Notes under the pieces: model-generated
What the model was told of the DNA's origin: nothing
The model's input: the letters and a program-made list of their open reading frames with translations, nothing else
The model's database searches: none
Shown here: positions 1 through 64,000 of the stretch, piece by piece
Position numbering within the stretch: position 1 is the first letter of the stretch
Layout of the letters: every line of letters starts with the position of its first letter
From: an uncultured bacterium
GTDB taxonomy: Bacteria > Bacteroidota > Ignavibacteria > Kapaibacteriales > UBA2268
Assembly: GCA_942492935.1 (NCBI GenBank)
Contig: OW818654.1
Span: forward strand, 3,052,640 to 3,116,639
DNA: 64,000 nt
Reading direction: 5' to 3'
Program-made: the position numbers and the translations under genes

Positions 1-650
1 ATTCTGTCAGTTTTGACTGCTAAAGGAGCAATCAACGGATCGGGATACCAACCAGTTAAATCACCTGAAGCAATACCACTTGGACGGGTAGATACATTTG
101 GAGACAGCATTTCTTGCGTAATCGAGCCAGCTTCAATTGCTTCAAGGAATGCACCTTTTCTGATTCTTGGATTTGGTAGAGTACCAGTAAGGTCACCACC
201 CATATTTTTCACGACATCAGCTAACTTTTCTAAAGTAATTATTCCATCTTTTACATCTTCTGATATACCAGCAATTGCTGCTTTTTCTGCATACAAAGAA
301 GTGAATGATGGAGTTAGTAGTGTTCTTGGATATGAAGAACCATTACCGAGTGTGATTTGCAACCACATAGATTTGCTAAAGTCTAAAGTTGTTGGAAAGG
401 GATTAATTGAACCAAGATAAACATTAAAATAACCGTTATCCAATGGCACATTTTGAATTTCGCTCCACAATTGTGAGCCAGATGTTTGTGCAGTATAAAG
501 TTCAAATGTCATTTGAACTGGACCCTGCATAGGATTATTTGTTAAAGCGTCAATCAAGTTACCCTGATAATTGGTTACTCTATTTTGAGCATTCAAACCA
601 CCAGCAATTATGCTAAGTAATAAGAAACTGATTAGAAACAATCTTTTCAT
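1..650 (-). CDS. Partial CDS (start codon at 650, runs off the window at position 1). Secreted protein with a signal peptide and an N-terminal domain related to the fibre-protein family at 3687-16421.
   Basis: Reverse-strand translation from ATG at 648-650: MKRLFLISFLLLSIIAGGLNAQNRVTNYQGNLID...LWSEIQNVPLDNGYFNVYLGSINPF...WLQITLGNG. Same motif order as the ISWQGILQD...LW.ETH...NG..NL.LGSV.PF...YWLE N-domain of the plus-strand paralogs. The ORF 13..420(+) in the supplied track is its shadow. Confidence 0.55.
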   Translation of the reverse strand, partial: MKRLFLISFLLLSIIAGGLNAQNRVTNYQGNLIDALTNNPMQGPVQMTFELYTAQTSGSQLWSEIQNVPLDNGYFNVYLGSINPFPTTLDFSKSMWLQITLGNGSSYPRTLLTPSFTSLYAEKAAIAGISEDVKDGIITLEKLADVVKNMGGDLTGTLPNPRIRKGAFLEAIEAGSITQEMLSPNVSTRPSGIASGDLTGWYPDPLIAPLAVKTDR

Positions 651-716
651 TTAGGATACTCCTAATAATTAATTTTACAAAATTTTTTAATTTTATTTTT
701 ATAAATTGAAATAACT

Positions 717-1310
717 TTATTTTGCAATTACCATGATATTATGCAAAATATAGTTGTTTGAAGCATTTGAACCAGACAAGTCGCCATGATTCACTTGCAT
801 TTCGTACATATAGGCACCAGAACCTACCTGAATACCATTATCGTTTTTTGTATCCCAGATTACAGAATATTTCCCAACTGAATTATAAGTATTAACGAGT
901 GTTTTTACTTCATTTCCTAACATATCATAAATCTTGAGAGTTACATTGCCTCCATTCTTGATGTTATATTCTATTGTAGTTGAAAAATTTACTGGATTTG
1001 GATAGTTAAATAAATCTCTTTTGTTGATTAATGTTTGACTTTCAACACTTGATTCTTTCTTTGGCTCTGGTACCCAAAAGCCCTGGTTTAAATTGTAATT
1101 TGTTGAACCTGGAACTAAATTTATTACATATCCAATAACAAATTGACCAGCTAAAATGTTTATTTTAATATCCTTTGAATTTGATATACCAACCATACCT
1201 CCATTTCCAAAAACCGATTTCTTTAATAGTGTGCTTTGAGAATTGCTTTTCATTGTAACTATTGAAAATATTATTGCTATTAACCAGAAAAAAATACTAA
1301 ATTTTTTCAT
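717..1310 (-). CDS. Small secreted protein with a T9SS (Por) C-terminal sorting domain
   Basis: Signal peptide. C-terminus LFNYPNPVNFSTTIEYNIKNGGNVTLKIYDMLGNEVKTLVN...GKYSVIWDTKNDNGIQVGSGAYMYEMQV matches the T9SS CTD consensus (NYPNPF...IYD..G..V..L......G.......WD......SG.Y.Y). Confidence 0.7.
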   Translation of the reverse strand: MKKFSIFFWLIAIIFSIVTMKSNSQSTLLKKSVFGNGGMVGISNSKDIKINILAGQFVIGYVINLVPGSTNYNLNQGFWVPEPKKESSVESQTLINKRDLFNYPNPVNFSTTIEYNIKNGGNVTLKIYDMLGNEVKTLVNTYNSVGKYSVIWDTKNDNGIQVGSGAYMYEMQVNHGDLSGSNASNNYILHNIMVIAK

Positions 1311-1815
1311 TTTAAATCTCCTATGATAATTATTTAAAACTTTACTATTTTACAAAAATTAATTATTTCAAATCAAATTCTTGAATATTCTACAATAATG
1401 ACACAATCAGTATTGTTATTCAATTTTAAAATTAACTCAAGAAATTTACTTGAATATTGAATTCATTCAAATTTCTGCTATTAATTTAACAAAGCAAAGT
1501 TATGCTAATTTGGTATAGGAAGTGTTACAATTCAGGGGAAATAAGTTATATAATTCACTTATTGAATTCAATTTTACTTTTCAATCGAACAAATTAATCA
1601 TGATAGAATTTGTCAAAGAATAAAAATTATTAGTGAAAGATTGGTGCTAATTCAATACTAATTTCAAATTTGAAGGAATTTACATTCATCTAAATTTATG
1701 GGATTTAAGAAGTTCAGAATTGAATGATTGGATTTTTTTAATATCTTTATTATTTTTTTCGAGTTAATTTTTCACAAATATCAAATTGGATTAAAAGTAA
1801 TAATCATAAATGTGC

Positions 1816-1848
1816 AAAAAAAATCCTCTAAATAGAGGATTTTTTTTG
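1816..1848. terminator. Bidirectional rho-independent terminator (downstream of rho)
   Basis: aaaaaaaatcctcta-aat-agaggatttttttt: 9-bp stem flanked by an A-run and a T-run. Confidence 0.6.
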
Positions 1849-1858
1849 TTTATTAGTT

Positions 1859-3220
1859 TTAACTATTCATCTGAGTTAAAAAATCTCTGTTTTGACGTTT
1901 AGTTTTTAATCTATCTAACAAGAATTCCATAGCTTCAACAGACGACATTTCAGAGAGAACTTTTCTTAAAATCCAAACTCTGTTCAATTCATCATAATCA
2001 TAAAGCATTTCTTCTTTTCTTGTACCAGAACGATTAACATCAATAGCTGGAAATATTCTACGTTCAGAAAGTTTTCTATCAAGAACAAGTTCCATATTAC
2101 CAGTACCTTTGAATTCTTCAAAAATTACTTCATCCATACGGCTACCTGTTTCAACAAGTGCAGTTGCAATAATAGTTAATGAACCACCTTCTTCAATATT
2201 TCTTGCCGCTCCAAAGAATCTCTTAGGTTTATGTAAAGCATTGGCGTCAACACCACCTGATAAAATCTTGCCTGAGTGAGGTACAACTGTATTATGCGCT
2301 CTTGCTAATCTTGTAATAGAGTCAAGCAATATAACAACATCAAGTTTAGCTTCTACTAAGCGTTTGGCTTTTTCCAAAACCATATCAGCAACTTGAACGT
2401 GTCTTTCAGGTGGCTCGTCAAAAGTAGAAGATACAACTTCTGCTCTTACCGACCTTTCCATATCTGTAACTTCTTCAGGGCGTTCGTCAATTAGTAATAC
2501 AATTAAAACAACTTCGGGGTGATTATGAGTGATACTATTTGCAATTTGTTGAAGTAGAATTGTTTTACCTGATTTTGGTGGCGAAACAATCAAACCTCTC
2601 TGTCCTTTACCAATAGGACTTAACAAGTCCACTACTCTCATCGAATACTCACTTGGAGCTTTCTCAAGTCTTAATCTTTCATTTGGATATAAAGGAGTAA
2701 GATTATCAAAATGAACACGCTCACGGAGTTTCTCTGGGTCCGTATAATTTACAGATTCAACTTTGAGCATAGCGTAAAATCTTTCACCTTCTTTGGGTGG
2801 TCTTACAGCACCTTTGATAACATCGCCTGTTTTTAGTACAAATTTTTTAATTTGAGAAGGGGAAACATAAATATCATCTGGTGATGATAAATAATTATAA
2901 TCAGGAGACCTCAAAAATCCATATCCATCGGGTAAGACTTCAAGTACACCACCACTCATAATGATGCCTTCAAGTTGTTGTTCCTTTTGGGTTGATGTCG
3001 ATTGCATTTCGACAATCTTCATAATAAGTTCTTGTTTTCTTAGATCGGAAAAATTAGAGATGCCTAAATTCTTTGCGATAGTAGTAAGCTCGGCAATTTT
3101 CTTCGACTTAAGTACATTGATATCAATGACTGAAGCTTGAACAAGAGGAGCAGGGGCAACTGGCATTGGGGTTGTAACTTTCCCGTCGTTTTTAGTAGAG
3201 TTTTCTTCCATAAAACACAT
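1859..3220 (-). CDS. rho: Transcription termination factor Rho
   Basis: N-terminal Rho domain ([31 protein letters not shown]) and an RNA-binding OB domain. RecA-like ATPase motifs are present ([14 protein letters not shown]; Q/R loops), ending ...NRDFLTQMN. The ~35-aa N-terminal extension is as in Bacteroidota Rho. Confidence 0.9.
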
Positions 3221-3686
3221 TTATTAGTTAATAAATTAATAATTTTCAATTTCAATATAAGAATAAATCGGTCTGATAGCTAATAAGGAGTATTTTGAAG
3301 TAGTTGATGAAATTTGCTATTAACTTAATTATTCTATTTCATACAATTATAAATTAGTATTAAAATATCCGTTTAAAATAACTGAATATTGCTTTACTCA
3401 AATGAATATCGCAACACTACTAATTTAACTATTTTTTCTTATTTAAAAAAAATATTTTTTTTGTTTTTAATATTTTTACAAAATTTTTGGGATATTTTAT
3501 TCCAATAGCCATTAAAAGATTATACATTTACAGGTTTTCAAATATTCATATAACAATTATTCAAATATCTAATAAAACAAACCCTATTTGTCATTTATTA
3601 ACAAAAATTAATTAGAAAAATTAAATATTTTTTATATGTTTGAATAATGCCTCAGTGTTCTTTTAATAACTATTTGGTGAAAAATT

Positions 3687-6600
3687 ATGTTCAAAAATTC
3701 AATTTACTTAGTATCATTCTTTATTGCAATTTCATTATTCTCACAAGTCAGCAATCAAATCAGCTGGCAAGGTATTCTTCAAGATGCCCAGGGCAATAAT
3801 CTTAATGGAACATTTAATATTAATGTTAAAGTTTTCAACTCAGAGTTTGGCGGAATGACAATGTGGCAAGAGACCCATCTCAATAAAAATATTGAAAATG
3901 GTTTTGTCAACTTACAATTGGGTAGTGTTTATCCATTCACTCTAAATTTCAAAGAAAACTATTGGCTTGAATTTACTATTAATGAAGGTACACCACTGAA
4001 TAGAATAAAAATGTCATCAGTACCTTATGCTAATTATGCACTGAATTCAGGCAATACCGGTTGGGGTTTAACTGGTAATGATGGAACAGAGACAAATATA
4101 AATTTCATTGGAACAACAGATAATCAAGGATTAGACTTTCGAACTTTCTATAAATTAAATCTTCGTTTAACTACCCAAGGACAACTTGAATTTCATAACA
4201 CTGGCAACTCAATATTTATTGGTGAAGGTGCTGGAGATAATGATGATTTAAGTGATAATTATAATTCATTTGTTGGCTTCCAATCAGGAAAATCAAACAC
4301 TGATGGTTATCATAATAATGCATTTGGTGCTTTATCGCTTAATGATAATATTTCTGGAACAAGCAATAATGCATTTGGTTTTAGTGCATTAAGAAATAAT
4401 ATTGATGGGTCTAATAATTCAGCTTTCGGCGAATCTTCCTTACAATCAAATGTGTCAGGAAATTTCAATACTGCATTTGGTGCATCTTCATTAGTATTTT
4501 CTACATCGGGTTCAGGAAATACTTCTATTGGTGCAGTTTCACTATTAAATAATTCAACTGGTTCCTATAATGTAGCAATAGGAAAAGATGCATTATATTC
4601 TAATAACAAAGGAGATTCTACCGTAGCAATTGGTTTTAGAGCAATGTTTTATATCTATAATCAAAATACTGCATTTACAAGTTATAGTACTGCAATTGGA
4701 ACTGAAGCATTGAGAGGTTCGTCAACTCCTTTGAATAATACTGGTATTGAAAATACAGCAATTGGCTTTAAAACACTTTTGAATAATAGTTCTGGTTTTG
4801 GCAATACAGGTGTAGGAACAAAAGTTTTGATAGATAATACAACAGGTGATATAAATGCTGGATTTGGAACTTATGCTCTAAATGCAAATACAGTAGGGAA
4901 TAATAATAGTGCATTTGGTGGTAGAGCATTAATATCTAACAAGTCTGGAGATAATAATACTGCAATAGGTTCTGGAACAATGCTATTTAATCTAACAGGT
5001 AATTCTAATATAGCAATTGGAAATGATGCACTTACATATAATAATAGTGCCGATTCAATCATTGCAATTGGTTTTAGAGCAATGTTTTATGCAAATAATT
5101 CTGAAAATCTAACATCAACTGAAAATACAGCAATTGGTACAGAAGCCTTGAGAGGTTCTGTAATTGCATCAAATAATACCGGTACCGGAAATACAGTTGT
5201 TGGATTTAAATCTATGATAAGCAACACTTCTGGTTATCAAAACTCTGCATTAGGGGTTTATACATTATTTTCAAATACAACAGGGTATAGAAATTCAGCA
5301 ATTGGCTTTGAAGCATTAAAAAATAATACTACAGGACATAGTAACTCTGCATTTGGTTATAATTCTCTCAAAAACAATAGTTTAGGTGATAATAACTCAG
5401 CATTTGGAAAAAGTAGTTTAATTTCAAACACTACAGGTAGGAACAATACAGCCATCGGCTCATCATCCTTAAATACAAATTCTTCGGGCAACAACAATAT
5501 TGCAATTGGTTTGCTTTCCCAGTATTCCAACGATACTTCATCTTATAACTTATCAATAGGTAATTTATCTTTATTCAATAATAAATCGGGCAAACGTAAT
5601 ATCGCTATAGGTGATTCATCTCTCTACACATTGGGATTACAATCTGATATACTCATTGATAATAATATTGCAATTGGTTTTAAATCTTTAAAAAAACTTG
5701 ATTTTTATGGAGCTGAAGGAAATATTGCAATAGGTTCTTTTTCTTTGAGCAACTTAAAAAATGGTTTTTACAATATTGCAATTGGATTAGACGCAATGTT
5801 AAATTCAGATTCAGCTTATTCATCTATTGCTATTGGATTCAATTCATTATTAGATAACAATGGTGCCAATAATATTGCAATTGGCACAAACTCACTTCGT
5901 TCAAATACAATTGGAGAATATAATATAGCCATTGGAGAACATTCTCTTTACGTTAATGAAGAAGGGTTTGAGAATATTTCTATGGGAGCTTATTCTGGGG
6001 CAAAAATTGGTAGTAAGAACATTGTAATTGGACATGAATCTGGTAGTAAGGGATTATTGGGTTTTGCACCAGCCATTTTTGATGGTTGTACTTTGATAGG
6101 AAACAATATAAGGGTTGCTGATTCTATTGCTAATAGTTCTGCTTTAGGTTTTTATGCTTCTGTTTTTGATAGCAACCAGATAAGAATTGGAAATTGGGAT
6201 GTTGAAAGTATAGGTGGTTATACTAATTGGACAAATCTTTCAGATGGAAGATTCAAGAAGAACATAAATGAAAATGTTCCTGGATTAAGTTTCATAAAAA
6301 AATTGAGAACCATTACTTACAATTTAGATACTGAATCAATTAAGAAAGCACTAAATTTGCCTGATTCATTAAAATATCTATATAACAATCCAAATAAATC
6401 AAAAATATTACAAACGGGATTTATTGCACAAGAAGTGGAAGAAGCTGCAAAACAAATCGGATTTGACTTCAGCGGTGTTGATAAACCAAAAAATGAAAAA
6501 GGTTTCTATGGCTTGCGTTATGCTGAATTTGTTGTTCCATTAGTAAAAGCAGTACAAGAGCAACAAAGTATTATTGAAATGCAAAACAAGAAAATTGAAT

Positions 6601-6698
6601 TACAGAATGAAAAAATAAATAATCAACAAAGTCAAATTCAAGATTTAGAAAATAAATATCAACAATTAATGAATATTATTTCAAACCAAAATAAATAG
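3687..6698 (+). CDS. Secreted tail-fibre-like protein 1. Conserved N-domain, ~16-17-aa Asn/Gly-rich repeats (N.A.G..SL..N..G) and a C-terminal intramolecular chaperone / peptidase S74-like domain with a coiled coil.
   Basis: Signal peptide. N-domain ISWQGILQDAQGNNLNG...MWQETH...NGFVNLQLGSVYPF...YWLEF. Long run of NTAIG/SAFG repeats. C-terminus WTNLSDGRFKKNI...GLSFIKKLRTITY...GFIAQEVEEAAKQIGFDFSGVDKP...YGLRYAEFVVPLVKAVQEQQ, then heptad-like QNKKIELQNEKINNQQSQIQDLENKYQQL. Confidence 0.85.
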   Translation: MFKNSIYLVSFFIAISLFSQVSNQISWQGILQDAQGNNLNGTFNINVKVFNSEFGGMTMWQETHLNKNIENGFVNLQLGSVYPFTLNFKENYWLEFTINEGTPLNRIKMSSVPYANYALNSGNTGWGLTGNDGTETNINFIGTTDNQGLDFRTFYKLNLRLTTQGQLEFHNTGNSIFIGEGAGDNDDLSDNYNSFVGFQSGKSNTDGYHNNAFGALSLNDNISGTSNNAFGFSALRNNIDGSNNSAFGESSLQSNVSGNFNTAFGASSLVFSTSGSGNTSIGAVSLLNNSTGSYNVAIGKDALYSNNKGDSTVAIGFRAMFYIYNQNTAFTSYSTAIGTEALRGSSTPLNNTGIENTAIGFKTLLNNSSGFGNTGVGTKVLIDNTTGDINAGFGTYALNANTVGNNNSAFGGRALISNKSGDNNTAIGSGTMLFNLTGNSNIAIGNDALTYNNSADSIIAIGFRAMFYANNSENLTSTENTAIGTEALRGSVIASNNTGTGNTVVGFKSMISNTSGYQNSALGVYTLFSNTTGYRNSAIGFEALKNNTTGHSNSAFGYNSLKNNSLGDNNSAFGKSSLISNTTGRNNTAIGSSSLNTNSSGNNNIAIGLLSQYSNDTSSYNLSIGNLSLFNNKSGKRNIAIGDSSLYTLGLQSDILIDNNIAIGFKSLKKLDFYGAEGNIAIGSFSLSNLKNGFYNIAIGLDAMLNSDSAYSSIAIGFNSLLDNNGANNIAIGTNSLRSNTIGEYNIAIGEHSLYVNEEGFENISMGAYSGAKIGSKNIVIGHESGSKGLLGFAPAIFDGCTLIGNNIRVADSIANSSALGFYASVFDSNQIRIGNWDVESIGGYTNWTNLSDGRFKKNINENVPGLSFIKKLRTITYNLDTESIKKALNLPDSLKYLYNNPNKSKILQTGFIAQEVEEAAKQIGFDFSGVDKPKNEKGFYGLRYAEFVVPLVKAVQEQQSIIEMQNKKIELQNEKINNQQSQIQDLENKYQQLMNIISNQNK

Positions 6699-6704
6699 GA
6701 AATT

Positions 6705-9700
6705 ATGAAAAAAATCTTTACCCTTTTTATGTTTATACTTAGTATAAATCTAATTTCGCAAGTCAGCAATCAGATTAGTTGGCAAGGAATTCTACAAGAT
6801 GCTCAAGGCAATAATCTTAATGGCACATACAACATTAATGTTAAAATTTTTCGTGTACAGTTTGATGGTGGAGTACTTTGGCAAGAAACTCATTTTAACA
6901 AAAACATTGAGAATGGCTATGTAAATTTAATTTTAGGAAGTGTTAATCCATTTGATTTAGATTTCACGGAAACTTATTGGCTAGAATTTTCTGTTAATGG
7001 CGGAAATCCTTTAAGCAGAATAAAAATGACTTCTGTTCCTTATGCAAATTACGCATTAAATGTCCCAGACCCGGGTTGGAGTTTAACAGGAAATTCAGGC
7101 ACTCAAAGTGATACTAATTTTATTGGAACAATAGATAGCAATAATTTGGATTTTCGAACAAACAATATTTTGAATCTTAGATTGACAACAAAAGGTCAGC
7201 TTGAGTTCCATAATACAGGAAATTCAATTTTTATTGGTGAAGGTGCAGGTGCAAGTGATGATTTAGTTAATAACGGGAATATTTTTGTTGGATATAAAAG
7301 TGGTACATTGAATACCAATGGCACACACAACATAGGATTAGGTGGTTATTCATTAACTGATAATACAATTGGAGCTGCCAATACCGGACTTGGTTCTTCT
7401 TCATTAAGAAAAAATATTTCCGGCAGTTATAATGTTGCAGTTGGTTCAGGTGCTTTACAGGAAAATAAAGCAAGTTATAATACTGCAGTTGGAACTAATT
7501 CATTAACTTTGAATACTATTGGGTCTGAAAATTCAGCTTTAGGTCAAGATGCTTTATTTAATAATGTTTCCGGTATTGGGTCGGTAGCAATTGGCAGTAA
7601 AGCACTATACACTAATATTTCAGGCGATTCTTTAGTTGCAATAGGTCTCAATGCTATGCAGTATTCAAATAGTTCCGAAAATAAATTTTCATCATTTAAT
7701 ACTGCTGTCGGTACTGAGGCATTAAGGGGTTCTACACCATCCAACAATAATACAGGAACTGAAAATACTGCAATTGGTTTTAAAACACTATCAAATAATT
7801 CAAGTGGAGACGCAAATACCGCTGTTGGGTCTAAATCATTATACAAAAATGCAGTAGGGACTTACAATTCTGGATTTGGTACAAATGCAATTTATTCAAA
7901 TACTGAAGGAAACAGCAATAGTGCTTTGGGAAGTTATTCATTATCTTCGAATACTTTAGGTTCGGACAACATAAGTATCGGAACCAGAGCAATGTTTATG
8001 AATTCAACCGGAAATGCTAATGTTGCGATTGGAAAGGACGCATTAATTTCAAATGTTAGTGGGGATTCAATTGTAGCAATAGGATTCCTTTCTATGTACT
8101 ATGCTAATAACAGCAATAGCTTGTATTCAACGAAAAACACTGCAATTGGGACAATGGCATTAAGAGGTTCTACCACTACTCCAAATAATACCGGAGTAGA
8201 AAATACTGCAATTGGCTTTCAATCATTAATGAGCAATTCAAGTGGTTCAAATAACACAGCAATTGGAAATATGTCTCTGTTAAATAATGAAACAGGGAGT
8301 GATAATATTGCGATTGGAGATAGTGCTGCATTGTTGAATACCACCGGCAGTAAAAATGTTGCTATAGGCAATGGTTCTTTATATTCCAATGTTAGCGGAG
8401 ATTCAATTGTCGCTATTGGTTTTGGTGCTATGTATTATGCTTCGGACTACCCAACTTTAAGTGCAACCCAAAATACTGCTGTTGGAACATTCGCACTAAG
8501 AGGCTCAACAACTCCAAGTAAAAATAATGGCAAATATAATACTGCTATTGGGTTCAAAGCAATGATGAATAATGAATTTGGCCTCAATAATACTGCTCTT
8601 GGTAATATGGCTCTTACTTCTAATACATCTGGAAGGTACAACACAGCTGTTGGTTCAAATTCATTAGAAATGAATACAGAAGGCAATTCAAATGTAGCAA
8701 TAGGTGATTTATCAATGAACCACACTACAATTGGCTCTTATAATACTGCATTAGGTTCATCTTCACTTCTAAATAATACCGAAGGAAACTCAAATGTTGC
8801 TTTGGGGGTTTTATCAATGATGGCAAACACAATTGGTTCAAATAATACTGCATTAGGTACAAGCTCCTTATACAGTAATACAATAGGCAATAATAATATA
8901 TCAATAGGGGACAATTCATTATTTGATAATTCAACGGGTTCAAATAATACAGCAACTGGTACTAAGGCACTCGAATTCAACACTATTGGCAATAACAACT
9001 CTGCTCTTGGCTATCTATCGCTTAATAAAAATACATCAGGTATAAATAATGTTGCTCTTGGTTATAGAACAGTTTATAGTAATACAACTGGCAATTTTAA
9101 TACAGGTGTTGGGTCAGAAGCATTAACGTCAAATAAAACTGGCGAAGAAAATACAGCATTTGGAAGTAATGCTTTATATTCAAATACAACAGCCAGCCGA
9201 AATGTAGCAATTGGTAGTGACGCTCAATTATCTAACACAACCGGACATCACAATTCAGCATTAGGTCATTCAGCACTCGCTTCAAACACCACAGGAAATT
9301 ATAATACGGCAATAGCAAACGAAGTTTTGTATTCTAATACAATGGGACATAACAACACAGGTTTGGGGTATTCAGCATTATACAATAATACTACGGGTAG
9401 TGATAATACTTCAATTGGTTATCAATCATTAAATGCAAACACAAGTGGTGGTGAAAATGTTGCTCTTGGTAGAAGTGCGGGTAGTATTGGAGAAACTAAC
9501 TCTTCGAATACATACATAGGTTTTGATGCAGATAATAATGTTAATTCCTACACAAATAGTACTGCAATTGGTCATACTTCAAGAATTTCATCAGATAATC
9601 AAGTAAGAATAGGTAATTCGTCTGTAACTACAATTGGTGGATATACTAATTGGACAAATCTTTCAGATGCAAAATTTAAAAATAATGTGAGTAATAATGT

Positions 9701-10073
9701 ACCGGGATTAGATTTTATTTTGAAATTAAATCCTGTTACTTACAAACTAAATATTAGTCTTTTGAATTCCTATTTGAATATACCAGATAGTTTAAGAAAC
9801 CTACAAAATGAATCTGCAAAAGCAAATTTACTTCAAACGGGCTTTATTGCTCAAGAAGTGGAAGAAGCGGCAAAGCAAATCGGATTTGACTTTAGCGGTG
9901 TTGATAAACCAAAAAATGACAAAGATTTCTATGGTTTGCGATATGCGGAATTTGTTGTTCCATTAGTAAAAGCAGTTCAAGAACAGCAAAGTATTATTGA
10001 AATGCAAAACAAGAAAATTGAAGAACTTGAAAAGAAACTTGAATTAATAATTAAAAGCATTAAAAATGATTAA
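6705..10073 (+). CDS. Secreted tail-fibre-like protein 2. Same architecture as fibre 1, with a longer repeat core.
   Basis: N-domain ~75% identical to fibre 1. Repeats of the type SGxxNTAxGxxSLxxNTxG throughout. C-terminus WTNLSDAKFKNNV...GFIAQEVEEAAKQIGFDFSGVDKPKNDKDFYGLRYAEFVVPLVKAVQEQQSIIEMQNKKIEELEKKLELIIKSIKND. Start is 7 nt after the fibre 1 stop. Confidence 0.85.
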   Translation: MKKIFTLFMFILSINLISQVSNQISWQGILQDAQGNNLNGTYNINVKIFRVQFDGGVLWQETHFNKNIENGYVNLILGSVNPFDLDFTETYWLEFSVNGGNPLSRIKMTSVPYANYALNVPDPGWSLTGNSGTQSDTNFIGTIDSNNLDFRTNNILNLRLTTKGQLEFHNTGNSIFIGEGAGASDDLVNNGNIFVGYKSGTLNTNGTHNIGLGGYSLTDNTIGAANTGLGSSSLRKNISGSYNVAVGSGALQENKASYNTAVGTNSLTLNTIGSENSALGQDALFNNVSGIGSVAIGSKALYTNISGDSLVAIGLNAMQYSNSSENKFSSFNTAVGTEALRGSTPSNNNTGTENTAIGFKTLSNNSSGDANTAVGSKSLYKNAVGTYNSGFGTNAIYSNTEGNSNSALGSYSLSSNTLGSDNISIGTRAMFMNSTGNANVAIGKDALISNVSGDSIVAIGFLSMYYANNSNSLYSTKNTAIGTMALRGSTTTPNNTGVENTAIGFQSLMSNSSGSNNTAIGNMSLLNNETGSDNIAIGDSAALLNTTGSKNVAIGNGSLYSNVSGDSIVAIGFGAMYYASDYPTLSATQNTAVGTFALRGSTTPSKNNGKYNTAIGFKAMMNNEFGLNNTALGNMALTSNTSGRYNTAVGSNSLEMNTEGNSNVAIGDLSMNHTTIGSYNTALGSSSLLNNTEGNSNVALGVLSMMANTIGSNNTALGTSSLYSNTIGNNNISIGDNSLFDNSTGSNNTATGTKALEFNTIGNNNSALGYLSLNKNTSGINNVALGYRTVYSNTTGNFNTGVGSEALTSNKTGEENTAFGSNALYSNTTASRNVAIGSDAQLSNTTGHHNSALGHSALASNTTGNYNTAIANEVLYSNTMGHNNTGLGYSALYNNTTGSDNTSIGYQSLNANTSGGENVALGRSAGSIGETNSSNTYIGFDADNNVNSYTNSTAIGHTSRISSDNQVRIGNSSVTTIGGYTNWTNLSDAKFKNNVSNNVPGLDFILKLNPVTYKLNISLLNSYLNIPDSLRNLQNESAKANLLQTGFIAQEVEEAAKQIGFDFSGVDKPKNDKDFYGLRYAEFVVPLVKAVQEQQSIIEMQNKKIEELEKKLELIIKSIKND

Positions 10074-10083
10074 AGGTTAAAAA

Positions 10084-13000
10084 ATGAAGAAGTTTATCTT
10101 CCTTTTTTTAGCAATTTTAATTAATTGCACAATTTATGCTCAAATTCCCAATACTATTTCTTGGCAGGGAATTTTGCAAGATGCCAACGGCAATAATTTA
10201 CATGGTTCATATAATTTGACTATTAAATTATATAATATTTCGAGTGGTGGAACAGCATTATGGACAGAAACACATAATTCTGTTTCTATATCAAATGGTT
10301 TAGCTAATTTATCGCTTGGTAGCGTCACTCCATTCAATCTCAATTTCGATAAGCAATATTGGCTTGAAATTACAGTAGGCAATGGAATACCGTTGACAAG
10401 GATAAAATTAACAACTGTGCCATATTCATTTCATTCCAATATTGCAAATTCATTAGCTGGAGGAATTAATGAGACTGACCCAGTTTTTATTGCAAGTCCT
10501 TCATTTGCTATTAATAATACAAATATTAATAATTGGAATACAGCATACTCTTGGGGTAATCATGCTAATCAAGGATATTTGACTTCGTTGAGTGAAACTG
10601 ACCCAGTTTTTATTGCAAGTCCTTCATTTGCTATTAATAATGCAAATATTACAAATTGGAATACGGCTTTTTCTTGGGGAAATCATGCTACTCAAGGATA
10701 TTTGACATCAATGAATGAAATTGACCCAGTTTTTATTGCAAGTCCTTCATTTGCTATTAATAATGCAAATATCACAAATTGGAATACGGCTTTTTCTTGG
10801 GGAAATCATGCTACTCAAGGTTACTTGACTTCAATGAATGAAACTGACCCAGTTTTTAATGTAAGTCCTGCGGCTGAAATTAATAATGTAAATATTAATA
10901 ATTGGAATACGGCTTACAATTGGGGAAATCATGCAAATCAAGGATATTTAACTTCTTATAATGAAACCGATCCAATATATTTTGCAAGTGTTGCAGCAAA
11001 TATTACAAATGAAAATGTTACTAATTGGAATACTGTTTATAGTTGGGGTAATCATGCTAATGAAGGATATTTGACTACATTTACAGAAAGTGATCCAATA
11101 TATATGGCAAGTGCTTCATCAGGAATAACAAATACAAATATAGCAAATTGGAATAATGCTTTTTTTTGGGGAAATCATGCAAATCAAGGATATTTAACTT
11201 CTTATAATGAAACCGACCCAATATATTTTGCAAGTGTTGCAGCAAATATTACAAATGAAAATGTTACTAATTGGAATACTGTTTATAGTTGGGGTAATCA
11301 TGCTAATGAAGGATATTTGACTTCATTTACAGAAAGTGATCTAATATATATGGCAAGTGCTTCATCAGGAATAACAAATACAAATATAGCAAATTGGAAT
11401 AATGCCTATCTTTGGGGGAATCATGCAAATCAAGGATATTTAACTTCTTATAATGAAACCGACCCAATATATTTAGCAAGTGTTGCAGCAAATATTACAA
11501 ATGAAAATGTTACTAATTGGAATGCGGCTTATAATTGGGGAAATCATGCAACTCAAGGATATTTGACTTCATTTACTGAAACTGACCCAGTTTTTAATGT
11601 AAGTCCTGCAGCAATAATTAATAATGTAAATATTAATAATTGGAATACTGCATACTCTTGGGGTAATCATGCTAATCAAGGATATTTGACATCATTTACA
11701 GAAACCGACCCAGTTTTTTTAGTTAGTGCGTCAGCAAATATCACAAATACTTATATAGCAAATTGGAATACTGCATATTTTTGGGGGAACCATGCTACTC
11801 AAGGATATTTGACTTCAATTACAGAAAATGACCCTATTTTCAATACAAGTCCTTCTTCAAGTATCACTTTAACAAATATTGCAAATTGGAACACTGCTTA
11901 TGGCTGGGGCAATCATGCTACTCAAGGATATTTGACTTCATCAACTGAAACTGACCCGTCATGGGGTGGCTCTTTAGATACAGATGGAATTATTTATAGG
12001 TTTGGTAAAGTCGCTCTAGGAATATCTACTCCTAAAGCACTTTTGCATATTAACGAAACTGAATCTGATGGTGGGAATGTCCTTTTTACAGGTACATATA
12101 AATTATCAGATCCTGGACCAGTACCCGATTCAGGAATGGGAACAAGGATGATGTGGTATCCAGATAGAGCAGCATTTAGGGCTGGATTTGTAGAAAATGA
12201 CCAATGGAACAGTAGTAATATTGGATATTATTCAACTGCTTTTTGGGGTCAATACTGTAGCATCAGGTTCTTATTCTACTGCATTGGGCTTTGGAACTAC
12301 AGCATCAGGCTCATATTCTATAGTTGCTGGAGAATCTAATATAGCATCAGGTTCTTATTCTACTGCTTTTGGAAATATTACAGTTGCATCTGGTTTAAAT
12401 TCTACTTCATTTGGAAAAAGTACCACAGCTTCTGGCCACTATTCAACTACTATTGGTGAAAATACTGTTGCTGAATCTGCTTATGAAACTGTGTTAGGTA
12501 GATGGAATTCTGATTACTCGCCAACCAATACAACAGGCTGGAGCAGTTTTGACCGTTTGTTTGTGGTTGGAAATGGTACTGCTTCAAATGCAAGAAGCAA
12601 TGCAATGACTATTTTAAAAAATGGCAAAGTTGGAATTGGAACTGATTTACCTTATAGCTTGCTTCATACTAAAGGATTAGGGACTGGTGAAGGGAATGTA
12701 TTATTTACTGGAACTTATAAGTCAGCTAATCCAGGATTAGCTCCCGATTCTAACGCAGGAACACGCATGATGTGGTACCCTGACAAATCTGCGTTTAGAA
12801 CTGGAACAATTGATGGTAATCAATGGAATACCGGAAATATTGGAAATTATTCTGTGGCAATGGGTTATTCAACAACAGCATCGGGTTCGTATTCTATAGC
12901 AACTGGAGAAAATACTTTTGCTGAATCTTCTTATGAAACTGTGTTAGGTAGATGGAATAGCGACTATACACCAAATTCAACAACAACTTGGAATAGTATT

Positions 13001-14416
13001 GATAGATTGTTTGTAATTGGAAATGGAACTGCTTCAAATACAAGAAGTAATGCACTGACTATTTTAAAAAATGGCAAAGTTGGAATTGGAACTGATTTAC
13101 CTTATGGCTTACTTCATGCTAAAGGTGTAGGGACTGGTGAAGGAAATGTATTATTTACAGGTTCTTATAAGTCAGTTAATCCAGGATTAGCTCCCGATTC
13201 TGGAGCAGGAACACGCATGATGTGGTACCCTGACAAATCTGCGTTTAGAGCTGGAACGGTTGATGGTAGTCAATGGAATACAGCAAACATTGGTGTATTT
13301 TCCACATCAATAGGACATAATAATATAGCATCGGGGCAATATTCTATATCGATGGGGGCTGAAAATGAAGCTACTGGTGTTACTTCAATTGCTTTGGGAA
13401 ATTCTTTGACATCCTCTGGTCTTGCTTCCGTAGCTATGGGTTATCATTCGACAGCATCGGGACAATATTCAACAGCTTTTGGATACGGTAATACTGCATC
13501 AGGTTCTATGTCAGCAGCAATAGGTTATTCTTGCATATCATCGGGATACGCTTCAATTGCAATGGGCGAAAGGACAGAATCATCTGGGTTTCACTCAATA
13601 GCTTTTGGATATATAACCGAAGCATCAGGAGATAAATCAACTGCCATGGGAGCATATACTTTAGCATCTGGATATTATAGTACAGCAGTAGGCAAAAATA
13701 CAGTTGCATCTGGTGATTATTCTATGTCGATTGGCGAGAACGTTAATTCAAAGTCAGCTTATGAGACAGTTATAGGAAGATGGAATGCTGATTATACTCC
13801 AAATTCCACAACAAATTGGAATTCTGCAGACCGCATATTTGTTGTTGGAAATGGTACTGCATCTGCCACGAGAAGTAATGCATTGACAATACTAAAAAAT
13901 GGTAGAGTTGGATTGCAAACTGTAACTAATCCTACATTTGCTCTCGAATTACCAAATAGTGCTACTGATGGGATTGGCAAAGGCAGAGCAAATGCTTGGT
14001 CAACTTATTCTGATGGTAGAATTAAAAGTAAACGCAAATCAATTATTTATGGGTTAAGAGAAATAATGATGCTCAATCCTCTTTATTACTATAAACATAA
14101 TTCAATTATTAAAGATGGCAAAATACAAATTAATGAAGATGGCTCTTATGATATTGGCTTTATTGCTCAAGATGTATATAAGGTTATTCCTGAAATAGTT
14201 TCAGTTCCAAATAATGAGTATTTGGATCTCTGGAGTATGTCTTATGAAAAATTGACTCCTATTTTAGTTAAAGCTATTCAAGAACAACAACAAATTATTG
14301 ATAATCAAAAGAAAAAGAATGATAGTCAAGATATGCTTATTCAAATTCAAAATCAAAAAATTGAGGAACTTGAAAAGAAACTGGAATTATTAATTAAAAG
14401 CATTAAAAATGAATAA
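10084..14416 (+). pseudogene. Tail-fibre-like protein 3 (~1444 aa if contiguous), split by a +1 frameshift into ORFs 10084..12339 and 12197..14416. Has the N-domain, 12 x 41-aa repeats, three ~150-aa modules with ASGxYS repeats, and an S74-like chaperone with a coiled coil.
   Basis: Frame 1 reads ...NIGYYSTAFWGQYCSIRF (nonsense tail). Frame 2 continues ...FGVNTVASGSYSTALGFGTTASGSYS, which matches the later repeats (GNYSVAMGYSTTASGSYSIATGE). The switch lies in the T5 run at 12240-12244; four T would give one ORF. C-terminus AWSTYSDGRIKSK...GFIAQDVYKVIPEIV...YEKLTPILVKAIQEQQ...EELEKKLELLIKSIKNE. Confidence 0.7.
10471..11947 (+). repeat. In-gene tandem repeat, 12 units of 123 bp (41 aa: ETDPVFIASPSFAINN.NI.NWNTAYSWGNHANQGYLTS). 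Several units are near-identical at the DNA level.
   Basis: Direct reading: the unit recurs every 123 bp from ~10471 to ~11947. For example, the stretch from 10921 recurs almost verbatim from 11167 and 11410. Confidence 0.8.
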
Positions 14417-14426
14417 AGGTTAAAAA

Positions 14427-16421
14427 ATGAAGAAGTTTATTTTCCTTTTTTTAGCAATTTTAATTAATTGCACAATTTATGCTCAAATTCCCAATACTAT
14501 TTCTTGGCAGGGAATTTTGCAAGATGCTAATGGAAATAATCTGAATGGCACATATAATTTAACAGTAAAATTATATGATGCGGCAAGTAACGGTTCAGCA
14601 TTATGGACAGAAACACATAATTCTGTTTCTATATCAAATGGTTTAGCTAATTTATCGCTTGGTAGTGTTACTCCATTCAATCTCAATTTCGATAAGCAAT
14701 ACTGGCTTGAAATTACTGTTGGAAACGGAACACCAATGCCGAGAATTGCTCTTACAACTGTTCCCTATTCATTTTATTCAGCCAAATCATCTGGAGTAAT
14801 TCAGAATGATTCATTAGTATTGAAGGATGCACAAGGAGTTACAAGAATTGTAATGAATCCAAATACTGGCACATTCAAAATGATGAATAATGATATTGTT
14901 TGGTATGAGATGAGTGTGAATTCACCACCTGAAAGCATTGAATATATGCCAGATGGCTCTAAAACTATTAGAACACCAGAAGGCGTTAAACAATACAATA
15001 GTAATTCAGAACTTATTTTTGAAAGAATTATTAAAAGTACTGGGATTAGTGATGAAAACAAAACAATCTTTGACGAAAAATACTATAATAATGGAAATTT
15101 AACCCAAAAATCCACTTATGAAGCTGATTTAAATTCTTCAAGTTTATCAATTACAAATTTTAGTAATGGTATTCCAATTACTGAAGAAATTCATAATGTA
15201 TATGTTGAAGATCCTGTATATTTAAAACAAAGTAGTTATTATTCCAACGGGGTTCTTGATAAAGAAATTACATTGACCCAAAACGGAATTCGAACTGAAA
15301 ATACTTTTGACAATGGTAATCTTCAAAAACAAATAATAGAAGAAGGTGATGACACAGAAAATGTTACTACAGTTACATTCTTTAAAGATGGGCTTGAGGT
15401 TCTGAAGGAAGTGATAAGAACAAATAAGTCAAGTCTTACTGCTATAACTGAAGAACAATATTTTGTAGATGGAGTTTTAATTAAGGAAATTATTACAAAT
15501 CGTAATGGTGAAGTAATTGAAAATATCTACGAAAATGGTGTACTTAAATTTTCTTCTTCTGATTACAAAGGAAAAAAAGTAGTAACAAGCCCAGATGGAC
15601 TATATCAGTATTATCAGGAACTAACTTCAACGGGTGTTTCTTTTGGTAAGATTGATGATGATAAGAAGGTGACAATAACTAAAAGTTCTAATTATTACCA
15701 AATTGGAGTAGGTGATGGTACAACAAATTCTGCATACATTGAATTTGACCAATTTGGTAATTTAAGATTAAAATCAAATACAGATTCTTACGTTGTTACA
15801 AATGGAAACTCTACAGTTACAGGCAACCAAATGGTTGGTGGGAATAGTCAGATTAATGGTATTCTTTCTACATATAGCAATTCTTTTTTTAATGGATATA
15901 CAACAATAAATGCACCATTTACTACAAATTTTGATGCAACCATCAAGGGTAATTTGCAATTAAATGGCAGTGAAACTGTTAATGGAAATTCACTAATAAA
16001 AGGTAATTTACAAGTAAATGGAAATAAGCAATTTCTAATTGACCATCCAGATGATCCTTACAATAAATATTTGAGTCATGCCTCAATTGAGTCCGATGAA
16101 GTATTAAATCAATATACAGGAAATACTATTACAGATGAAAATGGATTTGCAACAGTTACTTTAGCAGATTATGTACAAAAAATCAATGTTGATTTTCGCT
16201 ATCAACTTACTGTTATAGGACAATTTGCACAAGCTATAATTTCTAAGGAAATTAACAACAATAAATTTGTAATCCAGACAGACAAGCCAAATGTTAAAGT
16301 TAGTTGGTTGATTACAGCGAAACGAAATGATAAATATATGCAGGAGAATCCTTTTGAACCAGTTAAACTGAAGGATAAAAAAGCATTAAATAGAATTGAA
16401 TATTTAAAAAATAATAAATAG
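14427..16421 (+). CDS. Secreted fibre-family protein 4. N-domain nearly identical to fibre 3, a different repeat core, and a distinct conserved C-terminal domain (no S74 motif).
   Basis: The first ~115 aa match 10084.. nearly residue-for-residue. Core has loose Y..NG.L repeats. C-terminus FLIDHPDDPYNKYLSHASIESDEVLNQYTGNTITDENGFATVTLADYVQKINVDFRYQLTVIGQFAQAIISKEINNNKFVIQTDKPNVKVSWLITAKRNDKYM. Confidence 0.8.
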   Translation: MKKFIFLFLAILINCTIYAQIPNTISWQGILQDANGNNLNGTYNLTVKLYDAASNGSALWTETHNSVSISNGLANLSLGSVTPFNLNFDKQYWLEITVGNGTPMPRIALTTVPYSFYSAKSSGVIQNDSLVLKDAQGVTRIVMNPNTGTFKMMNNDIVWYEMSVNSPPESIEYMPDGSKTIRTPEGVKQYNSNSELIFERIIKSTGISDENKTIFDEKYYNNGNLTQKSTYEADLNSSSLSITNFSNGIPITEEIHNVYVEDPVYLKQSSYYSNGVLDKEITLTQNGIRTENTFDNGNLQKQIIEEGDDTENVTTVTFFKDGLEVLKEVIRTNKSSLTAITEEQYFVDGVLIKEIITNRNGEVIENIYENGVLKFSSSDYKGKKVVTSPDGLYQYYQELTSTGVSFGKIDDDKKVTITKSSNYYQIGVGDGTTNSAYIEFDQFGNLRLKSNTDSYVVTNGNSTVTGNQMVGGNSQINGILSTYSNSFFNGYTTINAPFTTNFDATIKGNLQLNGSETVNGNSLIKGNLQVNGNKQFLIDHPDDPYNKYLSHASIESDEVLNQYTGNTITDENGFATVTLADYVQKINVDFRYQLTVIGQFAQAIISKEINNNKFVIQTDKPNVKVSWLITAKRNDKYMQENPFEPVKLKDKKALNRIEYLKNNK

Positions 16422-16429
16422 GTTAAAAA

Positions 16430-17152
16430 ATGAAAAAAACTATTTTACTAATCGTGATTTTTAGTGTATTTACTCTAATTTCTCAAGAATACACTTTGAA
16501 ATCTTATGTGATTGGCTCGACAGCAACAACTGTTTCAAACGACCAATACACATTTCGAAGCACAGTCGGTCAACCAGCAATCGGCGTATTTGAGAGCAAT
16601 ACCAACAAATTAAAAAGTGGCTTTTGGTATAATTTTGATGGACCAGCAATCACTACACATAATATTACATTACTAAAAGGTTGGAATCTTATTTCTACTT
16701 ACGTAGAGCCAACTGACCCCGATATTAAGGAGATATTCAAAAATGTCAAGGACAAAATTATTATTGTGAAAAATATATCAGGAAAAATCTATCTTGCCTC
16801 AACAGATTATAATCAGATTGGAAATTGGGCTATAACAGAAGGTTATCAGGTATATGCTCAAGAATTATGTACTTTGTCTATTGTGGGAGTAAAAGTAAGA
16901 CCATCAAATACCCCAATAACTTTTTCACGTTCTGGATGGCACTATATTTCTTATTTACGGGATAGTGATTTATCAATTGTTACAGCTTTAACTGATGTAA
17001 CAGAAAATGAAAAAATGGTAATTACAAAAAATGTTAGCGGTCAAATTTATATGACCACCCCTAATTATATCAATACAATTAATTTAATGAAGCCCGGGCA
17101 AGGATACCAAATATACTTAACCGGTTCAACTACATTAACTTATCCGGATTAG
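16430..17152 (+). CDS. Small secreted protein (signal peptide) with an internal duplication. Last gene of the fibre operon; function unknown.
   Basis: MKKTILLIVIFSVFTLISQ signal. Motif YTLKSYVIGS...YTFRSTVGQPAIG...KLKSGFWYNF. Two copies of V.KN.SG.IY...Y..I.......GYQ.Y. Start is 9 nt after the previous stop. Confidence 0.55.
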   Translation: MKKTILLIVIFSVFTLISQEYTLKSYVIGSTATTVSNDQYTFRSTVGQPAIGVFESNTNKLKSGFWYNFDGPAITTHNITLLKGWNLISTYVEPTDPDIKEIFKNVKDKIIIVKNISGKIYLASTDYNQIGNWAITEGYQVYAQELCTLSIVGVKVRPSNTPITFSRSGWHYISYLRDSDLSIVTALTDVTENEKMVITKNVSGQIYMTTPNYINTINLMKPGQGYQIYLTGSTTLTYPD

Positions 17153-17164
17153 TGATTCATATTT

Positions 17165-17210
17165 AATCCATATCAACATTATTTTGTATCAATGTTGATA
17201 TGGATTTTAA
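17165..17210 (+). terminator. Hairpin at the end of the fibre operon
   Basis: aatccatatcaacatt-(10 nt)-aatgttgatatggatt, a 16-bp perfect stem followed by tt. The U-tract is short. Confidence 0.45.
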
Positions 17211-17388
17211 AATGCAAGAAAATCAACTCTTTAATAATAATATAACTCAGCTGTTTACTTTAAATTAAACATCAATTAATGAAAATTTTTCAAGTAAATA
17301 TGAGTTTTTTGGCTAAAGCCCAAATTTATAAATTCTAAATTACATTGATAATGAAAAAAAATTTATGAATTTGCCCATAAAATCAAAT

Positions 17389-18597
17389 TTACAAGAACAA
17401 GTAAAAAGCTAATAAAAGTCTAATATTGGATACTGTTACAGCATCTTTAACCAACGCTTTGTCATCTTTATCTATATTACCAAAGCAAGCTTGAGTATAT
17501 TCAACTTCAAATGCTGTTTTAGTTTTTCCATAATTATATGCTATTCTTGGTGAAATTCTTAGAATTTGATTAATGTTAGTTCCCCTACCATAAACTACAT
17601 TTGTAAGTGGATTATCATCAGTTCCTAAATTTTGTGAATATCCTGCAAAAATTGCATATTCAAAATCACTCTTGTACATTAATTCAGTCCAAGCAGCAAG
17701 TACTTTTTCAGGTGTATATTCAATTGTATTTGAATCAATATATTTATCAGCATAGCCACCTATGAACATTAGGTCATTCATATTACCACCATAAGTTCCC
17801 TGAACTTTGAACTGGAATTTATCCATTGTCAATTTCAAATAGCCAGTAGCACCAAATGTTGATAAATTATCCTCTGATTTTGTTTTTGATAAAGGATTAA
17901 TGAGTTGTGGTCTTATAGTTTTATAGCTACCAACAGCTCCCAATAAGAAATTATCTGTTTTAATTTGCAAACCTAAAGTTGCTTCAGGTAAGCCAGAATT
18001 TCTTAAATAATTTGAGGAAATTACATTGTTTGGTCCATAATTTGAAAAATCACGTTGAGTATTAATTCCAATAGATAATTTCAAAATATCAAATTTTTGA
18101 GTAAATTTGATTTGAGGGCTCCTTGCGAATGGTTGAAATGGAACACCTGTATTAAATGAAATTACATCAGGAAATGATTCAGTCTGAAAAAATGGATGCC
18201 ATGTTTGTCCAACTAATACTTGAGAATCATCAAAATTGTAATCGATGAAAGCATGTCTCATTCTAACACCATTAGTAACATCATTAGTAGAGCCAAAAAA
18301 TTCTGCCTCAATAAATCCAGTTACTTTACCACCGAGTAATTCCACGCCATCAATTTTAGCATTAACCCTTGTTTGAATTGATAAAATATTAAAATTTGGT
18401 GTAGCGTTTATATCTTCTTTGTTAGCATCAAGTATTTCTCTGTCAGGATAAAGTAAAAAATGCCCTTCTCTTGCGTTGACTGTTTGTCGAGTGTCATACA
18501 TTACATCTGTTTTAATAAAGCCACCAAATTTTATATTTGGCTGAGCAATAATAATAGTTGAAGAAAGCACAAATAATATTAGAAAAACTCTTTTCAT
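17389..18597 (-). CDS. Putative outer-membrane beta-barrel (porin-like) protein
   Basis: Signal peptide MKRVFLILFVLSSTIIIAQ. Alternating hydrophobic beta-strand pattern throughout. No recognisable enzyme motifs. Confidence 0.5.
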   Translation of the reverse strand: MKRVFLILFVLSSTIIIAQPNIKFGGFIKTDVMYDTRQTVNAREGHFLLYPDREILDANKEDINATPNFNILSIQTRVNAKIDGVELLGGKVTGFIEAEFFGSTNDVTNGVRMRHAFIDYNFDDSQVLVGQTWHPFFQTESFPDVISFNTGVPFQPFARSPQIKFTQKFDILKLSIGINTQRDFSNYGPNNVISSNYLRNSGLPEATLGLQIKTDNFLLGAVGSYKTIRPQLINPLSKTKSEDNLSTFGATGYLKLTMDKFQFKVQGTYGGNMNDLMFIGGYADKYIDSNTIEYTPEKVLAAWTELMYKSDFEYAIFAGYSQNLGTDDNPLTNVVYGRGTNINQILRISPRIAYNYGKTKTAFEVEYTQACFGNIDKDDKALVKDAVTVSNIRLLLAFYLFL

Positions 18598-18624
18598 TTA
18601 AACCTCAATATATATAAATAAAAT

Positions 18625-20676
18625 TTAATTTGCATAAGGAATAGTAAATTTGAATTTACTTCCATTGCCTACCTCACTCTCTACCCAAATTCTACCACCA
18701 TGTTTTTCAATAAATTCTTTACATAAAAGCAAACCTAAACCAGTTGATGACTCTCCTTCTGTTCCGGGACGGGAAACTTTTTGGTCAACTTTAAATAATT
18801 TACCAAGTATATCTTCACTCATTCCAATACCTGTATCTTGTATTGTAATGCAAAGTTCACCAACTGTTTTTTCTGCAAAAATAGTAATACTACCTTTTTT
18901 AGGAGTAAATTTAACTGCATTTGAAATCAAATTACGAAATACAGTATTTATCATAGGAATATCAGCAAAAATTTCTAATTCTTCATTTACATTATTAATT
19001 AGCTTGATATCTTTTTGATTCGCAGTTTGTTGAATAATATAAAAATTGCTTTGCACAAGCATATTAAGATTATTTATTTCTGGGTCAAAACTTGTAACCC
19101 CTCTTTTGATTCTCGACCATTCAAGTAGATTTTCGAGTAATTTATACAAACCATCAGCAGACTCTTGCAAACTTCTTGTGAAATCAACTAAGTCCCTCAT
19201 TGTAAAGTCCATGACATCATCTGCCATCATTTTTGTTAAATTTAGAAAACCCGAAAATGGCGATTTTAAATCGTGTGCAATTATCGAGAAGAATTTGTCT
19301 TTTTCAGAATTTGCATTTTCTAATTTTTCTTTAATTTGAGTTAATTCTTCAATTAGTTGATTCTTTTGAAATAGACTATTTTCAATAATTTCTTGAGATT
19401 CTTGTAGCTCTAAAATTAATTGTTCACGTGATTCTTCCATATACTTCTGGTCTGTTACATCATCTTTAATTGCAAGATATTGTGTGATTTCACCTTCACT
19501 ATTAAAAATTGGAGATATTGAAGCTAATTCCCAATAAATTTCACCATTTTTCTTTTTATTTAGAAAATTTCCTCTCCACTCTTTACCTTTACTAATTGTT
19601 TCCCAAATTCCTTTATAGAAATCTCCAGTTTGATGACCCGATTTTAAGACATTTGGATTTTTGCCGATAACTTCATCATAAGTATAACCAGTAAGTTCCG
19701 AGAATTTTTTATTTACATATTGAATATTACCTTTTGTATCTGTAATCACTACCGATGATGTACTTTGCTCAATTGACTGGGATAAAATATGAATTTTTTC
19801 TTCATCTAATTTTCTTTCTGTAATATCTCTATTGCTAACCCTTCTACCATGGTAGCTTCCGTCAGAATCAAAAATAGGTCTGCAAATATGTTGAATGTAT
19901 TTAACTTGTTCATTCTTAGTGATAATTCTAAATTCCAACTCACATGTATTACTACTCTGAATTAGATGATTTTCAGTTACATGGAGCCGAAATTTTGCTT
20001 CGCATTGTGGGTGTAAGATTGCAAATAACAAATCTGGATTTTGATAAAATTCTTGTGGAGAATAACCAGTAATTCTTTCACAAGAAGGTGATATATATTT
20101 AAATTCATTTTCTGGACTTAACCAATACTCCCAATCATACGTATAATCAGCAACAGTTTTAAACCTTTCTTCACTATCTTTTAATTCTCTTTGTAATGTT
20201 TCTAATTCCCAATTTTTCCATTCAAAATCATTGAGCATATTAACTAATTTTTCTTCATTTTCTTTGTCTTGAGAAATGTCAAATACAAACCCAATAAATC
20301 TGGTTATATTACCAGATTCATCACGTATAATATTTGTAAAGTCACGAACCCAAATAAATTTGTTATCAGCTGTTCTCAATCTATATGGTTGGTGGTCAAT
20401 CACAGCTTCTTGTGATTCAGAGCTACTTTTGACTTCATCAACCACTCTTGTAATATCCAAGTCATTAATTAAATTGAAATAATTAATTTCATTAGAATAA
20501 AATGATTCAGGTTTAATTCCAATCAATTTGAATATATTATCAGAAACATACTCAACAGACCAACTCCCATCACTTCTCCAAATAAAAAATGAAATAGGTC
20601 CCGATTTGAATAATTCGAGTTCTAAGAGTTTCTTATCATCTAAATTTAACTTTTTTAAAATACTTACCATAATCAA
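18625..20676 (-). CDS. Cytoplasmic PAS-domain sensor histidine kinase (PAS x3 - HisKA - HATPase_c)
   Basis: H-box FSIIAHDLKSPFSGF. N/G boxes LISNAVKFTPKKG, IQDTGIGMSEDILGKLF, STGLGLLLCKEFIEKHGGRIWVES. Multiple PAS-like segments and no TM helices. No response regulator adjacent. Confidence 0.85.
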   Translation of the reverse strand: MIMVSILKKLNLDDKKLLELELFKSGPISFFIWRSDGSWSVEYVSDNIFKLIGIKPESFYSNEINYFNLINDLDITRVVDEVKSSSESQEAVIDHQPYRLRTADNKFIWVRDFTNIIRDESGNITRFIGFVFDISQDKENEEKLVNMLNDFEWKNWELETLQRELKDSEERFKTVADYTYDWEYWLSPENEFKYISPSCERITGYSPQEFYQNPDLLFAILHPQCEAKFRLHVTENHLIQSSNTCELEFRIITKNEQVKYIQHICRPIFDSDGSYHGRRVSNRDITERKLDEEKIHILSQSIEQSTSSVVITDTKGNIQYVNKKFSELTGYTYDEVIGKNPNVLKSGHQTGDFYKGIWETISKGKEWRGNFLNKKKNGEIYWELASISPIFNSEGEITQYLAIKDDVTDQKYMEESREQLILELQESQEIIENSLFQKNQLIEELTQIKEKLENANSEKDKFFSIIAHDLKSPFSGFLNLTKMMADDVMDFTMRDLVDFTRSLQESADGLYKLLENLLEWSRIKRGVTSFDPEINNLNMLVQSNFYIIQQTANQKDIKLINNVNEELEIFADIPMINTVFRNLISNAVKFTPKKGSITIFAEKTVGELCITIQDTGIGMSEDILGKLFKVDQKVSRPGTEGESSTGLGLLLCKEFIEKHGGRIWVESEVGNGSKFKFTIPYAN

Positions 20677-20805
20677 CTTAAATTTTATTTAATTTATACT
20701 TATTCAAATAACAATTTCAAAAAGTAAATAATCATAAAATTTAAATATACATTAATATTAATATATATGCAAATACAAATCAAAAAAGTTATATTCATAT
20801 TCACT

Positions 20806-21290
20806 TGTTTGTATTATTTACACAAGATGTCCAACACTTTCAAAGTGTTGGACATCTGTAAATACTAAATAACCCAACAAGTGCGGAATGACACCATAAT
20901 AACCGTCATTGTATGTTTGTATTATTAACACAAGATGTCCAACACTTTGAAAGTGTTGGACATCTGCATATATTATATTCCGCATCAAGTATGGAATGCC
21001 ACGAAAAACAAACTGTCATTCTGAACCTGGTTCAGAATCCATATACTATTTATATCATTTTCGAAACAAGATGTCCAACACTTTGAAAGTGTTGGACATC
21101 TGCATATATTATATTCCGCATCAAGTACGGAATGCCACGAAAAACAAACTGTCATTCTGAACTTGGTTCAGAATCCATCTACTATTTATATCATTTTCGA
21201 AACAAGATGTCCAACACTTTGAAAGTGTTGGACATCTGAATATATTATATTCCGCATCAAGTGCGGAATGACAACACTTAAATTAAAGAT
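20806..21290. repeat. Tandem array (4 units, ~136-bp period) of a modular palindromic repeat. Modules: a 33-bp perfect palindrome agatgtccaacacttt-N-aaagtgttggacatct; a hairpin attccgc-loop-gcggaat; a hairpin cattctgaac-NNN-gttcagaatc.
   Basis: The palindrome occurs at 20825-20857, 20929-20961, 21069-21101 and 21205-21237. Flanking text is conserved between units (gcatatattatattccgcatcaagt.cggaatgccacgaaaaacaaactgtcattctgaac.tggttcagaatcca). Confidence 0.85.
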
Positions 21291-22033
21291 TAATAATCAA
21301 ATAATATTTCACCTTCAAAACCAAAATATGGGTTTTTGGGGTCTTTTTGATTAGTACTTGGAATAATAAGTCCAAAATATATACCTAATTCTGTAATTTT
21401 ATAACCTGAAAATGACACTTTAGACGAACCTACAACTAAATCCATTCCATAAGGATTTTCTATTATTGTACTATCTTTTGTCATGATAGTTACTTCAGCA
21501 TTTATCTCAGAGTTAGATGCAAAATCTGAAACATACAGTGGTGAATTAAGTAAATCATATACATTTATATTTATTTTGATTTTGAAGTTTTTTACAGCAT
21601 CAAATCTTAAGAATCCAACATTAAAGTCAATTTCTTTTGCAGAAATATCACAATCAAATTGAAGATAAGTAATTCCCATTGAATAAATAATTTTTGATGT
21701 GATTTTTTCCATAGTAACTGGTTGCCAATTAATAAAATCTCTGTTATTTTTTAGGTCATGAATTTCCCTAAAATCAAAGCCAACAATCTTTCCTTTAGAA
21801 ATTTCTTCTCTTGGAGTATCTACTATTATAACAGTATCTCTAATTGTATCTTTCTTTACTACAATAGTAGTAATAACTATTTTTTTATAATCAACAATTG
21901 TAGTATCAATTGATAATGTATCTCTTTCAAAAGGATTTCTTATTACATTTTCTTCCAATCCTACATTATTATCACAAGATACAACAATTAATAATGTTAA
22001 CAATAATATTATAATATTTATACCTTTATTCAT
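21290..22033 (-). CDS. Hypothetical lipoprotein
   Basis: Signal peptide with a lipobox-like LIVVSC. No identifiable domains. Confidence 0.5.
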   Translation of the reverse strand: MNKGINIIILLLTLLIVVSCDNNVGLEENVIRNPFERDTLSIDTTIVDYKKIVITTIVVKKDTIRDTVIIVDTPREEISKGKIVGFDFREIHDLKNNRDFINWQPVTMEKITSKIIYSMGITYLQFDCDISAKEIDFNVGFLRFDAVKNFKIKININVYDLLNSPLYVSDFASNSEINAEVTIMTKDSTIIENPYGMDLVVGSSKVSFSGYKITELGIYFGLIIPSTNQKDPKNPYFGFEGEILFDY

Positions 22034-22049
22034 ATTAAATTTTCCGTAA

Positions 22050-23330
22050 TTAAAACTTTAATGCTATGCCAATGTTTAATCCAAATTTATCCGAATAGAA
22101 TGAATTTGATTGATAATTATATCCCATATAACTGTATTCACCACCGAACATAAATGTCCAACCGGGATTTGGGGATATTTCAGTACCTACCATTACTCTA
22201 CCAATATTATTTGATTTTTCAGAAATACCGTAGCTTATTTGTGCAAATGGTTGCAAGAAAATATATTTTGCAAATTCAGGAATATACCTCATTGCAAAAT
22301 TAAAAGTTTCAAAATTTGGCTGTTGTTCATAAGTAAATAATCTGTTCTGTTCGTATCCTTTAAATACTTGATAGAAATTTTCACGCCTATATTCAACACC
22401 AAATGAAACCTCACTCAATGGCTTATAATAAACTGCTATTGCAGAATTATTAAATTGCTGTTTTTCAGAAGGAGAAATTCTCTCTTTATTTGAATAGAAA
22501 GCTTCGTTTCCTCTTACTTCAATCCCAATACCCAATTCAGAATTTAAAGCAAAATACTTTGTTAAATCCTCAAAGTTAAATGGTGAGGAAATAGTTGTAG
22601 GATTGATATTATTACTGTCGAATTCATGTGGAGCGATTAATTTAACAGGAACAATTCCAGATTCTGTAACTAAATTATAATTACCTGTTGAAGTTTTTTG
22701 AATTTCACCTTCTTCTACTGTGTTATTAATTCCACTTTCATTTTTATCATTTCTTTCAACTAATATATATTTATAAACCACTCTTGGGGATAATTTTTCA
22801 GCTTTTGCTAGTCCATTCTTATCAGAAATAAAATATTTCAAATAATTATTTTCGGGGTTATCTAATGAATAGCTTTCTACTACAGCAATATTTGAATTTC
22901 CCACATTTTCAGAATTATTACTTGAATTGAATATTCCAAAAATATCTGGTTTAAGGAATAATAATAATATAGCAGCAGTTAGACCAGCAGAAATCAAACT
23001 ACCTGAAACAATTGGAATTATTTTGCTTGAAGATAATCCTAAATTAGCCCAAAAACCTGTTGCAATAGGAGTTAGTGGGGTTGGAGCTGGAGTTGGTATT
23101 GACACAGGTATAGGTGCATCAAATCCAAGAGTAGAAAATATCTTCATAGTAGATTCAGCTTTTGGAGTAAAAGCTTTAATATCAGAATGAATTGCATTTT
23201 TAATTGCAATATGGTTTCTGAATTCCTGTCTAAGTTCATCATTTTGTGCAAGAATAGAAAATAATTCAAATTCTTTTCCTGCCTCAATTGAACCATCGAC
23301 ATACTCGTGTATTAACTTATCGTAATCCAT
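22050..23330 (-). CDS. Putative transmembrane anti-sigma factor partnered with the upstream ECF sigma. Cytoplasmic N-domain, one TM helix, and a beta-rich C-terminal domain.
   Basis: Immediately downstream of the ECF sigma gene (36-nt gap). N-terminus MDYDKLIHEYVDGSIEAGKEFELF. TM segment IVSGSLISAGLTAAILLLFL. The C-terminal ~250 aa are beta-rich and end ...GLNIGIALKF. Confidence 0.55.
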   Translation of the reverse strand: MDYDKLIHEYVDGSIEAGKEFELFSILAQNDELRQEFRNHIAIKNAIHSDIKAFTPKAESTMKIFSTLGFDAPIPVSIPTPAPTPLTPIATGFWANLGLSSSKIIPIVSGSLISAGLTAAILLLFLKPDIFGIFNSSNNSENVGNSNIAVVESYSLDNPENNYLKYFISDKNGLAKAEKLSPRVVYKYILVERNDKNESGINNTVEEGEIQKTSTGNYNLVTESGIVPVKLIAPHEFDSNNINPTTISSPFNFEDLTKYFALNSELGIGIEVRGNEAFYSNKERISPSEKQQFNNSAIAVYYKPLSEVSFGVEYRRENFYQVFKGYEQNRLFTYEQQPNFETFNFAMRYIPEFAKYIFLQPFAQISYGISEKSNNIGRVMVGTEISPNPGWTFMFGGEYSYMGYNYQSNSFYSDKFGLNIGIALKF

Positions 23331-23366
23331 AATATATTCTCATTTTAATTTTTCTCAAATCCCAAA

Positions 23367-23930
23367 TTAAGCTCTTAGCTCTTTTAAATATGGTTGTAAA
23401 ATAGATTTCAGTTTTTGTTTCGCCCTGAAAACTCTTGATTTTGCATTTGATAATGAAATATTGCAAGTTTCAGCGATTTCTTCGTAACTTAATCCACTGT
23501 ATTCTCTTAACACGAATGCTTCTCTAAAATCATCATCTATCAATTCTAAAGAACGTGTTATTAAATCAAGCAATTCCTTTTGTTCGTAATTTTGATTTTC
23601 TTGTAACAGAAAATCCAAATCTTCGATAGGAACAGTTGGTCGTTTATCACGTTTGTAATTAAGACATAAATTTCTGGCAATTTTCACAAGGAAGCCGGGA
23701 ATATTTGAGTTCGGCATTTCATTGCTGACATTTTGATAGAATTTAATAAATGCTTCTTGAAAAATGTCCTCAGCCGCTTCTTCATTACCGATAATTCTAT
23801 AGCAATAAGCGTGAAGCATAGATGAATGTCGATTATAAAGTTCCCCAAAAGCTCCATTTGCTTTTTGTTTGTCCTTCCTTAGTATGTCCACTAATTCTAC
23901 GTCACTGTATTTATTGTATGTGTTACCCAT
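23367..23930 (-). CDS. ECF-type RNA polymerase sigma factor (sigma-70 family, regions 2 and 4)
   Basis: Region 2 EDIFQEAFIKFYQN. Region 4 HTH LSYEEIAETCNISLSNAKSRVFRAKQKLKSIL. Confidence 0.85.
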   Translation of the reverse strand: MGNTYNKYSDVELVDILRKDKQKANGAFGELYNRHSSMLHAYCYRIIGNEEAAEDIFQEAFIKFYQNVSNEMPNSNIPGFLVKIARNLCLNYKRDKRPTVPIEDLDFLLQENQNYEQKELLDLITRSLELIDDDFREAFVLREYSGLSYEEIAETCNISLSNAKSRVFRAKQKLKSILQPYLKELRA

Positions 23931-24207
23931 TCACTAAAACATTTTCGTTAATTTTCACCCTTTCAATTGCAAATTACACAAGAAACCTCAAAAAGTTGCA
24001 AATTATTTTTTATTCTGTATAAAAATTGAATTAAAGTAAATTAATAGCCATATTGAAATAAAAATACGTTACTTCAATTATATTATTAAAATTTCAATAT
24101 TTTTTAGAAATCTTTCAAATATAATAAATCCTTGTAGGTCTTTGCTGGATTTCTTGTAACAATATTCATAATTTAGTTGGGAATGGTCTTTGGTAGGGAT
24201 AGCATTT

Positions 24208-24239
24208 AAGTAGAGACAGGTCGCGACCTGTCCCTACTT
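24208..24239. promoter_or_regulatory. GC-rich 32-bp near-perfect palindrome (aagtagagacaggtcgc|gcgacctgtccctactt) upstream of the ECF sigma operon. Possible operator.
   Basis: Seen directly. 16-bp arms with one mismatch, and a GC-rich core in an AT-rich genome. No U-tract in either orientation, so not a canonical terminator. Confidence 0.35.
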
Positions 24240-24451
24240 AAAAAAATTTAAAAAATTCTAATACCAATGTGATTTTCGATTATACTATATATTTTGGATG
24301 ATTTTCAATTATTAATAAATCTGAATATGCACTTACAGATTTATTGATTAGAAAAAAATCTTTTCTAACTTTGCAGTCAAACATCCGATATTTTATAAAT
24401 ATTTAGATGTAATTTTAATAGAAATATCATCATTTACTAAACAAATGATGA

Positions 24452-25615
24452 TTATTCTTCTTCTATGAACTCTTCAGATTCTGGATTATGAATTATGAGC
24501 GGTTCAGGTTTTGGATATATTCCTGATTGTGCTGAAATATTTAATAATATACCAATTTCTGCAGCATAAAAGAAAACAGCCGTACCACCATAACTAATAA
24601 ATGGCATTGGCACACCAGTTGTTGGTAATACTCCAGTATTCACCCCGGCATTAACAAAAACATAGATAGCGAAAGTAACTAAAATACCAATTGCCAAAAA
24701 ATATCCGAAATTATCTGGTGCTTTTTTTGCAATTAACATACCTCGCCAAAATACAACTGCAAATGCAAGTATAATGAAAAATAGACCCAAAAATCCAAAT
24801 TCTTCACCAATAATTGAAAAAATAAAATCACCATAAGATTCTGGCAAAAACATGTGACTTTGTCTGTTTTGACCTGCACCTACTCCCCATAATCCACCAT
24901 TACCCAAAGCAATTAATGCTTGATTTAATTGATAACTTACTTCAGAGCCGATGCTTTCCTCGCCCATTCCGAGAAAAGATTTTATTCTATTTAGTCTATA
25001 TTCTGCACTAACAGCATAAATTAATCCTGAAACCATACCAAAAGCAAAAGTATAAAAAATGTGTAATAAATTAGTATTACCTATAAACATCATTGCTATT
25101 GCAATAAGAAAGATAACAATCATTGTAGAAAAATTTGGTTGTAATGCTATTAACAAACAAATTAGACCTGTCCAGAATAAAAATGGCAAAAATCCACGTT
25201 CGAAATTTTTTATTACCTGTTGCTTAATTGCAAGTAATGCTGCAAAATGGATTAATAATGCAAACTTAGCCAATTCTGATGGCTGAAAACTTACAATTCC
25301 CAGATTTAACCATCTTGAAGCACCTTTTAATGAAGTTCCAACAAACAGGACTATTATTAAAAAGAACACAGCAAGAATCATTAATTTTTTAGAATGTTTC
25401 ATCCAAAAATGATAATCTATCCTCGAAAATATTATCATTATTACAATACCAGCTAATATTCTTACTGTATGGCTCCAAAATAATTTATCAGAAGAACCAA
25501 AAGTATGCTCTGCCATTGTAGCACTTGCACTATAAACAAATGCTATACTAAACAGCATTAATCCAACAATTGGAAGAAAAATCAACCAATCTATATGACC
25601 GAATTTTTTGTCCAT
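24452..25615 (-). CDS. ftsW: Cell-division SEDS protein FtsW (peptidoglycan glycosyltransferase)
   Basis: SEDS motifs SFQPSELAKFALLIHFAALL and PTTGVPMPFISYGGTAVFF. Lies 5 nt downstream of murD. Confidence 0.8.
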   Translation of the reverse strand: MDKKFGHIDWLIFLPIVGLMLFSIAFVYSASATMAEHTFGSSDKLFWSHTVRILAGIVIMIIFSRIDYHFWMKHSKKLMILAVFFLIIVLFVGTSLKGASRWLNLGIVSFQPSELAKFALLIHFAALLAIKQQVIKNFERGFLPFLFWTGLICLLIALQPNFSTMIVIFLIAIAMMFIGNTNLLHIFYTFAFGMVSGLIYAVSAEYRLNRIKSFLGMGEESIGSEVSYQLNQALIALGNGGLWGVGAGQNRQSHMFLPESYGDFIFSIIGEEFGFLGLFFIILAFAVVFWRGMLIAKKAPDNFGYFLAIGILVTFAIYVFVNAGVNTGVLPTTGVPMPFISYGGTAVFFYAAEIGILLNISAQSGIYPKPEPLIIHNPESEEFIEEE

Positions 25616-25620
25616 AATTG

Positions 25621-26949
25621 TTATATGTTATTAACTATTTCTTTAAAAACTTCACCACGATGTTCGTAATTTAAAAACATATCAAACGATTTACAAGCTG
25701 GAGAAAATAAAACAACCTCACCTGATTCAGCTATCATATATGATTTAATTACTGCGTCTTCCATTGTGTTGACTTTGAAAACACTTATTTTTGAACAAAA
25801 ATGATTGAATATTGCATCTGCTTCTTCTCCAATAGCAATAATTGCTTTCACACCACGATTCACCAACTCATTCAATGCAGTATAATCGTTGCCGTCTCCC
25901 CTACCACCTGCAATCCATATTAACGGTTTCTGGTAACTTGATAGTGCATACCATGTTGCGTTAATATTAGTGGCTTTAGAATCATTGATAAACTCAATGC
26001 CATTTATTGACCTCACAAACTCTAAACGATGTTCTACACCATTAAAAGTCATTAAAGCATCACGAATATTTTCATTGCTAATTTCAAAAGCTCTTGCTGA
26101 TATTGCAGCCGCCATTGAATTATATGCGTTATGAATACCGGGTAGATTTAATTCGGATAATTTCATTAATTCCTCTTCTTCTTTATGCATTTTTATATAA
26201 ATTTTGTCGTTCTTGCAGTAAATTCCCCTATTTACAGCCGACATTGAGATTTTCACAACTTCTGCATTACTTTTGTAATTCCCCTGAGAAATTGTGTCAT
26301 CATCAGAATTTAAAATTAACAAATTTTTTTCATTCTGGTAAGAAGAAATTTTCCACTTTGTAAAAATATATTGTTGATAACTACCGTGATACCCCAAATG
26401 GTCAGGTGTTATATTCAATATAACAGCAACATCTGGTTTGAATGATGTAATTCTATCTAATTGATAACTGCTTACTTCAGCTACAATTACAGTTTTATCA
26501 TCAATGTTATTAACTAATGATGATAACGGTGTGCCAATATTACCAGCAGCAACAGATTTTACACCGCTTTTGTTAAATAAATAATTAGTAAGAGACGTTG
26601 TTGTCGTTTTTCCGTTAGTTCCAGTAATTGCTATTATTGGATTTTTTAGAAATCTACTTGCGTATTCTAATTCACTTATAATTGGAATCCCTTTATTTTC
26701 AGCTTCAAGCATAATAGATGCTGAAGGTGGCACTCCCGGTGAAGTAATAATTAAATCGCAATTTTTTATTGCTTTTTCGGAATTACCACCAAATTCATAT
26801 TCAATATTGTTCTTTTCTAAAATTGAGATATTTTCAAGATAACTTTCAATTTTTTTTGATTCACTTACAAATACTTTATTATTTTGCTGATTAGCTAATA
26901 ATGCAGCAGCCATTCCACTTTTAGCCGCACCTATGACAGTAATATTCAT
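25621..26949 (-). CDS. murD: UDP-N-acetylmuramoyl-L-alanine--D-glutamate ligase MurD
   Basis: N-terminus MNITVIGAAKSGMAAA. P-loop GTNGKTTTTSL. Mur ligase middle and C-terminal domains. Confidence 0.9.
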   Translation of the reverse strand: MNITVIGAAKSGMAAALLANQQNNKVFVSESKKIESYLENISILEKNNIEYEFGGNSEKAIKNCDLIITSPGVPPSASIMLEAENKGIPIISELEYASRFLKNPIIAITGTNGKTTTTSLTNYLFNKSGVKSVAAGNIGTPLSSLVNNIDDKTVIVAEVSSYQLDRITSFKPDVAVILNITPDHLGYHGSYQQYIFTKWKISSYQNEKNLLILNSDDDTISQGNYKSNAEVVKISMSAVNRGIYCKNDKIYIKMHKEEEELMKLSELNLPGIHNAYNSMAAAISARAFEISNENIRDALMTFNGVEHRLEFVRSINGIEFINDSKATNINATWYALSSYQKPLIWIAGGRGDGNDYTALNELVNRGVKAIIAIGEEADAIFNHFCSKISVFKVNTMEDAVIKSYMIAESGEVVLFSPACKSFDMFLNYEHRGEVFKEIVNNI

Positions 26950-27110
26950 TTATATACCTGATAAAAAATTAATTTCAAGAAGTTTTTTAATCACTAACAT
27001 TTAAAAATAACAAAATTAATAAATTATAATTAGATTTTGTTTGTGTGAATAATAATTTTTTTTTAATTTAAATGTTTTTGTAATTGTTAAATTTCAATTG
27101 TTTATAAAAA

Positions 27111-27680
27111 ATGGCAATAATTCCAATATATAATTGTTTTCACCCAGTTTTAAGAAAGAAAACTAATGAAATCACTGAATTTGACCAATCTTTATCAGAT
27201 TTGGTTAAAAATATGTATGATACTATGTATAATGTAGGTAACGGTGTAGGTTTAGCTGGTAATCAAGTCGGGGAGCAAAAATCTGTAATAATTATTGATA
27301 CAAGTGTTGGCAGTGATAACCCAAAAACTAAGCCACTTACTCTTATCAATCCTGTAATTGAATCATTTTCAGATGAATTAGATGAAGATTTTGAAGGATG
27401 CCTTTCTATTCCCGATATTTCGGAAAAAGTAATCAGACCTAAGGCATTACAACTGAAGTACTTTGATTTGAATATGAAAGAACACATTAAAGAATTTGAC
27501 GGATTTATTGCTCGAGTTATCCAGCATGAGGTTGACCATTTAGATGGATATTTAATTTTTGATAAAATCTCTGCTTTAAGAAGAACTTTAATAAAAAGTA
27601 AGCTAAGAAGATTGCAAAAAGGTGAAATTATACCAGATTATCCAATGATACAACCAAATGGATTACTTACAACTGGCTGA
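27111..27680 (+). CDS. def: Peptide deformylase
   Basis: Motifs GVGLAGNQVG, EGCLSIPD, QHEVDHLDG. Confidence 0.9.
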   Translation: MAIIPIYNCFHPVLRKKTNEITEFDQSLSDLVKNMYDTMYNVGNGVGLAGNQVGEQKSVIIIDTSVGSDNPKTKPLTLINPVIESFSDELDEDFEGCLSIPDISEKVIRPKALQLKYFDLNMKEHIKEFDGFIARVIQHEVDHLDGYLIFDKISALRRTLIKSKLRRLQKGEIIPDYPMIQPNGLLTTG

Positions 27681-27801
27681 GATTGATAATTAACAGACAA
27701 GAAATTGAATTGTTGACTTAATAATTTTGTTTTGAGTTATCAAATTGTTAATTTTGAATTAATGAAATTAAAAAATATAATAATTAATTTGAGATATTAA
27801 T

Positions 27802-28542
27802 ATGAAAAATTTAGAAACTTATCAATCAATAAATGATGTTGGTTGCATTTTATGTGGTGAAGATTTGCATAAACTTGATAAGCAAGTTGAAATGCACTGT
27901 GATTTTTGTGGCAAAACTGAAGTAATTTCATATTTTTGCAATAATGAACATAGCATCTGTGATAATTGTTTGAAGATTACTCCTGAAGAATTTGTGAAAA
28001 CTGTTTGCTTGAAACATAAAGGAATTGACCCAAATGCACTTGCTGTTGAGTTAATGAATTCACCTGTTATTCCAATGCATGGTTCTGTTCATCATTTTAT
28101 CGTTCCAGCAGTGATGCTTACTTGTACTATGAATTTACAAGGCAAAACTGAATTATTGGAAGAAAAATTAGATACAACTTTAGAAAGAGTTTTTGCAGAA
28201 ACTCCAAGTCAATGTGAATATAGTCAAGGGACTTGTGGTGCTGCCCAAGGAGCAACTGTATTTCTAAGTATGTTTTTAGATAGAGATTTAAATTCAGAAG
28301 ATGAGTGGTCTCCTTCAAAAATACTTACCTCTAATTGTTTAAAGTTAATTGCAGAGCATGGTGGACCTCGTTGTTGCAAACGCGATACTTATTTCTCTAT
28401 CAAAGCCACGGTAGAATTTCTTAAGGATAGTTTTTCAATTGAATTACCAGTTTCTGAAGCAAAATGCACATTTTCATTGAGAAATAAATCTTGTGGAAGA
28501 GAAGAATGTGTTTATTATAATCTTGCTAATTCATTAGTTTAA
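27802..28542 (+). CDS. Cysteine-rich putative metal-binding or redox protein. N-terminal CxxC pairs and a C-terminal C...GTCGAAQGA...C...C motif.
   Basis: CILCGEDL...HCDFCGK...FCNNEHSICDNCL. Then QCEYSQGTCGAAQGATVFLSMFL, which resembles the C_GCAxxG_C_C redox-protein motif (recalled from memory, not verified). Confidence 0.45.
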   Translation: MKNLETYQSINDVGCILCGEDLHKLDKQVEMHCDFCGKTEVISYFCNNEHSICDNCLKITPEEFVKTVCLKHKGIDPNALAVELMNSPVIPMHGSVHHFIVPAVMLTCTMNLQGKTELLEEKLDTTLERVFAETPSQCEYSQGTCGAAQGATVFLSMFLDRDLNSEDEWSPSKILTSNCLKLIAEHGGPRCCKRDTYFSIKATVEFLKDSFSIELPVSEAKCTFSLRNKSCGREECVYYNLANSLV

Positions 28543-28649
28543 TTGATTATTATAAAATATATATAAAGCAAATTGATTCTGGAACGAGTTTGTTGTGATT
28601 CATAATTATTATGGTTAATTAGAGTTTCTGAAGTAATTTTTTGAAATAT

Positions 28650-28702
28650 AAAAAAATAACCCTCCCCTTATTGAAAATTTTTTCTATCGGGGAGGTTTTT
28701 TT
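28650..28702. terminator. Bidirectional terminator-like hairpin between the Cys-rich gene and the crotonase gene
   Basis: A-run, cctcccc, 21-nt loop, ggggagg, then ttttttt. Confidence 0.45.
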
Positions 28703-28715
28703 ATGTTTATAAATT

Positions 28716-29498
28716 TTAATGCCCTTTAAATTCTGCTTTTCTTTTTTCTAAAAATGCAGAAGTTCCTTCTTTAAAATCAGCAGTCCCACATATTTCACCA
28801 AATTTCTTTGATTCATAAGCAAGTCCTTCAAGTGGACTAAGATATTCAGATGCATTAATACATTCAACAGCACCTTTTACAGCAATCAATCCTTTTGAAA
28901 GGACTAATTGTACAAATTCTTCTGTTTTAGCCAGTAGTTCATTCAATGGATAAACTGCATTAACCAAACCAATTCTATATGCTTCTTGAGCATTAATAAT
29001 ATTACCTGATATAATTAATTCCATTGATTTTGCTTTTCCGATAATTCTTGTTAATCTTTGAGTTCCACCATAACCGGGTATAATTCCCAGATTAACTTCT
29101 GGCTGTCCAAATTTTGCATTTTCTGAGCAGAATCTAATATGACATGCAAGCGATAATTCACAACCACCGCCAAGAGCAAACCCATTAACAGCTGCAATTA
29201 CTGGAATATTTAAATACTCTAATCTAGCCATAACCTTTGAACCATATTCCGAAAATATTTTTCCTGACAATCCATCACTTTCGTTTAATTCTTTGATATC
29301 TGCTCCTGCTGCAAATGCTTTTTCACCTGTACCTGTTAGAATTAAAGCATAAATTTCACTATCAAGTTCAATTTTTTGTATTGCATCATTCAATTCATCA
29401 AATAATTGTTTATTTAATGCGTTTAACTTATCTGGTCGGTTTAATGTGATAATGGCATAGTTTGATTTTTTTTCAAACAAAATTGTTTCATAATTCAT
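28716..29498 (-). CDS. Enoyl-CoA hydratase/isomerase (crotonase family)
   Basis: ILFEKKSNYAIITLNRPDKLNALN, GTGEKAFAAGADIKE and the GGGCELSLACHIRF oxyanion-hole region. Confidence 0.85.
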   Translation of the reverse strand: MNYETILFEKKSNYAIITLNRPDKLNALNKQLFDELNDAIQKIELDSEIYALILTGTGEKAFAAGADIKELNESDGLSGKIFSEYGSKVMARLEYLNIPVIAAVNGFALGGGCELSLACHIRFCSENAKFGQPEVNLGIIPGYGGTQRLTRIIGKAKSMELIISGNIINAQEAYRIGLVNAVYPLNELLAKTEEFVQLVLSKGLIAVKGAVECINASEYLSPLEGLAYESKKFGEICGTADFKEGTSAFLEKRKAEFKGH

Positions 29499-29579
29499 AA
29501 GAAATCCCCAAAAATTGATAATTTAAAGTTTTCTTAACGATTTAATTACAATTAAATTTGTTTTTTGTTGAATTAATTA

Positions 29580-31052
29580 ATGATAAAAATGAAAAAAAGT
29601 TATGCTATAATAATTATTATTTTACTTTCAATTGGAATAAATTCAAATTCTTTACTATTTTCAAAAGTAAATTCATCAAAGAAAACAAATAGTCGCGTTA
29701 TTAAAAAATCAAAATCGCATCAAAAATTAAAAAAGAAGAAGCATGTAAGTCTTAAATCAAAGAAATCAAAATCACCGACTGTTACTACTAAAATCATTTT
29801 AACAGATACTTCAATTGCAGATGGCGTTCAATATACTAATATGTTGATGGGTAAAGGCAGAAACAAACATTCTGTTCATATAATAAGTGCGGATTTAAAC
29901 AATGACAAAGTTGGGTTAACTGTTCTAAAAGCTAATAATATAGCATCTGATTTGGCGAAACTACAAGAGATGACCAGAACTTATGACCATTTTTCATATA
30001 ATAAAGTTGTAGCGGCTATTAACGCAAATTTTTGGAAGGCATATACTAATAACCCTATCGGTCCAACTATTGTCAATGGTGAGGTAGTAGAATTAAATCC
30101 TTACAAGGAATGGACAAGTTGTTTTATTGATGTTTCTGGTAAACCATTCATAGAAAATTTCAAAACCTCTGCTTCTATTAATACCGGTCATTCTGAAATT
30201 AATATATCAAGTATGAATAGAAGAAAAGATACAAACGGCATTGTTGTTTACAATAAATTTGCTGGACTGATGGTTCCATTGGTAAACAATAGTTCCTTAG
30301 ATAAATTGACTGAACAAGCTACTTTGGAAATGTTAGAATTTGTTAATGATTCATTATACAATGACTCCACTGAATATTTTGATTTTCAGGAGTATAGAGA
30401 TAAATTAATTGCAGAGCAGAGAGCTAATTCAAATGAGCATTCACTTTACAAAGCCGTAGCAGTTTATTTGGATAAACCAACTGTAAATAAATCATTTCGA
30501 ATTAAAATATTGAGTTTAGATACTGGCACAGTTTCAATTCCAGAAAATGGCATGATAATATCATTTGGCAAAGATATTCCTTTTCATTATTATCCAAAAG
30601 TTAATTCAATTATTACAATGAATGTAAAAACTAATCATTATCCATTTACTGAATTTTCTAATTCAATCTGCGGAACTCCACGCCTTGTTAGAAATGGAAT
30701 TGCTAAGCATGAAGCATTTCAAGAGGGGTCAAAAGGTAGAAGATTTATTAATAAAGCATTACCAAGAACAGCAATTGGTTTCGACAAAACAAAATCACAA
30801 ATATATCTTGTTACAGTTGAATCATCATCAAATGGAAATAAAGCTGCAAATTTACAAGAAATGGCTAATATAATGAAACAAATCGGCTGTTGGAACGCAA
30901 TGAATTTAGATGGAGGTGGTTCAAGTTTGATGGTTGTGAATCATCAAAATGTAATGGCTAAAAACAGACCTGAATCTGGTAGAAAAATTTCAGTTGGATT
31001 TGGAATAGTAAATAAGAATGATTTAAATGCTGAAGATAAATTGAATAAATAA
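29580..31052 (+). CDS. Phosphodiester glycosidase family protein (NAGPA-like). Secreted, with a Lys-rich N-terminal region.
   Basis: Signal peptide plus a KKSKSHQKLKKKKH linker. C-terminal PRTAIGFD...MNLDGGGSS motif typical of this family. Confidence 0.65.
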   Translation: MIKMKKSYAIIIIILLSIGINSNSLLFSKVNSSKKTNSRVIKKSKSHQKLKKKKHVSLKSKKSKSPTVTTKIILTDTSIADGVQYTNMLMGKGRNKHSVHIISADLNNDKVGLTVLKANNIASDLAKLQEMTRTYDHFSYNKVVAAINANFWKAYTNNPIGPTIVNGEVVELNPYKEWTSCFIDVSGKPFIENFKTSASINTGHSEINISSMNRRKDTNGIVVYNKFAGLMVPLVNNSSLDKLTEQATLEMLEFVNDSLYNDSTEYFDFQEYRDKLIAEQRANSNEHSLYKAVAVYLDKPTVNKSFRIKILSLDTGTVSIPENGMIISFGKDIPFHYYPKVNSIITMNVKTNHYPFTEFSNSICGTPRLVRNGIAKHEAFQEGSKGRRFINKALPRTAIGFDKTKSQIYLVTVESSSNGNKAANLQEMANIMKQIGCWNAMNLDGGGSSLMVVNHQNVMAKNRPESGRKISVGFGIVNKNDLNAEDKLNK

Positions 31053-31059
31053 AGCCCTT

Positions 31060-31490
31060 ACCATATTTTAGTCCATATAGACAAAGAGGCAGTTAAAAAA
31101 TTGTCATTCTAAACTCGTTTCAGAATCCATTCCTTAGATTTCGTCATTCCGAAAACAACGTGAGGAATCCAGTGGCTTAGCAATGCATCTATATCGCTCC
31201 TACAGAGCTTTAAAAAGTCAATACATATCCATTATATTAATTTATCGAAACAACATTGCTAAATTCAGAAACCAATTTGTATAGATTACTCAATGGAAGC
31301 TTTATCTCAATAGAATATGGATTCCTCACGGTGTTCGGAATGATAGTAATTTTCCACAATTGTCATTCTGAACTCGTTTCAGAATCAATCTCCTTGTCAT
31401 TTTCAAAAAAGGATGTCCAACACTTTGAAAGTGTTGGACATCTGCATAAGTATAATTCTGAACTCGTTTCAGAATGAAAAGAAGAAACAA
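31060..31490. repeat. Intergenic cluster of the same hairpin modules as 20806-21290. It includes a ~200-bp segment (31144-31343) bounded by inverted ~25-bp copies of the attcc...ggaat module, and one 33-bp palindrome (31411-31443) flanked by two cattctgaa...ttcagaat hairpins.
   Basis: tcattccgaaaacaacgtgaggaatcc (31144-31170) is the reverse complement of ggattcctcacggtgttcggaatga (31319-31343). tcattct.aactcgtttcagaat occurs at 31104, 31364 and 31454. Confidence 0.75.
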
Positions 31491-31499
31491 GAGTGAACA

Positions 31500-32396
31500 T
31501 TAATATTTAATTATTCCTGCCCTATATACATAACCCTCAAGTGTCTTTCCAAAAAATTCTGATGCCTGTTTTGAAATCTGAATTAAATTCTCAATGTTAA
31601 TTTCAGTTGCAATATTGTTTCTGTTCAATGAATGTATAAAATCTTCTGTACAAACATTTCCGGCTGCAACTTTTGTAAATGGGCAACCGCCAAGTCCTCC
31701 AAATGCTGTTTCAAAATATTCTGCACCTTCTTTCATTGCAGCATAACAGTTTGCCATTCCAAGACCGTAGGTATTATGGAAATGTGATGTTAATACAACA
31801 TTTTCATTCATTGATTTAATTTTACTAAACATTCTTGTTACTTTCTCGGGATAAGCATGACCTGCTGTATCTGCTAAACTTATATTTAATATACCAGCAT
31901 CTATATATTTACGAACAATATCAAATACTTTTTCTTCTGAAATATTCCCTTCAAATCCACAGCCGAATGCTGATTGAACAGATACTTGAACTCTTCTGCC
32001 TTCATTTTGTAGTTGATTTGCAATACTAATTATCCTTGATAATGCTTCATTTGTATCCATTCCCGTATTTTTTTTGCTATGAGTATCTGATGCTGACACT
32101 CCCATACAAAACATTTCAACACCACAATCAATAGCTCTATCCATTCCTTTTTCATTCAACAACAAACCAGACAAAATTGAATTATGTGGTATTGTGGAAA
32201 AATACTTAAACAGTTCATCTGTGTCAGCCATTTGAGGAACTTTTGTTGGATGCACAAACGAGCCAATTTGAATAATATCAATATTTGAATCAATTAATTT
32301 TTGAATCCATTCTTTTTTAATATCTGTAGGAACGAGTTTGGATTCATTTTGCAAACCATCTCTCATTCCTACATCATGAATTTTAATTTTCGACAT
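31500..32396 (-). CDS. Hydroxymethylglutaryl-CoA lyase (HMGL-like TIM-barrel)
   Basis: IHDVGMRDGLQNE N-terminal motif, DTAGHAYP, and the metal-binding HFHNTYGLGMAN. Confidence 0.85.
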   Translation of the reverse strand: MSKIKIHDVGMRDGLQNESKLVPTDIKKEWIQKLIDSNIDIIQIGSFVHPTKVPQMADTDELFKYFSTIPHNSILSGLLLNEKGMDRAIDCGVEMFCMGVSASDTHSKKNTGMDTNEALSRIISIANQLQNEGRRVQVSVQSAFGCGFEGNISEEKVFDIVRKYIDAGILNISLADTAGHAYPEKVTRMFSKIKSMNENVVLTSHFHNTYGLGMANCYAAMKEGAEYFETAFGGLGGCPFTKVAAGNVCTEDFIHSLNRNNIATEINIENLIQISKQASEFFGKTLEGYVYRAGIIKY

Positions 32397-32409
32397 AAAT
32401 CTTTCAGTA

Positions 32410-35019
32410 TTATCTTACAATTATTAATGATTGATTTGAACTTCTATTATTTGAAATTGTATTGATAAAATAAATACCTGATTTTAAATAGCTTATATCA
32501 AAATCAATTTGTTTGTTATTATCTATCAATCCATTATAAACGGTAGCTACTTTTTGACCAATAGAATTGAAAATGCTCACTTCGTAATTAGATGAGAATG
32601 TATTTTCAGAATTTATTACTAAAGTTGCGTTATTAAAATTAACATCTGCAATTAATTTTGCATCAAAATGAATGAAGTTATCTTCAGCACTCGCAGGGTC
32701 AAAACCACGACCTTCTAAACGAATTTGGCGAGTAGGAAGATAAAAATCATTTGAAACAACATCAATATTTGCAAATCTTTTTCCTTTTAATAATGCAGTA
32801 TATTTTACTTCAATTTCGATTTTTTCGCCTTGATTTAAAGTCCATTCATTGTTAGTTGCTGTAGGTTTAATTGAAAGAATTTCAAATTTTTTGTTATCAC
32901 CATCTTTCAATTGAATTGATTTAATATTTATTGGATTGGCATTATCTGGCGATAATTCTATTGTAAATGTCTTAGAACTATCCAAAGCAACATCGCCAAA
33001 ATCATATTTATTATCAATTAAATTTGTTTTAACAACCGGCATTTCGCTAACAACAAAATTATAGTTAATTGAATTACCAAAATCAGGATTGAAATTTTGC
33101 ATTAATTTATCACCAGAATACAAACTCAAACTACCATTTCTTAATCCATAATTCTGACCTAATACCCAATAACCCAAGCCATATCCATAGGGATTATACA
33201 AAATTAATGTATAAGCACCACTCTCGAGATTAATAGAATCTTTATAATTTGTATTATTTTGAGTAGTTTCTCTTTTGAAAACAACTTCATTTTTGCTATT
33301 TACTAAATATAATTGGTATGGACTTGCAGCATTTAAGTCATTATAATTATTAGTAGATAAATTGATAATAATTCCTTTATGAAATTTCTTTGGAAATTTT
33401 GCAATTGATTTTCCAAAATTATTTTCCTGATAATCATCAGTTTTGCCATTAACTTCAACAATATTTATGTTGAATTCATTATCGCTATCCATCAATTTAT
33501 AATCATCAAATGGTAATGTAATTGTTGTATCTTTTGAAGAAATCAAATCACCTTCCCAAACATAACTATGCTTGTCCATTCCTACAAAACCATATTCAAA
33601 TTTGATTGATTTAATAATATTTTTGCCAGTATTTCTAAATGTAATTATTGAATTAAATGAAGATGGATTGAATCTTTTTTGTATCGAATCATTTGAAGGT
33701 GTAATTATTTCAATAATTCCTGCATCGTTTTGAAAATTATAATCACTATATTTAATCAAATAACCAGTAATTACCCAAAATGGTGTAACATTTCCACTAC
33801 CTGAATATGGTTTATCGTAATATTCCATATCATAATCTAATAAATTTTCGCCAGCAATTAGATGTTCTGTAAGTTCAAAATCATGGAAAGGAACTTCCAT
33901 ACCAGGACACCAATTAGTTCTATCAGCAAGCCATGTTCCACCCTGTGGATACATTGGAATATCGCCACATTCACGCCAAATATATTTCTCGTAAATATTA
34001 GTATTATTTAAAGCAATATATGATTTTTTCTTGCAAAATTCTGAACAATTATCTGAATTTCCACCAAAGCCATGCCCTGTATTAATCATTTTCAAACGTG
34101 CAGTTTTCTCATCATTAATAAGTGAGATTTTGTATTCAGGTATTCTGCTGTCAAATTTTGCATCATAAACAGCACCACCATTTTGCCATAATTTAGTTAA
34201 ACTTTTTATATCTCTTACAGGTGTACCTTCGATAAAATCAAATGTCAATTCCAAAGATTCCATCACATCTTGTCGAGTTTGGTCTCCCCAACCTCCACAA
34301 GGAGCATATAAAAATACTTTACCTGAAAGTAATTCCTGCAAATCAGTAACATCATATCTAAACATCCAGCCGTCATTTAATTTTAGATTATTGCCATAAG
34401 GTGTAATGTATCTAAAAATCTCGTGTTGAATTTGAACAGTTACATTATCACGAAAATATACTCGCTTTTTGTTTAGAGTAAATGTTGTGTCTGCATTTAC
34501 TAATGTAGAATCGGTAAATTTTCCATTTTCGTCAATTTTATAATCAGTATAATATAATTCCCATGCTTGCAACGAATCAATTGGTTTTGTTGGATTTTGA
34601 GAATCGTCAATATTATAAAAATAAATTGTAACTGGAGCAATTGGTGTTTTTACAATTGTCCAATTACCATCTATTTTTTCAGATTTATAAGTAAAAGCTG
34701 TATCTAAAACAAAACTTGCAGTTTCTGGTGATTTTGATTTATACCTATAATTTGGTGCAAAGAAATGCACAACAAATAAGTTTGCAATATAATCCCATTC
34801 ACCACACGGCTTGCCTTGTGGACAAATTAATTTGTAATTTGCTACGATTCTATGATATTTATTATCATTACTTGGAAAATCAAACCAACCTTCGCGTGGA
34901 GTAGTATATTCGATTGTCCTTAAATTTGTGGTATCTCCATTTTTTGAAATAGAAGGAGTTATCAATGATAGAAATACTATTATAAGCATTAAGTATTTGA
35001 ATATTCTAAAAGAATCCAT
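32410..35019 (-). CDS. Large secreted T9SS cargo protein (C-terminal sorting domain); catalytic function unknown
   Basis: Signal peptide. C-terminus YEVSIFNSIGQKVATVYNGLIDNNKQIDFDISYLKSGIYFINTISNN fits the T9SS CTD. The body is Cys-containing (CGGWGD, CSEFC, WCPGMEVPFHDFE). Confidence 0.7.
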   Translation of the reverse strand: MDSFRIFKYLMLIIVFLSLITPSISKNGDTTNLRTIEYTTPREGWFDFPSNDNKYHRIVANYKLICPQGKPCGEWDYIANLFVVHFFAPNYRYKSKSPETASFVLDTAFTYKSEKIDGNWTIVKTPIAPVTIYFYNIDDSQNPTKPIDSLQAWELYYTDYKIDENGKFTDSTLVNADTTFTLNKKRVYFRDNVTVQIQHEIFRYITPYGNNLKLNDGWMFRYDVTDLQELLSGKVFLYAPCGGWGDQTRQDVMESLELTFDFIEGTPVRDIKSLTKLWQNGGAVYDAKFDSRIPEYKISLINDEKTARLKMINTGHGFGGNSDNCSEFCKKKSYIALNNTNIYEKYIWRECGDIPMYPQGGTWLADRTNWCPGMEVPFHDFELTEHLIAGENLLDYDMEYYDKPYSGSGNVTPFWVITGYLIKYSDYNFQNDAGIIEIITPSNDSIQKRFNPSSFNSIITFRNTGKNIIKSIKFEYGFVGMDKHSYVWEGDLISSKDTTITLPFDDYKLMDSDNEFNINIVEVNGKTDDYQENNFGKSIAKFPKKFHKGIIINLSTNNYNDLNAASPYQLYLVNSKNEVVFKRETTQNNTNYKDSINLESGAYTLILYNPYGYGLGYWVLGQNYGLRNGSLSLYSGDKLMQNFNPDFGNSINYNFVVSEMPVVKTNLIDNKYDFGDVALDSSKTFTIELSPDNANPINIKSIQLKDGDNKKFEILSIKPTATNNEWTLNQGEKIEIEVKYTALLKGKRFANIDVVSNDFYLPTRQIRLEGRGFDPASAEDNFIHFDAKLIADVNFNNATLVINSENTFSSNYEVSIFNSIGQKVATVYNGLIDNNKQIDFDISYLKSGIYFINTISNNRSSNQSLIIVR

Positions 35020-35175
35020 ATTAAACCTTAAAAAACAATTATAAAATTTTCATTAAAAATAAATTAAAAATTATGAAATTTTTTTCAATAAATAAACTTA
35101 ATTTTTATATATTGAAAAAAATTTTTAATTTGTGATTTAGAATTATGCTAAAATTGATTATTTATTGGAGAACTT

Positions 35176-36978
35176 ATGAATTATACATCAATTCCTGCTA
35201 TGTTTACAGATGTTTGCAATAGATATGGCAACTCAAAAACTGCTATTAAATTTAAAAAAAAGGGAAAATATACCGATATTAATCATAGTGAACTTTGTGA
35301 ACTTATCGAAAAAGTAGCTTTGGGTTTGATGGAACTTGGTATTCATAAAGGGGATAGAGTTGGAATTATGTCTGAAAATAGAATTGAATGGATAATTTCA
35401 TCTTTAGCAATTAATTCTATTGGTGCAATTGATGTTCCAATATTTCCAATACTTACATCAAAACAAGCAGAATATATTTATACAGATTGTCAAGCATCAG
35501 CAATCATTGTTTCTAATAATTTTCAGTTAAATAAAGTGTTGCAATTCAAGGATAATTTATCATCATTAAGACAGATTATCGTAATGAATGATGAATTTGA
35601 TTCTAAAGATGTTTACATCAAATCATTTCATGGTTTAATATCAAGAGCAAATGAATTGAAAACAGATGAAGAAAGAAAAAACATTTTTTTTGATGGTATC
35701 AATAAAATTAAAGCTGATGATTTATTGACGATAATTTACACAAGTGGAACTACGGGTAATCCAAAAGGTGTGATGCTCACACATAGAAATTTACTTGCTA
35801 ATATCAAAGGTTCATTAGATGTTTTAGGTAGTTTTGAGAAAGATACTTCATTATTATATCTTCCATTATGCCATACTTACGAAAGAATGGCTGGATTTTA
35901 CACTCTTTTTTATTCAGGTTGTACAATTGCACTAGCTGAATCAATTGAAACAATTTCTTCCAACATTCAAGAAATAAAACCTTCAATTATGACTACAGTC
36001 CCAAAATTGCTTGAAACAATCAAGAAAAAAATCTTTGCAAGTATGGAAAGAGAAAAACCAGCAAAGAAGAAAATATTTAATTGGGCAATAAATACTGGTA
36101 TTAAGCAAGTACGATTACAACAATCAGATAAATTTTCATTAATTAATTCAACTCAATTTAAATTAGCTGACAAATTGGTTTTTGGCAAAATTAGAGAAAA
36201 ACTTGGTGGAAATATCAGAGCGTTTCTCTGCGGTGGTGCGGCACTACCAGATGATGTTTGCGAATTTTTCATTGCTATTGGCGCACCAGTTTTACAAGGA
36301 TATGGCTTAACAGAAAATTCACCTGTCGTTGCGGTAAATGGTTTTGAAGATAATGAAATTGGAACTATTGGAAGAGTCTTACCAAATTTAGAAGTGAAAA
36401 TTGCTGAAGATGGTGAAATATTAGTTAAAGGTCCAAGCGTAATGAAAGGATACTGGAATGATATTAATGCAACCAAAGAAGCAATTGATGAAGATGGTTG
36501 GCTTAATACTGGTGATGTTGGACAATTTACTGCAAAAGGACATCTTAAAATAACAGATAGAAAGAAAAATATATTTGTTTCATCGGGTGGGAAAAATATT
36601 GCCCCTCAACCAATTGAAAATCTGCTTTGTCAAAGTAGATATATTGAACATTGTGTTTTGATTGGTGATAATCGAGAGTATATAACTGCATTACTTACTC
36701 CAAATTTTGAACAATTAAAAGGTCTTGCTGAAGATTTTAAAATTGAATATAAAGTCGAAGATGAGCTAATAGCTAATCAATTAATTATCAAACAAATTCA
36801 AAAAGATATAGACTATTTGCAAAAAGACTTATCAAAATTTGAAAAAGTTAGAAGATTTCAACTTTTATCCAAACCATTCACAGTTGATGGAGGAGAATTA
36901 AGTCCTAAAATGAGTATTAAAAGACATATTGTTCATCATAAATATTCAGATTTGATTGAAATTATGTATAATTCATAA
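35176..36978 (+). CDS. Long-chain fatty-acid--CoA ligase (AMP-binding superfamily)
   Basis: AMP-binding motif IYTSGTTGNPKGVMLTHRNL. GYGLTE and TGDVG motifs. Confidence 0.9.
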   Translation: MNYTSIPAMFTDVCNRYGNSKTAIKFKKKGKYTDINHSELCELIEKVALGLMELGIHKGDRVGIMSENRIEWIISSLAINSIGAIDVPIFPILTSKQAEYIYTDCQASAIIVSNNFQLNKVLQFKDNLSSLRQIIVMNDEFDSKDVYIKSFHGLISRANELKTDEERKNIFFDGINKIKADDLLTIIYTSGTTGNPKGVMLTHRNLLANIKGSLDVLGSFEKDTSLLYLPLCHTYERMAGFYTLFYSGCTIALAESIETISSNIQEIKPSIMTTVPKLLETIKKKIFASMEREKPAKKKIFNWAINTGIKQVRLQQSDKFSLINSTQFKLADKLVFGKIREKLGGNIRAFLCGGAALPDDVCEFFIAIGAPVLQGYGLTENSPVVAVNGFEDNEIGTIGRVLPNLEVKIAEDGEILVKGPSVMKGYWNDINATKEAIDEDGWLNTGDVGQFTAKGHLKITDRKKNIFVSSGGKNIAPQPIENLLCQSRYIEHCVLIGDNREYITALLTPNFEQLKGLAEDFKIEYKVEDELIANQLIIKQIQKDIDYLQKDLSKFEKVRRFQLLSKPFTVDGGELSPKMSIKRHIVHHKYSDLIEIMYNS

Positions 36979-37499
36979 ATAACAAATACTACATTTTTTG
37001 TATAATAATTTGCTTGTAAATTGGTATAATTTGCGAGTATTAGTAAAATATTTATAAAATTTATAATGCTATAAAACTGAAATTGCACATGTCAATTTTT
37101 ACCAATTAAAAATGAGTTATTTAGTCAATCATTATATTAATATTTGATTTTAGTTCAAACTAAACTTTTCTTTTTTGAAATATCAAAAAAATGAACCGGC
37201 AAAATAGTTACCATAATTTAAGTTACAGAAAAGTGCATAAAACCATATCAATTAATGACCTTTGTAGCAATATGGATTTACCATAAATAGGCCTGCTCTT
37301 TATTTGCCACAAAATATTGCAGATTTTGACATAGCCATGTATATTTCAAACACTTAAACAAATTTTATTATTTATTTCAGTAGTAACTTCCGATAGAAAG
37401 TCAATGCAATTTCCGGTATAAATAATTGAATTTTTTAATTTGAATTCAATGTGTAGTTAGAGATGTTTCAAAATTCATTTGTATCACAGTAAATACTAT

Positions 37500-37530
37500 A
37501 AAAAAAGGGCTGAATTATAAATTCAGCCCT
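37500..37530 (-). terminator. Rho-independent terminator of rpsA
   Basis: Minus-strand reading: agggctgaat-ttat-aattcagccct followed by ttttttt. Confidence 0.65.
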
Positions 37531-37557
37531 ATTAATTTTAATTTACTTCTTATCTTA

Positions 37558-39522
37558 TTAGTTATCTGTATTTTCAATTTTAGTTTCAGGAGTAGCTTCT
37601 ACAACCGGAGTAGGAACTATTACATCATCATCAATTGGTTCACCAACAACTGCAGCAATTTCTTCTGGCTTCAAAGCTTTTGTATCAACTTTTGCAAGTT
37701 CAAATTCTTCAGGCAAATCAGCTGCCATTGAACTGTCATAAGGAATTTCGATAATTCCAGAATCAGCATTTGGAACTGGATGAGCAGTATTATATGTATC
37801 AATGATTGATTGCTCTTTGTTACGTAAAGCTTCAACTGCTGATAGTACAATTTTCTTTGACTCTTTATCAAATTCAACTACTTTCAATGGTAATACATCA
37901 CCAATTTTGAAGTATTCGCCAATGTTTTTAACTGGTGCGAAAGACAATTGTGAAACTGGAACAAAACCATCAACTCCATCAGGTAATTCTACAATTACGC
38001 CTTTTTCGATGATTCTTTCGATTCTTGCTTCAGTTTCGGCAGTTACACCATATTTATCTTGGAAGTAATCCCAAGGATTATCATTGATTTGTTTGTGTCC
38101 AAGTGCTATTCTGCGTTGGTCAGGGTCAATACTCAATACCATTACATCAAGTTTATCTCCTTTCTTAACAAATTCGCCTGGATGACGGATTTTCTTAGTC
38201 CAACTTAAGTCGCTAATATGAACAAGTCCATCAACACCCGGTTCGAGTTCAACAAACACGCCGAAGTTAGTAAGATTACGAACAATACCTGAATGTTTAG
38301 AATCAACTGGGTATTTTTTCATTAAGTCTTGCCATGGATCTGGTTCAAGTTGTTTCATACCAAGAGCAAGTTTCTTGTTGTCTTTATCAATATTAAGAAC
38401 GATAGCATCAACAATTTGTCCCATAGACACAATTTGTGATGGGTGTTTAACGTGTTGAGTCCAAGACATTTCACTAATGTGAATAAGACCTTCAATTCCT
38501 TTTTCGATTTCGATAAATGCACCGTAATCAGTCAAGCTAACAACTTTACCACTAACTTTAGTGCCTTTTTCGTATTTTTCACCGATAGTATCCCAAGGAT
38601 GTGGAGTAAGTTGTTTCATACCAAGTGAAATACGTTTTTTATCTTCGTCGAAATCAAGAACAACAACTTTGCAAACTTGGTCAAGCTGAACGATTTCTGA
38701 TGGATGAGTAACTCTACCCCATGATAAATCAGTAATGTGAACAAGACCGTCCACACCGCCAAGGTCAACGAATACACCGAAGTCTGAAATAGCTTTAACA
38801 GTACCTTCGAGTACGAGACCTTTTTCAAGTTTAGCCATAATGGCTGTTCTTTGTTCAGAAAGTTGTTCTTCAAGAAGAACTTTGTGAGATACAACAACAT
38901 TTTCGCTTGGGTGATTTACTTTCACTACACGAACGTCAATAGTTTTAGCAACCCATGCATCAAAATCACGAACAGGACGAACATCAATTTGTGAACCAGG
39001 CAAAAATGCTTCGATTCCAAGAAGGTCAACAACCATACCGCCTTTAATTCTGCGGAGGATTTTAACGCGAGTAATCTCTTGTTTGTCGTGTAATGCTAAA
39101 ATATCTTCCCAAATTCTCATAAAGTCTGCTCTGCGGCGTGAAAGTATGAGTTTACCGTTTGAGTCTTCCATTTTATCAATGAAGACATCAATTTCATCGC
39201 CGATTTGATATGTTTCTGCATTCAAAAGCTCTGCACGTGGAACCACGCCAAGTGATTTGAATCCAATATCAACAAGCACTTCATCTTTTGTTAAGCTTAC
39301 GATTTTACCATGAACGAGTTCATCTTCTTTTACAAGTTTGATTGCATTTTCGAAAATTTTAGAAAATGAATCGTCATCGAGTTCAAGATTTGGAAAACCG
39401 CTGTCAATTAATTGTACAATTCTGTCAGGATTGTCTGCCGCATAAAGAGTCTTGTTTAGACCACTTAATGGGTGTACTGTGTCAGTTGTAGTAATATCTA
39501 CGTTATTAGCATTATCCGACAT
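37558..39522 (-). CDS. rpsA: 30S ribosomal protein S1 (six S1 domains plus an acidic C-terminal tail)
   Basis: Repeated S1 OB-fold signatures (G.V.G.V....FGAFV.L..GV.GLVHIS.LS). Confidence 0.9.
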   Translation of the reverse strand: MSDNANNVDITTTDTVHPLSGLNKTLYAADNPDRIVQLIDSGFPNLELDDDSFSKIFENAIKLVKEDELVHGKIVSLTKDEVLVDIGFKSLGVVPRAELLNAETYQIGDEIDVFIDKMEDSNGKLILSRRRADFMRIWEDILALHDKQEITRVKILRRIKGGMVVDLLGIEAFLPGSQIDVRPVRDFDAWVAKTIDVRVVKVNHPSENVVVSHKVLLEEQLSEQRTAIMAKLEKGLVLEGTVKAISDFGVFVDLGGVDGLVHITDLSWGRVTHPSEIVQLDQVCKVVVLDFDEDKKRISLGMKQLTPHPWDTIGEKYEKGTKVSGKVVSLTDYGAFIEIEKGIEGLIHISEMSWTQHVKHPSQIVSMGQIVDAIVLNIDKDNKKLALGMKQLEPDPWQDLMKKYPVDSKHSGIVRNLTNFGVFVELEPGVDGLVHISDLSWTKKIRHPGEFVKKGDKLDVMVLSIDPDQRRIALGHKQINDNPWDYFQDKYGVTAETEARIERIIEKGVIVELPDGVDGFVPVSQLSFAPVKNIGEYFKIGDVLPLKVVEFDKESKKIVLSAVEALRNKEQSIIDTYNTAHPVPNADSGIIEIPYDSSMAADLPEEFELAKVDTKALKPEEIAAVVGEPIDDDVIVPTPVVEATPETKIENTDN

Positions 39523-39737
39523 TAAAATTCCTCCGAAAAAAAATATTTTGATATAGTTAATAAAAATGATGTATTAAAACATCTACCATTAAAATTTTAA
39601 TTTTTGCTAAAATTAGCTATGCAATTTACGAAAATTTTTTATAATGATAAAAAAGAATTTTTTATTTTTTATTTATTTGTAACTACAAAACCGTTTTATA
39701 AGGTTGCAAATAATTGAAAAAAAGAATTTTAAATCTA

Positions 39738-40367
39738 CTAAGTGGTTAAGCTGGAATTGATATTTGAAATTAAAAATTTGATATTTAATGATAACCATAA
39801 TAATACAGGTAAAATCACATTTGTACTTGTTCCTGTTACATTAAAAAAATACGAACCCCAATATACGACAAATGAGGTCAAGGCAGGTAATTCTTGAATT
39901 GCATATTCAGGATAATTATAATTATCAAATACAAATAGATATAGTTTAACAAAAATAAAAGCATATAAAATTACTATACCAATCAAGAATTTTAGTAAAT
40001 TCTTTTTAAATTCGATTGGAAAAGAAAAAATTAATGATGTAAATAATATTGTTCCAATTAGTGCTTCGAGCCGCAAATCAGAGCCAATAGTTTTGACAAT
40101 AAAATTTCCATCAGCATCTTTCTTTTGATAATATGTAATTTTTACTTCAATAATTGTTGGTTTATTCGGCAGTGTAATCAATTTGATATATTTTTGAATA
40201 GCATTGTCATTATTAATATTTGAATCAAAATAAGTTTGCCCTAAATATCTAAATGATTTTACATAAATATCATCAATTAAAAATGAAATGGAATAAAGGG
40301 AAGTAAAAATCAAAAAAAATAGAATTATGCTGTTTTTGATTGAATTATTTTTAAATGTAAAATCCAT
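39738..40367 (-). CDS. Membrane protein translationally coupled to the exosortase-like gene. Possibly an exosortase F system-associated protein.
   Basis: Its start ATG overlaps the upstream stop (ATGA at 40367). Multiple TM helices. Assignment is by position only. Confidence 0.4.
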   Translation of the reverse strand: MDFTFKNNSIKNSIILFFLIFTSLYSISFLIDDIYVKSFRYLGQTYFDSNINNDNAIQKYIKLITLPNKPTIIEVKITYYQKKDADGNFIVKTIGSDLRLEALIGTILFTSLIFSFPIEFKKNLLKFLIGIVILYAFIFVKLYLFVFDNYNYPEYAIQELPALTSFVVYWGSYFFNVTGTSTNVILPVLLWLSLNIKFLISNINSSLTT

Positions 40368-40870
40368 TATTTCACCGGTATATATTTAAGCCAAAAATAC
40401 CATGCAATAACTGATATAACAATGTATAATATCGGTAAGATTTCGTTATGAAATATGTCAAAAAGAGAGACATCAATTGAGGCAACAAGATAAAGTATTA
40501 ACACTCTAAGCAGATTTAAAAAATATAATAACGAGCCACCGATTAGCACGCCTTTTAACTTATATTTCAAATCTGCAGGAAATGCTATTACTCCAGCCAG
40601 AAAAATTACAAGTGCTTCGCTTCCTTCACACCCGAAAGATAATATCATACTTATTTTTTGGGTAATAATTGTAGTGTTCTCTACAACTACATTATTATCA
40701 AACAATTTAATCAATAAACCAGAAAGATAAGCATTGAATCTCAGATAAGGTTCGAATATTTCTTTGTTAAAAAATAATATTATTGCATAATAAGTACCTA
40801 TTATACAAATTAAAATGACAAAAAAATTTATTAATTTTTTTGTTTTATTACTGTCAATATTATTTTTCAA
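40367..40870 (-). CDS. Small exosortase/archaeosortase-family protein (XrtF-like, ~167 aa)
   Basis: Polytopic membrane protein with a conserved Cys (SFGCEGSEAL) and Arg (NLLRVLILYL) spaced as in the exosortase active site. The size matches the small Bacteroidota XrtF type. Recognised by motif only. Confidence 0.5.
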   Translation of the reverse strand: MKNNIDSNKTKKLINFFVILICIIGTYYAIILFFNKEIFEPYLRFNAYLSGLLIKLFDNNVVVENTTIITQKISMILSFGCEGSEALVIFLAGVIAFPADLKYKLKGVLIGGSLLYFLNLLRVLILYLVASIDVSLFDIFHNEILPILYIVISVIAWYFWLKYIPVK

Positions 40871-41140
40871 AGTTAACTCTATACGAAAATTTTAAAAATA
40901 TCAAATTGATATAAGATATTTTTAGAACAATTTCAATTCTAAACCAATATGGGACTGGCTCAAAAGGTTATTTAGTTATTTTCCATTTTGAAAGTTGTGA
41001 GAAATTTATATATATTTCAACAACTTAGTATGAAATGGATTCTGAAACAAGTTCAGAATAATACCTTTTGAGACAGCCCCATCTAAATCAAAATTTATTA
41101 TAAAATGTGATTTTTAAAAAAATTATAAAATCACATCAAT

Positions 41141-41713
41141 TTATTTCTTTTTTGTCTTATCAGGAGTCATTATCACTGAAAGATTTTTGCCTTCGAATCT
41201 TAAATCAGAGTCAACTTTAGCAATATCTTGCATTTCCTGAATAAATCGGGTCAGTAATTCTCTGCCTATTTCTTGATGAGTAATTTCTCTACCACGAAAC
41301 ATTACAGATGCCTTTACTTTATTTCCTTCCTCAATAAAATCTCTTGCATGCCTAACTTTGAAATTAAAATCATGAGTATCAGTACGCCATTTAAACCTAA
41401 CTTCTTTCATTTGCTGTTGAAGTTGGTTTTTCTTTTGTATTTTTTCCTTTTTCTGATGTTCGTATATAAACTTGCCATAGTCAATGATTTTACAAACAGG
41501 CGGAACTGCCTGTGGTGCAATTTCAACTAAATCAAGTTCTTTTTCTTCAGCCATACGAACAGCATCTGCTCTCTTGACAACTCCAAGCATTTTTCCCTCA
41601 GAATCAATCAAACGTATTTCAAGAGCTTTTATCTCATGATTAATTTTATGAGCTCTCTGAGTATCCTTTATTACTCCTCTATGAGGAGAGTGTGAAAATG
41701 GTAACGACTTCAA
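41141..41713 (-). CDS. infC: Translation initiation factor IF-3
   Basis: INHEIKALEIRLIDSEGKMLGVV...LDLVEIAPQAVPPVCKIIDYGKF and a C-terminal domain. The true start may be a non-AUG codon downstream of the annotated ATG, as is usual for infC. Confidence 0.85.
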   Translation of the reverse strand: MKSLPFSHSPHRGVIKDTQRAHKINHEIKALEIRLIDSEGKMLGVVKRADAVRMAEEKELDLVEIAPQAVPPVCKIIDYGKFIYEHQKKEKIQKKNQLQQQMKEVRFKWRTDTHDFNFKVRHARDFIEEGNKVKASVMFRGREITHQEIGRELLTRFIQEMQDIAKVDSDLRFEGKNLSVIMTPDKTKKK

Positions 41714-41848
41714 ATATTCCCTTTAAATTGTTTTTAATTAGTTACAATAATATTAAAATACAAACTTATTGCAAATTTCTCAAAAAAACAAAATGTTTTC
41801 TTTATAATTACGAAAAAAAATTAAATATTTTTAACACAATCTCTTTTA

Positions 41849-43186
41849 TTATTCAAAAGCTTTGTATCCAATTGAATTAATTTTATCAATTATTAGTTTT
41901 TTATCAATATTACCTTCGTAGTAAACACAATTATCTACCAACGATACATTAACATTTGTTATTCCTTCAATTTCAGTTAATGCCTTTTGAACATTATTTA
42001 CACAATGATTACAAGTCATACCTTCAATTTTAATACTATGAATATTCTTGTTATTGCTCTTCTTGTTTGAATATTTCTGATGAAATTTTCTAATGTAATT
42101 ATAAATTAGCAAAGAAGCGAAAATAATTCCGAATACTAACTTTAAATCAAATCCTTCAATAATATCTGTATGACAAGCTAATGATTCTCTGTAAGTTTCA
42201 ATTGTTCCGGTATAGTTAAATATTAAATCAAGCAAAGTACCCATTATTATTGAAGAAACAATTATCGTAAGTAAATATATTAAAGTAATCTTTTTTCCGA
42301 GGGTTTTGCCAATAATTGCAATACTTGCAGCATTTGTTGCGGGTCCAGTTGCCAGAAATACAAATGCAACACCAGGACTAAATCCTTTAGCAATTAATAT
42401 CAATGCAATTGGAATAGAAGCTGTTGCACAAACATACATTGGAATTCCAATAGCCACCATAATCAACATTCCTAAAATACCACTGCCAATACCCAAATCA
42501 GAAAAGAAACTTTCAGGAATAAAAAAAGCAATTAAACCAGAAATAATTACTCCAACAATGAACTGATTTGAGATATCATCTACGAAGTCAATAAAAGCAT
42601 ATTTCAGAGATGGAATAATTCTATTTTTTAATGGTAGATTTGCGATTTCATCATTCTTTTCACCACAATTATCATCACAAACAGTATCTTTTTTAATTGA
42701 TGTTTGTTCGATAATATTGAAATTTATTTGCTTAGGATTTACTTTAGCTTTTGGTTTAATTTCTTCATTCTCATTCTTTTCAAAGATATTGGCAACTAAT
42801 CCTCCAATAATTCCCATTATCAAAGCAGCAATTGGTCTGAAAATTGCAAAAATTGGTCCCATCAATCCGTAAGTTGCAATTATTGAATCTATACCAGTTT
42901 GTGGAGTTGAAATCAGAAACGATAAAGTTGAAGCTTTTGAAGCACCGTTACGGTGCAAATATACAGTAGTTGGAACGACACCGCAGGAGCAAAGTGGCAA
43001 TGGAATTCCAAACAAAGCTGCTTTTAGAATGGATAAAATACTTTTATCGCCTATTTGCTTAGAAATCAAATCTTTATTTACAAAAATATTTAATAATGCT
43101 ACAAATGCAAGTCCTAATAATAAATAGGGCGACATTTCAATAAACATCTTAAATATTTCATATAGAATATCATATATATAAGTCAT
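41849..43186 (-). CDS. ArsP/DUF318-type permease fused to a C-terminal heavy-metal-associated (HMA) domain (putative metal transporter)
   Basis: TM motif LPLCSCGVVP typical of the PF03773 permease family. C-terminus IEGMTCNHCVNNVQKAL has the MxCxxC HMA motif. A Cys-rich loop DTVCDDNCGEK is also present. Confidence 0.7.
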   Translation of the reverse strand: MTYIYDILYEIFKMFIEMSPYLLLGLAFVALLNIFVNKDLISKQIGDKSILSILKAALFGIPLPLCSCGVVPTTVYLHRNGASKASTLSFLISTPQTGIDSIIATYGLMGPIFAIFRPIAALIMGIIGGLVANIFEKNENEEIKPKAKVNPKQINFNIIEQTSIKKDTVCDDNCGEKNDEIANLPLKNRIIPSLKYAFIDFVDDISNQFIVGVIISGLIAFFIPESFFSDLGIGSGILGMLIMVAIGIPMYVCATASIPIALILIAKGFSPGVAFVFLATGPATNAASIAIIGKTLGKKITLIYLLTIIVSSIIMGTLLDLIFNYTGTIETYRESLACHTDIIEGFDLKLVFGIIFASLLIYNYIRKFHQKYSNKKSNNKNIHSIKIEGMTCNHCVNNVQKALTEIEGITNVNVSLVDNCVYYEGNIDKKLIIDKINSIGYKAFE

Positions 43187-43329
43187 ATTTCACCGATTTG
43201 AATAATATATTTTAAAGTCAAATAAAGTGTAGTAACGTAAATTGTTTTTATTTATTTGCTAATTGAATTAGCAAGTTTAAATATGAAATTCTTAATATTT
43301 TTGCCTTTTAATACTAAGTTGCGTTCAAA

Positions 43330-43530
43330 GATTAAAGATATAAATCATTGAAAATCCCAACGGGATTAAATGTTTGTAACAATAACAAATAAAATATGTA
43401 AAGTCCTCCCTTTGGGGAGGATTTAGGTGGGGTTTTCAATTATTCAATCCCGATGGAATTGCTGGACTTACGGGCATTTTCTTTATTACAATCATGTAAT
43501 CCCTATCGGGATTTTCAAAGAATTTCTTTT
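43330..43530. repeat. Cluster of small aatccc-N4-gggatt hairpins plus a tcctccc-tttg-gggagga hairpin. Related in layout to the interior of the MITE at 57601-57931.
   Basis: aatcccaacgggatt, aatcccgatggaatt and aatccctatcgggatt. The shared context gaaaatccc....gggatta.(c)tgtttgtaa.aataa is also present at 57700. Confidence 0.6.
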
Positions 43531-43629
43531 TTTTTATTTTCTAATTGTTACAAATATGCATTTTTTTCATTCAAATAACGAAGCAATTTTAAAAATATCA
43601 ATTCAGCTGAGCAGTTACTTTTATAAATA

Positions 43630-46600
43630 TCAAATATATTCAATAGTTTTCTTTATTCTCCAAAGTAATTCAACCGCTTGGTCTCTATTTTCAATATATA
43701 CTTCAAGCAATAATTTTGTTTTTGTTTGTCTTAATTTTGCAATTTCAATTTCATTTATAAAATCAACAATAAGTGGGAATGCTTTCTCGTAAAACTCTTT
43801 ATTACTTTCATTTGGAAGTTCACATACTAATAAATTAGGTTTTAAAATTATTCTGGTAATACCTGTTTCTAATGAAGCAATACGTAATTTTACTGCAAAA
43901 ATCAAATCTTTGGCTTGTTTTGGCATTTTTCCAAATCTATCTTTTATTTCGGACAACAAAATTTCAAGTTCATCATTTGTCTTCACTTGATATAATTTCT
44001 TATAATACATAAATCTGTCTGTATTATTTTTGATATAATCACTTGGGAATAGTGCATCAGTATCAAGTTCGATTGAAACATCATCATTTTTAATAAACAG
44101 TGGCTTGTTCTCTTGTCCGTCTGCGAATACATCTGAAAATTCTTCTGATTTCAATTCTATAACAGCTTCTTCTAAAATTTTCTGATATAATTCAAATCCA
44201 ATATCAATAATAAATCCACTCTGTTCGGCACCGAGTAGATTTCCTGCTCCTCGTATTTCCATATCTTTCATGGCAAGTTTGAATCCGCTACCAAGGTCGA
44301 TAAATTCTTCTAATGCTTGTAATCTTTGAACTGCTTTTTGATTGAGCTTTTTATCTGGAGATACTATTAAATAGCAATATGCTTGTGTATTACTTCTTCC
44401 AACTCTGCCTCTCAGTTGATACAGTTCAGCCAAACCAAAATTATTTGCACGGTTTATCATCATAGTATTTGCATTTGGTATATCAATTCCTGACTCAATT
44501 ATTTTGGTGGATAGCAAAACATCAAATTTTCCAGCAGTGAATTTCTCCATAATTGTTTCAAGTGTGCTTGGTTTCATTTGTCCATGTGCAATTACAAACC
44601 TCAATGTTGGTAGCAATGTTTGAAGATTCATAGCGATTTTATCTAAATCATCAATTTTATCACTTACAAAAAATACCTGACCTCCCCTTTCGACTTCTTT
44701 GTTGATAGCATTCACAATTGTATCGTTATTCCATTCAATAATTTCAGTATAAACAGGTAATCTATTCTTTGGTGGTGTTTCGATTAAACTTAAATCTCTC
44801 GCTCCAAGCAAAGAAAAATTAAGTGTTCTTGGTATTGGAGTTGCCGTTAATGTTAATGTATCAACTGTTGAACGTAATTGTCTTAACTTCTCTTTAGCTC
44901 CGACACCAAATCTATGTTCTTCATCAATAATCAATAAACCCAAATTTTTAAATTCAACATCTTTGGATAGCAATCTATGTGTTCCAATCAAAATATCCAA
45001 CGAACCCTGCTTTAAATGAGAAAGTATTTCTGTTTGTTGAGCAGGAGTTCTAAATCTTGAAATTGCGTTTATAAGTACAGGATATTTGCTTAATCTATCT
45101 TTAAATGACATATAATGTTGTTGTGAAAGTATAGTTGTCGGAACAAGAACAGCAACTTGTTTCCCTGATTGAACTGCCTTAAATGCGGCTCTTATAGCAA
45201 CTTCTGTCTTCCCAAATCCAACATCACCACATACTAATCTATCCATAGGCGAAGAAGACTCCATATCTTTTTTTATTTCGTAAGTTGTACGAGATTGGTC
45301 GGGAGTATCTTCATAAGGAAAAGCGGCTTCAAATTCTTTTTGCCAAAGTGTATCTGCAGAATAAGCGAAACCTTTCAATGTCTTTCTTTGAGCATAAAGA
45401 GTAATTAATTCTCTTGCAATATCTTTAAGTTTCTTCTTTGTTTTTTCTTTCCTGCGACTCCAATCAGTAGTTCCAAGTTTGCTAAGAACTGGTGCTGAAT
45501 TTTCATTTGCCGAATATTTGGTAATCTTTTGAATATAATTTAAAGAAACATAAAGCAAATCGTTGCCAGCAAACAAAATTCTCACACAATCTTGCTGACT
45601 ACCTCCCATTGTTACCGTTTGAAAACCATCAAATTTGCCTATTCCTTTATCTTCATGAACAACATAATCACCAATTTTCAATTCTTTTAATTCATTAATT
45701 GTAATAGATGCAGCTTTTACACTTTTTTTAGAATCTCTCGAACGCCTATGCTCAAAAATTTGATGTTCAGTAAAATATGCAAAATTCAATTCATCTGAAA
45801 CAAATCCTGATGAAAGTGTTTCCTCTAAAAACTTAACTGATTTTAATAATGTCTGTTTATCTGCAATAACAATACTCGTTTCAGTAATTTCATTATTTTC
45901 AATTTCTTGTGAAGTTTCAATTATTTCTTTTAATCTGTTAGAATGAATTTTACCATCTGCTCCGAGATATAAACTATAATTTTGAAAGGCAAGTTTACTT
46001 ATTTCATAAATAAAACTTTTTACAGAAGCATTAAATACAGGTTGAGAAGCGGAATGAATAGAAATATCAGATTTGGTCAATGGATTAATTACTAATGATT
46101 TATATTCATCTAATTTTTCAATGAAATAATTATCTAATTCAAGTGTTTCGGGAGTATCAGTTATACAAATACAATTCGCATTTAAATAATCAAAAATATC
46201 AGATTCTAATTTATTTGCAGATGAATCAAATAAGTTGGCGATAAAATTCACATCTTTATGCTCACGAATACTGCGTTGAGATAACGGGTCGAATTCTCTG
46301 ATAGATTCAATTTCATCGCCCCAAAACTCAATTCTAAGAGGATTATCCCAACCAATCGGGAAAATATCCACAATACCACCACGAATTGCAATATCTCCCT
46401 GTGAAAAAACATATTCTCTTCTGTCAAACCCATTTAACATTAATTCAGTTGTAAATTGCTCGAAATTATAAACTTCGCCTATTTTTACTGTTTTATTATT
46501 GCTATTTAATGTTGCAGGTTGTGGCATTTCCATTTTGAATATATCTGGTGTTACAATAGCAATGCCATTATTATGATTCAAACTTTTACCAAGTCCATCT

Positions 46601-46929
46601 AACAGCCAGCCAAGATGGTCTTCCGAATTATCCAAAGACACTTTCAATGTTTTCTGTGGCTTTACGAGTAAAGAAATTAGATTTTCATCAATTAAAAGCT
46701 TTAAATCGTGGTACCACTCTTCAGAAGCATCGAAATCTTTTGTAATTATCAAATAAGGATTTGGCAATTCCTGAAATAATTTCGCTACAGTCAAAGATTT
46801 TAATGAACCAGCTAAATATTTGATAGAAACTTTGCTTGAAGTAGAAAGTAAATCTTTTATATTATTTACATATTTTAACTTATTTAATAATTTAGATAAA
46901 TCTCTTGTTAGTGTTTTCAAATTTTCCAA
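43630..46929 (-). CDS. mfd: Transcription-repair coupling factor Mfd
   Basis: Superfamily-2 helicase motifs GDVGFGKTEVAIRAAF, DEEHRFGV, TATPIPRT. A TRCF C-terminal domain. 1099 aa. Confidence 0.9.
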   Translation of the reverse strand: MENLKTLTRDLSKLLNKLKYVNNIKDLLSTSSKVSIKYLAGSLKSLTVAKLFQELPNPYLIITKDFDASEEWYHDLKLLIDENLISLLVKPQKTLKVSLDNSEDHLGWLLDGLGKSLNHNNGIAIVTPDIFKMEMPQPATLNSNNKTVKIGEVYNFEQFTTELMLNGFDRREYVFSQGDIAIRGGIVDIFPIGWDNPLRIEFWGDEIESIREFDPLSQRSIREHKDVNFIANLFDSSANKLESDIFDYLNANCICITDTPETLELDNYFIEKLDEYKSLVINPLTKSDISIHSASQPVFNASVKSFIYEISKLAFQNYSLYLGADGKIHSNRLKEIIETSQEIENNEITETSIVIADKQTLLKSVKFLEETLSSGFVSDELNFAYFTEHQIFEHRRSRDSKKSVKAASITINELKELKIGDYVVHEDKGIGKFDGFQTVTMGGSQQDCVRILFAGNDLLYVSLNYIQKITKYSANENSAPVLSKLGTTDWSRRKEKTKKKLKDIARELITLYAQRKTLKGFAYSADTLWQKEFEAAFPYEDTPDQSRTTYEIKKDMESSSPMDRLVCGDVGFGKTEVAIRAAFKAVQSGKQVAVLVPTTILSQQHYMSFKDRLSKYPVLINAISRFRTPAQQTEILSHLKQGSLDILIGTHRLLSKDVEFKNLGLLIIDEEHRFGVGAKEKLRQLRSTVDTLTLTATPIPRTLNFSLLGARDLSLIETPPKNRLPVYTEIIEWNNDTIVNAINKEVERGGQVFFVSDKIDDLDKIAMNLQTLLPTLRFVIAHGQMKPSTLETIMEKFTAGKFDVLLSTKIIESGIDIPNANTMMINRANNFGLAELYQLRGRVGRSNTQAYCYLIVSPDKKLNQKAVQRLQALEEFIDLGSGFKLAMKDMEIRGAGNLLGAEQSGFIIDIGFELYQKILEEAVIELKSEEFSDVFADGQENKPLFIKNDDVSIELDTDALFPSDYIKNNTDRFMYYKKLYQVKTNDELEILLSEIKDRFGKMPKQAKDLIFAVKLRIASLETGITRIILKPNLLVCELPNESNKEFYEKAFPLIVDFINEIEIAKLRQTKTKLLLEVYIENRDQAVELLWRIKKTIEYI

Positions 46930-47149
46930 CCGTAATTCATTGTTATAATTGCTTTTTTTTTAAATTCAAACTTAATAAATTTTTTTGAAATATAATTATT
47001 AAACTAACAGTAAGAATTTAAATTCATTTTCAATAATTACGTATTGCATAAAAGCAAAGTAAATATTCCAAAAAAAATATAAATTCATTATATCAATATG
47101 AAATAATTTTGTAATTTTACAAGATTGTAAATTAAAAAATGGAGAAAAT

Positions 47150-47989
47150 ATGAAACTGTTATTAGCAACATTATTACTAATGTATTCGTTATCTGAATTG
47201 TACTCGATTAGTCCAGAGGTAGCTCTCCAAAAACTTAAAGATGGAAATGCAAGATTTGTTTCAGGTCAATCACTTCACCCAAATATAAATCAAGAACGGC
47301 TTAAATATACTGCATCGGAAGGACAAACACCTTTTGCTACTATTTTGGCTTGTTCTGATTCGCGTTCACCTGTCGAAATACTATTTGACCAAGGAGTAGG
47401 TGATTTATTTGTAATAAAAGTTGCAGGTAATGTTGCTGATGTTGATGAAATTGCCACTATTGAATATGGTACAAATCACTTATTTACTCCAATTCTTGTT
47501 GTTCTTGGACATTCAAAATGTGGTGCAGTAACTGCAGTAGCAACAAATGCTGAATTACACGGACATTTACCCAAACTCGTAGATAATATTCAACCTGCAC
47601 TTGAAAAAGCAAAGAATGAAAATCCTGACAAGCATGATAAAGATTTAGTAGATGCTACAATTAAAGCTAATACTTACCAAGCAATATCAGATATTTTAAC
47701 AAAAAGCCCAATTGTTAGTAAGTTAGTTTTAGAAGGTAAATTAAAAATAGTTGGTGCAATTTATAATATTGAATCAGGTATTGTTGATTGGCTTGGGGCG
47801 CATCCCGATGAAATGATTCTTGCTAAATCCGCAAAAGACGAACACCATACTACCGAAGTTCACAATGAATCCTTTTTTACTTCGACTAATTTCATTTTCA
47901 TGGGAATATTTATTTTTATTGTAAGTTTAATTGCAACATTAATTATTATATTATTCATTAGAAATAGAAGAACAGACGATTTGGAGTGA
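47150..47989 (+). CDS. Beta-class carbonic anhydrase with an N-terminal signal peptide and a C-terminal transmembrane anchor
   Basis: Zinc ligand motifs CSDSR and HSKCGA. Hydrophobic N-terminus. C-terminal FIFMGIFIFIVSLIATLIIILFI followed by RNRR. Confidence 0.8.
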   Translation: MKLLLATLLLMYSLSELYSISPEVALQKLKDGNARFVSGQSLHPNINQERLKYTASEGQTPFATILACSDSRSPVEILFDQGVGDLFVIKVAGNVADVDEIATIEYGTNHLFTPILVVLGHSKCGAVTAVATNAELHGHLPKLVDNIQPALEKAKNENPDKHDKDLVDATIKANTYQAISDILTKSPIVSKLVLEGKLKIVGAIYNIESGIVDWLGAHPDEMILAKSAKDEHHTTEVHNESFFTSTNFIFMGIFIFIVSLIATLIIILFIRNRRTDDLE

Positions 47990-48169
47990 GTGAAAAGTAC
48001 TCAATAAAATTACTTTTGCATTAGGATGTTGAAATTGAGTTCAATAGTAATAACTATTGATTCTTACTTTATAATTCCTAAGTGTATTATTGAGTTATGG
48101 TTCAAATATTCAACTATTCTAAGTACCAAATATTAATTTAGTTTTGCAATATTCAAAGCATTCAATTCA

Positions 48170-48216
48170 AAAAAATCACTAAACCCTTCCGAAAGTTCCA
48201 AACTTTCGGAAGGGTA
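48170..48216 (-). terminator. Terminator downstream of the LRR gene
   Basis: cccttccgaaagtt-ccaa-aactttcggaaggg, a 14-bp stem, followed on the minus strand by tttagtgattttttt. Confidence 0.55.
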
Positions 48217-48295
48217 TCTTCTCCCAGAAAAAAATAAAGGCTGTAATCTTTCGATTACAACCTTGTGATGAGGATAATACTATTTTTTGTTAAAA

Positions 48296-49117
48296 CTAAT
48301 CCTCGCTATCGTCATCTATAATTATTTTCTTAGCAGGCATCAATCTATACATATCAACAAGTTGTTTAATAGAAAACTCGTTACCTTTAAGATTTAATAA
48401 TTCAAGAGATTTCATTTTATAAATACATTCAGGAAGTTTTGTAAATGAATTATTTTGTAATTCAAGCACAGTAAGATTTTTCAGCATACAAATATCTTCT
48501 GGAAGTTGTGATAGTTCGTTGTTTGAAAGAATCAATACTTCCAAATTTCTGAAATTGCCAATTGAAGAAGGAAGTGTGGTTAAATCTTGGTCGTCTAAAT
48601 CAAGTACATAAACATTGTCTGGATTGGCATTTGCATCACGGAGATTATTATAAACAAAGTTTTTGAACTGCTTTTCGGTATCTTTGAAATTGTTTGAATC
48701 AGTCAAATCTAACCCTGCCACAGCTGAAACGGCATCTTTTTGAATTTCATTCATTTCATTGCTAATTTTTTCAATTACAGATTTAATTGCAGCTGGACTT
48801 CCATCTTTTTGATTGACAGATTTTGCAAATAATTCCAAAGCATCAAGGAAATTTTTCATTGCTTCAGCTTTCATTGAAATATCACGATAAAAATATCCAA
48901 GATATTCATTCGAAACAGCTTGCCAATATATAGAATTATTCTTGACTGCAATTTTTTTGCCTTCATTTATATAATGACCAGCTTTATCGAATAACTTTGC
49001 TTCTCTATAAGTGTTACCTAATTTCAAATATCTTATTCCCAATTCAAGATTATCTTTTTGACTATATACAGGGAATAGAAAAGCTAACATCAATATAATA
49101 AATAATAATTTTTTCAT
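48296..49117 (-). CDS. Secreted leucine-rich-repeat protein (TPR-like N-terminal half, about 4 LRRs at the C-terminal half)
   Basis: LTTLPSSIGNFRNLEVLILSNNELSQLPEDICMLKNLTVLELQNNSFTKLPECIYKMKSLELLNL. Confidence 0.7.
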   Translation of the reverse strand: MKKLLFIILMLAFLFPVYSQKDNLELGIRYLKLGNTYREAKLFDKAGHYINEGKKIAVKNNSIYWQAVSNEYLGYFYRDISMKAEAMKNFLDALELFAKSVNQKDGSPAAIKSVIEKISNEMNEIQKDAVSAVAGLDLTDSNNFKDTEKQFKNFVYNNLRDANANPDNVYVLDLDDQDLTTLPSSIGNFRNLEVLILSNNELSQLPEDICMLKNLTVLELQNNSFTKLPECIYKMKSLELLNLKGNEFSIKQLVDMYRLMPAKKIIIDDDSED

Positions 49118-49132
49118 TGTTCTAACCTTTGA

Positions 49133-50221
49133 TTATTGAATTGGAATCCACCAAAAACACATTCTTAAACCTAAACTAAGTGCAGAAAGACTATTTTCAG
49201 CGACTATTGATTTGTTATTTGGAGTATTAAATCCGAAAGAATTATTAGGGAAATATACAGAATATGCAATATATGCTTCTAATGGATAGAATTTTGTATA
49301 TTTGCGGAGGTTCAATTCAAATCTTAAATTTCCGCCTTTCCAATCGCTTCTAATTTGTTCTGCGTTGTAAATTCTACCGCTTCCCCAAAAATATCCTCCT
49401 CCTAACTTAATACCTGCACTAAAGCCATCGAAATCAAAACGTGCTGGAAAATTTATACTTGCACCAACAGAATAAATATTGCTTCTCCAACTTGTCCTAA
49501 TTTCATTCTTCATTTTATCATAAGATATAGTTGAAAAACGAGGCGATAAATACTCGCCATATAATTCAAATATATCAGATGAACCGAGCAGTGGTAATGA
49601 ATTAAAATCTACTCTCACTCCTAATGATGGGTCAGTTTCTGAAAAGTCATTTTTCCAAAAAAACTGATTGCCAAGAACAGATACTGACATTATGGGAACA
49701 CTATTTCTGAAGTTATTCAAATACATCGCATTCATTTTTTTCAAATAAATGTTATTCATAGAATCGCTTGATGCTTTTACAGAAATTTCCTTAATAAACA
49801 ATTCCTTTTCAGCAATATCTTTTTCTTTTTGCAATTCTCTGATTTTATTCCTCAAGTCTGCATTTCCTGTATTTTCAAGCAGTAAAATTTGAGAATATAA
49901 TTTTTTTCCAATTTCAAAGTATTTTGCTACTTCACTTCTCAATACTTTGGATTTTGTTGGAATTGGGTCGGGTAATGAAGGTACACTTTCAAGTGGAATT
50001 TCATTAATTGAAATAAGTTGGCTATGCAATGCAATTGCTTTAGAATATAGGTTGATTAATTCTTTCTGCAATTCTTTTCTTTTCATTGATTCCAAATCAG
50101 CTAATTTGGTGTTATATTCGATAACCGGTTTTACTTTTTCATTTTGCGACAAAAGTATATTTACGCCAAATGTAATTGTAATCATTAGTAGTATCAAAAA
50201 TTTTTTCATTCTAATACCCAT
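49133..50221 (-). CDS. Secreted hypothetical protein (coiled-coil N-terminal half, beta-rich C-terminal half)
   Basis: Signal peptide. Heptad-like region KELQKELINLYSKAIALHSQL. Alternating-pattern C-terminus. Confidence 0.45.
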   Translation of the reverse strand: MGIRMKKFLILLMITITFGVNILLSQNEKVKPVIEYNTKLADLESMKRKELQKELINLYSKAIALHSQLISINEIPLESVPSLPDPIPTKSKVLRSEVAKYFEIGKKLYSQILLLENTGNADLRNKIRELQKEKDIAEKELFIKEISVKASSDSMNNIYLKKMNAMYLNNFRNSVPIMSVSVLGNQFFWKNDFSETDPSLGVRVDFNSLPLLGSSDIFELYGEYLSPRFSTISYDKMKNEIRTSWRSNIYSVGASINFPARFDFDGFSAGIKLGGGYFWGSGRIYNAEQIRSDWKGGNLRFELNLRKYTKFYPLEAYIAYSVYFPNNSFGFNTPNNKSIVAENSLSALSLGLRMCFWWIPIQ

Positions 50222-50317
50222 AAAATTAATAAAATCATTAATTTACAATCAATGTTTGTGCCAAAATAAAAATAAATTGTAACAAAAAACATTTTTTGTA
50301 GTTTTATAACTATTGTT

Positions 50318-50956
50318 TTGTTAATAATGAGTAATATGGTAATTTGGAAGTTTGAAATTTGCCAAAAGTTGAAAATGTTTTTAAAATTAACTTTATTTTT
50401 GCTTATAAATATAAATATATTCTCTTTTTCAGATAAATTATTGAATGATAATGATTTATCGAAAAAAGAACTATTTTTTTCTATTGAAAAAGCTCTCGAA
50501 AATAAAAATAAATGTTATAGACTTTGCCTTGGTGGGCAAAGTATAGTTGAATTGAATGAGGATATAAATCAATTGTCTTTATTGCAAGATTTGAATATTT
50601 CGCAAAATGAAATTTCAACTTTGCCAGAGAAATTTGGGAACTTATTAAATTTAACTGAATTAAATTTATCTGGAAACAAAATAGTAAGATTTCCCACTTC
50701 AATGACAAACTTAAAAAATCTTAAAAGTTTAAACATTTCATCAATGGAAAATCCAGATTGGGAAAATATTTTTCTTATAATTCAAAATCTTACTTCATTA
50801 GAAGTATTGGATATTTCATACAATCAATTGCCATTTCACTTATTCGATAGACTGCCAAAAAGTATCAAGAAAATTTATATTACAGAATGTAATTTAAATG
50901 ATGAGCAGGTGGACATTTTAAGAAAAAAATTTGAAAATATTGAAATTTTAAAATAA
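50318..50956 (+). CDS. Leucine-rich-repeat protein. The real start may be the internal Met before the signal peptide MFLKLTLFLLININIFS.
   Basis: LQDLNISQNEISTLPEKFGNLLNLTELNLSGNKIVRFPTSMTNLKNLKSLNIS. Confidence 0.6.
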   Translation: MLIMSNMVIWKFEICQKLKMFLKLTLFLLININIFSFSDKLLNDNDLSKKELFFSIEKALENKNKCYRLCLGGQSIVELNEDINQLSLLQDLNISQNEISTLPEKFGNLLNLTELNLSGNKIVRFPTSMTNLKNLKSLNISSMENPDWENIFLIIQNLTSLEVLDISYNQLPFHLFDRLPKSIKKIYITECNLNDEQVDILRKKFENIEILK

Positions 50957-50989
50957 ATTATTTATAAATCTTTTTATGGAGTTTTTTTA

Positions 50990-51829
50990 ATGTATATTAA
51001 ATTATTTTTTGCATTTGTTTTAAGTGCATTTTTAGTGTCCTGTGGTTCAGGAGATTCTCTTGGTGATAAAAATCTTAGCAAGCCCAAAGATTTGTTTGAT
51101 TCAGTTGCTTATGTTCAGGGCTTTATCAATGGTGCAAATATGAGGGTTGCAAAATTACGGGACACAATCAAAGTTGACCTCGACTATTATTTTAAAGGTA
51201 TTAGAGATGGTTTAGATTCTAACTATACTTTAGTTGAATACAAATATTTTGATACTGTTGATATGAGATTTCAACAAGAAATGGCAAAAAAAGAAGTTGC
51301 TCGACAAGAATTACAACAAGCTGAAATGAAAAAAAGAGGGGAAAACAATGCCGCTTTGGGACCTAAATTTCTTGAAGATAATAAATCAAAACCTGGCGTA
51401 ACCGTTACTCCAACAGGTTTGCAGTATAAAGTAATTACACAAGGTAAAGGCAAAAAGCCAACTCAAGACCAATTTATTAGATTCCATATTGTAACTAAAC
51501 TTGTAGATGGTACAGTGGTTGATGATACATATCAGAAAGGACAACCAATTGTTGCGCCAGTCGGCAAAGTAATTCCAGGTTGGGTAGAAGCATTTTTATT
51601 GATGAACGTAGGAAGTAAATATGAAGTTGTACTACCACCAAGTATCGCATTTGGTGAAAATGGTGCTGGTTCAATGATTCCTCCAAATGCAGTATTGCAA
51701 AGTACTATTGAATTACTTGATATAGTTGATGAAGCTACATTTAGAGAAGAAATGCAAAAATTGATGCAACAACAGCAACAACAAAATATGCCTCCAGGTG
51801 CTGGAAGACCAAGACCACAAGGTAATTAA
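50990..51829 (+). CDS. FKBP-type peptidyl-prolyl cis-trans isomerase (FkpA-like lipoprotein)
   Basis: Lipobox FLVSCGSG. FKBP domain GLQYKVITQGKG...VIPGWVEAFLLMNVGSKYEVVLPPSIAFGENG. Confidence 0.85.
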   Translation: MYIKLFFAFVLSAFLVSCGSGDSLGDKNLSKPKDLFDSVAYVQGFINGANMRVAKLRDTIKVDLDYYFKGIRDGLDSNYTLVEYKYFDTVDMRFQQEMAKKEVARQELQQAEMKKRGENNAALGPKFLEDNKSKPGVTVTPTGLQYKVITQGKGKKPTQDQFIRFHIVTKLVDGTVVDDTYQKGQPIVAPVGKVIPGWVEAFLLMNVGSKYEVVLPPSIAFGENGAGSMIPPNAVLQSTIELLDIVDEATFREEMQKLMQQQQQQNMPPGAGRPRPQGN

Positions 51830-51844
51830 TTCTGACAATTACAA

Positions 51845-51878
51845 ACAATCCTTGCTTGATGAAGCAAGGATTGTTTTG
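51845..51878 (+). terminator. Terminator of the FKBP gene
   Basis: caatccttgcttg-atg-aagcaaggattg followed by ttttg. Confidence 0.6.
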
Positions 51879-51913
51879 ATAATATGCGATTTTCAACCAA
51901 AGAATAAATTGAT

Positions 51914-52489
51914 ATGATTCTATATTATATTTTTATTTTATTACTTAATTTACAAATTACGTTTATTGCTGATAATAAACAAATAAATGTAACTCATCAA
52001 CTAATCAATAATACTATTTATATTTATTTAGAAGACATACCTCAAATAATAAGTCCAACATATCATTGTGAAGTAAGTAATGGTGTTATTTATACAGATG
52101 ATTTTACTTTGAAAACCGCACCAAATTCATTCTATATTGTATATAGTAATAGTGATTCATTAAGAGTGGGACAGATGACATTACCAACATTAATTAAAAA
52201 TAATAAAGTTCTAATTCCAATTTTTTCATTCTTAGATGTAATGAAAGGACTAAATCAAATGGATTTTTATTATAAAGATGATAATGTTGTTATTACAAAA
52301 AATATCATCCCAAAAAAAATTAATACAATAAATGAAATGCCAATATCAACAATTCAACCAAATAAAAAGGAGTATTTTGAAGATAGCAATAATACAAAGG
52401 ATATTATTTTGCAATATGACTCTACTATAAAAAAAGTACCTAATTATTATGAAGTTCCAAAAAATATAAAGCGAAAAGGTATTAAGTAA
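51914..52489 (+). CDS. Hypothetical protein (AT-rich ORF; may be spurious)
   Basis: ORF only. Asn/Lys/Ile-rich composition. Confidence 0.3.
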   Translation: MILYYIFILLLNLQITFIADNKQINVTHQLINNTIYIYLEDIPQIISPTYHCEVSNGVIYTDDFTLKTAPNSFYIVYSNSDSLRVGQMTLPTLIKNNKVLIPIFSFLDVMKGLNQMDFYYKDDNVVITKNIIPKKINTINEMPISTIQPNKKEYFEDSNNTKDIILQYDSTIKKVPNYYEVPKNIKRKGIK

Positions 52490-52809
52490 AAAATTTATAC
52501 TACAAAAATTCTTTCCAAACTTGTAATTCTAAACTATTTTCAGAACAATAATTCTGTAATTGTATTTTCTCATAGCTAACTTAGCAGTCAAACATCCGAT
52601 GTTTTGGAAAAATCGAATGGTCTGGAAAATAGTTAGCTGAAGTCTGCACGTTATTTTTTCATTTATGTCCTTAATAGTAACAAAATTATTATTTATTTAA
52701 TTTTTGTTCCAATAATCAATATTTCAAAAAAAATATTAATAATTTCAAAAAAAATCTTTGTCATATTCAAAATTTTTCTTAATTTTGTAATTCAATCAGA
52801 AATGATTAC

Positions 52810-52902
<93 letters not shown>

Positions 52903-52908
52903 AGAGAA

Positions 52909-52942
52909 AAGATTTCTACCTTAATAGTAGAAATCTTTTTTA
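52909..52942. terminator. Bidirectional terminator after tRNA-Ser and tsaD
   Basis: aagatttctac-cttaata-gtagaaatctt then tttt. Confidence 0.65.
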
Positions 52943-52997
52943 ATTTTAAAGCCGTATTAAATTTTATTTCGAAGTAATAATTCAACTTTCCTAACTT

Positions 52998-54014
52998 CTA
53001 TCTTTTTGCTCTCAATGCGTTTGAATTAACGGTAAAACAATAATCATAAAAATTTTTGGCTTCAGAGTGCATCAACTTTTTTTCTGCAATAAATCCAATC
53101 ATAGCTGCATTATCAACGCAATAAGTCATTTTAGGTGCAATTGATTTTATTTTCTTTTTTGCTGATTCTTCTGCTAATTTACTTCTCAAGTAACTATTCG
53201 CTGAAACTCCACCTGCAACAGTAATTGTTTTTACTTTAAATTCTAAAGCAGCTTTAATTGATTTGTGAACGAGTACGTCAACAATAGCAGATTGAACAGA
53301 TGCCGAAATATCAGCAATATCTTGTTCAGATAATCCATTTGGAAAATTTTTGCTTATAAAATATCTTACACTGGTTTTAAGACCGCTAAAACTGAAATTG
53401 AAATTATTTTCATAAATCATCGGTCTTGGAAATGAATATTTATTCTTATCACCATTTTTTGCAAATTTATCAATTAAAGGACCACCCGGATATTCTAATC
53501 CAATTAATTTGGCAATTTTATCAAATGCTTCACCAGCTGCATCATCTTTTGTTAAACCAACAATTTCATATTCGGAATATGATTTAACATAAAAAATTGC
53601 AGTATGCCCACCACTAACTACTAAAGAAATAAATGGAAATTCAACAGTTGAGTCTTCCAAACAACCTGAATATAAGTGTCCTTCTATATGGTTTATGGGT
53701 ATAATTGGAATATTCAATTTCAGGGATAATCCTTTCGCAAATCCAGAGCCAACTATTAGTGAACCAGCTAATCCCGGTTCGGTTGTAACTGCAATTGCAT
53801 TTAAATCTGATAAATTTGTGTTTGATTCAGCCAATGCTTGATGTACAATTTCAGAAATAGATTTTATATGCGCTCTTGAAGCTAATTCTGGTACTACACC
53901 ACCATATTTACTATGAAAATGTTGTGATGAAATTATATTGCTCAATACAGTAGTATTATTGATTACTGCTGCCGAGGTTTCATCACAAGAAGATTCGATT
54001 GCAAGGATTTTCAT
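52998..54014 (-). CDS. tsaD: tRNA N6-adenosine threonylcarbamoyltransferase TsaD
   Basis: MKILAIESSCDETSAAV. The metal-binding residues (HxEGH region, HIEGHLYS) are present. Confidence 0.9.
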   Translation of the reverse strand: MKILAIESSCDETSAAVINNTTVLSNIISSQHFHSKYGGVVPELASRAHIKSISEIVHQALAESNTNLSDLNAIAVTTEPGLAGSLIVGSGFAKGLSLKLNIPIIPINHIEGHLYSGCLEDSTVEFPFISLVVSGGHTAIFYVKSYSEYEIVGLTKDDAAGEAFDKIAKLIGLEYPGGPLIDKFAKNGDKNKYSFPRPMIYENNFNFSFSGLKTSVRYFISKNFPNGLSEQDIADISASVQSAIVDVLVHKSIKAALEFKVKTITVAGGVSANSYLRSKLAEESAKKKIKSIAPKMTYCVDNAAMIGFIAEKKLMHSEAKNFYDYCFTVNSNALRAKR

Positions 54015-55281
54015 TCATTCCCCTTTAAATATTCATATAGCATAAACATAGCTGAAGCAATTGCTCTTTGTCTGTTTAGATTTCTATTTGATGAAAATAT
54101 AAATTTTTCAGTTATAGTTTTCTCTCTTGTCGCTAATCCAATATGTATAGTTCCAACCGGTTTTTCATTACTTCCACCATCTGGTCCTGCAATTCCACTT
54201 ATACTAATTCCAAAATCAGTATTAAATTGTTTTCTCACATTTTCTGCCATTTCATAAACAGTTTCATTGCTAACTGCTCCAAATTTTTCAAGAGTATCAG
54301 TTTTAACTTTTAGAATTTCAGATTTAATATAATTTGAATATGAACTTATTCCGCCAACAAAATATGCCGAACTGCCTGATAATTCTGTAAATTCACCACC
54401 AAGCAATCCACCTGTACAAGATTCAGCTACAGAAACAGTTAATTTTTTATCAATTAGCATTTTATGTAATAATTGTGGTATTGTTTCAGTATCAGTTCCA
54501 AAAATATATTTTCCTGCTTTGCTTCTAATAAATGACTCAACTCTTTTGATTATTTCTTTAGCTGTTTCGAAATCTTTCGCATCAGCACCAATTCTCAATT
54601 TAACACCATTAGCTGATGGCAAAAATGCAAGTGTTGCTCCATTTAAAAAATCTTCAGGTGGTCCAATTAAATCAGCCAATGGAGATTCAGGGATATTGAA
54701 CGTTTTCAAAGTTTTATACAAAACTACATTTTTATCAAATTTATGAGAAATTGACTCAATAAAAGGAAATACTTGATTGATTGTAATATCTTTCATTTCT
54801 TCAGGGACACCTGGTAATGAAATCAAATATTTTCCGTTATACTCAAATAACATTCCGGGAGCGGAGCCAGTATTGTTTTCTAAAATTTTACATTTAGAAG
54901 GCAACAACGCTTGTTCTTTAACTTTAGGAGTAATTTTTCTGTTTCTAATTTTGAAAAAATTCTCTAATTTATTCAAAGTATAATCATCATAAACCAAGCT
55001 ATCACCAAAATATTCAGTTAGAACAGATTTTGTAATATCATCATGAGTAGGTCCTAACCCCCTGTTGTAATAATTAAATCAGAAATCTCAAAAAGTCTAT
55101 TAATTTCAGAAACAATAGATTCTTTATCATCACCAACAGTAGAATGTGCTTTTATACGTAAACCTAATTCTGTTAATTTAGACGATAACCACGTAGCATT
55201 TGTATTTGTTATTTGTCCAATTAATATTTCATCACCAATTGTCAAGATACTTATTTGCATATTATCAATTATTATGTTCAT
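54011..55281 (-). pseudogene. cinA: cinA (competence/damage-inducible protein A, NMN deamidase), split by a -1 frameshift into 55054..55281 (MoCF-binding N-terminus) and 54011..54997
   Basis: The N-terminal ORF ends ...DLIITTGG then TAG. Reading one base over gives LGPTHDDIT..., the canonical continuation (ITTGGLGPT.DD). The minus-strand text gggggttaggacc would be in frame as gggggtttaggacc. The gene overlaps tsaD by 4 nt. Confidence 0.7.
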
Positions 55282-55572
55282 AAAAAGTTAATTATAGACG
55301 AATAAAAAGTTGATTTAAGTTATAATAACATCCATCACATTTATAATTTTGGTGTAGCTTTTAGATTTTTGGATTATCAGACGTTTTATTGTTTAGATAT
55401 TTGAAAGTGTAAAACAAATAATTTGAATTGATTAAAACAAATAATAAAATGAAATAATATTTGTATCCAGATAAGGATTAAATGTTTACAACAAAATAAT
55501 TACCTATGAGCCATCTAAATTCAGATGGTTTGAATGATTTTATATTATTCCAAAATCACACTAATACTTTAC

Positions 55573-56922
55573 TTATTTCATATCAATCAATTTGTAAATA
55601 CCATTTGATACTATAGAAAATGTAAATGTTTTATTTAATTTCTTGTAATGCCATATTTCTGTAGTTGTACCATCTTTCAAATTACTTGAAATATCATCGG
55701 CTTGTCCATACAGTATATATACCTTGCCTCTTTCTGTTTTAGAGCCATCTTTTTCTCGGATAGTTTGAAAATTGAAATAAGCATAATCTACTCTTCTAAA
55801 ATACTCAGTCATAGCTTCATTGTAAGGAGTATTTGGAGTAGGGTCTTTAAGTTTCCAGTAATTTAGTATTTTTTTGAATTTGTTAATTTCACTTCCTGAA
55901 TCTATATTATCAAATTCTTCATCTGTAAGTATATGATACATTGACCTAATAGCATAATCAACAGTTTTGAAAGAAAGCGGCATGTCATCCCAAATCACTT
56001 CAAATTTATTTGACATAGAGTCTCTATTGCTTTCGTTGAACACACTTAATTCATATTTTCCGGGTACAAATACATTTGCAGGGATTTCAATATCAATAAT
56101 TCCAGACTTAATTTCCGAATTACTGTTTTCTCTATTAGAAATTTTGTAAATAAATTCATTTCTTGTAGATTTATAATCAAAATCTAATATCGAATTACTA
56201 ATAAAACCAGCTTTCCCAGATAAACTTACAGGTTCATCCCAATATTTACTATTTTCAGAATCTAATTTTTTTATGGTATAATTAAACGATTCGTAACCAC
56301 TTTTGTATGAAACTGGAATTAAAATTCTACTATTTGATGACGTAAATGAAAGATTATTACCTAATACTGAAGGGGAAAAAATTGATTTATCATCTTTATT
56401 TGGTGAATAACCAAATAAAATACTCCCAAAAGATTCTTTTGATTTAAAATTTTTAGTGGCATTAATTTCAAGTTCTTGCTTGAAATCAGTTTTTAGCATT
56501 TTATCATTCATCTGCACTATAATTTTATATTTTGACAAAGGCAGTGTAACAAATAGCTGTCCTAACAAATAGCGGTTTTTTGAATTTGTTTCTTCAAATT
56601 TATCTACATAAACAGTATCTGAAAATGTTGCTCGTTTGCGAATAATGCCATCAGAATCTCTGAATATTGCTTCAAAATTGCCAACTGCAACAAATGAACC
56701 CTTATTTTGCAATGGATTAATTTGCGTGAAAGTAAGTGCATCATACATAATTCTGAAAATAACCAACACATCAGCGGAATCATTTATGTTTGTTGGTAAT
56801 AAATGAGATTCCGCATACAATTGAGTTCCATAAGAGTAATATGCAGTTCTATCAGGCATTTGGCTAAAAGTAATTGAATTTAATAAAATTACTAAAATTA
56901 CTGTTAAATATAATTTATACAT
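55573..56922 (-). CDS. Secreted GWxTD-domain-like protein
   Basis: Signal peptide. C-terminal region KDPTPNTPYNEAMTEYFRRVDYAYFNF...DGSKTERGKVYILYGQADDI resembles the GWxTD family consensus (RDPTP.T..NE...EYY.RV.YA...F....GW.TDRG..YI.YG.P). Confidence 0.5.
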   Translation of the reverse strand: MYKLYLTVILVILLNSITFSQMPDRTAYYSYGTQLYAESHLLPTNINDSADVLVIFRIMYDALTFTQINPLQNKGSFVAVGNFEAIFRDSDGIIRKRATFSDTVYVDKFEETNSKNRYLLGQLFVTLPLSKYKIIVQMNDKMLKTDFKQELEINATKNFKSKESFGSILFGYSPNKDDKSIFSPSVLGNNLSFTSSNSRILIPVSYKSGYESFNYTIKKLDSENSKYWDEPVSLSGKAGFISNSILDFDYKSTRNEFIYKISNRENSNSEIKSGIIDIEIPANVFVPGKYELSVFNESNRDSMSNKFEVIWDDMPLSFKTVDYAIRSMYHILTDEEFDNIDSGSEINKFKKILNYWKLKDPTPNTPYNEAMTEYFRRVDYAYFNFQTIREKDGSKTERGKVYILYGQADDISSNLKDGTTTEIWHYKKLNKTFTFSIVSNGIYKLIDMK

Positions 56923-56926
56923 ATAG

Positions 56927-57385
56927 TTACCATAAATTTTCGTTTAAAAAATCTTTTAATATAATTGCAGCGGCAACTTTATCAATATTGCCTTTTTCAC
57001 GTCTTGCTTTTTTCTTAGTTCCATTAATCAACATAGTATCCATTGCATTAATTGAACTCATTGATTCATCTTGTCTAAAGATAATGAATTTATTATCAGC
57101 ATTCAAAATACTTATAAACTCAGTAATACTTTCTGTAATTTTACTTTCAATATTACCTTTTCTAATTGGATTACCTACAACTATTGCATTTACTCTTTCT
57201 TTATTTAATACATCAAAACATTGTTCCCAAAACGTAGATTGAGTATAATCAAGAACTGCTTTTGGAGAAATACTAATATGTAATTCATCACATACAGCTA
57301 TTCCTACTCTTTTTAATCCAAAATCAATCCCAGCTATTCTGCAATTTGCTAATTGTGTTCTAATATCTTGGTTCATAGTATTCAA
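56927..57385 (-). CDS. ruvX: Putative pre-16S rRNA nuclease / Holliday-junction-resolvase-like YqgF (RuvX)
   Basis: IAGIDFGLKRVGIAVCD and NAIVVGNP motifs of the YqgF/RuvX family. The real start is probably an internal Met. Confidence 0.75.
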   Translation of the reverse strand: MNTMNQDIRTQLANCRIAGIDFGLKRVGIAVCDELHISISPKAVLDYTQSTFWEQCFDVLNKERVNAIVVGNPIRKGNIESKITESITEFISILNADNKFIIFRQDESMSSINAMDTMLINGTKKKARREKGNIDKVAAAIILKDFLNENLW

Positions 57386-57600
57386 TAATTCAAAAAAAGT
57401 AATTCAAAATCTATCAAGCTAAACACTTTAATATAGACGTTATTTAAATTCTGAAATTTTGTTTTGCTATCAGTTTAATAAAAAATCATAATTCCTAAGA
57501 TATAACTATCAACAGTTTCAATTTAATCTAAATTTATATGTGAATTTACTCTTTGAATAATTATTGATATCAGATCGCTATCATAAGTGATTAATAATAA

Positions 57601-57931
57601 TGTAACTACTCACCCGGTTTATAATTTTAATTGTGCTTTGTAATTTGAATGAAAATTTAAGTATATTTGGAACAAGTGGAAAATTAATAATAAAAAAGAA
57701 ATTCCTTGAAAATCCCGTTAGGGATTACCTGTTTGTAATAAAGAAATTTCCCCTAAGTCCAACAATCCCAGCGGGATTGAATAGTTCAAATACATATTCA
57801 ACACCTACGGCGTTGTTGGAAGTCGAGGGAACTTCATCAGTTACAAACATTAATTCCCGATGGGAATTTCAAGGAATTTTTATAAATAAAACAAGAATTC
57901 AATATTATTTTAATACGGGTGAGTAGTTACA
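57601..57931. mobile_element. 331-bp non-autonomous MITE-like element. 16-bp perfect terminal inverted repeats tgtaactactcacccg / cgggtgagtagttaca, flanked by a 9-bp direct repeat taataataa (putative target-site duplication).
   Basis: Left TIR 57601-57616, right TIR 57916-57931. taataataa at 57592-57600 and again at 57932-57940. The interior carries three (a)atccc-N4-gggatt hairpins. The embedded 97-aa ORF is probably non-coding. Confidence 0.7.
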
Positions 57932-58373
57932 TAATAATAAATTCTATGAAATTCCCAGGGATTATATTTTTGAAATAAAATTAGTTAAGAATATGTAAAT
58001 TTACTCTTGCCATTGTATTATTGAATTAGAGTATCTAAATACCTTGCAAACCACTAAGTCAAAGTATAGGGAGTTCAGAACTCTGTTATTAGTTATCATC
58101 TCCCAAAAAAAATATTTAATGATAAAAAATTATATAATTCATGTGAATAACTTTTAAATTGACTTATATTTTTTTTTGTTATAAATATGAAATAAGTGAT
58201 GTGAATAAATTATTTGAAACATTAATAAAAAATATTTTAAAAAAAAATAAAAAAATGTTTAAAAATCGTTTGTTTGTTTAAAAAAATATTTGTAATTTTG
58301 AAATGAGATAAGATTAAATAGAGAAATCAAAGAAGTTCTAAAGAGTACATAGTAAAATAGAAAGACGGTGTGA

Positions 58374-58443
58374 AAACTCTTAACTCTTAACTCTTAACTC
58401 TTAACTCTTAACTCTTAACTCTTAACTCTTAACTCTTAACTCT
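58374..58443. repeat. Heptanucleotide microsatellite (taactct) x ~9, about 250 bp upstream of the BNR/T9SS gene
   Basis: aaactct then taactct x 8, read directly. Confidence 0.9.
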
Positions 58444-58690
58444 TTTACTAATTATATCAGAGGAGTAAAAAATATATGATTGCGTTATAAAAGCCCAAGA
58501 CTCGTGATCTCAGGCTTATTGGATCACGTCATTACAATGTTGGCTGTTTAAAACCATCAATTGCAATTTTGTAGCCTTAAGCGACTGCAAAATTAATCAA
58601 ATAAATGGTTTTAAACAAGATATGTTTTTTTAGCATTTTTTATTAATTTATTTTCAAACTCATTTTATTAATATTTATTCAGGTGCAATT

Positions 58691-60076
58691 ATGAAGATAA
58701 TTGTAAATTTAATAGTATTTCTATTTTTCGGAATTGCAATATACTCTCAAGAACCTGGCTGGAAATTTAGTTATGATACACAGATTCCTAAAATTAATTT
58801 AAGTATATATTTTCAGGGATTGAGTTGTTATGATGAATTAAATTGTATTTGTTCTTCAGCTCAAAGCAAAGTTGGAGCAAGAATTTTCAAAACAACAAAT
58901 GGCGGAATAAGTTGGGAAGAATTATATACCGATACTTCAGATACAAGAACCGAACCTTGGTATGTACCAAGATATATAGCTGGCTATGTTAAATATTATG
59001 AAGATGGAACTATAATTGTACTTACTCGAAATAGTACCCAAAAGAGTATAGTTTTAAAATCTGTTGACTATGGAAAAAGTTGGAAACAATATAAAATTGC
59101 TGATGCATTCGACCAAGATTATGAGTTAATTTATGATAGAAATTTGATTTATGTTGTAAGTATGAATGGAACTCAAAATATGGAGATAGCATATTATTCC
59201 AAAGATGGTGGTGAGTCTTGGAAAATATTTCCTGTTCCGGATTCAATTAAAGATTTATATGGATTATATAGAGTTGATTTGTTTAATAAAAATACATTGA
59301 TATTTACAAAAGGCATTACTGATACAACAATCAACGACCATATTAATTTCAATTTACTATATACATGCGATTTAGATGGTAATAATTGGAAACAGATGTT
59401 AATACCTAAGCATATAAATAGATTCAAGGTAATAAATGATAATATTTTATTCGGATATGGATATAATTGGAATGATGGTAATATTGATAGTGGTTATATA
59501 TATAAATCTTATGATGGTGGAAAAAATTGGGAATTAAAATTCAAGACTAATTGGATACATACATTTATTCAAAATCTTGAATTCTTTGGAGATAGTTTAG
59601 GTTATGCAATCGGAAGAAAATCTCTTTTTATCAAAACTACAGACCAAGGTGAAACTTGGTTTTATCCCAAAAAGGACTTATATTATCAAGATACGACTTA
59701 TTATACTGCAAATTTGCAAATTCCATCTGAAAATGTGGTATATTACACAGGTTCATTAACAAAAAAAATAGTAAAGTATGAAAAAATTTCAGGATCAGTA
59801 TCAGAGCCATCAATAAAGAATTTCAATCTCTATCCTAATCCATTATATTCAGCTGATGAAGTCAATTTAGAATTTTATGCAATAAAATCAGGTGATTGCA
59901 AAATTTATTTAACCGACACAGGTTCAAGGCAATTAGCAGAATTTTATACAGGTTTTGTTGAAGAAGGAATATTGAAAATGAAATTTCAATTACCAAAATT
60001 AAGTTCAGGTGCTTATTGGCTTGTAATAGAAATGAATGGATATAATCATATCAAATTATTGAATATTGTAAATTAG
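58691..60076 (+). CDS. Secreted BNR/Asp-box repeat beta-propeller protein with a T9SS C-terminal sorting domain
   Basis: Asp-boxes TTNGGISWE, SVDYGKSWK, SKDGGESWK, SYDGGKNWE, TTDQGETWF. C-terminus FNLYPNPLYSADEVNLEFYAIKSGDCKIYLTDTGSRQLAEFYTGF...GAYWLVIEM is a T9SS CTD. Confidence 0.75.
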   Translation: MKIIVNLIVFLFFGIAIYSQEPGWKFSYDTQIPKINLSIYFQGLSCYDELNCICSSAQSKVGARIFKTTNGGISWEELYTDTSDTRTEPWYVPRYIAGYVKYYEDGTIIVLTRNSTQKSIVLKSVDYGKSWKQYKIADAFDQDYELIYDRNLIYVVSMNGTQNMEIAYYSKDGGESWKIFPVPDSIKDLYGLYRVDLFNKNTLIFTKGITDTTINDHINFNLLYTCDLDGNNWKQMLIPKHINRFKVINDNILFGYGYNWNDGNIDSGYIYKSYDGGKNWELKFKTNWIHTFIQNLEFFGDSLGYAIGRKSLFIKTTDQGETWFYPKKDLYYQDTTYYTANLQIPSENVVYYTGSLTKKIVKYEKISGSVSEPSIKNFNLYPNPLYSADEVNLEFYAIKSGDCKIYLTDTGSRQLAEFYTGFVEEGILKMKFQLPKLSSGAYWLVIEMNGYNHIKLLNIVN

Positions 60077-60106
60077 AACAATAAAACAAAAATAAATTTT
60101 TTAGTT

Positions 60107-60140
60107 GTCCTGCACTTTGAAAGTGTAGGACAACTATTTA
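60107..60140. repeat. Variant copy of the 33-bp palindrome (agttgtcctgcacttt-g-aaagtgtaggacaact) with compensatory arm changes. Followed at 60158-60200 by a degenerate cattctgaa hairpin module and a ttttgagacagccc tail also seen at 41062-41085.
   Basis: The centre cactttgaaagtg is identical to the 20825 family. The arms differ (gatgtccaacac versus gttgtcctgcac), but the partner arm changes in step, with one G-T position. Confidence 0.7.
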
Positions 60141-60376
60141 TAGAAGACAGAATACGAGTATGGATTCTGAAACAAGTTACCAATGACATCTTTTGAGACA
60201 GCCCTATGTTTGATTGCCAAATTAGATAAGAGTGAAAAGTCTAAATACTCCGCATTTCATTAAGCACAATGCCAGAAGGGAGAATTTTACATCATATATG
60301 TATGCTGTTACAAGCAACAAATCCCACGAAATGTAAAAACCATTTTAATTTAATTATTATTTGCAAATTATTTTTC

Positions 60377-61624
60377 TTAATAAATTCGCTTTACTCTATG
60401 ATTTCTATAGCTATTTAGTAGTAATCCAGCTAATGAAAGATTTATTATTAGTGATGTGCCACCATAACTGAGTAATGGTAATGGTATTCCCATAACTGGC
60501 ATAATTCCAATAACCATACCTATGTTAATTAATATGTGATATAAAAATATTATTCCTGCTCCTATTGAAGTGATAGAAAAAAATTTGTCTTCAGTTTCAC
60601 CTGCAATTATTATTGACCGATAAATCAACCCAGCAAAAAGCAGAATTACTACCACTCCCCCAATAAATCCAAATTCTTCAGTAGGAACTGAAAAAATAAA
60701 ATCTGTCCATTGCATTGGTACATATCTTAATTGAGTCTGTGTACCTTGTAAGTAACCTTTACCAGTAACTCCCCCACTTCCTACTGCATAAATAGATTGA
60801 ATAACATTATAGCCACTACCCTTTGGGTCAAATTCAGGATTAAGAAATGTTTCGATTCTCGCTTTTTGATGGTCCATTAAATTATTGTAAATCAAGGGAC
60901 TAATATATCCAAATAACGCAAAAATAGCTATTGCTGTAATTTTCCAAACCAAACTATTACGAAAGAACAACGCTGCACCACCAAAACCAACTAAACCAAT
61001 TGCATAATACCACATACCTTTCAATCCCAAGATTACCATAAATGGAATTGCAACAATTTGATATAAGGCAAATGCACTAAATCCAGACCAAAATAATATT
61101 CCAATGAATAATGCCACAAAAACAGAAGACGAACCATGGTCAGGTTGGAAAAAAATTAGTAAAGTTGGAATAAAAACATATAATGAAGTAGTGAAAAAAT
61201 CACGAATTGTTCTTATATCGACACCTTTTGTAGAAAGGTGAAATGCCAACATTAAAAGTACTCCAAGTTTTGCAAATTCAGCTGGTTGAATAGAAAGACC
61301 TCCTATCCTTATCCAACCCATAGTGCCATAAACTGATGTCCCAAAAATATATACAGCAATCAAAAGTAGAACAGATGAGCCATAAACAAAAATTGCACTA
61401 TTTTTAATGATTTCTTTCGGCAAAAATGCAATTATAATCATTGCAGACACTCCAATTCCAGCAGATAATAATTGCCTGTAGAATGCAGCTATATTTGTTT
61501 CATTTGTTGCACTATATACAGACATTAAACCTATTACTAATAAACTTATTATCAGTGATAAAGTTTTAAAATCGAAAAAAATACTTGTGTCTCTTTCTAA
61601 TGATATTGGCTGTAATTTACTCAT
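60377..61624 (-). CDS. SEDS-family peptidoglycan glycosyltransferase (RodA-like; second FtsW/RodA paralog)
   Basis: SIQPAEFAKLGVLLMLA and MGIPLPLLSYGGTSLI motifs. Not adjacent to other dcw genes. Confidence 0.8.
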   Translation of the reverse strand: MSKLQPISLERDTSIFFDFKTLSLIISLLVIGLMSVYSATNETNIAAFYRQLLSAGIGVSAMIIIAFLPKEIIKNSAIFVYGSSVLLLIAVYIFGTSVYGTMGWIRIGGLSIQPAEFAKLGVLLMLAFHLSTKGVDIRTIRDFFTTSLYVFIPTLLIFFQPDHGSSSVFVALFIGILFWSGFSAFALYQIVAIPFMVILGLKGMWYYAIGLVGFGGAALFFRNSLVWKITAIAIFALFGYISPLIYNNLMDHQKARIETFLNPEFDPKGSGYNVIQSIYAVGSGGVTGKGYLQGTQTQLRYVPMQWTDFIFSVPTEEFGFIGGVVVILLFAGLIYRSIIIAGETEDKFFSITSIGAGIIFLYHILINIGMVIGIMPVMGIPLPLLSYGGTSLIINLSLAGLLLNSYRNHRVKRIY

Positions 61625-61666
61625 TTCTATACTACTCGTTTATGAATTTGTTATATAATTTTACTT

Positions 61667-61698
61667 TAAAAATCCTCTCAAAAGAGAGGATTTTTTTA
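61667..61698. terminator. Bidirectional terminator (purC / SEDS intergenic region)
   Basis: aaaaatcctctc-aaaa-gagaggattttttt. Confidence 0.6.
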
Positions 61699-61729
61699 AA
61701 GTTTATTATTTAATTGGAATAGAAAATTT

Positions 61730-62623
61730 TCAATCCCAATTCTCAGAAGTAATTGCTCTATATGCCGCTTTATATTTTTCCAATGTTTTATTGATTATTT
61801 CTTCTGGTAAAGTTGGTGGTGGTGGCATTTTATTCCAGTTAATACTTTCCAAATAATCTCTTAAAACTTGCTTATCAAAATTCATTTGCGATTTTCCAAT
61901 TTGATAATTTTCTTTGAGCCAAAATCTTGAGGAGTCAGGTGTCAGTGCTTCATCAATCAAAATAGCTTCACCATTTTCATCTATTCCAAATTCAAATTTT
62001 GTATCAGCGAGAATAATACCATTTTTATCCAAAAATTCGGCACCAAAATTATAAAGTTCTATCGAAATATCTTTTAGTTTATTAGATAATTCAATTCCAA
62101 TTATTTTTGACATTTCTTCAAAATTTATATTTTCATCATGCCCTGTTTCTGCTTTTGTTGCTGGAGTAAAAATTGGATAAGGTAATTTTTGATTTTCTTG
62201 CAAACCAGAATCAAGTTTAATTCCACAAACAGTACCAAAAGTTTTATATTCTTTCCAACCTGAGCCAGCAAGATACCCCCTGACAACAAATTCAATTGGA
62301 AGCGGATTGCATTTTTTTACAATCATAGACCTACCATCAAGTACATCACTATATTGCTGGCAAATTTCTGGATATTCTCCAATCTTAGAACTAATATAAT
62401 GATTGCTAATAATATGCTTAGTATTTTCAAACCAGAACTTTGAAATCTGTGATAAAATTTTTCCTTTTTCAGGAACTGGTTCATTCATAATAACATCAAA
62501 TGCAGATATTCTATCACTTGCAATTACAAGCAACAAATTATCAACTTCATACACTTCCCTGACTTTGCCTTTGCGGAAAATTTTCAATTCATTTAAATTC
62601 GTTTCAAACACAATTTTTTTCAT
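61730..62623 (-). CDS. purC: Phosphoribosylaminoimidazole-succinocarboxamide synthase (SAICAR synthetase, long form)
   Basis: KGKVREVYEVDNLLLVIASDRISAFD and downstream SAICAR synthetase motifs. Confidence 0.9.
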   Translation of the reverse strand: MKKIVFETNLNELKIFRKGKVREVYEVDNLLLVIASDRISAFDVIMNEPVPEKGKILSQISKFWFENTKHIISNHYISSKIGEYPEICQQYSDVLDGRSMIVKKCNPLPIEFVVRGYLAGSGWKEYKTFGTVCGIKLDSGLQENQKLPYPIFTPATKAETGHDENINFEEMSKIIGIELSNKLKDISIELYNFGAEFLDKNGIILADTKFEFGIDENGEAILIDEALTPDSSRFWLKENYQIGKSQMNFDKQVLRDYLESINWNKMPPPPTLPEEIINKTLEKYKAAYRAITSENWD

Positions 62624-62637
62624 TTTAATACACCTAA

Positions 62638-64000
62638 TTAAATTCCAAGAAAGATTTCAGAAAAATATTTTGTATAATCAAATAATGAATATTTTATTTG
62701 ATAAAACCCAAGAGGAACTACAATAAACAACAAAAAGAAAATACCACCAATAATACAAACCCTTGAAAACGGTACATCAAAAACCACACCTGAGGAACGG
62801 AAAATTCTTGCTATTGTCCAAATCAATATACCAAGATAAAGCACCAAAAACAGCCAAATAGTAATAGGTGATAAGACCAGAATTCGTATCAAAATAATTG
62901 AGATAGGTAATAAAATTAGAATCGGAACCCCAGACCAAACAGATAAAACCAAACTATCAGCATAGTAAATTCTTGCTCTTGACATGAAGGCGAAAGAGTT
63001 TATAATAAAAGCCACAAACATAGCAAATGCAAAGCTAATCAAAGCAATTATAAGTGCTGATAATTCTGGCATCCAGATAATTCTGAATAATAATTCTTGT
63101 AATGAATTAAGTGGAGTACCAAGCATAAAAATATATTGTGCAATGAAACTCGAACGATAATAGTATAAAATAGATGCAAGATATAGTCCTATTGTAAATG
63201 CAGTTATTGCTCCGAGAAATATTGTTTGAAAGGACGACATAATTCTTTGGTCTCTAATGTCAGCATAGAAATTATAAGGTCTTAAAACAGAACGAAACAT
63301 ATATTCTCTGAATCTTTTGAATCTGTTTATAAGTAATATAACTGCTATACCAAGTGCAAAACCACTTAAAATAAATGAAAATGGAGTCTTTTCGCTATAA
63401 TTTCCAGCATTCAATAAGGGTTCCTTTTCACCATTAAACAATGCTTGAACAGTTGAATAAGATAGTCGCTGTCTGCGTTTCCTATCCATTAAGCCAGAAG
63501 TTGCAAGATATATATCTTGATTGTCAGTAATTAAAATGGGATTGTTTAGATTGTAATCATTGAAAGTATTTATTATACTTCCACAGCCATCTAAGTCATT
63601 AACAATTTTATAAATATTTGAAATAATATATGCTTGAAATTCAATAGATAGAGGGTCGGCATATCCATTATGATTCTTCGGTTGAATTGTAGCACCATAA
63701 GACATAAATAATGGTTTTTCATTAATTAAACTTTTTACTCTTGAAAATTCTTCTTCGATTTGCTTCATATCAACTTTTTGACGAATATTGCGTAAACCAA
63801 TAAAATCGAAATTCTTCAAGTCAACTTTATCAACTCCAAATGGAATTATTTTGTATAATAATTTATCTGACTGATTCTTGAATAAATTAGTCAATAAATC
63901 AAAAAACTTTGAAGATTCAACAGTTCCTTCAATTATACCATCTGATATTCCATAAGCAAAAACTGAAGGATGATTTTCGTAATTCAAAATTATTTGCCTT
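62638..64000 (-). CDS. Integral membrane protein with an N-terminal soluble domain (~200 aa) and about 8 TM helices. Function unknown. The start is TTG at 63987 or beyond the window.
   Basis: The ORF stays open to the window edge in the same frame (…RQIILNYENHPSVF). Hydrophobic C-terminal half. Confidence 0.45.
   Translation of the reverse strand, partial: RQIILNYENHPSVFAYGISDGIIEGTVESSKFFDLLTNLFKNQSDKLLYKIIPFGVDKVDLKNFDFIGLRNIRQKVDMKQIEEEFSRVKSLINEKPLFMSYGATIQPKNHNGYADPLSIEFQAYIISNIYKIVNDLDGCGSIINTFNDYNLNNPILITDNQDIYLATSGLMDRKRRQRLSYSTVQALFNGEKEPLLNAGNYSEKTPFSFILSGFALGIAVILLINRFKRFREYMFRSVLRPYNFYADIRDQRIMSSFQTIFLGAITAFTIGLYLASILYYYRSSFIAQYIFMLGTPLNSLQELLFRIIWMPELSALIIALISFAFAMFVAFIINSFAFMSRARIYYADSLVLSVWSGVPILILLPISIILIRILVLSPITIWLFLVLYLGILIWTIARIFRSSGVVFDVPFSRVCIIGGIFFLLFIVVPLGFYQIKYSLFDYTKYFSEIFLGI

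What the first reader, a model, noticed from the sequence alone, without database searches (positions are those of the whole stretch)
3687..17152. Co-directional array of paralogous secreted tail-fibre-like proteins with phage-type S74 chaperone domains, and no phage genes alongside
Four large fibre genes (1003, 1122, about 1444 when repaired, and 664 aa) plus a small secreted protein are packed with 7-10-nt spacers. Each fibre has a Sec signal peptide and a conserved ~120-aa N-terminal domain. Their cores differ: Asn/Gly-rich short repeats, or 41-aa repeats. Three end in a C-terminal intramolecular chaperone domain of the peptidase S74 type. That domain (known from endosialidase and phage tail spikes) trimerises a beta-helix fibre and then cleaves itself off at a Ser...Lys dyad. 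Here the dyad motif is SDGRFK, SDAKFK or SDGRIK, followed by GFIAQEVEE...Y..L.P.LVKA.QEQQ and a coiled coil. The flanks are rho and a histidine kinase with an outer-membrane protein; there is no capsid, terminase, sheath or baseplate gene. This looks like a cellular surface-fibre system. The shared N-domain would dock onto a common anchor, and the variable distal parts would give different binding specificities. A further divergent paralog at 1-650 on the other strand shows the family is expanded.
Basis: partly seen in the sequence, partly recalled or inferred. Interest (0 to 1): 0.8.

Follow-up and report, generated by a model that had tools for sequence, protein, structure and literature searches.

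The report
Cell-surface fibre genes with phage-like tips
This is a chromosomal cluster of genes for long secreted fibres of the "mosaic adhesive trimer" (MAT) kind described in Bdellovibrio in 2024: a cell-type docking domain fused to phage-like stalks and tips. The kind is known, but each cluster also carries a small, undescribed partner gene that may show how such fibres are held on the cell.

Summary
Four co-directional fibre genes (1003, 1122, 1443 after repairing one frameshift, and 664 aa) and a 240-aa secreted protein lie 6-10 nt apart. A fifth paralog runs off the window at 650..1 (-).

- **N-domain:** all five fibres share a ~100-aa Ig-like domain directly after a signal peptide.
- **C-termini:** three end in a Peptidase_S74 chaperone domain above Pfam's threshold, with SDxxxK in register with solved S74-type domains.
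- **Context:** no phage genes were found. Every flank that matched a family is housekeeping or regulatory.

It is not a new kind of system. The N-domain is homologous to the N-domain of the Bdellovibrio MAT fibres (Caulton 2024): 76 of 79 family representatives hit NCBIfam Bdello_MAT_N. That paper already lists members in the FCB group of phyla. The N-domain family is very large (89,697 clusters) and was not found in the phage collections, whereas stalks and tips have phage relatives.

New here: each array is paired with one accessory gene encoding a signal peptide, a conserved ~50-aa module and variable domains. In 11 of 17 cases these include a sorting domain for the type IX secretion system (T9SS). 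The window has two such genes (16430-17152; 717-1310, -). It is a candidate anchor or adaptor, not yet tested.

The parts
1..650 (-). F0: 5' part of a fifth fibre gene, which runs off the window. Signal peptide, then a divergent N-domain (aa 22-124, nt 587-279).
   Evidence: Translation. N-domain HMM E 1e-30 (this sequence was in the model). 31-47% identity to the other N-domains.
717..1310 (-). Accessory gene A (197 aa), directly upstream of F0. Signal peptide, conserved ~55-aa module (nt 1238-1068), short linker, then a T9SS type A C-terminal sorting domain (nt 1004-717).
   Evidence: TIGR04183 Por_Secre_tail 28.5 bits against a cutoff of 23. Pfam FlgD_ig 38.7 bits. Homologues sit directly next to fibre genes in L013, L024, L025, L029, L032, L039 and L054.
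3687..6698 (+). F1, 1003 aa. Signal peptide; N-domain nt 3744-4037; 17-residue Asn/Gly-rich repeat stalk; S74 chaperone domain from Ser852 (SDGRFK, nt 6240-6257) to the end. The predicted released fragment is 152 aa and ends in a coiled coil.
   Evidence: (phrog_4636 tail spike, E 1.6e-94).
6705..10073 (+). F2, 1122 aa. Same plan as F1. N-domain nt 6759-7052; S74 domain from Ser987 (SDAKFK, nt 9663-9680); predicted fragment 136 aa.
   Evidence: phrog_4636, E 9e-133; about 33% identity to SPO1-like phage, cyanophage and other phage proteins.
10084..14416 (+). F3, 1443 aa once a 1-base frameshift in gcTTTTTGGGGt (12238-12248) is repaired. N-domain nt 10141-10434; 12 copies of a 41-aa repeat (nt 10466-11957); YadA-head-like repeats; S74 domain from SDGRIK (nt 14009-14026); predicted fragment 135 aa.
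   Evidence: (phrog_9729 tail fibre, E 1.7e-195).
14427..16421 (+). F4, 664 aa, the member without S74. N-domain nt 14484-14777; beta-hairpin repeat middle region; short repeat segment; compact C-terminal tip (about aa 532-664, nt 16020-16421).
   Evidence: AlphaFold2 model: mean pLDDT 68.7, mostly above 90 across about aa 561-630 within the tip. The tip is 34% identical to a minor tail protein of Arthrobacter phage Mufasa8 (E 7e-9). No Pfam family. Homologues in 14 related loci.
16430..17152 (+). Accessory gene B (240 aa), the last gene of the array. Signal peptide, the same ~50-aa module (nt 16484-16630), then two 'GWNLIS' domains of about 75 aa. This copy has no T9SS sorting domain.
   Evidence: No Pfam, NCBIfam or PHROG family. 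Homologues lie immediately downstream of the last fibre gene in L002-L007, L010, L051, L052, L055 and L056. Longer homologues end in a T9SS sorting domain.
9994..10293 (+). Duplicated junction: 3' tail of F2, the spacer and the 5' end of F3. It is 89% identical to 14337-14636, which holds the 3' tail of F3, the spacer and the 5' end of F4.
   Evidence: the repeat finder family D9. D10 and D11 show the F1 and F2 3' regions at 85% and 71%.

Best explanation
**What it is.** The locus encodes cell-made surface fibres of the MAT (mosaic adhesive trimer) superfamily. The host chromosome has about 30% G+C and appears to belong to the FCB group of phyla, close to Kapabacteria/Ignavibacteria.

**Proposed mechanism, step by step:**

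1. Each fibre is exported by Sec through an N-terminal signal peptide.
2. In F1-F3, the C-terminal S74 domain trimerises and templates folding of the repeat stalk.
3. The S74 domain then cuts itself off at the Ser of SDxxxK, using a Ser-Lys pair, and releases a fragment of 135-152 aa. F4 carries a different tip and has no chaperone domain.
4. The conserved Ig-like N-domain stays next to the cell and holds the fibre there.
5. The stalks and tips differ between paralogs. They are exchanged among paralogs and shared with phage receptor-binding proteins, and they set what each fibre binds.

**What is shown and what is inferred.** Shown here are the gene architecture, the homology of the N-domain to Bdello_MAT_N, the S74 assignment, the absence of the N-domain from the phage collections searched, the cellular context, and the mosaic duplications. 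Trimer formation, self-cleavage, surface location and ligand binding are inferred from homologues.

**Added inference (my own estimate: about 0.35).** The accessory protein paired with each array may be the docking partner or export adaptor for the N-domains. It consists of a signal peptide, a 50-aa module and often a T9SS sorting domain. T9SS would place it on the surface. The fibres themselves lack any T9SS signal.
For: **N-domain homology.**
- 76 of 79 representatives of the N-domain family hit NCBIfam NF053851 Bdello_MAT_N, best E 5e-20.
- The window's F3 and F4 hit it at E about 1e-4.

**Architecture.**
- MAT proteins from FCB-group bacteria are already listed in that paper.

**S74.**
- PF13884 scores above its gathering score in three fibres.
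- A profile of the C-termini hits the MyRF domain 7dc3 (E 1.3e-4) and the phage long tail fibre 6f45 (E 3.3e-3), with the Ser/Lys motif in register.

**Cellular, not phage.**
- The N-domain profile finds 89,697 clusters.
- It finds nothing in 50,697 phage genomes and no confirmed match in IMG/VR.
- Neighbours are housekeeping genes.

**Phage-like distal parts:**

**Arrays and mosaicism.**
- Co-directional arrays of 2-5 fibre genes occur in many relatives.
- Duplicated junctions are present in the window.
- Close relatives have arrays of different composition.

**Accessory gene.**
- A module gene lies next to the array in both window arrays.
- It does so in at least 17 of the 51 loci of the first fetch, and in 9-10 of the 18 with both flanks visible.
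- It does so in all four loci fetched independently.
- There is one per array regardless of fibre number.
- 11 of 17 carry a T9SS type A sorting domain.
- No fibre carries one.
Against: - The window's own N-domains score only about 22 bits against Bdello_MAT_N, whose cutoff is 60. They belong to the superfamily, not to the Bdellovibrio subfamily that the model names.
- Trimerisation was not tested. The monomer model of F4 has low confidence in the repeat segments.
- Nothing here shows how a fibre without a T9SS signal crosses the outer membrane.
- The 240-aa accessory lacks the sorting domain. About half the loci with both flanks visible show no detectable module gene.
- The correlation between module identity and N-domain identity (r = 0.79) is confounded by shared ancestry.
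- DNA to the left of the window is unseen.
Confidence: 0.78

Rival explanations
1. These are ordinary phage tail fibres or spikes left by a prophage or a tailocin cluster. The remaining genes would lie outside the window or have decayed.
For: The stalks and S74 modules match PHROG tail-spike and tail-fibre families very strongly (E down to 1.7e-195). They also match proteins of many phages at about 33% identity. The F4 tip matches a phage minor tail protein. DNA to the left of the window is unseen.
Against: - All five fibres have signal peptides and a cell-type N-domain where a phage fibre would have its virion-attachment domain.
- That N-domain was not found in 50,697 phage genomes, and a pattern scan of IMG/VR gave no confirmed match.
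- No phage structural gene was detected among the ORFs tested in the other 47 kb; rho lies between the two arrays.
- Four related loci with called genes show only cellular neighbours where a Pfam family is on record.
- The same arrays recur across several phyla.
Confidence: 0.03
2. The fibres are real MAT-like proteins but are released rather than anchored, for example as matrix components or soluble lectins. The accessory gene would be an unrelated, co-transcribed T9SS cargo or a folding helper, not an anchor.
For: - No anchor has been shown for any MAT protein.
- The 240-aa accessory has no sorting domain, and half the fully visible loci lack a detectable module gene.
- T9SS cargo genes are common in these genomes anyway.
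Against: - Bdellovibrio MATs were shown to be surface-exposed.
- The N-domain is conserved across about 90,000 clusters and almost always sits directly after the signal peptide. This argues for a fixed, shared interaction.
- The only T9SS-domain genes within 800 nt of fibre genes are module genes, counting the two divergent, hand-assigned copies in L035 and L041.
- The pairing holds across phyla and in both window arrays.
Confidence: 0.17
3. They are trimeric autotransporter adhesins of the YadA type (type Vc secretion).
For: F3b has six YadA_head stretches (E 4e-38) and local hits to Ata, YadA, EmaA and BimA.
Against: No fibre has a C-terminal YadA membrane-anchor barrel. The C-termini are S74 domains or a phage-like tip. 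All NCBIfam autotransporter scores are far below their cutoffs (for example 52 against 2500).
Confidence: 0.01

Closest known systems
Bdellovibrio bacteriovorus MAT (mosaic adhesive trimer) fibre family, e.g. Bd3182 (S74 tip) and Bd2133, Bd1334, Bd2439 (non-S74 tips); Caulton et al. 2024, PMC10769870
   Same: - Signal peptide, then a conserved beta-rich N-domain, a long repeat fibre, and either an S74 self-cleaving chaperone with SDxxxK or an alternative tip.
- Several paralogs per genome with swapped tips.
- N-domain homology is supported by 76 of 79 family members hitting Bdello_MAT_N.
- No close structural match for the N-domain in the PDB, as that paper also reports.
   Different: - A different phylum (FCB group rather than Bdellovibrionota), with no evidence of predation.
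- The window's N-domains fall below the NCBIfam cutoff (22 against 60 bits).
- Different stalk repeats: 17-residue Asn/Gly repeats, 41-residue repeats and YadA-head-like repeats.
- Genes are packed in tight co-directional arrays.
- Each array has an accessory module gene, often with a T9SS sorting domain. I found no description of this in the MAT papers read here.
Phage tail spikes and fibres with a C-terminal intramolecular chaperone domain (Peptidase_S74): K1F endosialidase, T5 L-shaped tail fibre, SPO1-like 'intramolecular chaperone auto-processing domain' proteins
   Same: The S74 domain with its Ser-Lys motif and the repeat stalks are homologous.
   Different: There is no virion-attachment N-terminus and there are no phage neighbours. 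Instead there is a Sec signal peptide and a cellular N-domain that was not found in the phage collections.
T9SS type A cargo proteins of Bacteroidota (C-terminal sorting domain, cleaved by PorU and attached to anionic LPS)
   Same: The 197-aa accessory and 10 of 16 homologues carry a TIGR04183/PF18962 sorting domain.
   Different: The functional part is only a module of about 50 aa of unknown role. The fibres themselves carry no sorting domain. Attachment to LPS comes from general knowledge of T9SS and was not tested here.
PamT, the predicted tip pilin and donor-strand acceptor of the Pam pilus of CPR (Candidate Phyla Radiation) bacteria (bioRxiv 10.64898/2026.03.03.709456)
   Same: Three of 17 accessory proteins match NF058579 over the leader and module region (E 1.7e-6 to 1e-3). 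That paper notes a tail-fibre-like gene co-located with pam operons.
   Different: Scores of 18-28 bits fall far short of the cutoff of 240, and the match includes the signal peptide. No Pam pilins or chaperones are present here. This is a lead only.
Trimeric autotransporter adhesins (YadA family)
   Same: F3 has YadA_head-type repeats.
   Different: There is no C-terminal membrane anchor. The secretion logic is different.

Membership tests
MAT fibre superfamily (Caulton 2024) | Conserved beta-rich N-domain of about 100-130 aa directly after a signal peptide, homologous to the Bdellovibrio MAT N-domain | tested here: met
   76 of 79 representatives of the window's N-domain family hit NF053851, best E 5e-20. 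Window F3 and F4 hit at E about 1e-4, residues 12-82 against profile positions 4-76. The model is an Ig-like sandwich, pLDDT 85.7. The window proteins are below NCBI's 60-bit cutoff for the Bdellovibrio subfamily.
MAT fibre superfamily (Caulton 2024) | C-terminus is either an S74 chaperone/protease (SDxxxK) or an alternative tip domain; tips are mosaic between paralogs | tested here: met
   Three S74 tips and one non-S74 tip. Duplicated junctions and differing arrays in relatives.
MAT fibre superfamily (Caulton 2024) | Homotrimeric fibre along its whole length | tested here: inconclusive
   Only monomer prediction was available. Repeat segments of F4 have pLDDT below 50. Trimer-type repeats (YadA_head, tail-spike PHROGs) are present.
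MAT fibre superfamily (Caulton 2024) | Exposed on the cell surface | not testable with these tools
   Needs microscopy or proteomics.
Peptidase S74 / C-terminal intramolecular chaperone domain | Profile match at or above the curated threshold | tested here: met
   PF13884 at 32-33 bits against a gathering score of 22 in F1, F2 and F3b.
Peptidase S74 / C-terminal intramolecular chaperone domain | Catalytic Ser and Lys (SDxxxK) aligned with those of solved members | tested here: met
   The profile alignment places sDgriK opposite ADLRAK of MyRF 7dc3 (this chain has Ala where the window proteins have Ser) and SDRRIK of phage fibre 6f45.
Peptidase S74 / C-terminal intramolecular chaperone domain | Self-cleavage releasing the C-terminal fragment | not testable with these tools
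   The predicted fragments are 152, 136 and 135 aa. Needs expression of the wild type against a Ser-to-Ala mutant.
Prophage or tailocin tail fibre | Located among phage structural genes (capsid, terminase, sheath, baseplate) | tested here: not met
   No such gene was detected among the window ORFs tested (several ORFs matched no family) or in four related loci with Pfam-annotated genes. DNA to the left of the window is unseen.
Trimeric autotransporter adhesin (YadA) | C-terminal YadA membrane-anchor barrel | tested here: not met
   No anchor family was hit. The C-termini are S74 domains or a phage-like tip.
T9SS type A cargo (accessory protein 717-1310) | C-terminal sorting domain at or above the curated threshold | tested here: met
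   TIGR04183 at 28.5 bits against a cutoff of 23. 11 of 17 accessory homologues hit it. It is not met for the 240-aa accessory or for any fibre.
CPR pilus protein PamT (accessory module) | NF058579 at or above its cutoff of 240 bits | tested here: not met
   18.5-27.7 bits in 3 of 17, over the leader plus module only.

The most novel reading that the evidence does not exclude
The small accessory protein (signal peptide, ~50-aa module, usually a T9SS sorting domain) may be the missing cell-side partner of MAT-type fibres in FCB-group bacteria.

In this reading, T9SS exports it and fixes it to the outer surface. Its module then binds the conserved N-domain of every fibre in the adjacent array, possibly by completing a beta-sheet as the faint PamT resemblance hints. 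This would both anchor the fibres and perhaps carry them out of the cell. It would name a candidate answer to the anchor question left open for Bdellovibrio MATs, for a family of about 90,000 clusters.
Probability: 0.25. Interest if true: 0.7.

Novelty: new member of a known kind. Interest (0 to 1): 0.45.

Why it matters
**Reach of the family.** MAT fibres have been studied by experiment only in Bdellovibrio, where they are thought to recognise prey. This locus and its relatives show the same design in Kapabacteria, Ignavibacteria, Zixibacteria, Eisenbacteria, Marinimicrobia and Bacteroidota genome bins. It occurs as tight arrays, with 89,697 clusters matching the N-domain and no Pfam model for it.

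**How it is built.** The design joins a cell-only docking domain to receptor-binding parts borrowed from phages. Such fibres are likely a general way for bacteria to bind varied surfaces.

**A testable lead.** The paired accessory gene, often a T9SS cargo, is a concrete and cheaply testable candidate for how these fibres are held on the cell. The papers read here leave that question open.

Tried and rejected
**Source and annotation look-ups**
- Exact look-ups did not name the source genome. It is known only as one 4.49-Mb NCBI contig.
- The genome scan did not return the window's own genome.
- The family searches on the 240-aa accessory and on the module profile gave only 3 and 2 hits, because the search depends on shared short words.
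- Sequence search of the PDB with a single S74 C-terminus, and with the F4 tip, gave nothing significant. Only the profile of several C-termini worked.

**Structure searches**
- The AFDB fold library was unavailable.
- Foldseek with the full F4 model gave non-specific matches to OspA-like and YD-repeat sheets, with TM-scores below 0.2 relative to the query.
No complex prediction was possible.

**Other tests**
- The promoter and terminator scan was uninformative: fewer promoter-like sites than in shuffled sequence, and no + strand terminator within the array.
- The correlation between module identity and N-domain identity (r = 0.79) is not used as evidence of co-evolution, because shared ancestry explains it equally well.

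**Interpretations rejected**
- Prophage remnant.
- Trimeric autotransporter.
- The outer-membrane protein (17389-18597) or the histidine kinase as conserved partners. The outer-membrane protein is found in none of the 51 loci, and the kinase only by chance in 2.

Full report
**What is in the sequence**

The + strand between 3687 and 17152 carries a tight run of ORFs:

| Name | Coordinates | Length |
|---|---|---|
| F1 | 3687-6698 | 1003 aa |
| F2 | 6705-10073 | 1122 aa |
| F3a + F3b | 10084-12339 + 12197-14416 | 1443 aa when joined |
| F4 | 14427-16421 | 664 aa |
| Accessory B | 16430-17152 | 240 aa |

The spacers are 6, 10, 10 and 8 nt. The two F3 ORFs overlap in different frames around the run gcTTTTTGGGGt. 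Removing one base at 12238-12248 gives a single 1443-aa ORF that reads straight through the repeat pattern. A fifth paralog, F0, starts at 650 on the - strand and runs off the window.

Each fibre begins with a basic and hydrophobic leader followed by Gln. From my own knowledge, this fits the Bacteroidota habit of signal-peptidase cleavage before Gln. No signal-peptide predictor was available.

**The shared N-domain**

**The variable middle parts**

- F1 and F2 have a 17-residue period and are about half Asn/Gly/Ser/Thr.
- F3 has 12 copies of a 41-aa repeat, then YadA_head-type repeats (E 4e-38).
- F4 has beta-hairpin repeats, then a compact C-terminal domain predicted at pLDDT mostly above 90.

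**The C-termini**

F1, F2 and F3 hit Pfam Peptidase_S74 above the gathering score: 32-33 bits against 22. A profile of these C-termini finds two solved structures, the self-processing domain of MyRF (7dc3, E 1.3e-4) and a phage long tail fibre (6f45, E 3.3e-3). In both, the SDxxxK motif is in register. The predicted cleavage sites are Ser852, Ser987 and Ser605 of F3b, giving fragments of 152, 136 and 135 aa that end in coiled coil.

**Cellular or phage?**

The distal parts are clearly of phage type.
- The stalks hit PHROG tail-spike and tail-fibre families, with E down to 1.7e-195.
- The last 390 aa of F2 match proteins of 109 phage records at about 33% identity. One of these is annotated as an intramolecular chaperone auto-processing protein.
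- The F4 tip matches a minor tail protein of an Arthrobacter phage (E 7e-9).

The proximal part and the context are cellular.
- The N-domain finds nothing in 50,697 phage genomes. A pattern scan of IMG/VR gave no confirmed match. The two accessory proteins also find nothing in the phage genomes.
- The window holds rho, an ECF sigma factor, FtsW, MurD, peptide deformylase, ribosomal protein S1, Mfd, TsaD, CinA and similar genes. No phage structural gene was detected, although several ORFs matched no family.
- Four related loci with called genes show the same picture: pyrophosphatase, a two-component system, MscL, DapB, ribosomal protein L17, OsmC.
- Only the DNA to the left of position 1 remains unseen.

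**What family is it?**

NCBIfam gave a weak hit of F3 and F4 to NF053851, 'Bdello_MAT_N, mosaic adhesive trimer family chimeric fiber protein' (E about 1e-4, 22 bits, cutoff 60).

A profile of the N-domain, run against 1.84 billion representative proteins, found 89,697 proteins at E up to 1e-3 and 38,157 at E up to 1e-10. The domain almost always starts near residue 20. Of 79 representatives scanned singly, 76 hit Bdello_MAT_N, with a best E of 5e-20. I take this as good evidence that the domain is homologous to the Bdellovibrio MAT N-domain, at superfamily rather than subfamily level. Among the same 79, 19 carry Peptidase_S74 and 9 carry YadA_head.

[quoted passage not shown] It proposes that the N-domain binds an unidentified surface element. 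Its Supplementary Table S3 already lists MAT proteins from FCB-group bacteria such as Kordia, Dokdonia (S74-like tip), Salinivirga and Saprospiraceae. The locus is a new member of a known kind.

**Relatives**

A genome scan with the N-domain returned 51 loci. They come from Kapabacteria, Ignavibacteria, Zixibacteria, Eisenbacteria, Marinimicrobia, Bacteroidota and unclassified bins. The closest protein relatives are labelled Candidatus Kapabacteria. Co-directional arrays of 2-5 fibre genes are common among them.

Within the window, a 300-nt segment covering the 3' tail of one gene, the spacer and the 5' end of the next occurs twice at 89% identity: 9994-10293 and 14337-14636. The F1 and F2 3' regions are 85% identical. 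Two close relatives place a different fibre type in front of the accessory gene. Together these fit cassette shuffling among paralogs.

**A conserved partner gene**

The outer-membrane protein at 17389-18597 has no homologue in any of the 51 loci. The histidine kinase matches in only two, not next to the arrays.

The 240-aa protein does have homologues, and they lie directly after the last fibre gene in L002-L007, L010 and L051. The conserved part is a module of about 50 aa just after the signal peptide. Its consensus is QxYxLKxYVxGSGGxxxSNxxxxxxxTxGQPAIGKxxNxxxxxxxGFW. After the module come variable domains.

The 197-aa protein at 717-1310 (-), directly upstream of F0, carries the same module. 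It is followed only by a linker and a T9SS type A sorting domain (TIGR04183, 28.5 bits against a cutoff of 23). Its homologues sit directly beside fibre genes in L013, L024, L025, L029, L032 and L039.

The counts are as follows.
- Both window arrays have a module gene.
- At least 17 of the 51 loci have one. Two of these, L035 and L041, are divergent copies that I assigned by eye.
- Of the 18 loci with both flanks visible, 9-10 have one.
- All four loci fetched independently have one.
- There is one per array, whatever the number of fibres.
- 11 of 17 accessory proteins carry a T9SS sorting domain.
- No fibre carries one. The only T9SS-domain genes within 800 nt of fibres are module genes, counting the two divergent copies.

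The module has no Pfam or PHROG family. Three members weakly match the leader-plus-N-terminal region of PamT, a predicted tip pilin of a pilus in CPR bacteria (E 1.7e-6 to 1e-3, far below the cutoff). The paper describing PamT notes a tail-fibre-like gene co-located with pam operons. I treat this as a lead only.

**How it most likely works**

1. The fibres are exported by Sec.
2. The S74 domain forms the trimer and guides stalk folding.
3. The S74 domain then cuts itself off at the Ser of SDxxxK.
4. The N-domain remains next to the cell.
5. The distal parts bind different targets.

Steps 2-5 are inferred from homologues. I put the fibre identification at about 0.78.

I put at about 0.35 the further idea that the accessory protein is the dock or export adaptor. 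The evidence for it is conserved adjacency, one copy per array, and a T9SS surface-attachment signal that the fibres lack.

The prophage reading and the autotransporter reading are rejected, for the reasons given under the rival explanations.

**Verdict**

The finding is real and correctly interpreted, but it belongs to a family published in 2024. Its added value is twofold: the breadth of the family outside predators, and a partner gene I found described nowhere in the papers read, which makes the open question of MAT fibre anchoring directly testable. A literature search found no paper naming the anchor.

Noticed in passing
window 12238-12248: The F3 frameshift lies in a T5G4 homopolymer run. 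It could be a sequencing error in a long-read assembly, a pseudogene, or a slippage switch that turns this fibre off. The exact F1 and F2 sequences are also not on record in the protein collection, unlike F4 and the housekeeping proteins looked up (rho is also missing).
   Followed up: partly
window 16640-17149 (accessory B, aa 71-240); also L004 15130-16914: Two tandem domains of about 75 aa with a 'GWNLIS...GYQVY' signature have no Pfam, NCBIfam or PHROG family. They recur at the C-terminus of a larger repeat protein near another array. Their function is unknown.
   Followed up: no
N-domain family as a whole: The N-domain matches 89,697 clusters at 50% identity, yet the 2025 Pfam-A copy has no model for it. 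NCBIfam covers only the Bdellovibrio subfamily. A few members also weakly hit 'choice-of-anchor R' (NF041539, best E 1.4e-7).
   Followed up: partly
L046, L047, L048: N-domain fibre genes (37% identity) occur on contigs binned as Aenigmatarchaeota or 'uncultured archaeon'. This could be mis-binning or transfer into DPANN archaea (a group of very small archaea).
   Followed up: no
L003, L005, L007, L010, L051: Contigs carrying Kapabacteria-like fibre arrays (57-70% identity in the N-domain) are labelled Desulfobulbaceae or Hyphomicrobiales in their records. These are probably binning or labelling errors.
   Followed up: no
P0181, P0182: Very small proteins of 93-103 aa consist of a leader, the accessory module and a short 'Y(K/E)(V/I)Y(M/L)PLVLRQ' tail. 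The module therefore also exists as a stand-alone unit in other lineages.
   Followed up: no
window 32410-35019 (-): An 869-aa protein with a PNGase F C-terminal domain and a T9SS sorting domain (Por_Secre_tail, 29.7 bits). It shows that the organism has T9SS cargo, but it is not linked to the fibre locus.
   Followed up: no
window 21290-23930 (-): An ECF sigma factor gene (23367-23930) is followed by two ORFs of 426 and 247 aa with no Pfam or PHROG family. These could be an anti-sigma factor and a partner. They are not conserved next to fibre arrays elsewhere.
   Followed up: partly
whole window: Housekeeping proteins (Def, TsaD, FtsW and others) are singletons at 90% identity in a 15-billion-protein collection. 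The source, a single 4.49-Mb NCBI contig with about 30% G+C, has no close sequenced relative there. One metagenome protein is 92% identical to accessory B.
   Followed up: partly
window 24452-25615 (-) and 60377-61624 (-): There are two FtsW/RodA-family genes in the window. The first lies next to murD.
   Followed up: no

Follow-up and report, generated by a model that had tools for sequence, protein, structure and literature searches.

The region at positions 20806-21290 of the window, the whole 64-kb stretch of DNA analysed here, is very probably a BIME-like cluster of REP elements drawn from two families, which we designate P and H. Four homologous units lie head to tail in it, modules of both families are dispersed in the window and in relatives, the P palindrome has a fixed 16-bp stem whose pairs covary, the copies prefer gene 3' ends, and in relatives P arrays flank RAYT genes. 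These observations fit the REP/BIME-type mosaic that the original prediction had proposed, as does the agreement of the H hairpins with the published definition of CGTC-tagged REPs. The repeat is a new family member of the known REP type in a little-studied Kapabacteria/Ignavibacteria-like lineage. Where the window array is concerned, the result chiefly clarifies its nature, which is that of selfish repeat DNA behind an operon rather than of a new regulatory device.

The cluster was delimited by TRF, repeat-family and unit alignment, and its units and P palindromes are the following.

20806..21289, no strand: whole cluster of four homologous units
20806-20913: unit U0, decayed
20914-21056: unit U1
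21057-21192: unit U2
21193-21289: unit U3, truncated at the array end
20825..20857, no strand: palindrome P copy 1, centre base C
20933..20965, no strand: palindrome P copy 2, centre base G
21069..21101, no strand: palindrome P copy 3, centre base G
21205..21237, no strand: palindrome P copy 4, centre base G

As predicted, each of the four units holds a perfect 33-bp palindrome, AGATGTCCAACACTTT[C/G]AAAGTGTTGGACATCT, with arms complementary at 16 of 16 positions (starts at 20825, 20933, 21069 and 21205). The chance control for P gave no match in 100 dinucleotide shuffles. Start-to-start distances in the array are 108, 136 and 136; correspondingly, TRF reported a period of 136 (2.5 copies, 97% match, 20930-21270) and one of 108 (1.8 copies, 85%, 20806-21002). 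The predicted period of about 136 bp in three full units thus stands for the 136-bp unit, the first unit being a decayed one of 108 bp. A full unit runs P, 11-nt linker, H2 on the minus strand, 13 nt, H1 on the plus strand and flank. This order is present in U1 and U2, while U3 stops after H2 and U0 retains stubs of H2 and H1. The linkers are conserved across all four units in the unit alignment, and the sequence separating the palindromes keeps 95-97% identity from unit 2 to unit 3.

The P hairpin folds at -21.7 kcal/mol as RNA and at -15.2 kcal/mol as DNA. Among Rfam matches in the window tRNA alone reached the gathering score, and the array gave only spurious microRNA-type matches at relaxed thresholds. 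A promoter-like TTGAAA...TATATT lies on the plus strand inside the palindrome loop; its consensus is that of sigma-70 in other phyla, and we regard such matches as a by-product of the repeat.

Between the palindromes lie smaller hairpins of the H family, located as follows.

21249..21273, minus strand: intact H2, in minus-strand reading TGTC-ATTCCGCA-CTTGA-TGCGGAAT, 8-bp stem, 5-nt loop
21113..21137, minus strand: H2 with one stem mismatch, tag degenerated to TGGC
20977..21001, minus strand: H2 with two stem mismatches, a decaying copy
20881..20893, minus strand: right-half remnant of H2 in U0, GTGCGGAATGACA
21014..21041, plus strand: H1 copy 1, TGTC-ATTCTGAAC-CTG-GTTCAGAAT-CCA, a TGTC-tagged REP with CCA tail
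21150..21177, plus strand: H1 copy 2, loop TTG, folding at -8.8 kcal/mol as RNA

The intact H2, likewise a TGTC-tagged REP, folds at -10.5 kcal/mol as RNA. Both hairpin modules had been assigned to three units. For attccgc...gcggaat three copies do occur, but the pairing is perfect in the last unit only (21249-21269), with one mismatch at 21113 and two at 20977. The cattctgaac-NNN-gttcagaatc hairpin was found in two units only (21018-21038 and 21154-21174), since the last unit breaks off ahead of H1 and all that U0 retains of it is a 'cgtcatt' stub (20904-20910). The stems of H read ATTC...GAAT over 8-9 bp and the loops measure 3-5 nt. TGTC tags stand at 21014, 21150, 31102 and 31361 and, on the minus strand, at 21270-21273, and a CGTC tag at 31142. 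H1 and H3 end in a CCA tail (21039, 21175, 31127, 31169), and the H2 tail is ATA.

CGTC-tagged REPs are defined by Di Nocera et al. 2013 (PMC3733652) by a tag that is often TGTC or CCTC, an 8-9-bp stem opening with A-T and T-A, a loop of 4-5 nt and an unpaired tail of about CCA. The class, which includes Neisseria dRS3 and Rickettsia RPE-4/6, is reported there in Chlorobi and Bacteroidetes, and its large clusters are described as 'dimers reiterated in tandem with flanking DNA'. H1, H2 and H3 agree with it in tag and stem and H1 and H3 also in the CCA tail, and H hairpins likewise form inverted dimers and mosaic clusters interleaved with other repeat families. They differ in the ATA tail of H2 and in the H1 loop, which is reduced to 3 nt should a ninth pair form; the likeness is one to the published definition of the class, which has four families.

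Within the 64 kb, P occurs at three loci and H at four, and all four loci lie after gene ends. The copies outside the array are these.

31102..31475, no strand: second mosaic locus, with H1-type hairpins at 31106, 31365 and 31455 and P at 31411
31411..31443, no strand: palindrome P copy 5 (GGATG...), one change at the foot, between convergent genes
41036..41059, minus strand: H1-type hairpin with CCA tail, downstream of infC, within a longer inverted repeat (40945-41083)
60103..60135, no strand: variant palindrome AGTTGTCCTGCACTTTGAAAGTGTAGGACAACT, between convergent genes, folding at -23.8 kcal/mol
60162..60187, minus strand: degenerate TGTC-tagged hairpin adjoining the variant palindrome

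The P copy at 31411 carries the left flank of the array units, TCATTTTC.AAA, and their right linker GCATA, and its locus also contains two CGTC/TGTC-tagged hairpins in inverted arrangement, at 31146 (plus) and 31321 (minus). Relative to the array copy, the palindrome at 60103 has two arm positions altered, each of them on both arms, and it contains one G.T pair.

The array adjoins the following genes.

18625..20676, minus strand: PAS/HisKA/HATPase histidine kinase gene, starting about 130 nt past the opposite array end
21290..22033, minus strand: 247-aa ORF, last gene of the ECF-sigma operon, stop codon at 21290
23367-23930, minus strand: ECF sigma gene, with three ORFs downstream, the 247-aa ORF last

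In the last H2 the TGTC tag (21273), where the last recognisable module ends, is 17 nt away from the stop codon of the 247-aa ORF. Pfam matches were obtained for 17 of the 19 ORFs near the array. The histidine kinase and sigma genes named in the original prediction are those listed above, but its 'lipoprotein' and 'anti-sigma' labels could not be confirmed, because neither the 247-aa nor the 426-aa ORF adjoining the array has a Pfam match. The closest homologue of the 247-aa ORF (57% identity, locus L013) belongs to the same sigma operon and has no array behind it; synteny is broken there, and the comparison says little.

Beyond the window, the 25-nt core of P was found at 12 loci in Ignavibacteria/Kapaibacterium-type MAGs and at 43 metagenome loci (55 contigs), and at none in the viral contigs searched. 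A literature search for the arm sequences returned unrelated primer matches only. Across 56 distinct copies the stem pairs from -4 to +11 are Watson-Crick in 80-100%, and one position further out in 23%. Positions -3, -2, -1, 4 and 5 each show 2-4 complementary pair types; the search pattern had left these positions free. G.T pairs are no commoner in P stems than other mismatches, which points to symmetry at the DNA level. The foot reads A-R-N-T / A-N-Y-T, mostly AGAT/ATCT, and GT[AG]G is absent. Besides the AA form of the core there are variants GTCCTAC, GTCCGAC and GTCCCAC, giving dialects AA, TA, GA and CA. Single isolated arms were absent among the P matches, in which the element size is always 33 bp. 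Clusters mixing P and H also occur in a relative (L006).

The copies favour gene ends: 16 lie between convergent and 3 between divergent genes (p=0.004), and in co-directional contexts 15 of 17 are closer to the stop of the upstream gene (p=0.002). A T-run follows about 11 of the 56 family members, and one copy lies directly after a tRNA (L050). Some copies sit inside genes, in frame: one of 11 codons within a T9SS C-terminal domain (L056) and others within three RAYT genes. Such in-frame insertions recall the Rickettsia palindromic elements (RPE), a likeness seen in related loci only and not in the window array.

The link to RAYTs that had been predicted for such elements was borne out in relatives, where P-type arrays lie on both sides of RAYT genes. 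The palindrome AGATGTCCAACACTTT-cc(c)-AAGTGTTGGACATCT, whose 16-nt arms are those of the window P, stands at least six times upstream and at least five times downstream of the RAYT gene at L071, and once more in frame inside that gene. L071 comes from the MAG that also holds L004, L006 and L008, all three of which bear the exact window palindrome. Six other RAYT contexts (L037, L072, L063/L064, L065-67, L068 and L069/70) have a 33-bp palindrome of their own, on both sides of the gene except at L069/70 (upstream only); the palindromes of L037 and L072 are close variants of the window P. The copy number of these flanking arrays differs between samples, with 2, 3 and 4 downstream copies in the three samples of L065-67. 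The RAYT P0010 and the AGATGTCCAACACTTT-arm palindromes form a cognate pair, as do several sister pairs, and these could serve to study how a RAYT recognises hairpins in which GTAG is missing as a guide.

Based on motifs and modelled fold, the L037/L071-type proteins are Y1 HUH transposases of the RAYT type. The L037 ORF matches PF01797 at 30.8 bits (threshold 23), and its best NCBIfam match is the 'REP-associated tyrosine transposase' NF047646 at 63.7 bits, below the cut-off of 80. Homologues are titled 'REP element-mobilizing transposase RayT', and among the matches listed those named by organism come mostly from Kapabacteria or Ignavibacteria. Neither the HUH motif (HFHFLV) nor the Tyr motif (YIHQNP) varies in the RAYT alignment. 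The top match of the fold model, which has moderate confidence (pLDDT 67), is 4ER8_A, E. coli TnpA_REP bound to the REP hairpin (E=1.8e-6); the alignment profile matched 4ER8 weakly in the PDB (E=0.08), so the fold search was needed to recognise this kinship. We know of no dedicated transposase for CGTC-tagged REPs.

In agreement with the original prediction, tblastn with the RAYTs of relatives found no match in the window. Furthermore, the 4,494,247-bp contig of this genome contributed no protein to the best 120 homologues of either cognate-type RAYT and no member to the RAYT homologue clusters. A phmmer search with IS200 and E. coli RAYT queries also gave no match, but it was insensitive, the L037 RAYT having been found later by eye. 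With no RAYT found for this genome, mobilisation here is unproven and the copies may be relics.

Taken together, P is very probably the cognate repeat of a Kapabacteria/Ignavibacteria-type RAYT (Y1, HUH) clade, and H a family of short TGTC/CGTC-tagged hairpins, often CCA-tailed. H1, flank, P, linker and inverted H2 probably made up a composite of some 115-136 bp that was reiterated four times head to tail, decay later striking U0 and the H2 stems. By analogy with E. coli, Pseudomonas and Stenotrophomonas, P may have spread as single-stranded DNA hairpins recognised, cut and rejoined by RAYT. The tandem reiteration could, as in comparable systems, be due to aberrant processing by the RAYT or to identical palindromes having undergone unequal recombination or replication slippage. 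In a minus-strand transcript running from the ECF-sigma operon to the kinase gene, hairpins of about -22 kcal/mol each might, again by analogy, act as 3' barriers against exonucleases and as partial blocks to read-through, rather than as canonical intrinsic terminators.

The strong 3'-end bias, the T-runs, the copy right after a tRNA and the high stability of the RNA hairpins would also be expected of transcript 3'-end elements selected by the host (terminators, attenuators or stabilisers), the array then serving, with its several hairpins, to insulate the ECF operon from the kinase gene. We consider this unlikely as the primary explanation. The window copies of P lack the T-run of an intrinsic terminator and a scan of 20400-21500 found no terminator-like site, G.T pairs do not exceed other mismatches, and arrays on both sides of RAYT genes together with in-frame insertions are unlike a pure terminator. 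A 3'-end role can nevertheless coexist with the REP reading as a secondary effect.

The perfect dyad upstream of the kinase gene start and the scarcity of G.T pairs could alternatively suggest that P is an operator, repeated here to bind a dimeric protein that either regulates the kinase promoter or organises the nucleoid; E. coli BIMEs do bind IHF and gyrase. This is very unlikely, as the 16-bp arms far exceed a half-site, pairing ends exactly at 16 bp, matched changes affect both arms within one genome (20825 versus 60103), and copies elsewhere lie mostly after stops or between convergent genes and not at promoters.

We give hardly any credence to a purely local tandem duplication, in spite of the adjacency and near identity of units 2 and 3. 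The original prediction had named the absence of the modules elsewhere as the outcome that would speak against it, whereas the module types recur at three further window loci (P at 31411 and 60103, hairpins at 31106, 31146, 31321, 31365, 31455, 41039 and 60162) and at 55 loci in other genomes. Equally implausible is that the arms are words resembling DNA uptake signals in inverted pairs, as are Neisseria DUS at terminators: the word is common to related taxa with dialects and its copies often follow gene ends, but it was never met as a single arm or in another size among the matches, and the direct association with RAYTs accounts for the data; we know of no report of competence in this lineage. 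A degenerate CRISPR array or integron attC-type sites, to which the regular spacing of palindromes and, by inspection, the fit of GTCCAAC / GTTGGAC in the AA variant to the R''/R' consensus RYYYAAC / GTTRRRY might point, can be practically dismissed, because the 'spacers' are conserved between units rather than unique, as the original prediction had argued, the other core variants break the attC consensus, a 33-bp element leaves no space for L boxes or extrahelical bases, no cassette ORFs lie between copies, and none of the Pfam-matched ORFs near the array is a cas gene or an integrase.

The BIME-like REP cluster can be compared with known systems in several respects. P and H resemble the REP/BIME elements of Enterobacteria and Pseudomonas with their RAYTs (REPtrons) in being short palindromes outside genes that are found at gene 3' ends and prefer convergent contexts, and both P, with its 16-bp stem, and H1/H2, with 8-9 bp, are stem-loop palindromes of the 20-40 bp type. 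P copies surround a single Y1 HUH transposase gene in strain-variable number, as in REPtrons, in relatives and not in the window. Classical REPs are defined by GT[AG]G, which E. coli TnpA_REP needs for cleavage, whereas P has no such tag at its foot. Moreover, P is fully symmetric, unlike the bulged, imperfect enterobacterial REPs, and the RAYT belongs to a clade (THFH, YIHQNP) other than that of enterobacterial TnpA_REP. The array also has the mosaic architecture of BIMEs, with REPs in alternating orientation (here H2 versus H1), conserved linkers and tandem reiteration (PMC3733652). No sequence resemblance of P to E. coli Y/Z REPs or to the S/L/r linker motifs is evident, and the term BIME is therefore used for architecture only.

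GT[AG]G-less repeats also accompany RAYT subclasses 2.6 and 3 (Quentin et al. 2018, PMC6006769). Nearest to the present RAYTs by description are TnpA_REP subclass 2.6 (Bertels group 5) and also subclass 2.4. They share the Y motif YIH[QN]NP with subclass 2.6 and, like it, measure about 180-190 aa and are flanked by GT[AG]G-less repeats in Bacteroidetes-related (FCB group) organisms. They differ from it in the HuH motif (T-H-F-H versus N-H-x-H) and in FQ replacing WQ, and the repeats of subclass 2.6 are weak, atypical structures whereas P forms very strong perfect hairpins (PMC6006769). PMC6006769 and PMC3733652 make no mention of Ignavibacteriota/Kapabacteria, and the THFH / YIHQNP RAYT clade would be absent from both surveys.

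REP/RAYT biology, so far mainly described in Proteobacteria and Cyanobacteria, thus reaches Ignavibacteriota/Kapabacteria. It is possible, though we propose it only tentatively, that these repeats and transposases make up a distinct REP-RAYT system of the lineage, marked by perfectly symmetric, GTAG-less palindromes with a fixed 16-bp stem, the THFH / YIHQNP RAYT clade, tandem arrays round the transposase gene and in-frame insertions, including in RAYT. Proteobacterial REPIN-RAYT systems are vertically inherited. Here, by contrast, the P core is nearly identical across contigs with a G+C content of 29-64%, which would imply spread by horizontal transfer. The window genome may also keep and amplify its repeats without a RAYT, in which case host recombination alone would maintain the arrays.

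The repeats also have practical consequences. Peptides of the 'RCPTLSKCRTS' type and N-terminal extensions of RAYTs are translated repeats, which calls for caution in annotation. Assemblies of these organisms break at P sites because of the palindrome arrays: one contig (L011) enters Ns inside an array and another (L071) ends inside one, and the contigs of L001 and L040 end at or just past a palindrome.

The array between the PAS histidine kinase gene and the three-gene ECF-sigma operon is BIME-like in its architecture: a cluster of two REP families that was amplified four-fold and is now partly decaying. It lies on the 5' side of the kinase gene and on the 3' side of the operon, whose stop codon is at 21290; kinase and operon are both encoded on the minus strand. 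Tandem Repeats Finder reported two overlapping repeats, one of a 136-bp unit in 2.5 copies (97% identity) and one of a 108-bp unit in 1.8 copies (85%), and unit alignment revealed one homologous design across the four units: about 20 nt of left flank, a 33-bp palindrome (P), an 11-nt linker, the hairpin H2, 13 nt and the hairpin H1. As originally predicted, the tandem array holds four perfect palindromes with 16-bp arms, AGATGTCCAACACTTT[C/G]AAAGTGTTGGACATCT, starting at 20825, 20933, 21069 and 21205; the single central base is C in the first and G in the other three, and shuffled sequence gave no match to them. The accompanying claim of three full units carrying both hairpins held for the common design only, since H1 is present in just two units, and the H2 stem is perfect only in the last unit, the unit before it having one mismatch and the one before that two. 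In the first unit both hairpins are reduced to stubs.

Array elements and related copies in the window.
20806-21289: array of four homologous units (tandem repeat detection and unit alignment)
3' of the 11-nt linker in the array unit: H2 hairpin, ATTCCGCA-TCAAG-TGCGGAAT
21018 and 21154: H1 hairpin, ATTCTGAAC-NNN-GTTCAGAAT
31411-31443: P copy with one change
60103-60135: P variant, AGTTGTCCTGCACTTTGAAAGTGTAGGACAACT
31106, 31146, 31321, 31365, 31455, 41039 and 60162: H-type hairpins outside the array

A purely local duplication would confine the modules to the array; instead they recur in the window as two further P copies and as H-type hairpins at seven further sites. The variant at 60103 differs from the array P at two arm positions, each altered on both arms, with one G.T pair. 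The P copy at 31411 has the same left flank and right linker as the array units (repeat family D10; unit alignment), thus the composite, over a length of at least 90 nt, is itself one of the dispersed repeats. All four window loci are situated 3' of gene ends: two between convergent genes, one after infC and one after the ECF operon.

Searching other genomes for the 25-nt core, its centre base left free, yielded 12 loci from uncultured Ignavibacteria, Candidatus Kapaibacterium and similar low-G+C MAGs, and allowing two free stem positions per arm yielded 43 metagenome loci and zero viral contigs. Among 56 distinct copies, the positions left free by the search pattern were complementary in 80-96% of cases, with two to four different pair types. 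Pairing reached exactly four positions past the core and then dropped to chance level (23%), which makes the element a self-contained 33-bp hairpin whose stem has a fixed length of 16 bp. G.T pairs were not commoner than other mismatches in these stems, which favours maintenance of the symmetry in DNA over selection on an RNA helix alone. P copies were found in 16 convergent versus 3 divergent gene contexts (p=0.004), and 15 of the 17 in co-directional contexts were closer to the stop codon of the upstream gene (p=0.002). A T-run follows approximately one in five family members, some of which look like true bidirectional terminators; no T-run follows the window P copies, and a scan of the array found no terminator. 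One P-type hairpin, on a contig of 50% G+C (L050, 4071-4105), is bordered by an A-run and a T-run and immediately follows the 3' end of a tRNA.

The small hairpins H1, H2 and H3 have in common a 5' tag TGTC (CGTC once), an 8-9-bp stem starting ATTC...GAAT and a short loop, and H1 and H3 also a CCA tail. CGTC-tagged REPs, known from Chlorobi, Bacteroidetes and others, often carry the tag as TGTC and have 8-9-bp stems beginning with A-T pairs, 4-5-nt loops and a CCA tail; they are without a known dedicated transposase and occur mostly as inverted dimers, at times within mosaic clusters where repeats of other families lie between them (Di Nocera et al., PMC3733652). Tag, stem and tail of the window hairpins fit this class definition and the array has the cluster architecture described for it. 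Similar mosaics of P and H elements are present in a relative (L006).

A search for long palindromes without prior assumptions in all fetched loci picked out L037, where six P-type palindromes surround a 186-aa ORF. Its product passed the Pfam Y1_Tnp threshold (30.8 bits, threshold 23), and its best NCBIfam model was “REP-associated tyrosine transposase”, below the cut-off (63.7 vs 80). Of its 707 homologues, the best are 50-84% identical and often labelled “REP element-mobilizing transposase RayT”; those with organism names derive mainly from MAGs of Kapabacteria and Ignavibacteria. An alignment of nine homologues showed no variation in the HUH (HFHFLV) or the tyrosine (YIHQNP) motif. An AlphaFold model of moderate confidence (pLDDT 67) best matched 4ER8_A (E=1.8e-6), the E. 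coli REP-associated transposase with bound REP hairpin, followed by IS200/IS605 transposases. In seven of the eight fetched RAYT contexts, 33-bp palindromes adjoin the gene; six of these have them on both sides, whereas L069/70 has them only upstream. Each of these seven RAYTs has its own palindrome sequence family; in the eighth (P0033, L057-L062) the palindrome is found only within the RAYT gene. The decisive case for linking P to a RAYT comes from contig L071, whose MAG also includes L004, L006 and L008, all three with the window palindrome in its exact form. The L071 RAYT has tandem AGATGTCCAACACTTT-cc(c)-AAGTGTTGGACATCT on either side, at least six copies upstream and at least five downstream, with 16-nt arms identical to those of the window P, and an extra copy forms an in-frame insertion between the HUH and Tyr motifs. 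In-frame 33-bp palindromes (11 codons) were seen at four sites, three of them inside RAYT genes between these motifs (L071, 8341-8374; L068, 6194-6226; L058, 10213-10245) and one in the T9SS C-terminal domain of a cyclophilin (L056, 706-738). One locus recovered from three metagenome samples (L065, L066, L067) has 2, 3 and 4 tandem palindromes downstream of the RAYT (period 77), direct evidence of copy-number polymorphism; such arrays therefore vary in copy number in nature.

In agreement with the original prediction, no RAYT gene was found in the 64-kb window. Proteins of the source genome's 4,494,247-bp NCBI contig were found neither among the best 120 of 418-707 homologues of either cognate-type RAYT nor in the clusters of both. 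Since the L037 and L071 RAYTs are 66% identical even with one or more arm differences between their palindromes, a cognate RAYT would be expected among the matches listed; judged by these best 120 of 418-707 matches, that of the source genome is probably absent, degraded or uncalled.

The dispersed modules, the 16-bp stem with covarying pairs, the 3'-end bias and the RAYT-flanking arrays in relatives together support the proposed REP/BIME-type mosaic, with a RAYT-associated palindrome. Unlike classical REPs, P lacks their GT[AG]G tag. Repeats of RAYT subclasses 2.6 and 3 are also untagged and atypical, and subclass 2.4 has symmetric “double-foot” repeats and in-frame insertions in the transposase gene (PMC6006769), so that the missing tag, the symmetry and the in-frame insertions of P are variations on a known theme. 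For this lineage, such REP/RAYT systems are not mentioned in the surveys PMC3733652 and PMC6006769. It is likely that TGTC-tagged hairpins and one P element gathered downstream of the ECF operon and that the resulting composite was multiplied, either through unequal recombination or slippage involving identical palindromes or through aberrant processing by a RAYT, before point changes and deletions affected the oldest units. The flanking arrays and published work on E. coli TnpA_REP suggest that P might have spread through a RAYT acting on single-stranded hairpins. As RNA, each P hairpin has -21.7 kcal/mol; in a minus-strand transcript the four of them and the smaller hairpins would block 3' exonucleases and lower read-through into the kinase gene.

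Other repeats in the window.
24205-24242: GTAG...CTAC “double-foot” palindrome TTTAAGTAGAGACAGGTCGCGACCTGTCCCTACTTAAA, with the start of the ECF sigma gene on one side and the stop of an FtsW/RodA-family gene on the other
40945-41083: long inverted repeat GGGACTGGCTCAAAAGGT ... ACCTTTTGAGACAGCCCC downstream of infC, with a TGTC-type hairpin inside
43300-43640 (+) and 57580-57920 (-): non-coding inverted repeat of ~340 nt, arms 84% identical and 14 kb apart
48181-48217: palindrome AAACCCTTCCGAAAGTTCCAAACTTTCGGAAGGGTAT, family AACCTTCCGAAGGTTT-T-AAACCTTCGGAAGGTT
58375-58444: perfect heptanucleotide tandem repeat (AACTCTT) x 10

The GTAG palindrome, with relatives in L012, L036, L046, L002 and L005, probably represents a third REP family, one with the classical GTAG tag. 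The family at 48181 also occurs in L032, L017 and L002 and beside the RAYT loci L057-62 and L071. The motif CTTTTGAGACAGCCC of the repeat downstream of infC recurs beside the hairpins at 60.2 kb (60190-60204) and is thus a further co-travelling module. The ~340-nt inverted repeat holds several small ATCCCnnnGGGAT hairpins and had no gathering-score match in Rfam. Assemblies reach Ns or stop within palindrome arrays in L011/L038 (4914 to contig end) and at the L071 contig end; these repeats break short-read MAG assemblies, so MAG copy numbers are underestimates. Several MAG contigs (L002, L004, L005, L006, L008) with 32-39% G+C and Ignavibacteria-type repeats are titled “uncultured Hyphomicrobiales bacterium”, which looks like a taxonomic mislabel. 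The heptanucleotide repeat may be prone to slippage; it precedes a BNR/sortilin-like gene (58691-60076) by about 250 nt. Very large genes at 3700-14000 are internally repetitive, with tandem units of 123 nt (x 12) and 450 nt (x 2) and many degenerate 42-63-nt repeats, and their products look like repetitive surface or adhesin-like proteins.

Follow-up and report, generated by a model that had tools for sequence, protein, structure and literature searches.

Insertion sequences (ISs) of the IS66 family have inverted repeats that begin with GTAA, are flanked by 8-bp direct repeats and are present in Bacteroidetes/Chlorobi (PMC11946415). ISDge4 of Deinococcus geothermalis is a single-ORF member of this family that belongs to the ISBst12 group; its terminal inverted repeats (TIRs) read GTGACTACTCAGCA and GTAACTGCTCAGCA, and it is flanked by an 8-bp direct repeat, the duplication CCTCGATG (PMC12898284). 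Bacterial MITEs such as Correia/CREE, RUP, MITEPsy and Nezha are short, non-coding, multi-copy and intergenic, combine TIRs with a target-site duplication (TSD), fold into a long hairpin and are presumed to be mobilised in trans. In the searchable literature, we found no description of a MITE derived from an IS66 or ISBst12 element and nothing relevant on MITEs in Ignavibacteria. The element analysed here, copy A, shares all of these features with the described bacterial MITEs, including the presumed mobilisation in trans, but differs from them in its parent family and in having an interior that is itself a repeat unit, with tandem arrays and alternative central hairpins. We conclude that copy A is very probably a non-autonomous MITE with TIRs of the ISBst12-group IS66-family type that was moved in trans with an 8-bp TSD. 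It is an ordinary kind of mobile element, found in a little-studied bacterial lineage and equipped with an unusually hairpin-rich interior.

Copy A spans positions 57602–57930 on the plus strand of the 64,000-nucleotide stretch of DNA that we analysed (the window), which comes from a genome with a G+C content of 29%. It is 329 bp long and non-coding, and it is located in the 1.3-kb intergenic region that separates two divergent genes, a ruvX-like gene (56927–57385, minus strand) and a gene (58691–60076, plus strand) for a BNR-repeat protein with a type-IX secretion (T9SS) tail. The left TIR, GTAACTACTCACCCG (57602–57616, plus strand), agrees with the family consensus at 14 of 15 positions, and its first 11 bases are those of the TIR of an IS66-family IS from B. 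thuringiensis. The right TIR is the same 15-bp sequence, GTAACTACTCACCCG, on the minus strand (57916–57930). An 8-bp TSD, ATAATAAT, adjoins the element on the left (57594–57601) and on the right (57931–57938). The first-pass annotation had described these ends as a 16-bp perfect inverted repeat, with tgtaactactcacccg at 57601–57616 and its exact reverse complement at 57916–57931, flanked by taataataa at 57592–57600 and 57932–57940, and the sequence contains both repeats exactly as described. The 16-mer tgtaactactcacccg has two sites in the whole window, which are the two element ends, compared with 0.07 matches expected when up to three mismatches are allowed.

Two other repeats occupy the same intergenic region. 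A perfect tandem array of ten AACTCTT heptamers (58375–58444) is located about 250 nt upstream of the BNR/T9SS-tail gene and looks like a candidate slipped-strand (phase-variation) tract in a promoter region. An 18-nt direct repeat, ATATGT(G/A)AATTTACTCTT, is found at 57536–57553 and 57991–58008, 48 and 60 nt from the MITE ends; its two copies are 94% identical, weaker similarity runs on for about 35 nt, and they could represent regulatory boxes or an old duplication. The only RNA gene that Rfam and ARAGORN found in the window is a tRNA-Ser (anticodon GCT) at 52810–52902.

The absence of a transposase from the interior, already part of the first reading, holds. A 97-aa ORF runs across copy A (57633–57926, plus strand), but it has no Pfam match, stop codons break its frame in copy B (described below), and its only ‘homologs’ are ORFs over other copies. 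Spurious as it is, this ORF served as a protein probe for further members of the family. The protein P0106, which marks a copy C, is 96% identical to it and has the same ‘NTGE*’ end reading through the right TIR, and a profile search added P0113 and P0107, which are ORFs over further copies. Since one 4,494,247-bp contig encodes all three as well as the GWxTD protein of the window (P0001), the source genome contains at least five loci of the family. Judging by the homologs of this GWxTD protein, the organism belongs with the Kapabacteria-like bacteria. An exhaustive representative search returned more ORFs over copies (P0108–P0111 and later P0114). Using BLAST and alignment, we identified full-length copies of 325–331 bp, 71–77% identical to copy A, at loci L009, L010, L015 and L012 (the last equal to L013 and L014). 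One further copy (L011; 74% identity) aligns to copy A over 43–353 only and has a decayed right TIR. The search for additional copies that had been proposed thus yielded at least five loci in the source genome and five further contexts in metagenome contigs, where the neighbouring genes are unrelated and include an ABC transporter, a tRNA synthetase and a radical-SAM enzyme, among others.

An older, decayed copy (copy B) is found on the minus strand of the window at 43300–43618, with the right boundary being approximate. It is 80% identical to copy A over 193 bp and 85% identical over 39 bp, it starts 11 nt past the stop codon of mfd (43630–43632), and it comprises the left TIR, the left arm and an inner unit with a different central hairpin. 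The first-pass annotation had noted a block at 43330–43530 as a second occurrence that lacks TIRs. The second occurrence stands, but the block is part of copy B, which has kept its left TIR (GTAACTGCTCAGCTG, 43604–43618, minus strand; a 13/14 match to the published ISDge4 TIR GTAACTGCTCAGCA) and is missing only the right one. We inspected both copy B and a related element at locus L003, and found a right TIR or outer inverted repeat in neither. The L003 element (100–420; MAG JANJUO010000114.1, GTDB ‘bacterium’) is located downstream of gpmA in a different organism and consists of a left arm, an inverted module pair and two cctcccc/gggagg hairpins; one hairpin, gtcctccc-ttcg-gggaggatttaggagggg, matches the centre of copy B almost exactly.

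Other sequence collections were also searched. A blastn search of the element against plasmid and phage collections gave no match. Scanning genome contigs with the module pattern AAAATCCCN{3,4}GGGATTANNTGNTTGTAA returned three loci and scanning metagenome contigs with AATCCCN{3,4}GGGATTANNTGNTTGTAA returned four; no viral contig matched AAAATCCCN{3,4}GGGATTANNTGNTTGTAA or a left-arm pattern. With the exception of L003, the loci found by pattern scans share the module and not the element, and none of them is from the source genome.

Alignment of the copies shows that their similarity stops abruptly at the GT/AC termini, beyond which the flanks are unrelated. The terminal sequence GTRACTACTCAGC is found at both ends of copy A and of the copies at L009, L010 and L015, is degenerate in L012 and L011, and is present only on the left in copy B and L003. 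The adjoining left subterminal arm (57617–57698 in copy A, plus strand) is conserved in copy B, L003 and L009–L015. The MITE reading of the first-pass annotation is therefore borne out by a family that is multi-copy and non-coding, has sharp boundaries and conserved termini, and includes two independent copies with perfect TSDs.

Its exact dimensions had to be revised. For every full-length copy, we took the conserved termini as anchors and measured the exact repeats beside them. With TGT…ACA boundaries, the repeats are 9 bp in copy A, 6 bp in L015 and 4, 2 and 2 bp in the others, which is inconsistent. Moving the boundaries one base inward, to GT…AC, gives perfect 8-bp repeats in copy A (ATAATAAT) and in L015 (ATTTTTAT), which are from different organisms. 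The 331-bp element with 16-bp TIRs therefore becomes a 329-bp element with 15-bp TIRs starting from GT, and its 9-bp TSD becomes an 8-bp one; a 9-bp TSD with TGT…ACA ends fits copy A only. Because the flank of copy A is a (TAA)n sequence, taataataa can be read either as 9 bp (TGT…ACA) or as the 8-bp ATAATAAT (GT…AC), and we prefer the latter because it is favoured by the other copies and by the parent IS family. It is the (TAA)n periodicity of the target that makes the repeat of copy A look 9 bp long. The 8-bp duplication is present at GT/AC boundaries in two of the five full-length copies and absent in L009, L010 and L012. The TIRs of L012 are degenerate and that copy is presumably old, while the missing duplications in L009 and L010 would need recombination between copies or decay of the flanks.

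The first-pass annotation had itself raised the concern that the flanking repeat might be simple AT-rich background. The word taataataa is of low complexity and taken alone occurs at background level (seven copies in the window against 6.2 expected). We moved a mock element of 331 bp across the entire window and recorded, at 63,620 positions, how long a direct repeat flanked it. A repeat of at least 9 bp at this spacing was found at a single position, the site of copy A, which corresponds to 1 in 879 among AT-only flanks; the chance per site of a repeat of at least 8 bp is 1.3e-4, or about 1.1e-3 with AT-only flanks. The repeat is thus unlikely to be mere AT-rich background, even if the (TAA)n flank of copy A, taken alone, may also fit an insertion into a longer TAA tract without duplication. 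We also looked for an empty site in the only close relative (L008; 76% nucleotide identity in ruvX–GWxTD). The element is absent upstream of its ruvX gene, and since this upstream region is not alignable, a single ATAATAAT was not located.

The ends of the family point to its parent. The consensus of the MITE TIRs, GTAACTACTCAGCCG, differs very little from the TIRs of ISs that have a single ORF, belong to the ISBst12 group of the IS66 family and make 8-bp duplications. The TIRs of ISDge4 are identical at 13 of 14 positions to those of L015 and L010 (GTGACTACTCAGCT) and of copy B (GTAACTGCTCAGCT). On plasmid pHTA426 of G. kaustophilus, an IS66-like element (L016, 14107–15741) encodes a 485-aa ORF with DDE_Tnp_IS66 (E=1.9e-64) and zf-IS66 domains; its TIRs are GTATCTATTCAGCCC and GTAACTATTCAGCCC, that is, GTA(T/A)CTATTCAGCCC, and its 8-bp TSD is GACGAGTT. 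The MITE matches the right TIR of this IS at 13 of 15 positions and the left TIR at 12 of 15. An IS on pLM4 of B. thuringiensis (L017, 426–2055), retrieved via tblastn, has GTAACTACTCAGCTT at both ends, which equals the MITE consensus over the first 13 bases (13/15 identity overall). ISAva2, in turn, has the TIR GTAAGGATTCAGGT and the 8-bp TSD GAATCCAG. What the MITE shares with ISBst12-group ISs are the GTAA…TTAC ends and the 8-bp TSD, whereas it differs in size and content, having 329 bp and no transposase compared with about 1.5–1.65 kb and one DDE_Tnp_IS66 ORF in the ISs. Beyond the TIRs, the MITE interior has no detectable similarity to the compared IS ends, and those ISs come from hosts of other phyla. 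As the TIRs match and the TSD is 8 bp long, we assign the parent type to a single-ORF IS66-family (ISBst12-group) DDE transposase. The ‘TGT’ ends of the IS481, IS3 and Tn7 types had been considered and were dropped once the GTAA/8-bp reading emerged.

In the proposed movement, both 15-bp TIRs (GTAACTACTCA…) would be bound by a DDE transposase of the ISBst12 type that is encoded at another place in the genome. This enzyme would join the element ends to a target whose two strands are cut 8 bp apart, and repair of the stagger would leave the flanking ATAATAAT duplication. We infer both the chemistry of this move and the presence of a cognate IS66/ISBst12 transposase in the source genome. A tblastn search with six IS66 transposases gave no match in the window or in any fetched locus, and no autonomous IS66/ISBst12 element was seen there. 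The case for a partner in the source genome is strengthened by copy C (P0106), the near identity of which suggests recent activity. The hairpin-rich interior is probably cargo or structural filler that the transposition model does not need. The two TIRs change in concert, with A>G at position 3 in L015 and L010 and G>C at position 12 in copy A; such concerted changes would also be given by a hairpin-templated mechanism.

Copy A is built as a nested palindrome: the TIRs pair with each other, two inverted modules are connected by a helix of about 40 bp, and two small hairpins are placed between these modules. The inner palindromic unit (57699–57879) is 70% self-complementary when matched to itself, and its consensus fold contains compensatory pairs. 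The two inverted modules, gaaaatccc-N3-4-gggatta-NN-tgtttgtaa, are located at 57708–57738 and 57841–57872 and enclose the two small hairpins. The first reading had listed three aatccc-N4-gggatt hairpins, of which one is literally present, aatccc-gtta-gggatt in the left module (57711–57726, plus strand); the rest deviate from it in having a 3-nt loop or a different stem. These are caatccc-agc-gggattg (57763–57779, plus strand), the loop-closing C-G pair of which is replaced by A-T in L010 and L009 (columns 172/176); the central hairpin caacacc-tac-ggcgttg (57799–57815, plus strand), conserved in copy A, L009–L012 and L015; and aattccc-gat-gggaatt in the right inverted module (57852–57868, plus strand). 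Copy B and L003 have cctcccc-aaa-gggagg in place of the central hairpin. Folded as single-stranded DNA, copy A reaches −56.9 kcal/mol (z = −8.4). Of the 64 predicted pairs, 7 show compensatory double changes across six copies, including two TIR pairs, in which A/T is replaced by G/C at position 3 in L015 and L010, and G/C by C/G at position 12 in copy A.

The inner unit and its modules also occur by themselves. P0107 (146 aa) of the source genome translates DNA in which the inner unit is repeated in tandem at least 2.3 times, with a period of 65 aa (195 nt) and with neither outer arms nor TIRs. The bare module is found in hairpin-rich intergenic DNA of Saprospiraceae, Bacteroidales and metagenome contigs (L001, L002 and L005–L007). 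In a Bacteroidales MAG (L002, 4300–4947; JAFGME010000266.1), two inverted hairpin-TTACCTGTTTGTAA modules directly precede a Y1_Tnp gene; its IS200-like product has 157 aa (E=1.5e-23), and the gene has inserted into a CRISPR-Cas operon, between a cas7-like and a cas5-like gene. The interior thus resembles a REP/BIME-like unit that can be separated from the TIRs, and this is the one mildly unusual aspect of the element. It is conceivable, if on balance unlikely, that the inner unit of about 180–195 nt is an independent, undescribed REP/BIME-like family captured between IS66-type TIRs, the result being a chimeric MITE through which a structured repeat of host type spreads. Such a family would have its own amplification, either of the Y1/RAYT type or hairpin-templated, would form tandem arrays, would occur in Kapabacteria and the wider Bacteroidota, and would have interchangeable central hairpins enclosed by two inverted [hairpin-TTA-NN-TGTTTGTAA] modules.

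Several observations concern modules and tails of this kind outside the element. Immediately outside the right duplication of copy A, at 57945–57980, there is a solo degenerate module, gaaattccc-a-gggattatatttttgaaataaa, that resembles the inner left module (83%) and could pair with 57861–57879 (89% complementary); copy A may have landed next to this older module. At 51838–51878, just after a gene ending at 51829, a different hairpin (atccttgctt-gat-gaagcaaggat) is flanked by ttacaaaca and tgttttga, so that its minus strand reads as a hairpin followed by TGTTTGTAA. This hairpin indicates that the TGTTTGTAA tail accompanies other hairpins too, and the tail may be a terminator-like or REP-like tag. 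A role for TGTTTGTAA as a promoter was considered and rejected, because a Bacteroidetes −7 motif is not consistently present at the appropriate distance. Dense arrays of short GC-rich hairpins (tgcgaccccggctggggtcg, gatgcctccggcatc and aaaccctgtaggggttt) together with the aatccc/gggatt-TGTTTGTAA module were seen at L006 (1270–1560) and L005 (11450–12200), which suggests mixed REP-like clusters in Bacteroidota.

These likenesses raise the question of whether the whole of copy A, rather than its inner unit, could be a REPIN/BIME-like element moved as single-stranded DNA by an IS200-like Y1 (RAYT/TnpA-REP) enzyme, with the modules as recognition sites and the TIRs as the outermost stem. The element as a whole is a nested palindrome, its arms carry concerted substitutions, and the motif aatccc-N3-4-gggatta-NN-tgtttgtaa recurs in the intergenic hairpin clusters of other Bacteroidota listed above. 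As in the RAYT-associated REP, BIME and REPIN repeats, the inner unit is an inverted module doublet that forms a longer hairpin and can be arrayed in tandem without outer arms, as P0107 illustrates for a BIME-like cluster, and a related module pair adjoins a Y1_Tnp gene in the one Bacteroidales MAG. In contrast to those repeats, copy A has outer ends of the DDE type with target duplications: the termini are those of IS66/ISBst12, and the 8-bp duplications of two copies are not a Y1 product. The canonical 5′ GT[AG]G tag is also absent, the modules carrying …gggatta-NN-tgtttgtaa and neither GTAG nor GTGG. Furthermore, the L002 gene belongs to Y1 subclass 1.2 (Y---Q--HH), which Quentin et al. described as generally lacking associated end structures (PMC6006769). 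A Pfam search of eight window ORFs (six of 135–197 aa and the two genes flanking copy A) found no Y1_Tnp or RAYT domain, and the Y1 link consists of one locus. We consider movement of copy A by a Y1 enzyme to be improbable, and a DDE-moved MITE to be the better account of its ends.

The stable fold could alternatively reflect a host structured RNA or regulatory DNA, such as a bidirectional terminator/attenuator cluster or a small RNA gene, that is bracketed by inverted repeats by chance. Beyond the fold itself, three terminator-like sites (a hairpin plus a T-run) are found inside the element compared with 0.1 expected, compensatory changes preserve the hairpins, and both the mfd-proximal copy B and the L003 copy, downstream of gpmA, follow genes. 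However, Rfam provided no family at gathering or relaxed thresholds: nothing reached the gathering score, and the relaxed search gave only a chance snoRNA match (E=1.5) outside the element. The copies occur in unrelated contexts and orientations, including the divergent promoter region that contains copy A, and the element is missing from the orthologous ruvX upstream region of the relative L008. Its sharp TIR boundaries and duplications indicate insertion, in which case any terminator or promoter effect would be a side-effect. A host RNA or regulatory element is accordingly very improbable as the origin of copy A. The last alternative, that the inverted repeat arose by chance in AT-rich intergenic DNA beside low-complexity sequence, or else that the ORF is a real small protein gene, might draw on the background frequency of taataataa, the low G+C content and the ORF that spans the element, but it is refuted by the 16-mer that lies far above chance, by a flank repeat that is unique at this spacing, by homologous copies with sharp boundaries across genomes, and by an ORF that has no domain and contains stops in copy B.

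Recognizing copy A as a MITE with ISBst12-type ends places an anonymous repeat from a Kapabacteria-like genome, which is low in G+C and poorly studied, in a specific transposase family. It leads to the prediction that the source genome contains an active or recently active ISBst12-type IS66 transposase (DDE_Tnp_IS66) with GTRACTRCTCAGC-type TIRs. It also provides a worked example of an IS66-family MITE, a type of element that is apparently undescribed in the searchable literature. Such elements seed spurious ORF calls, as several database ‘proteins’, P0106, P0113 and P0107 among them, are translations of this MITE repeat. The biology is otherwise standard for MITEs, which can bring hairpins, terminator-like sites and promoters next to genes.
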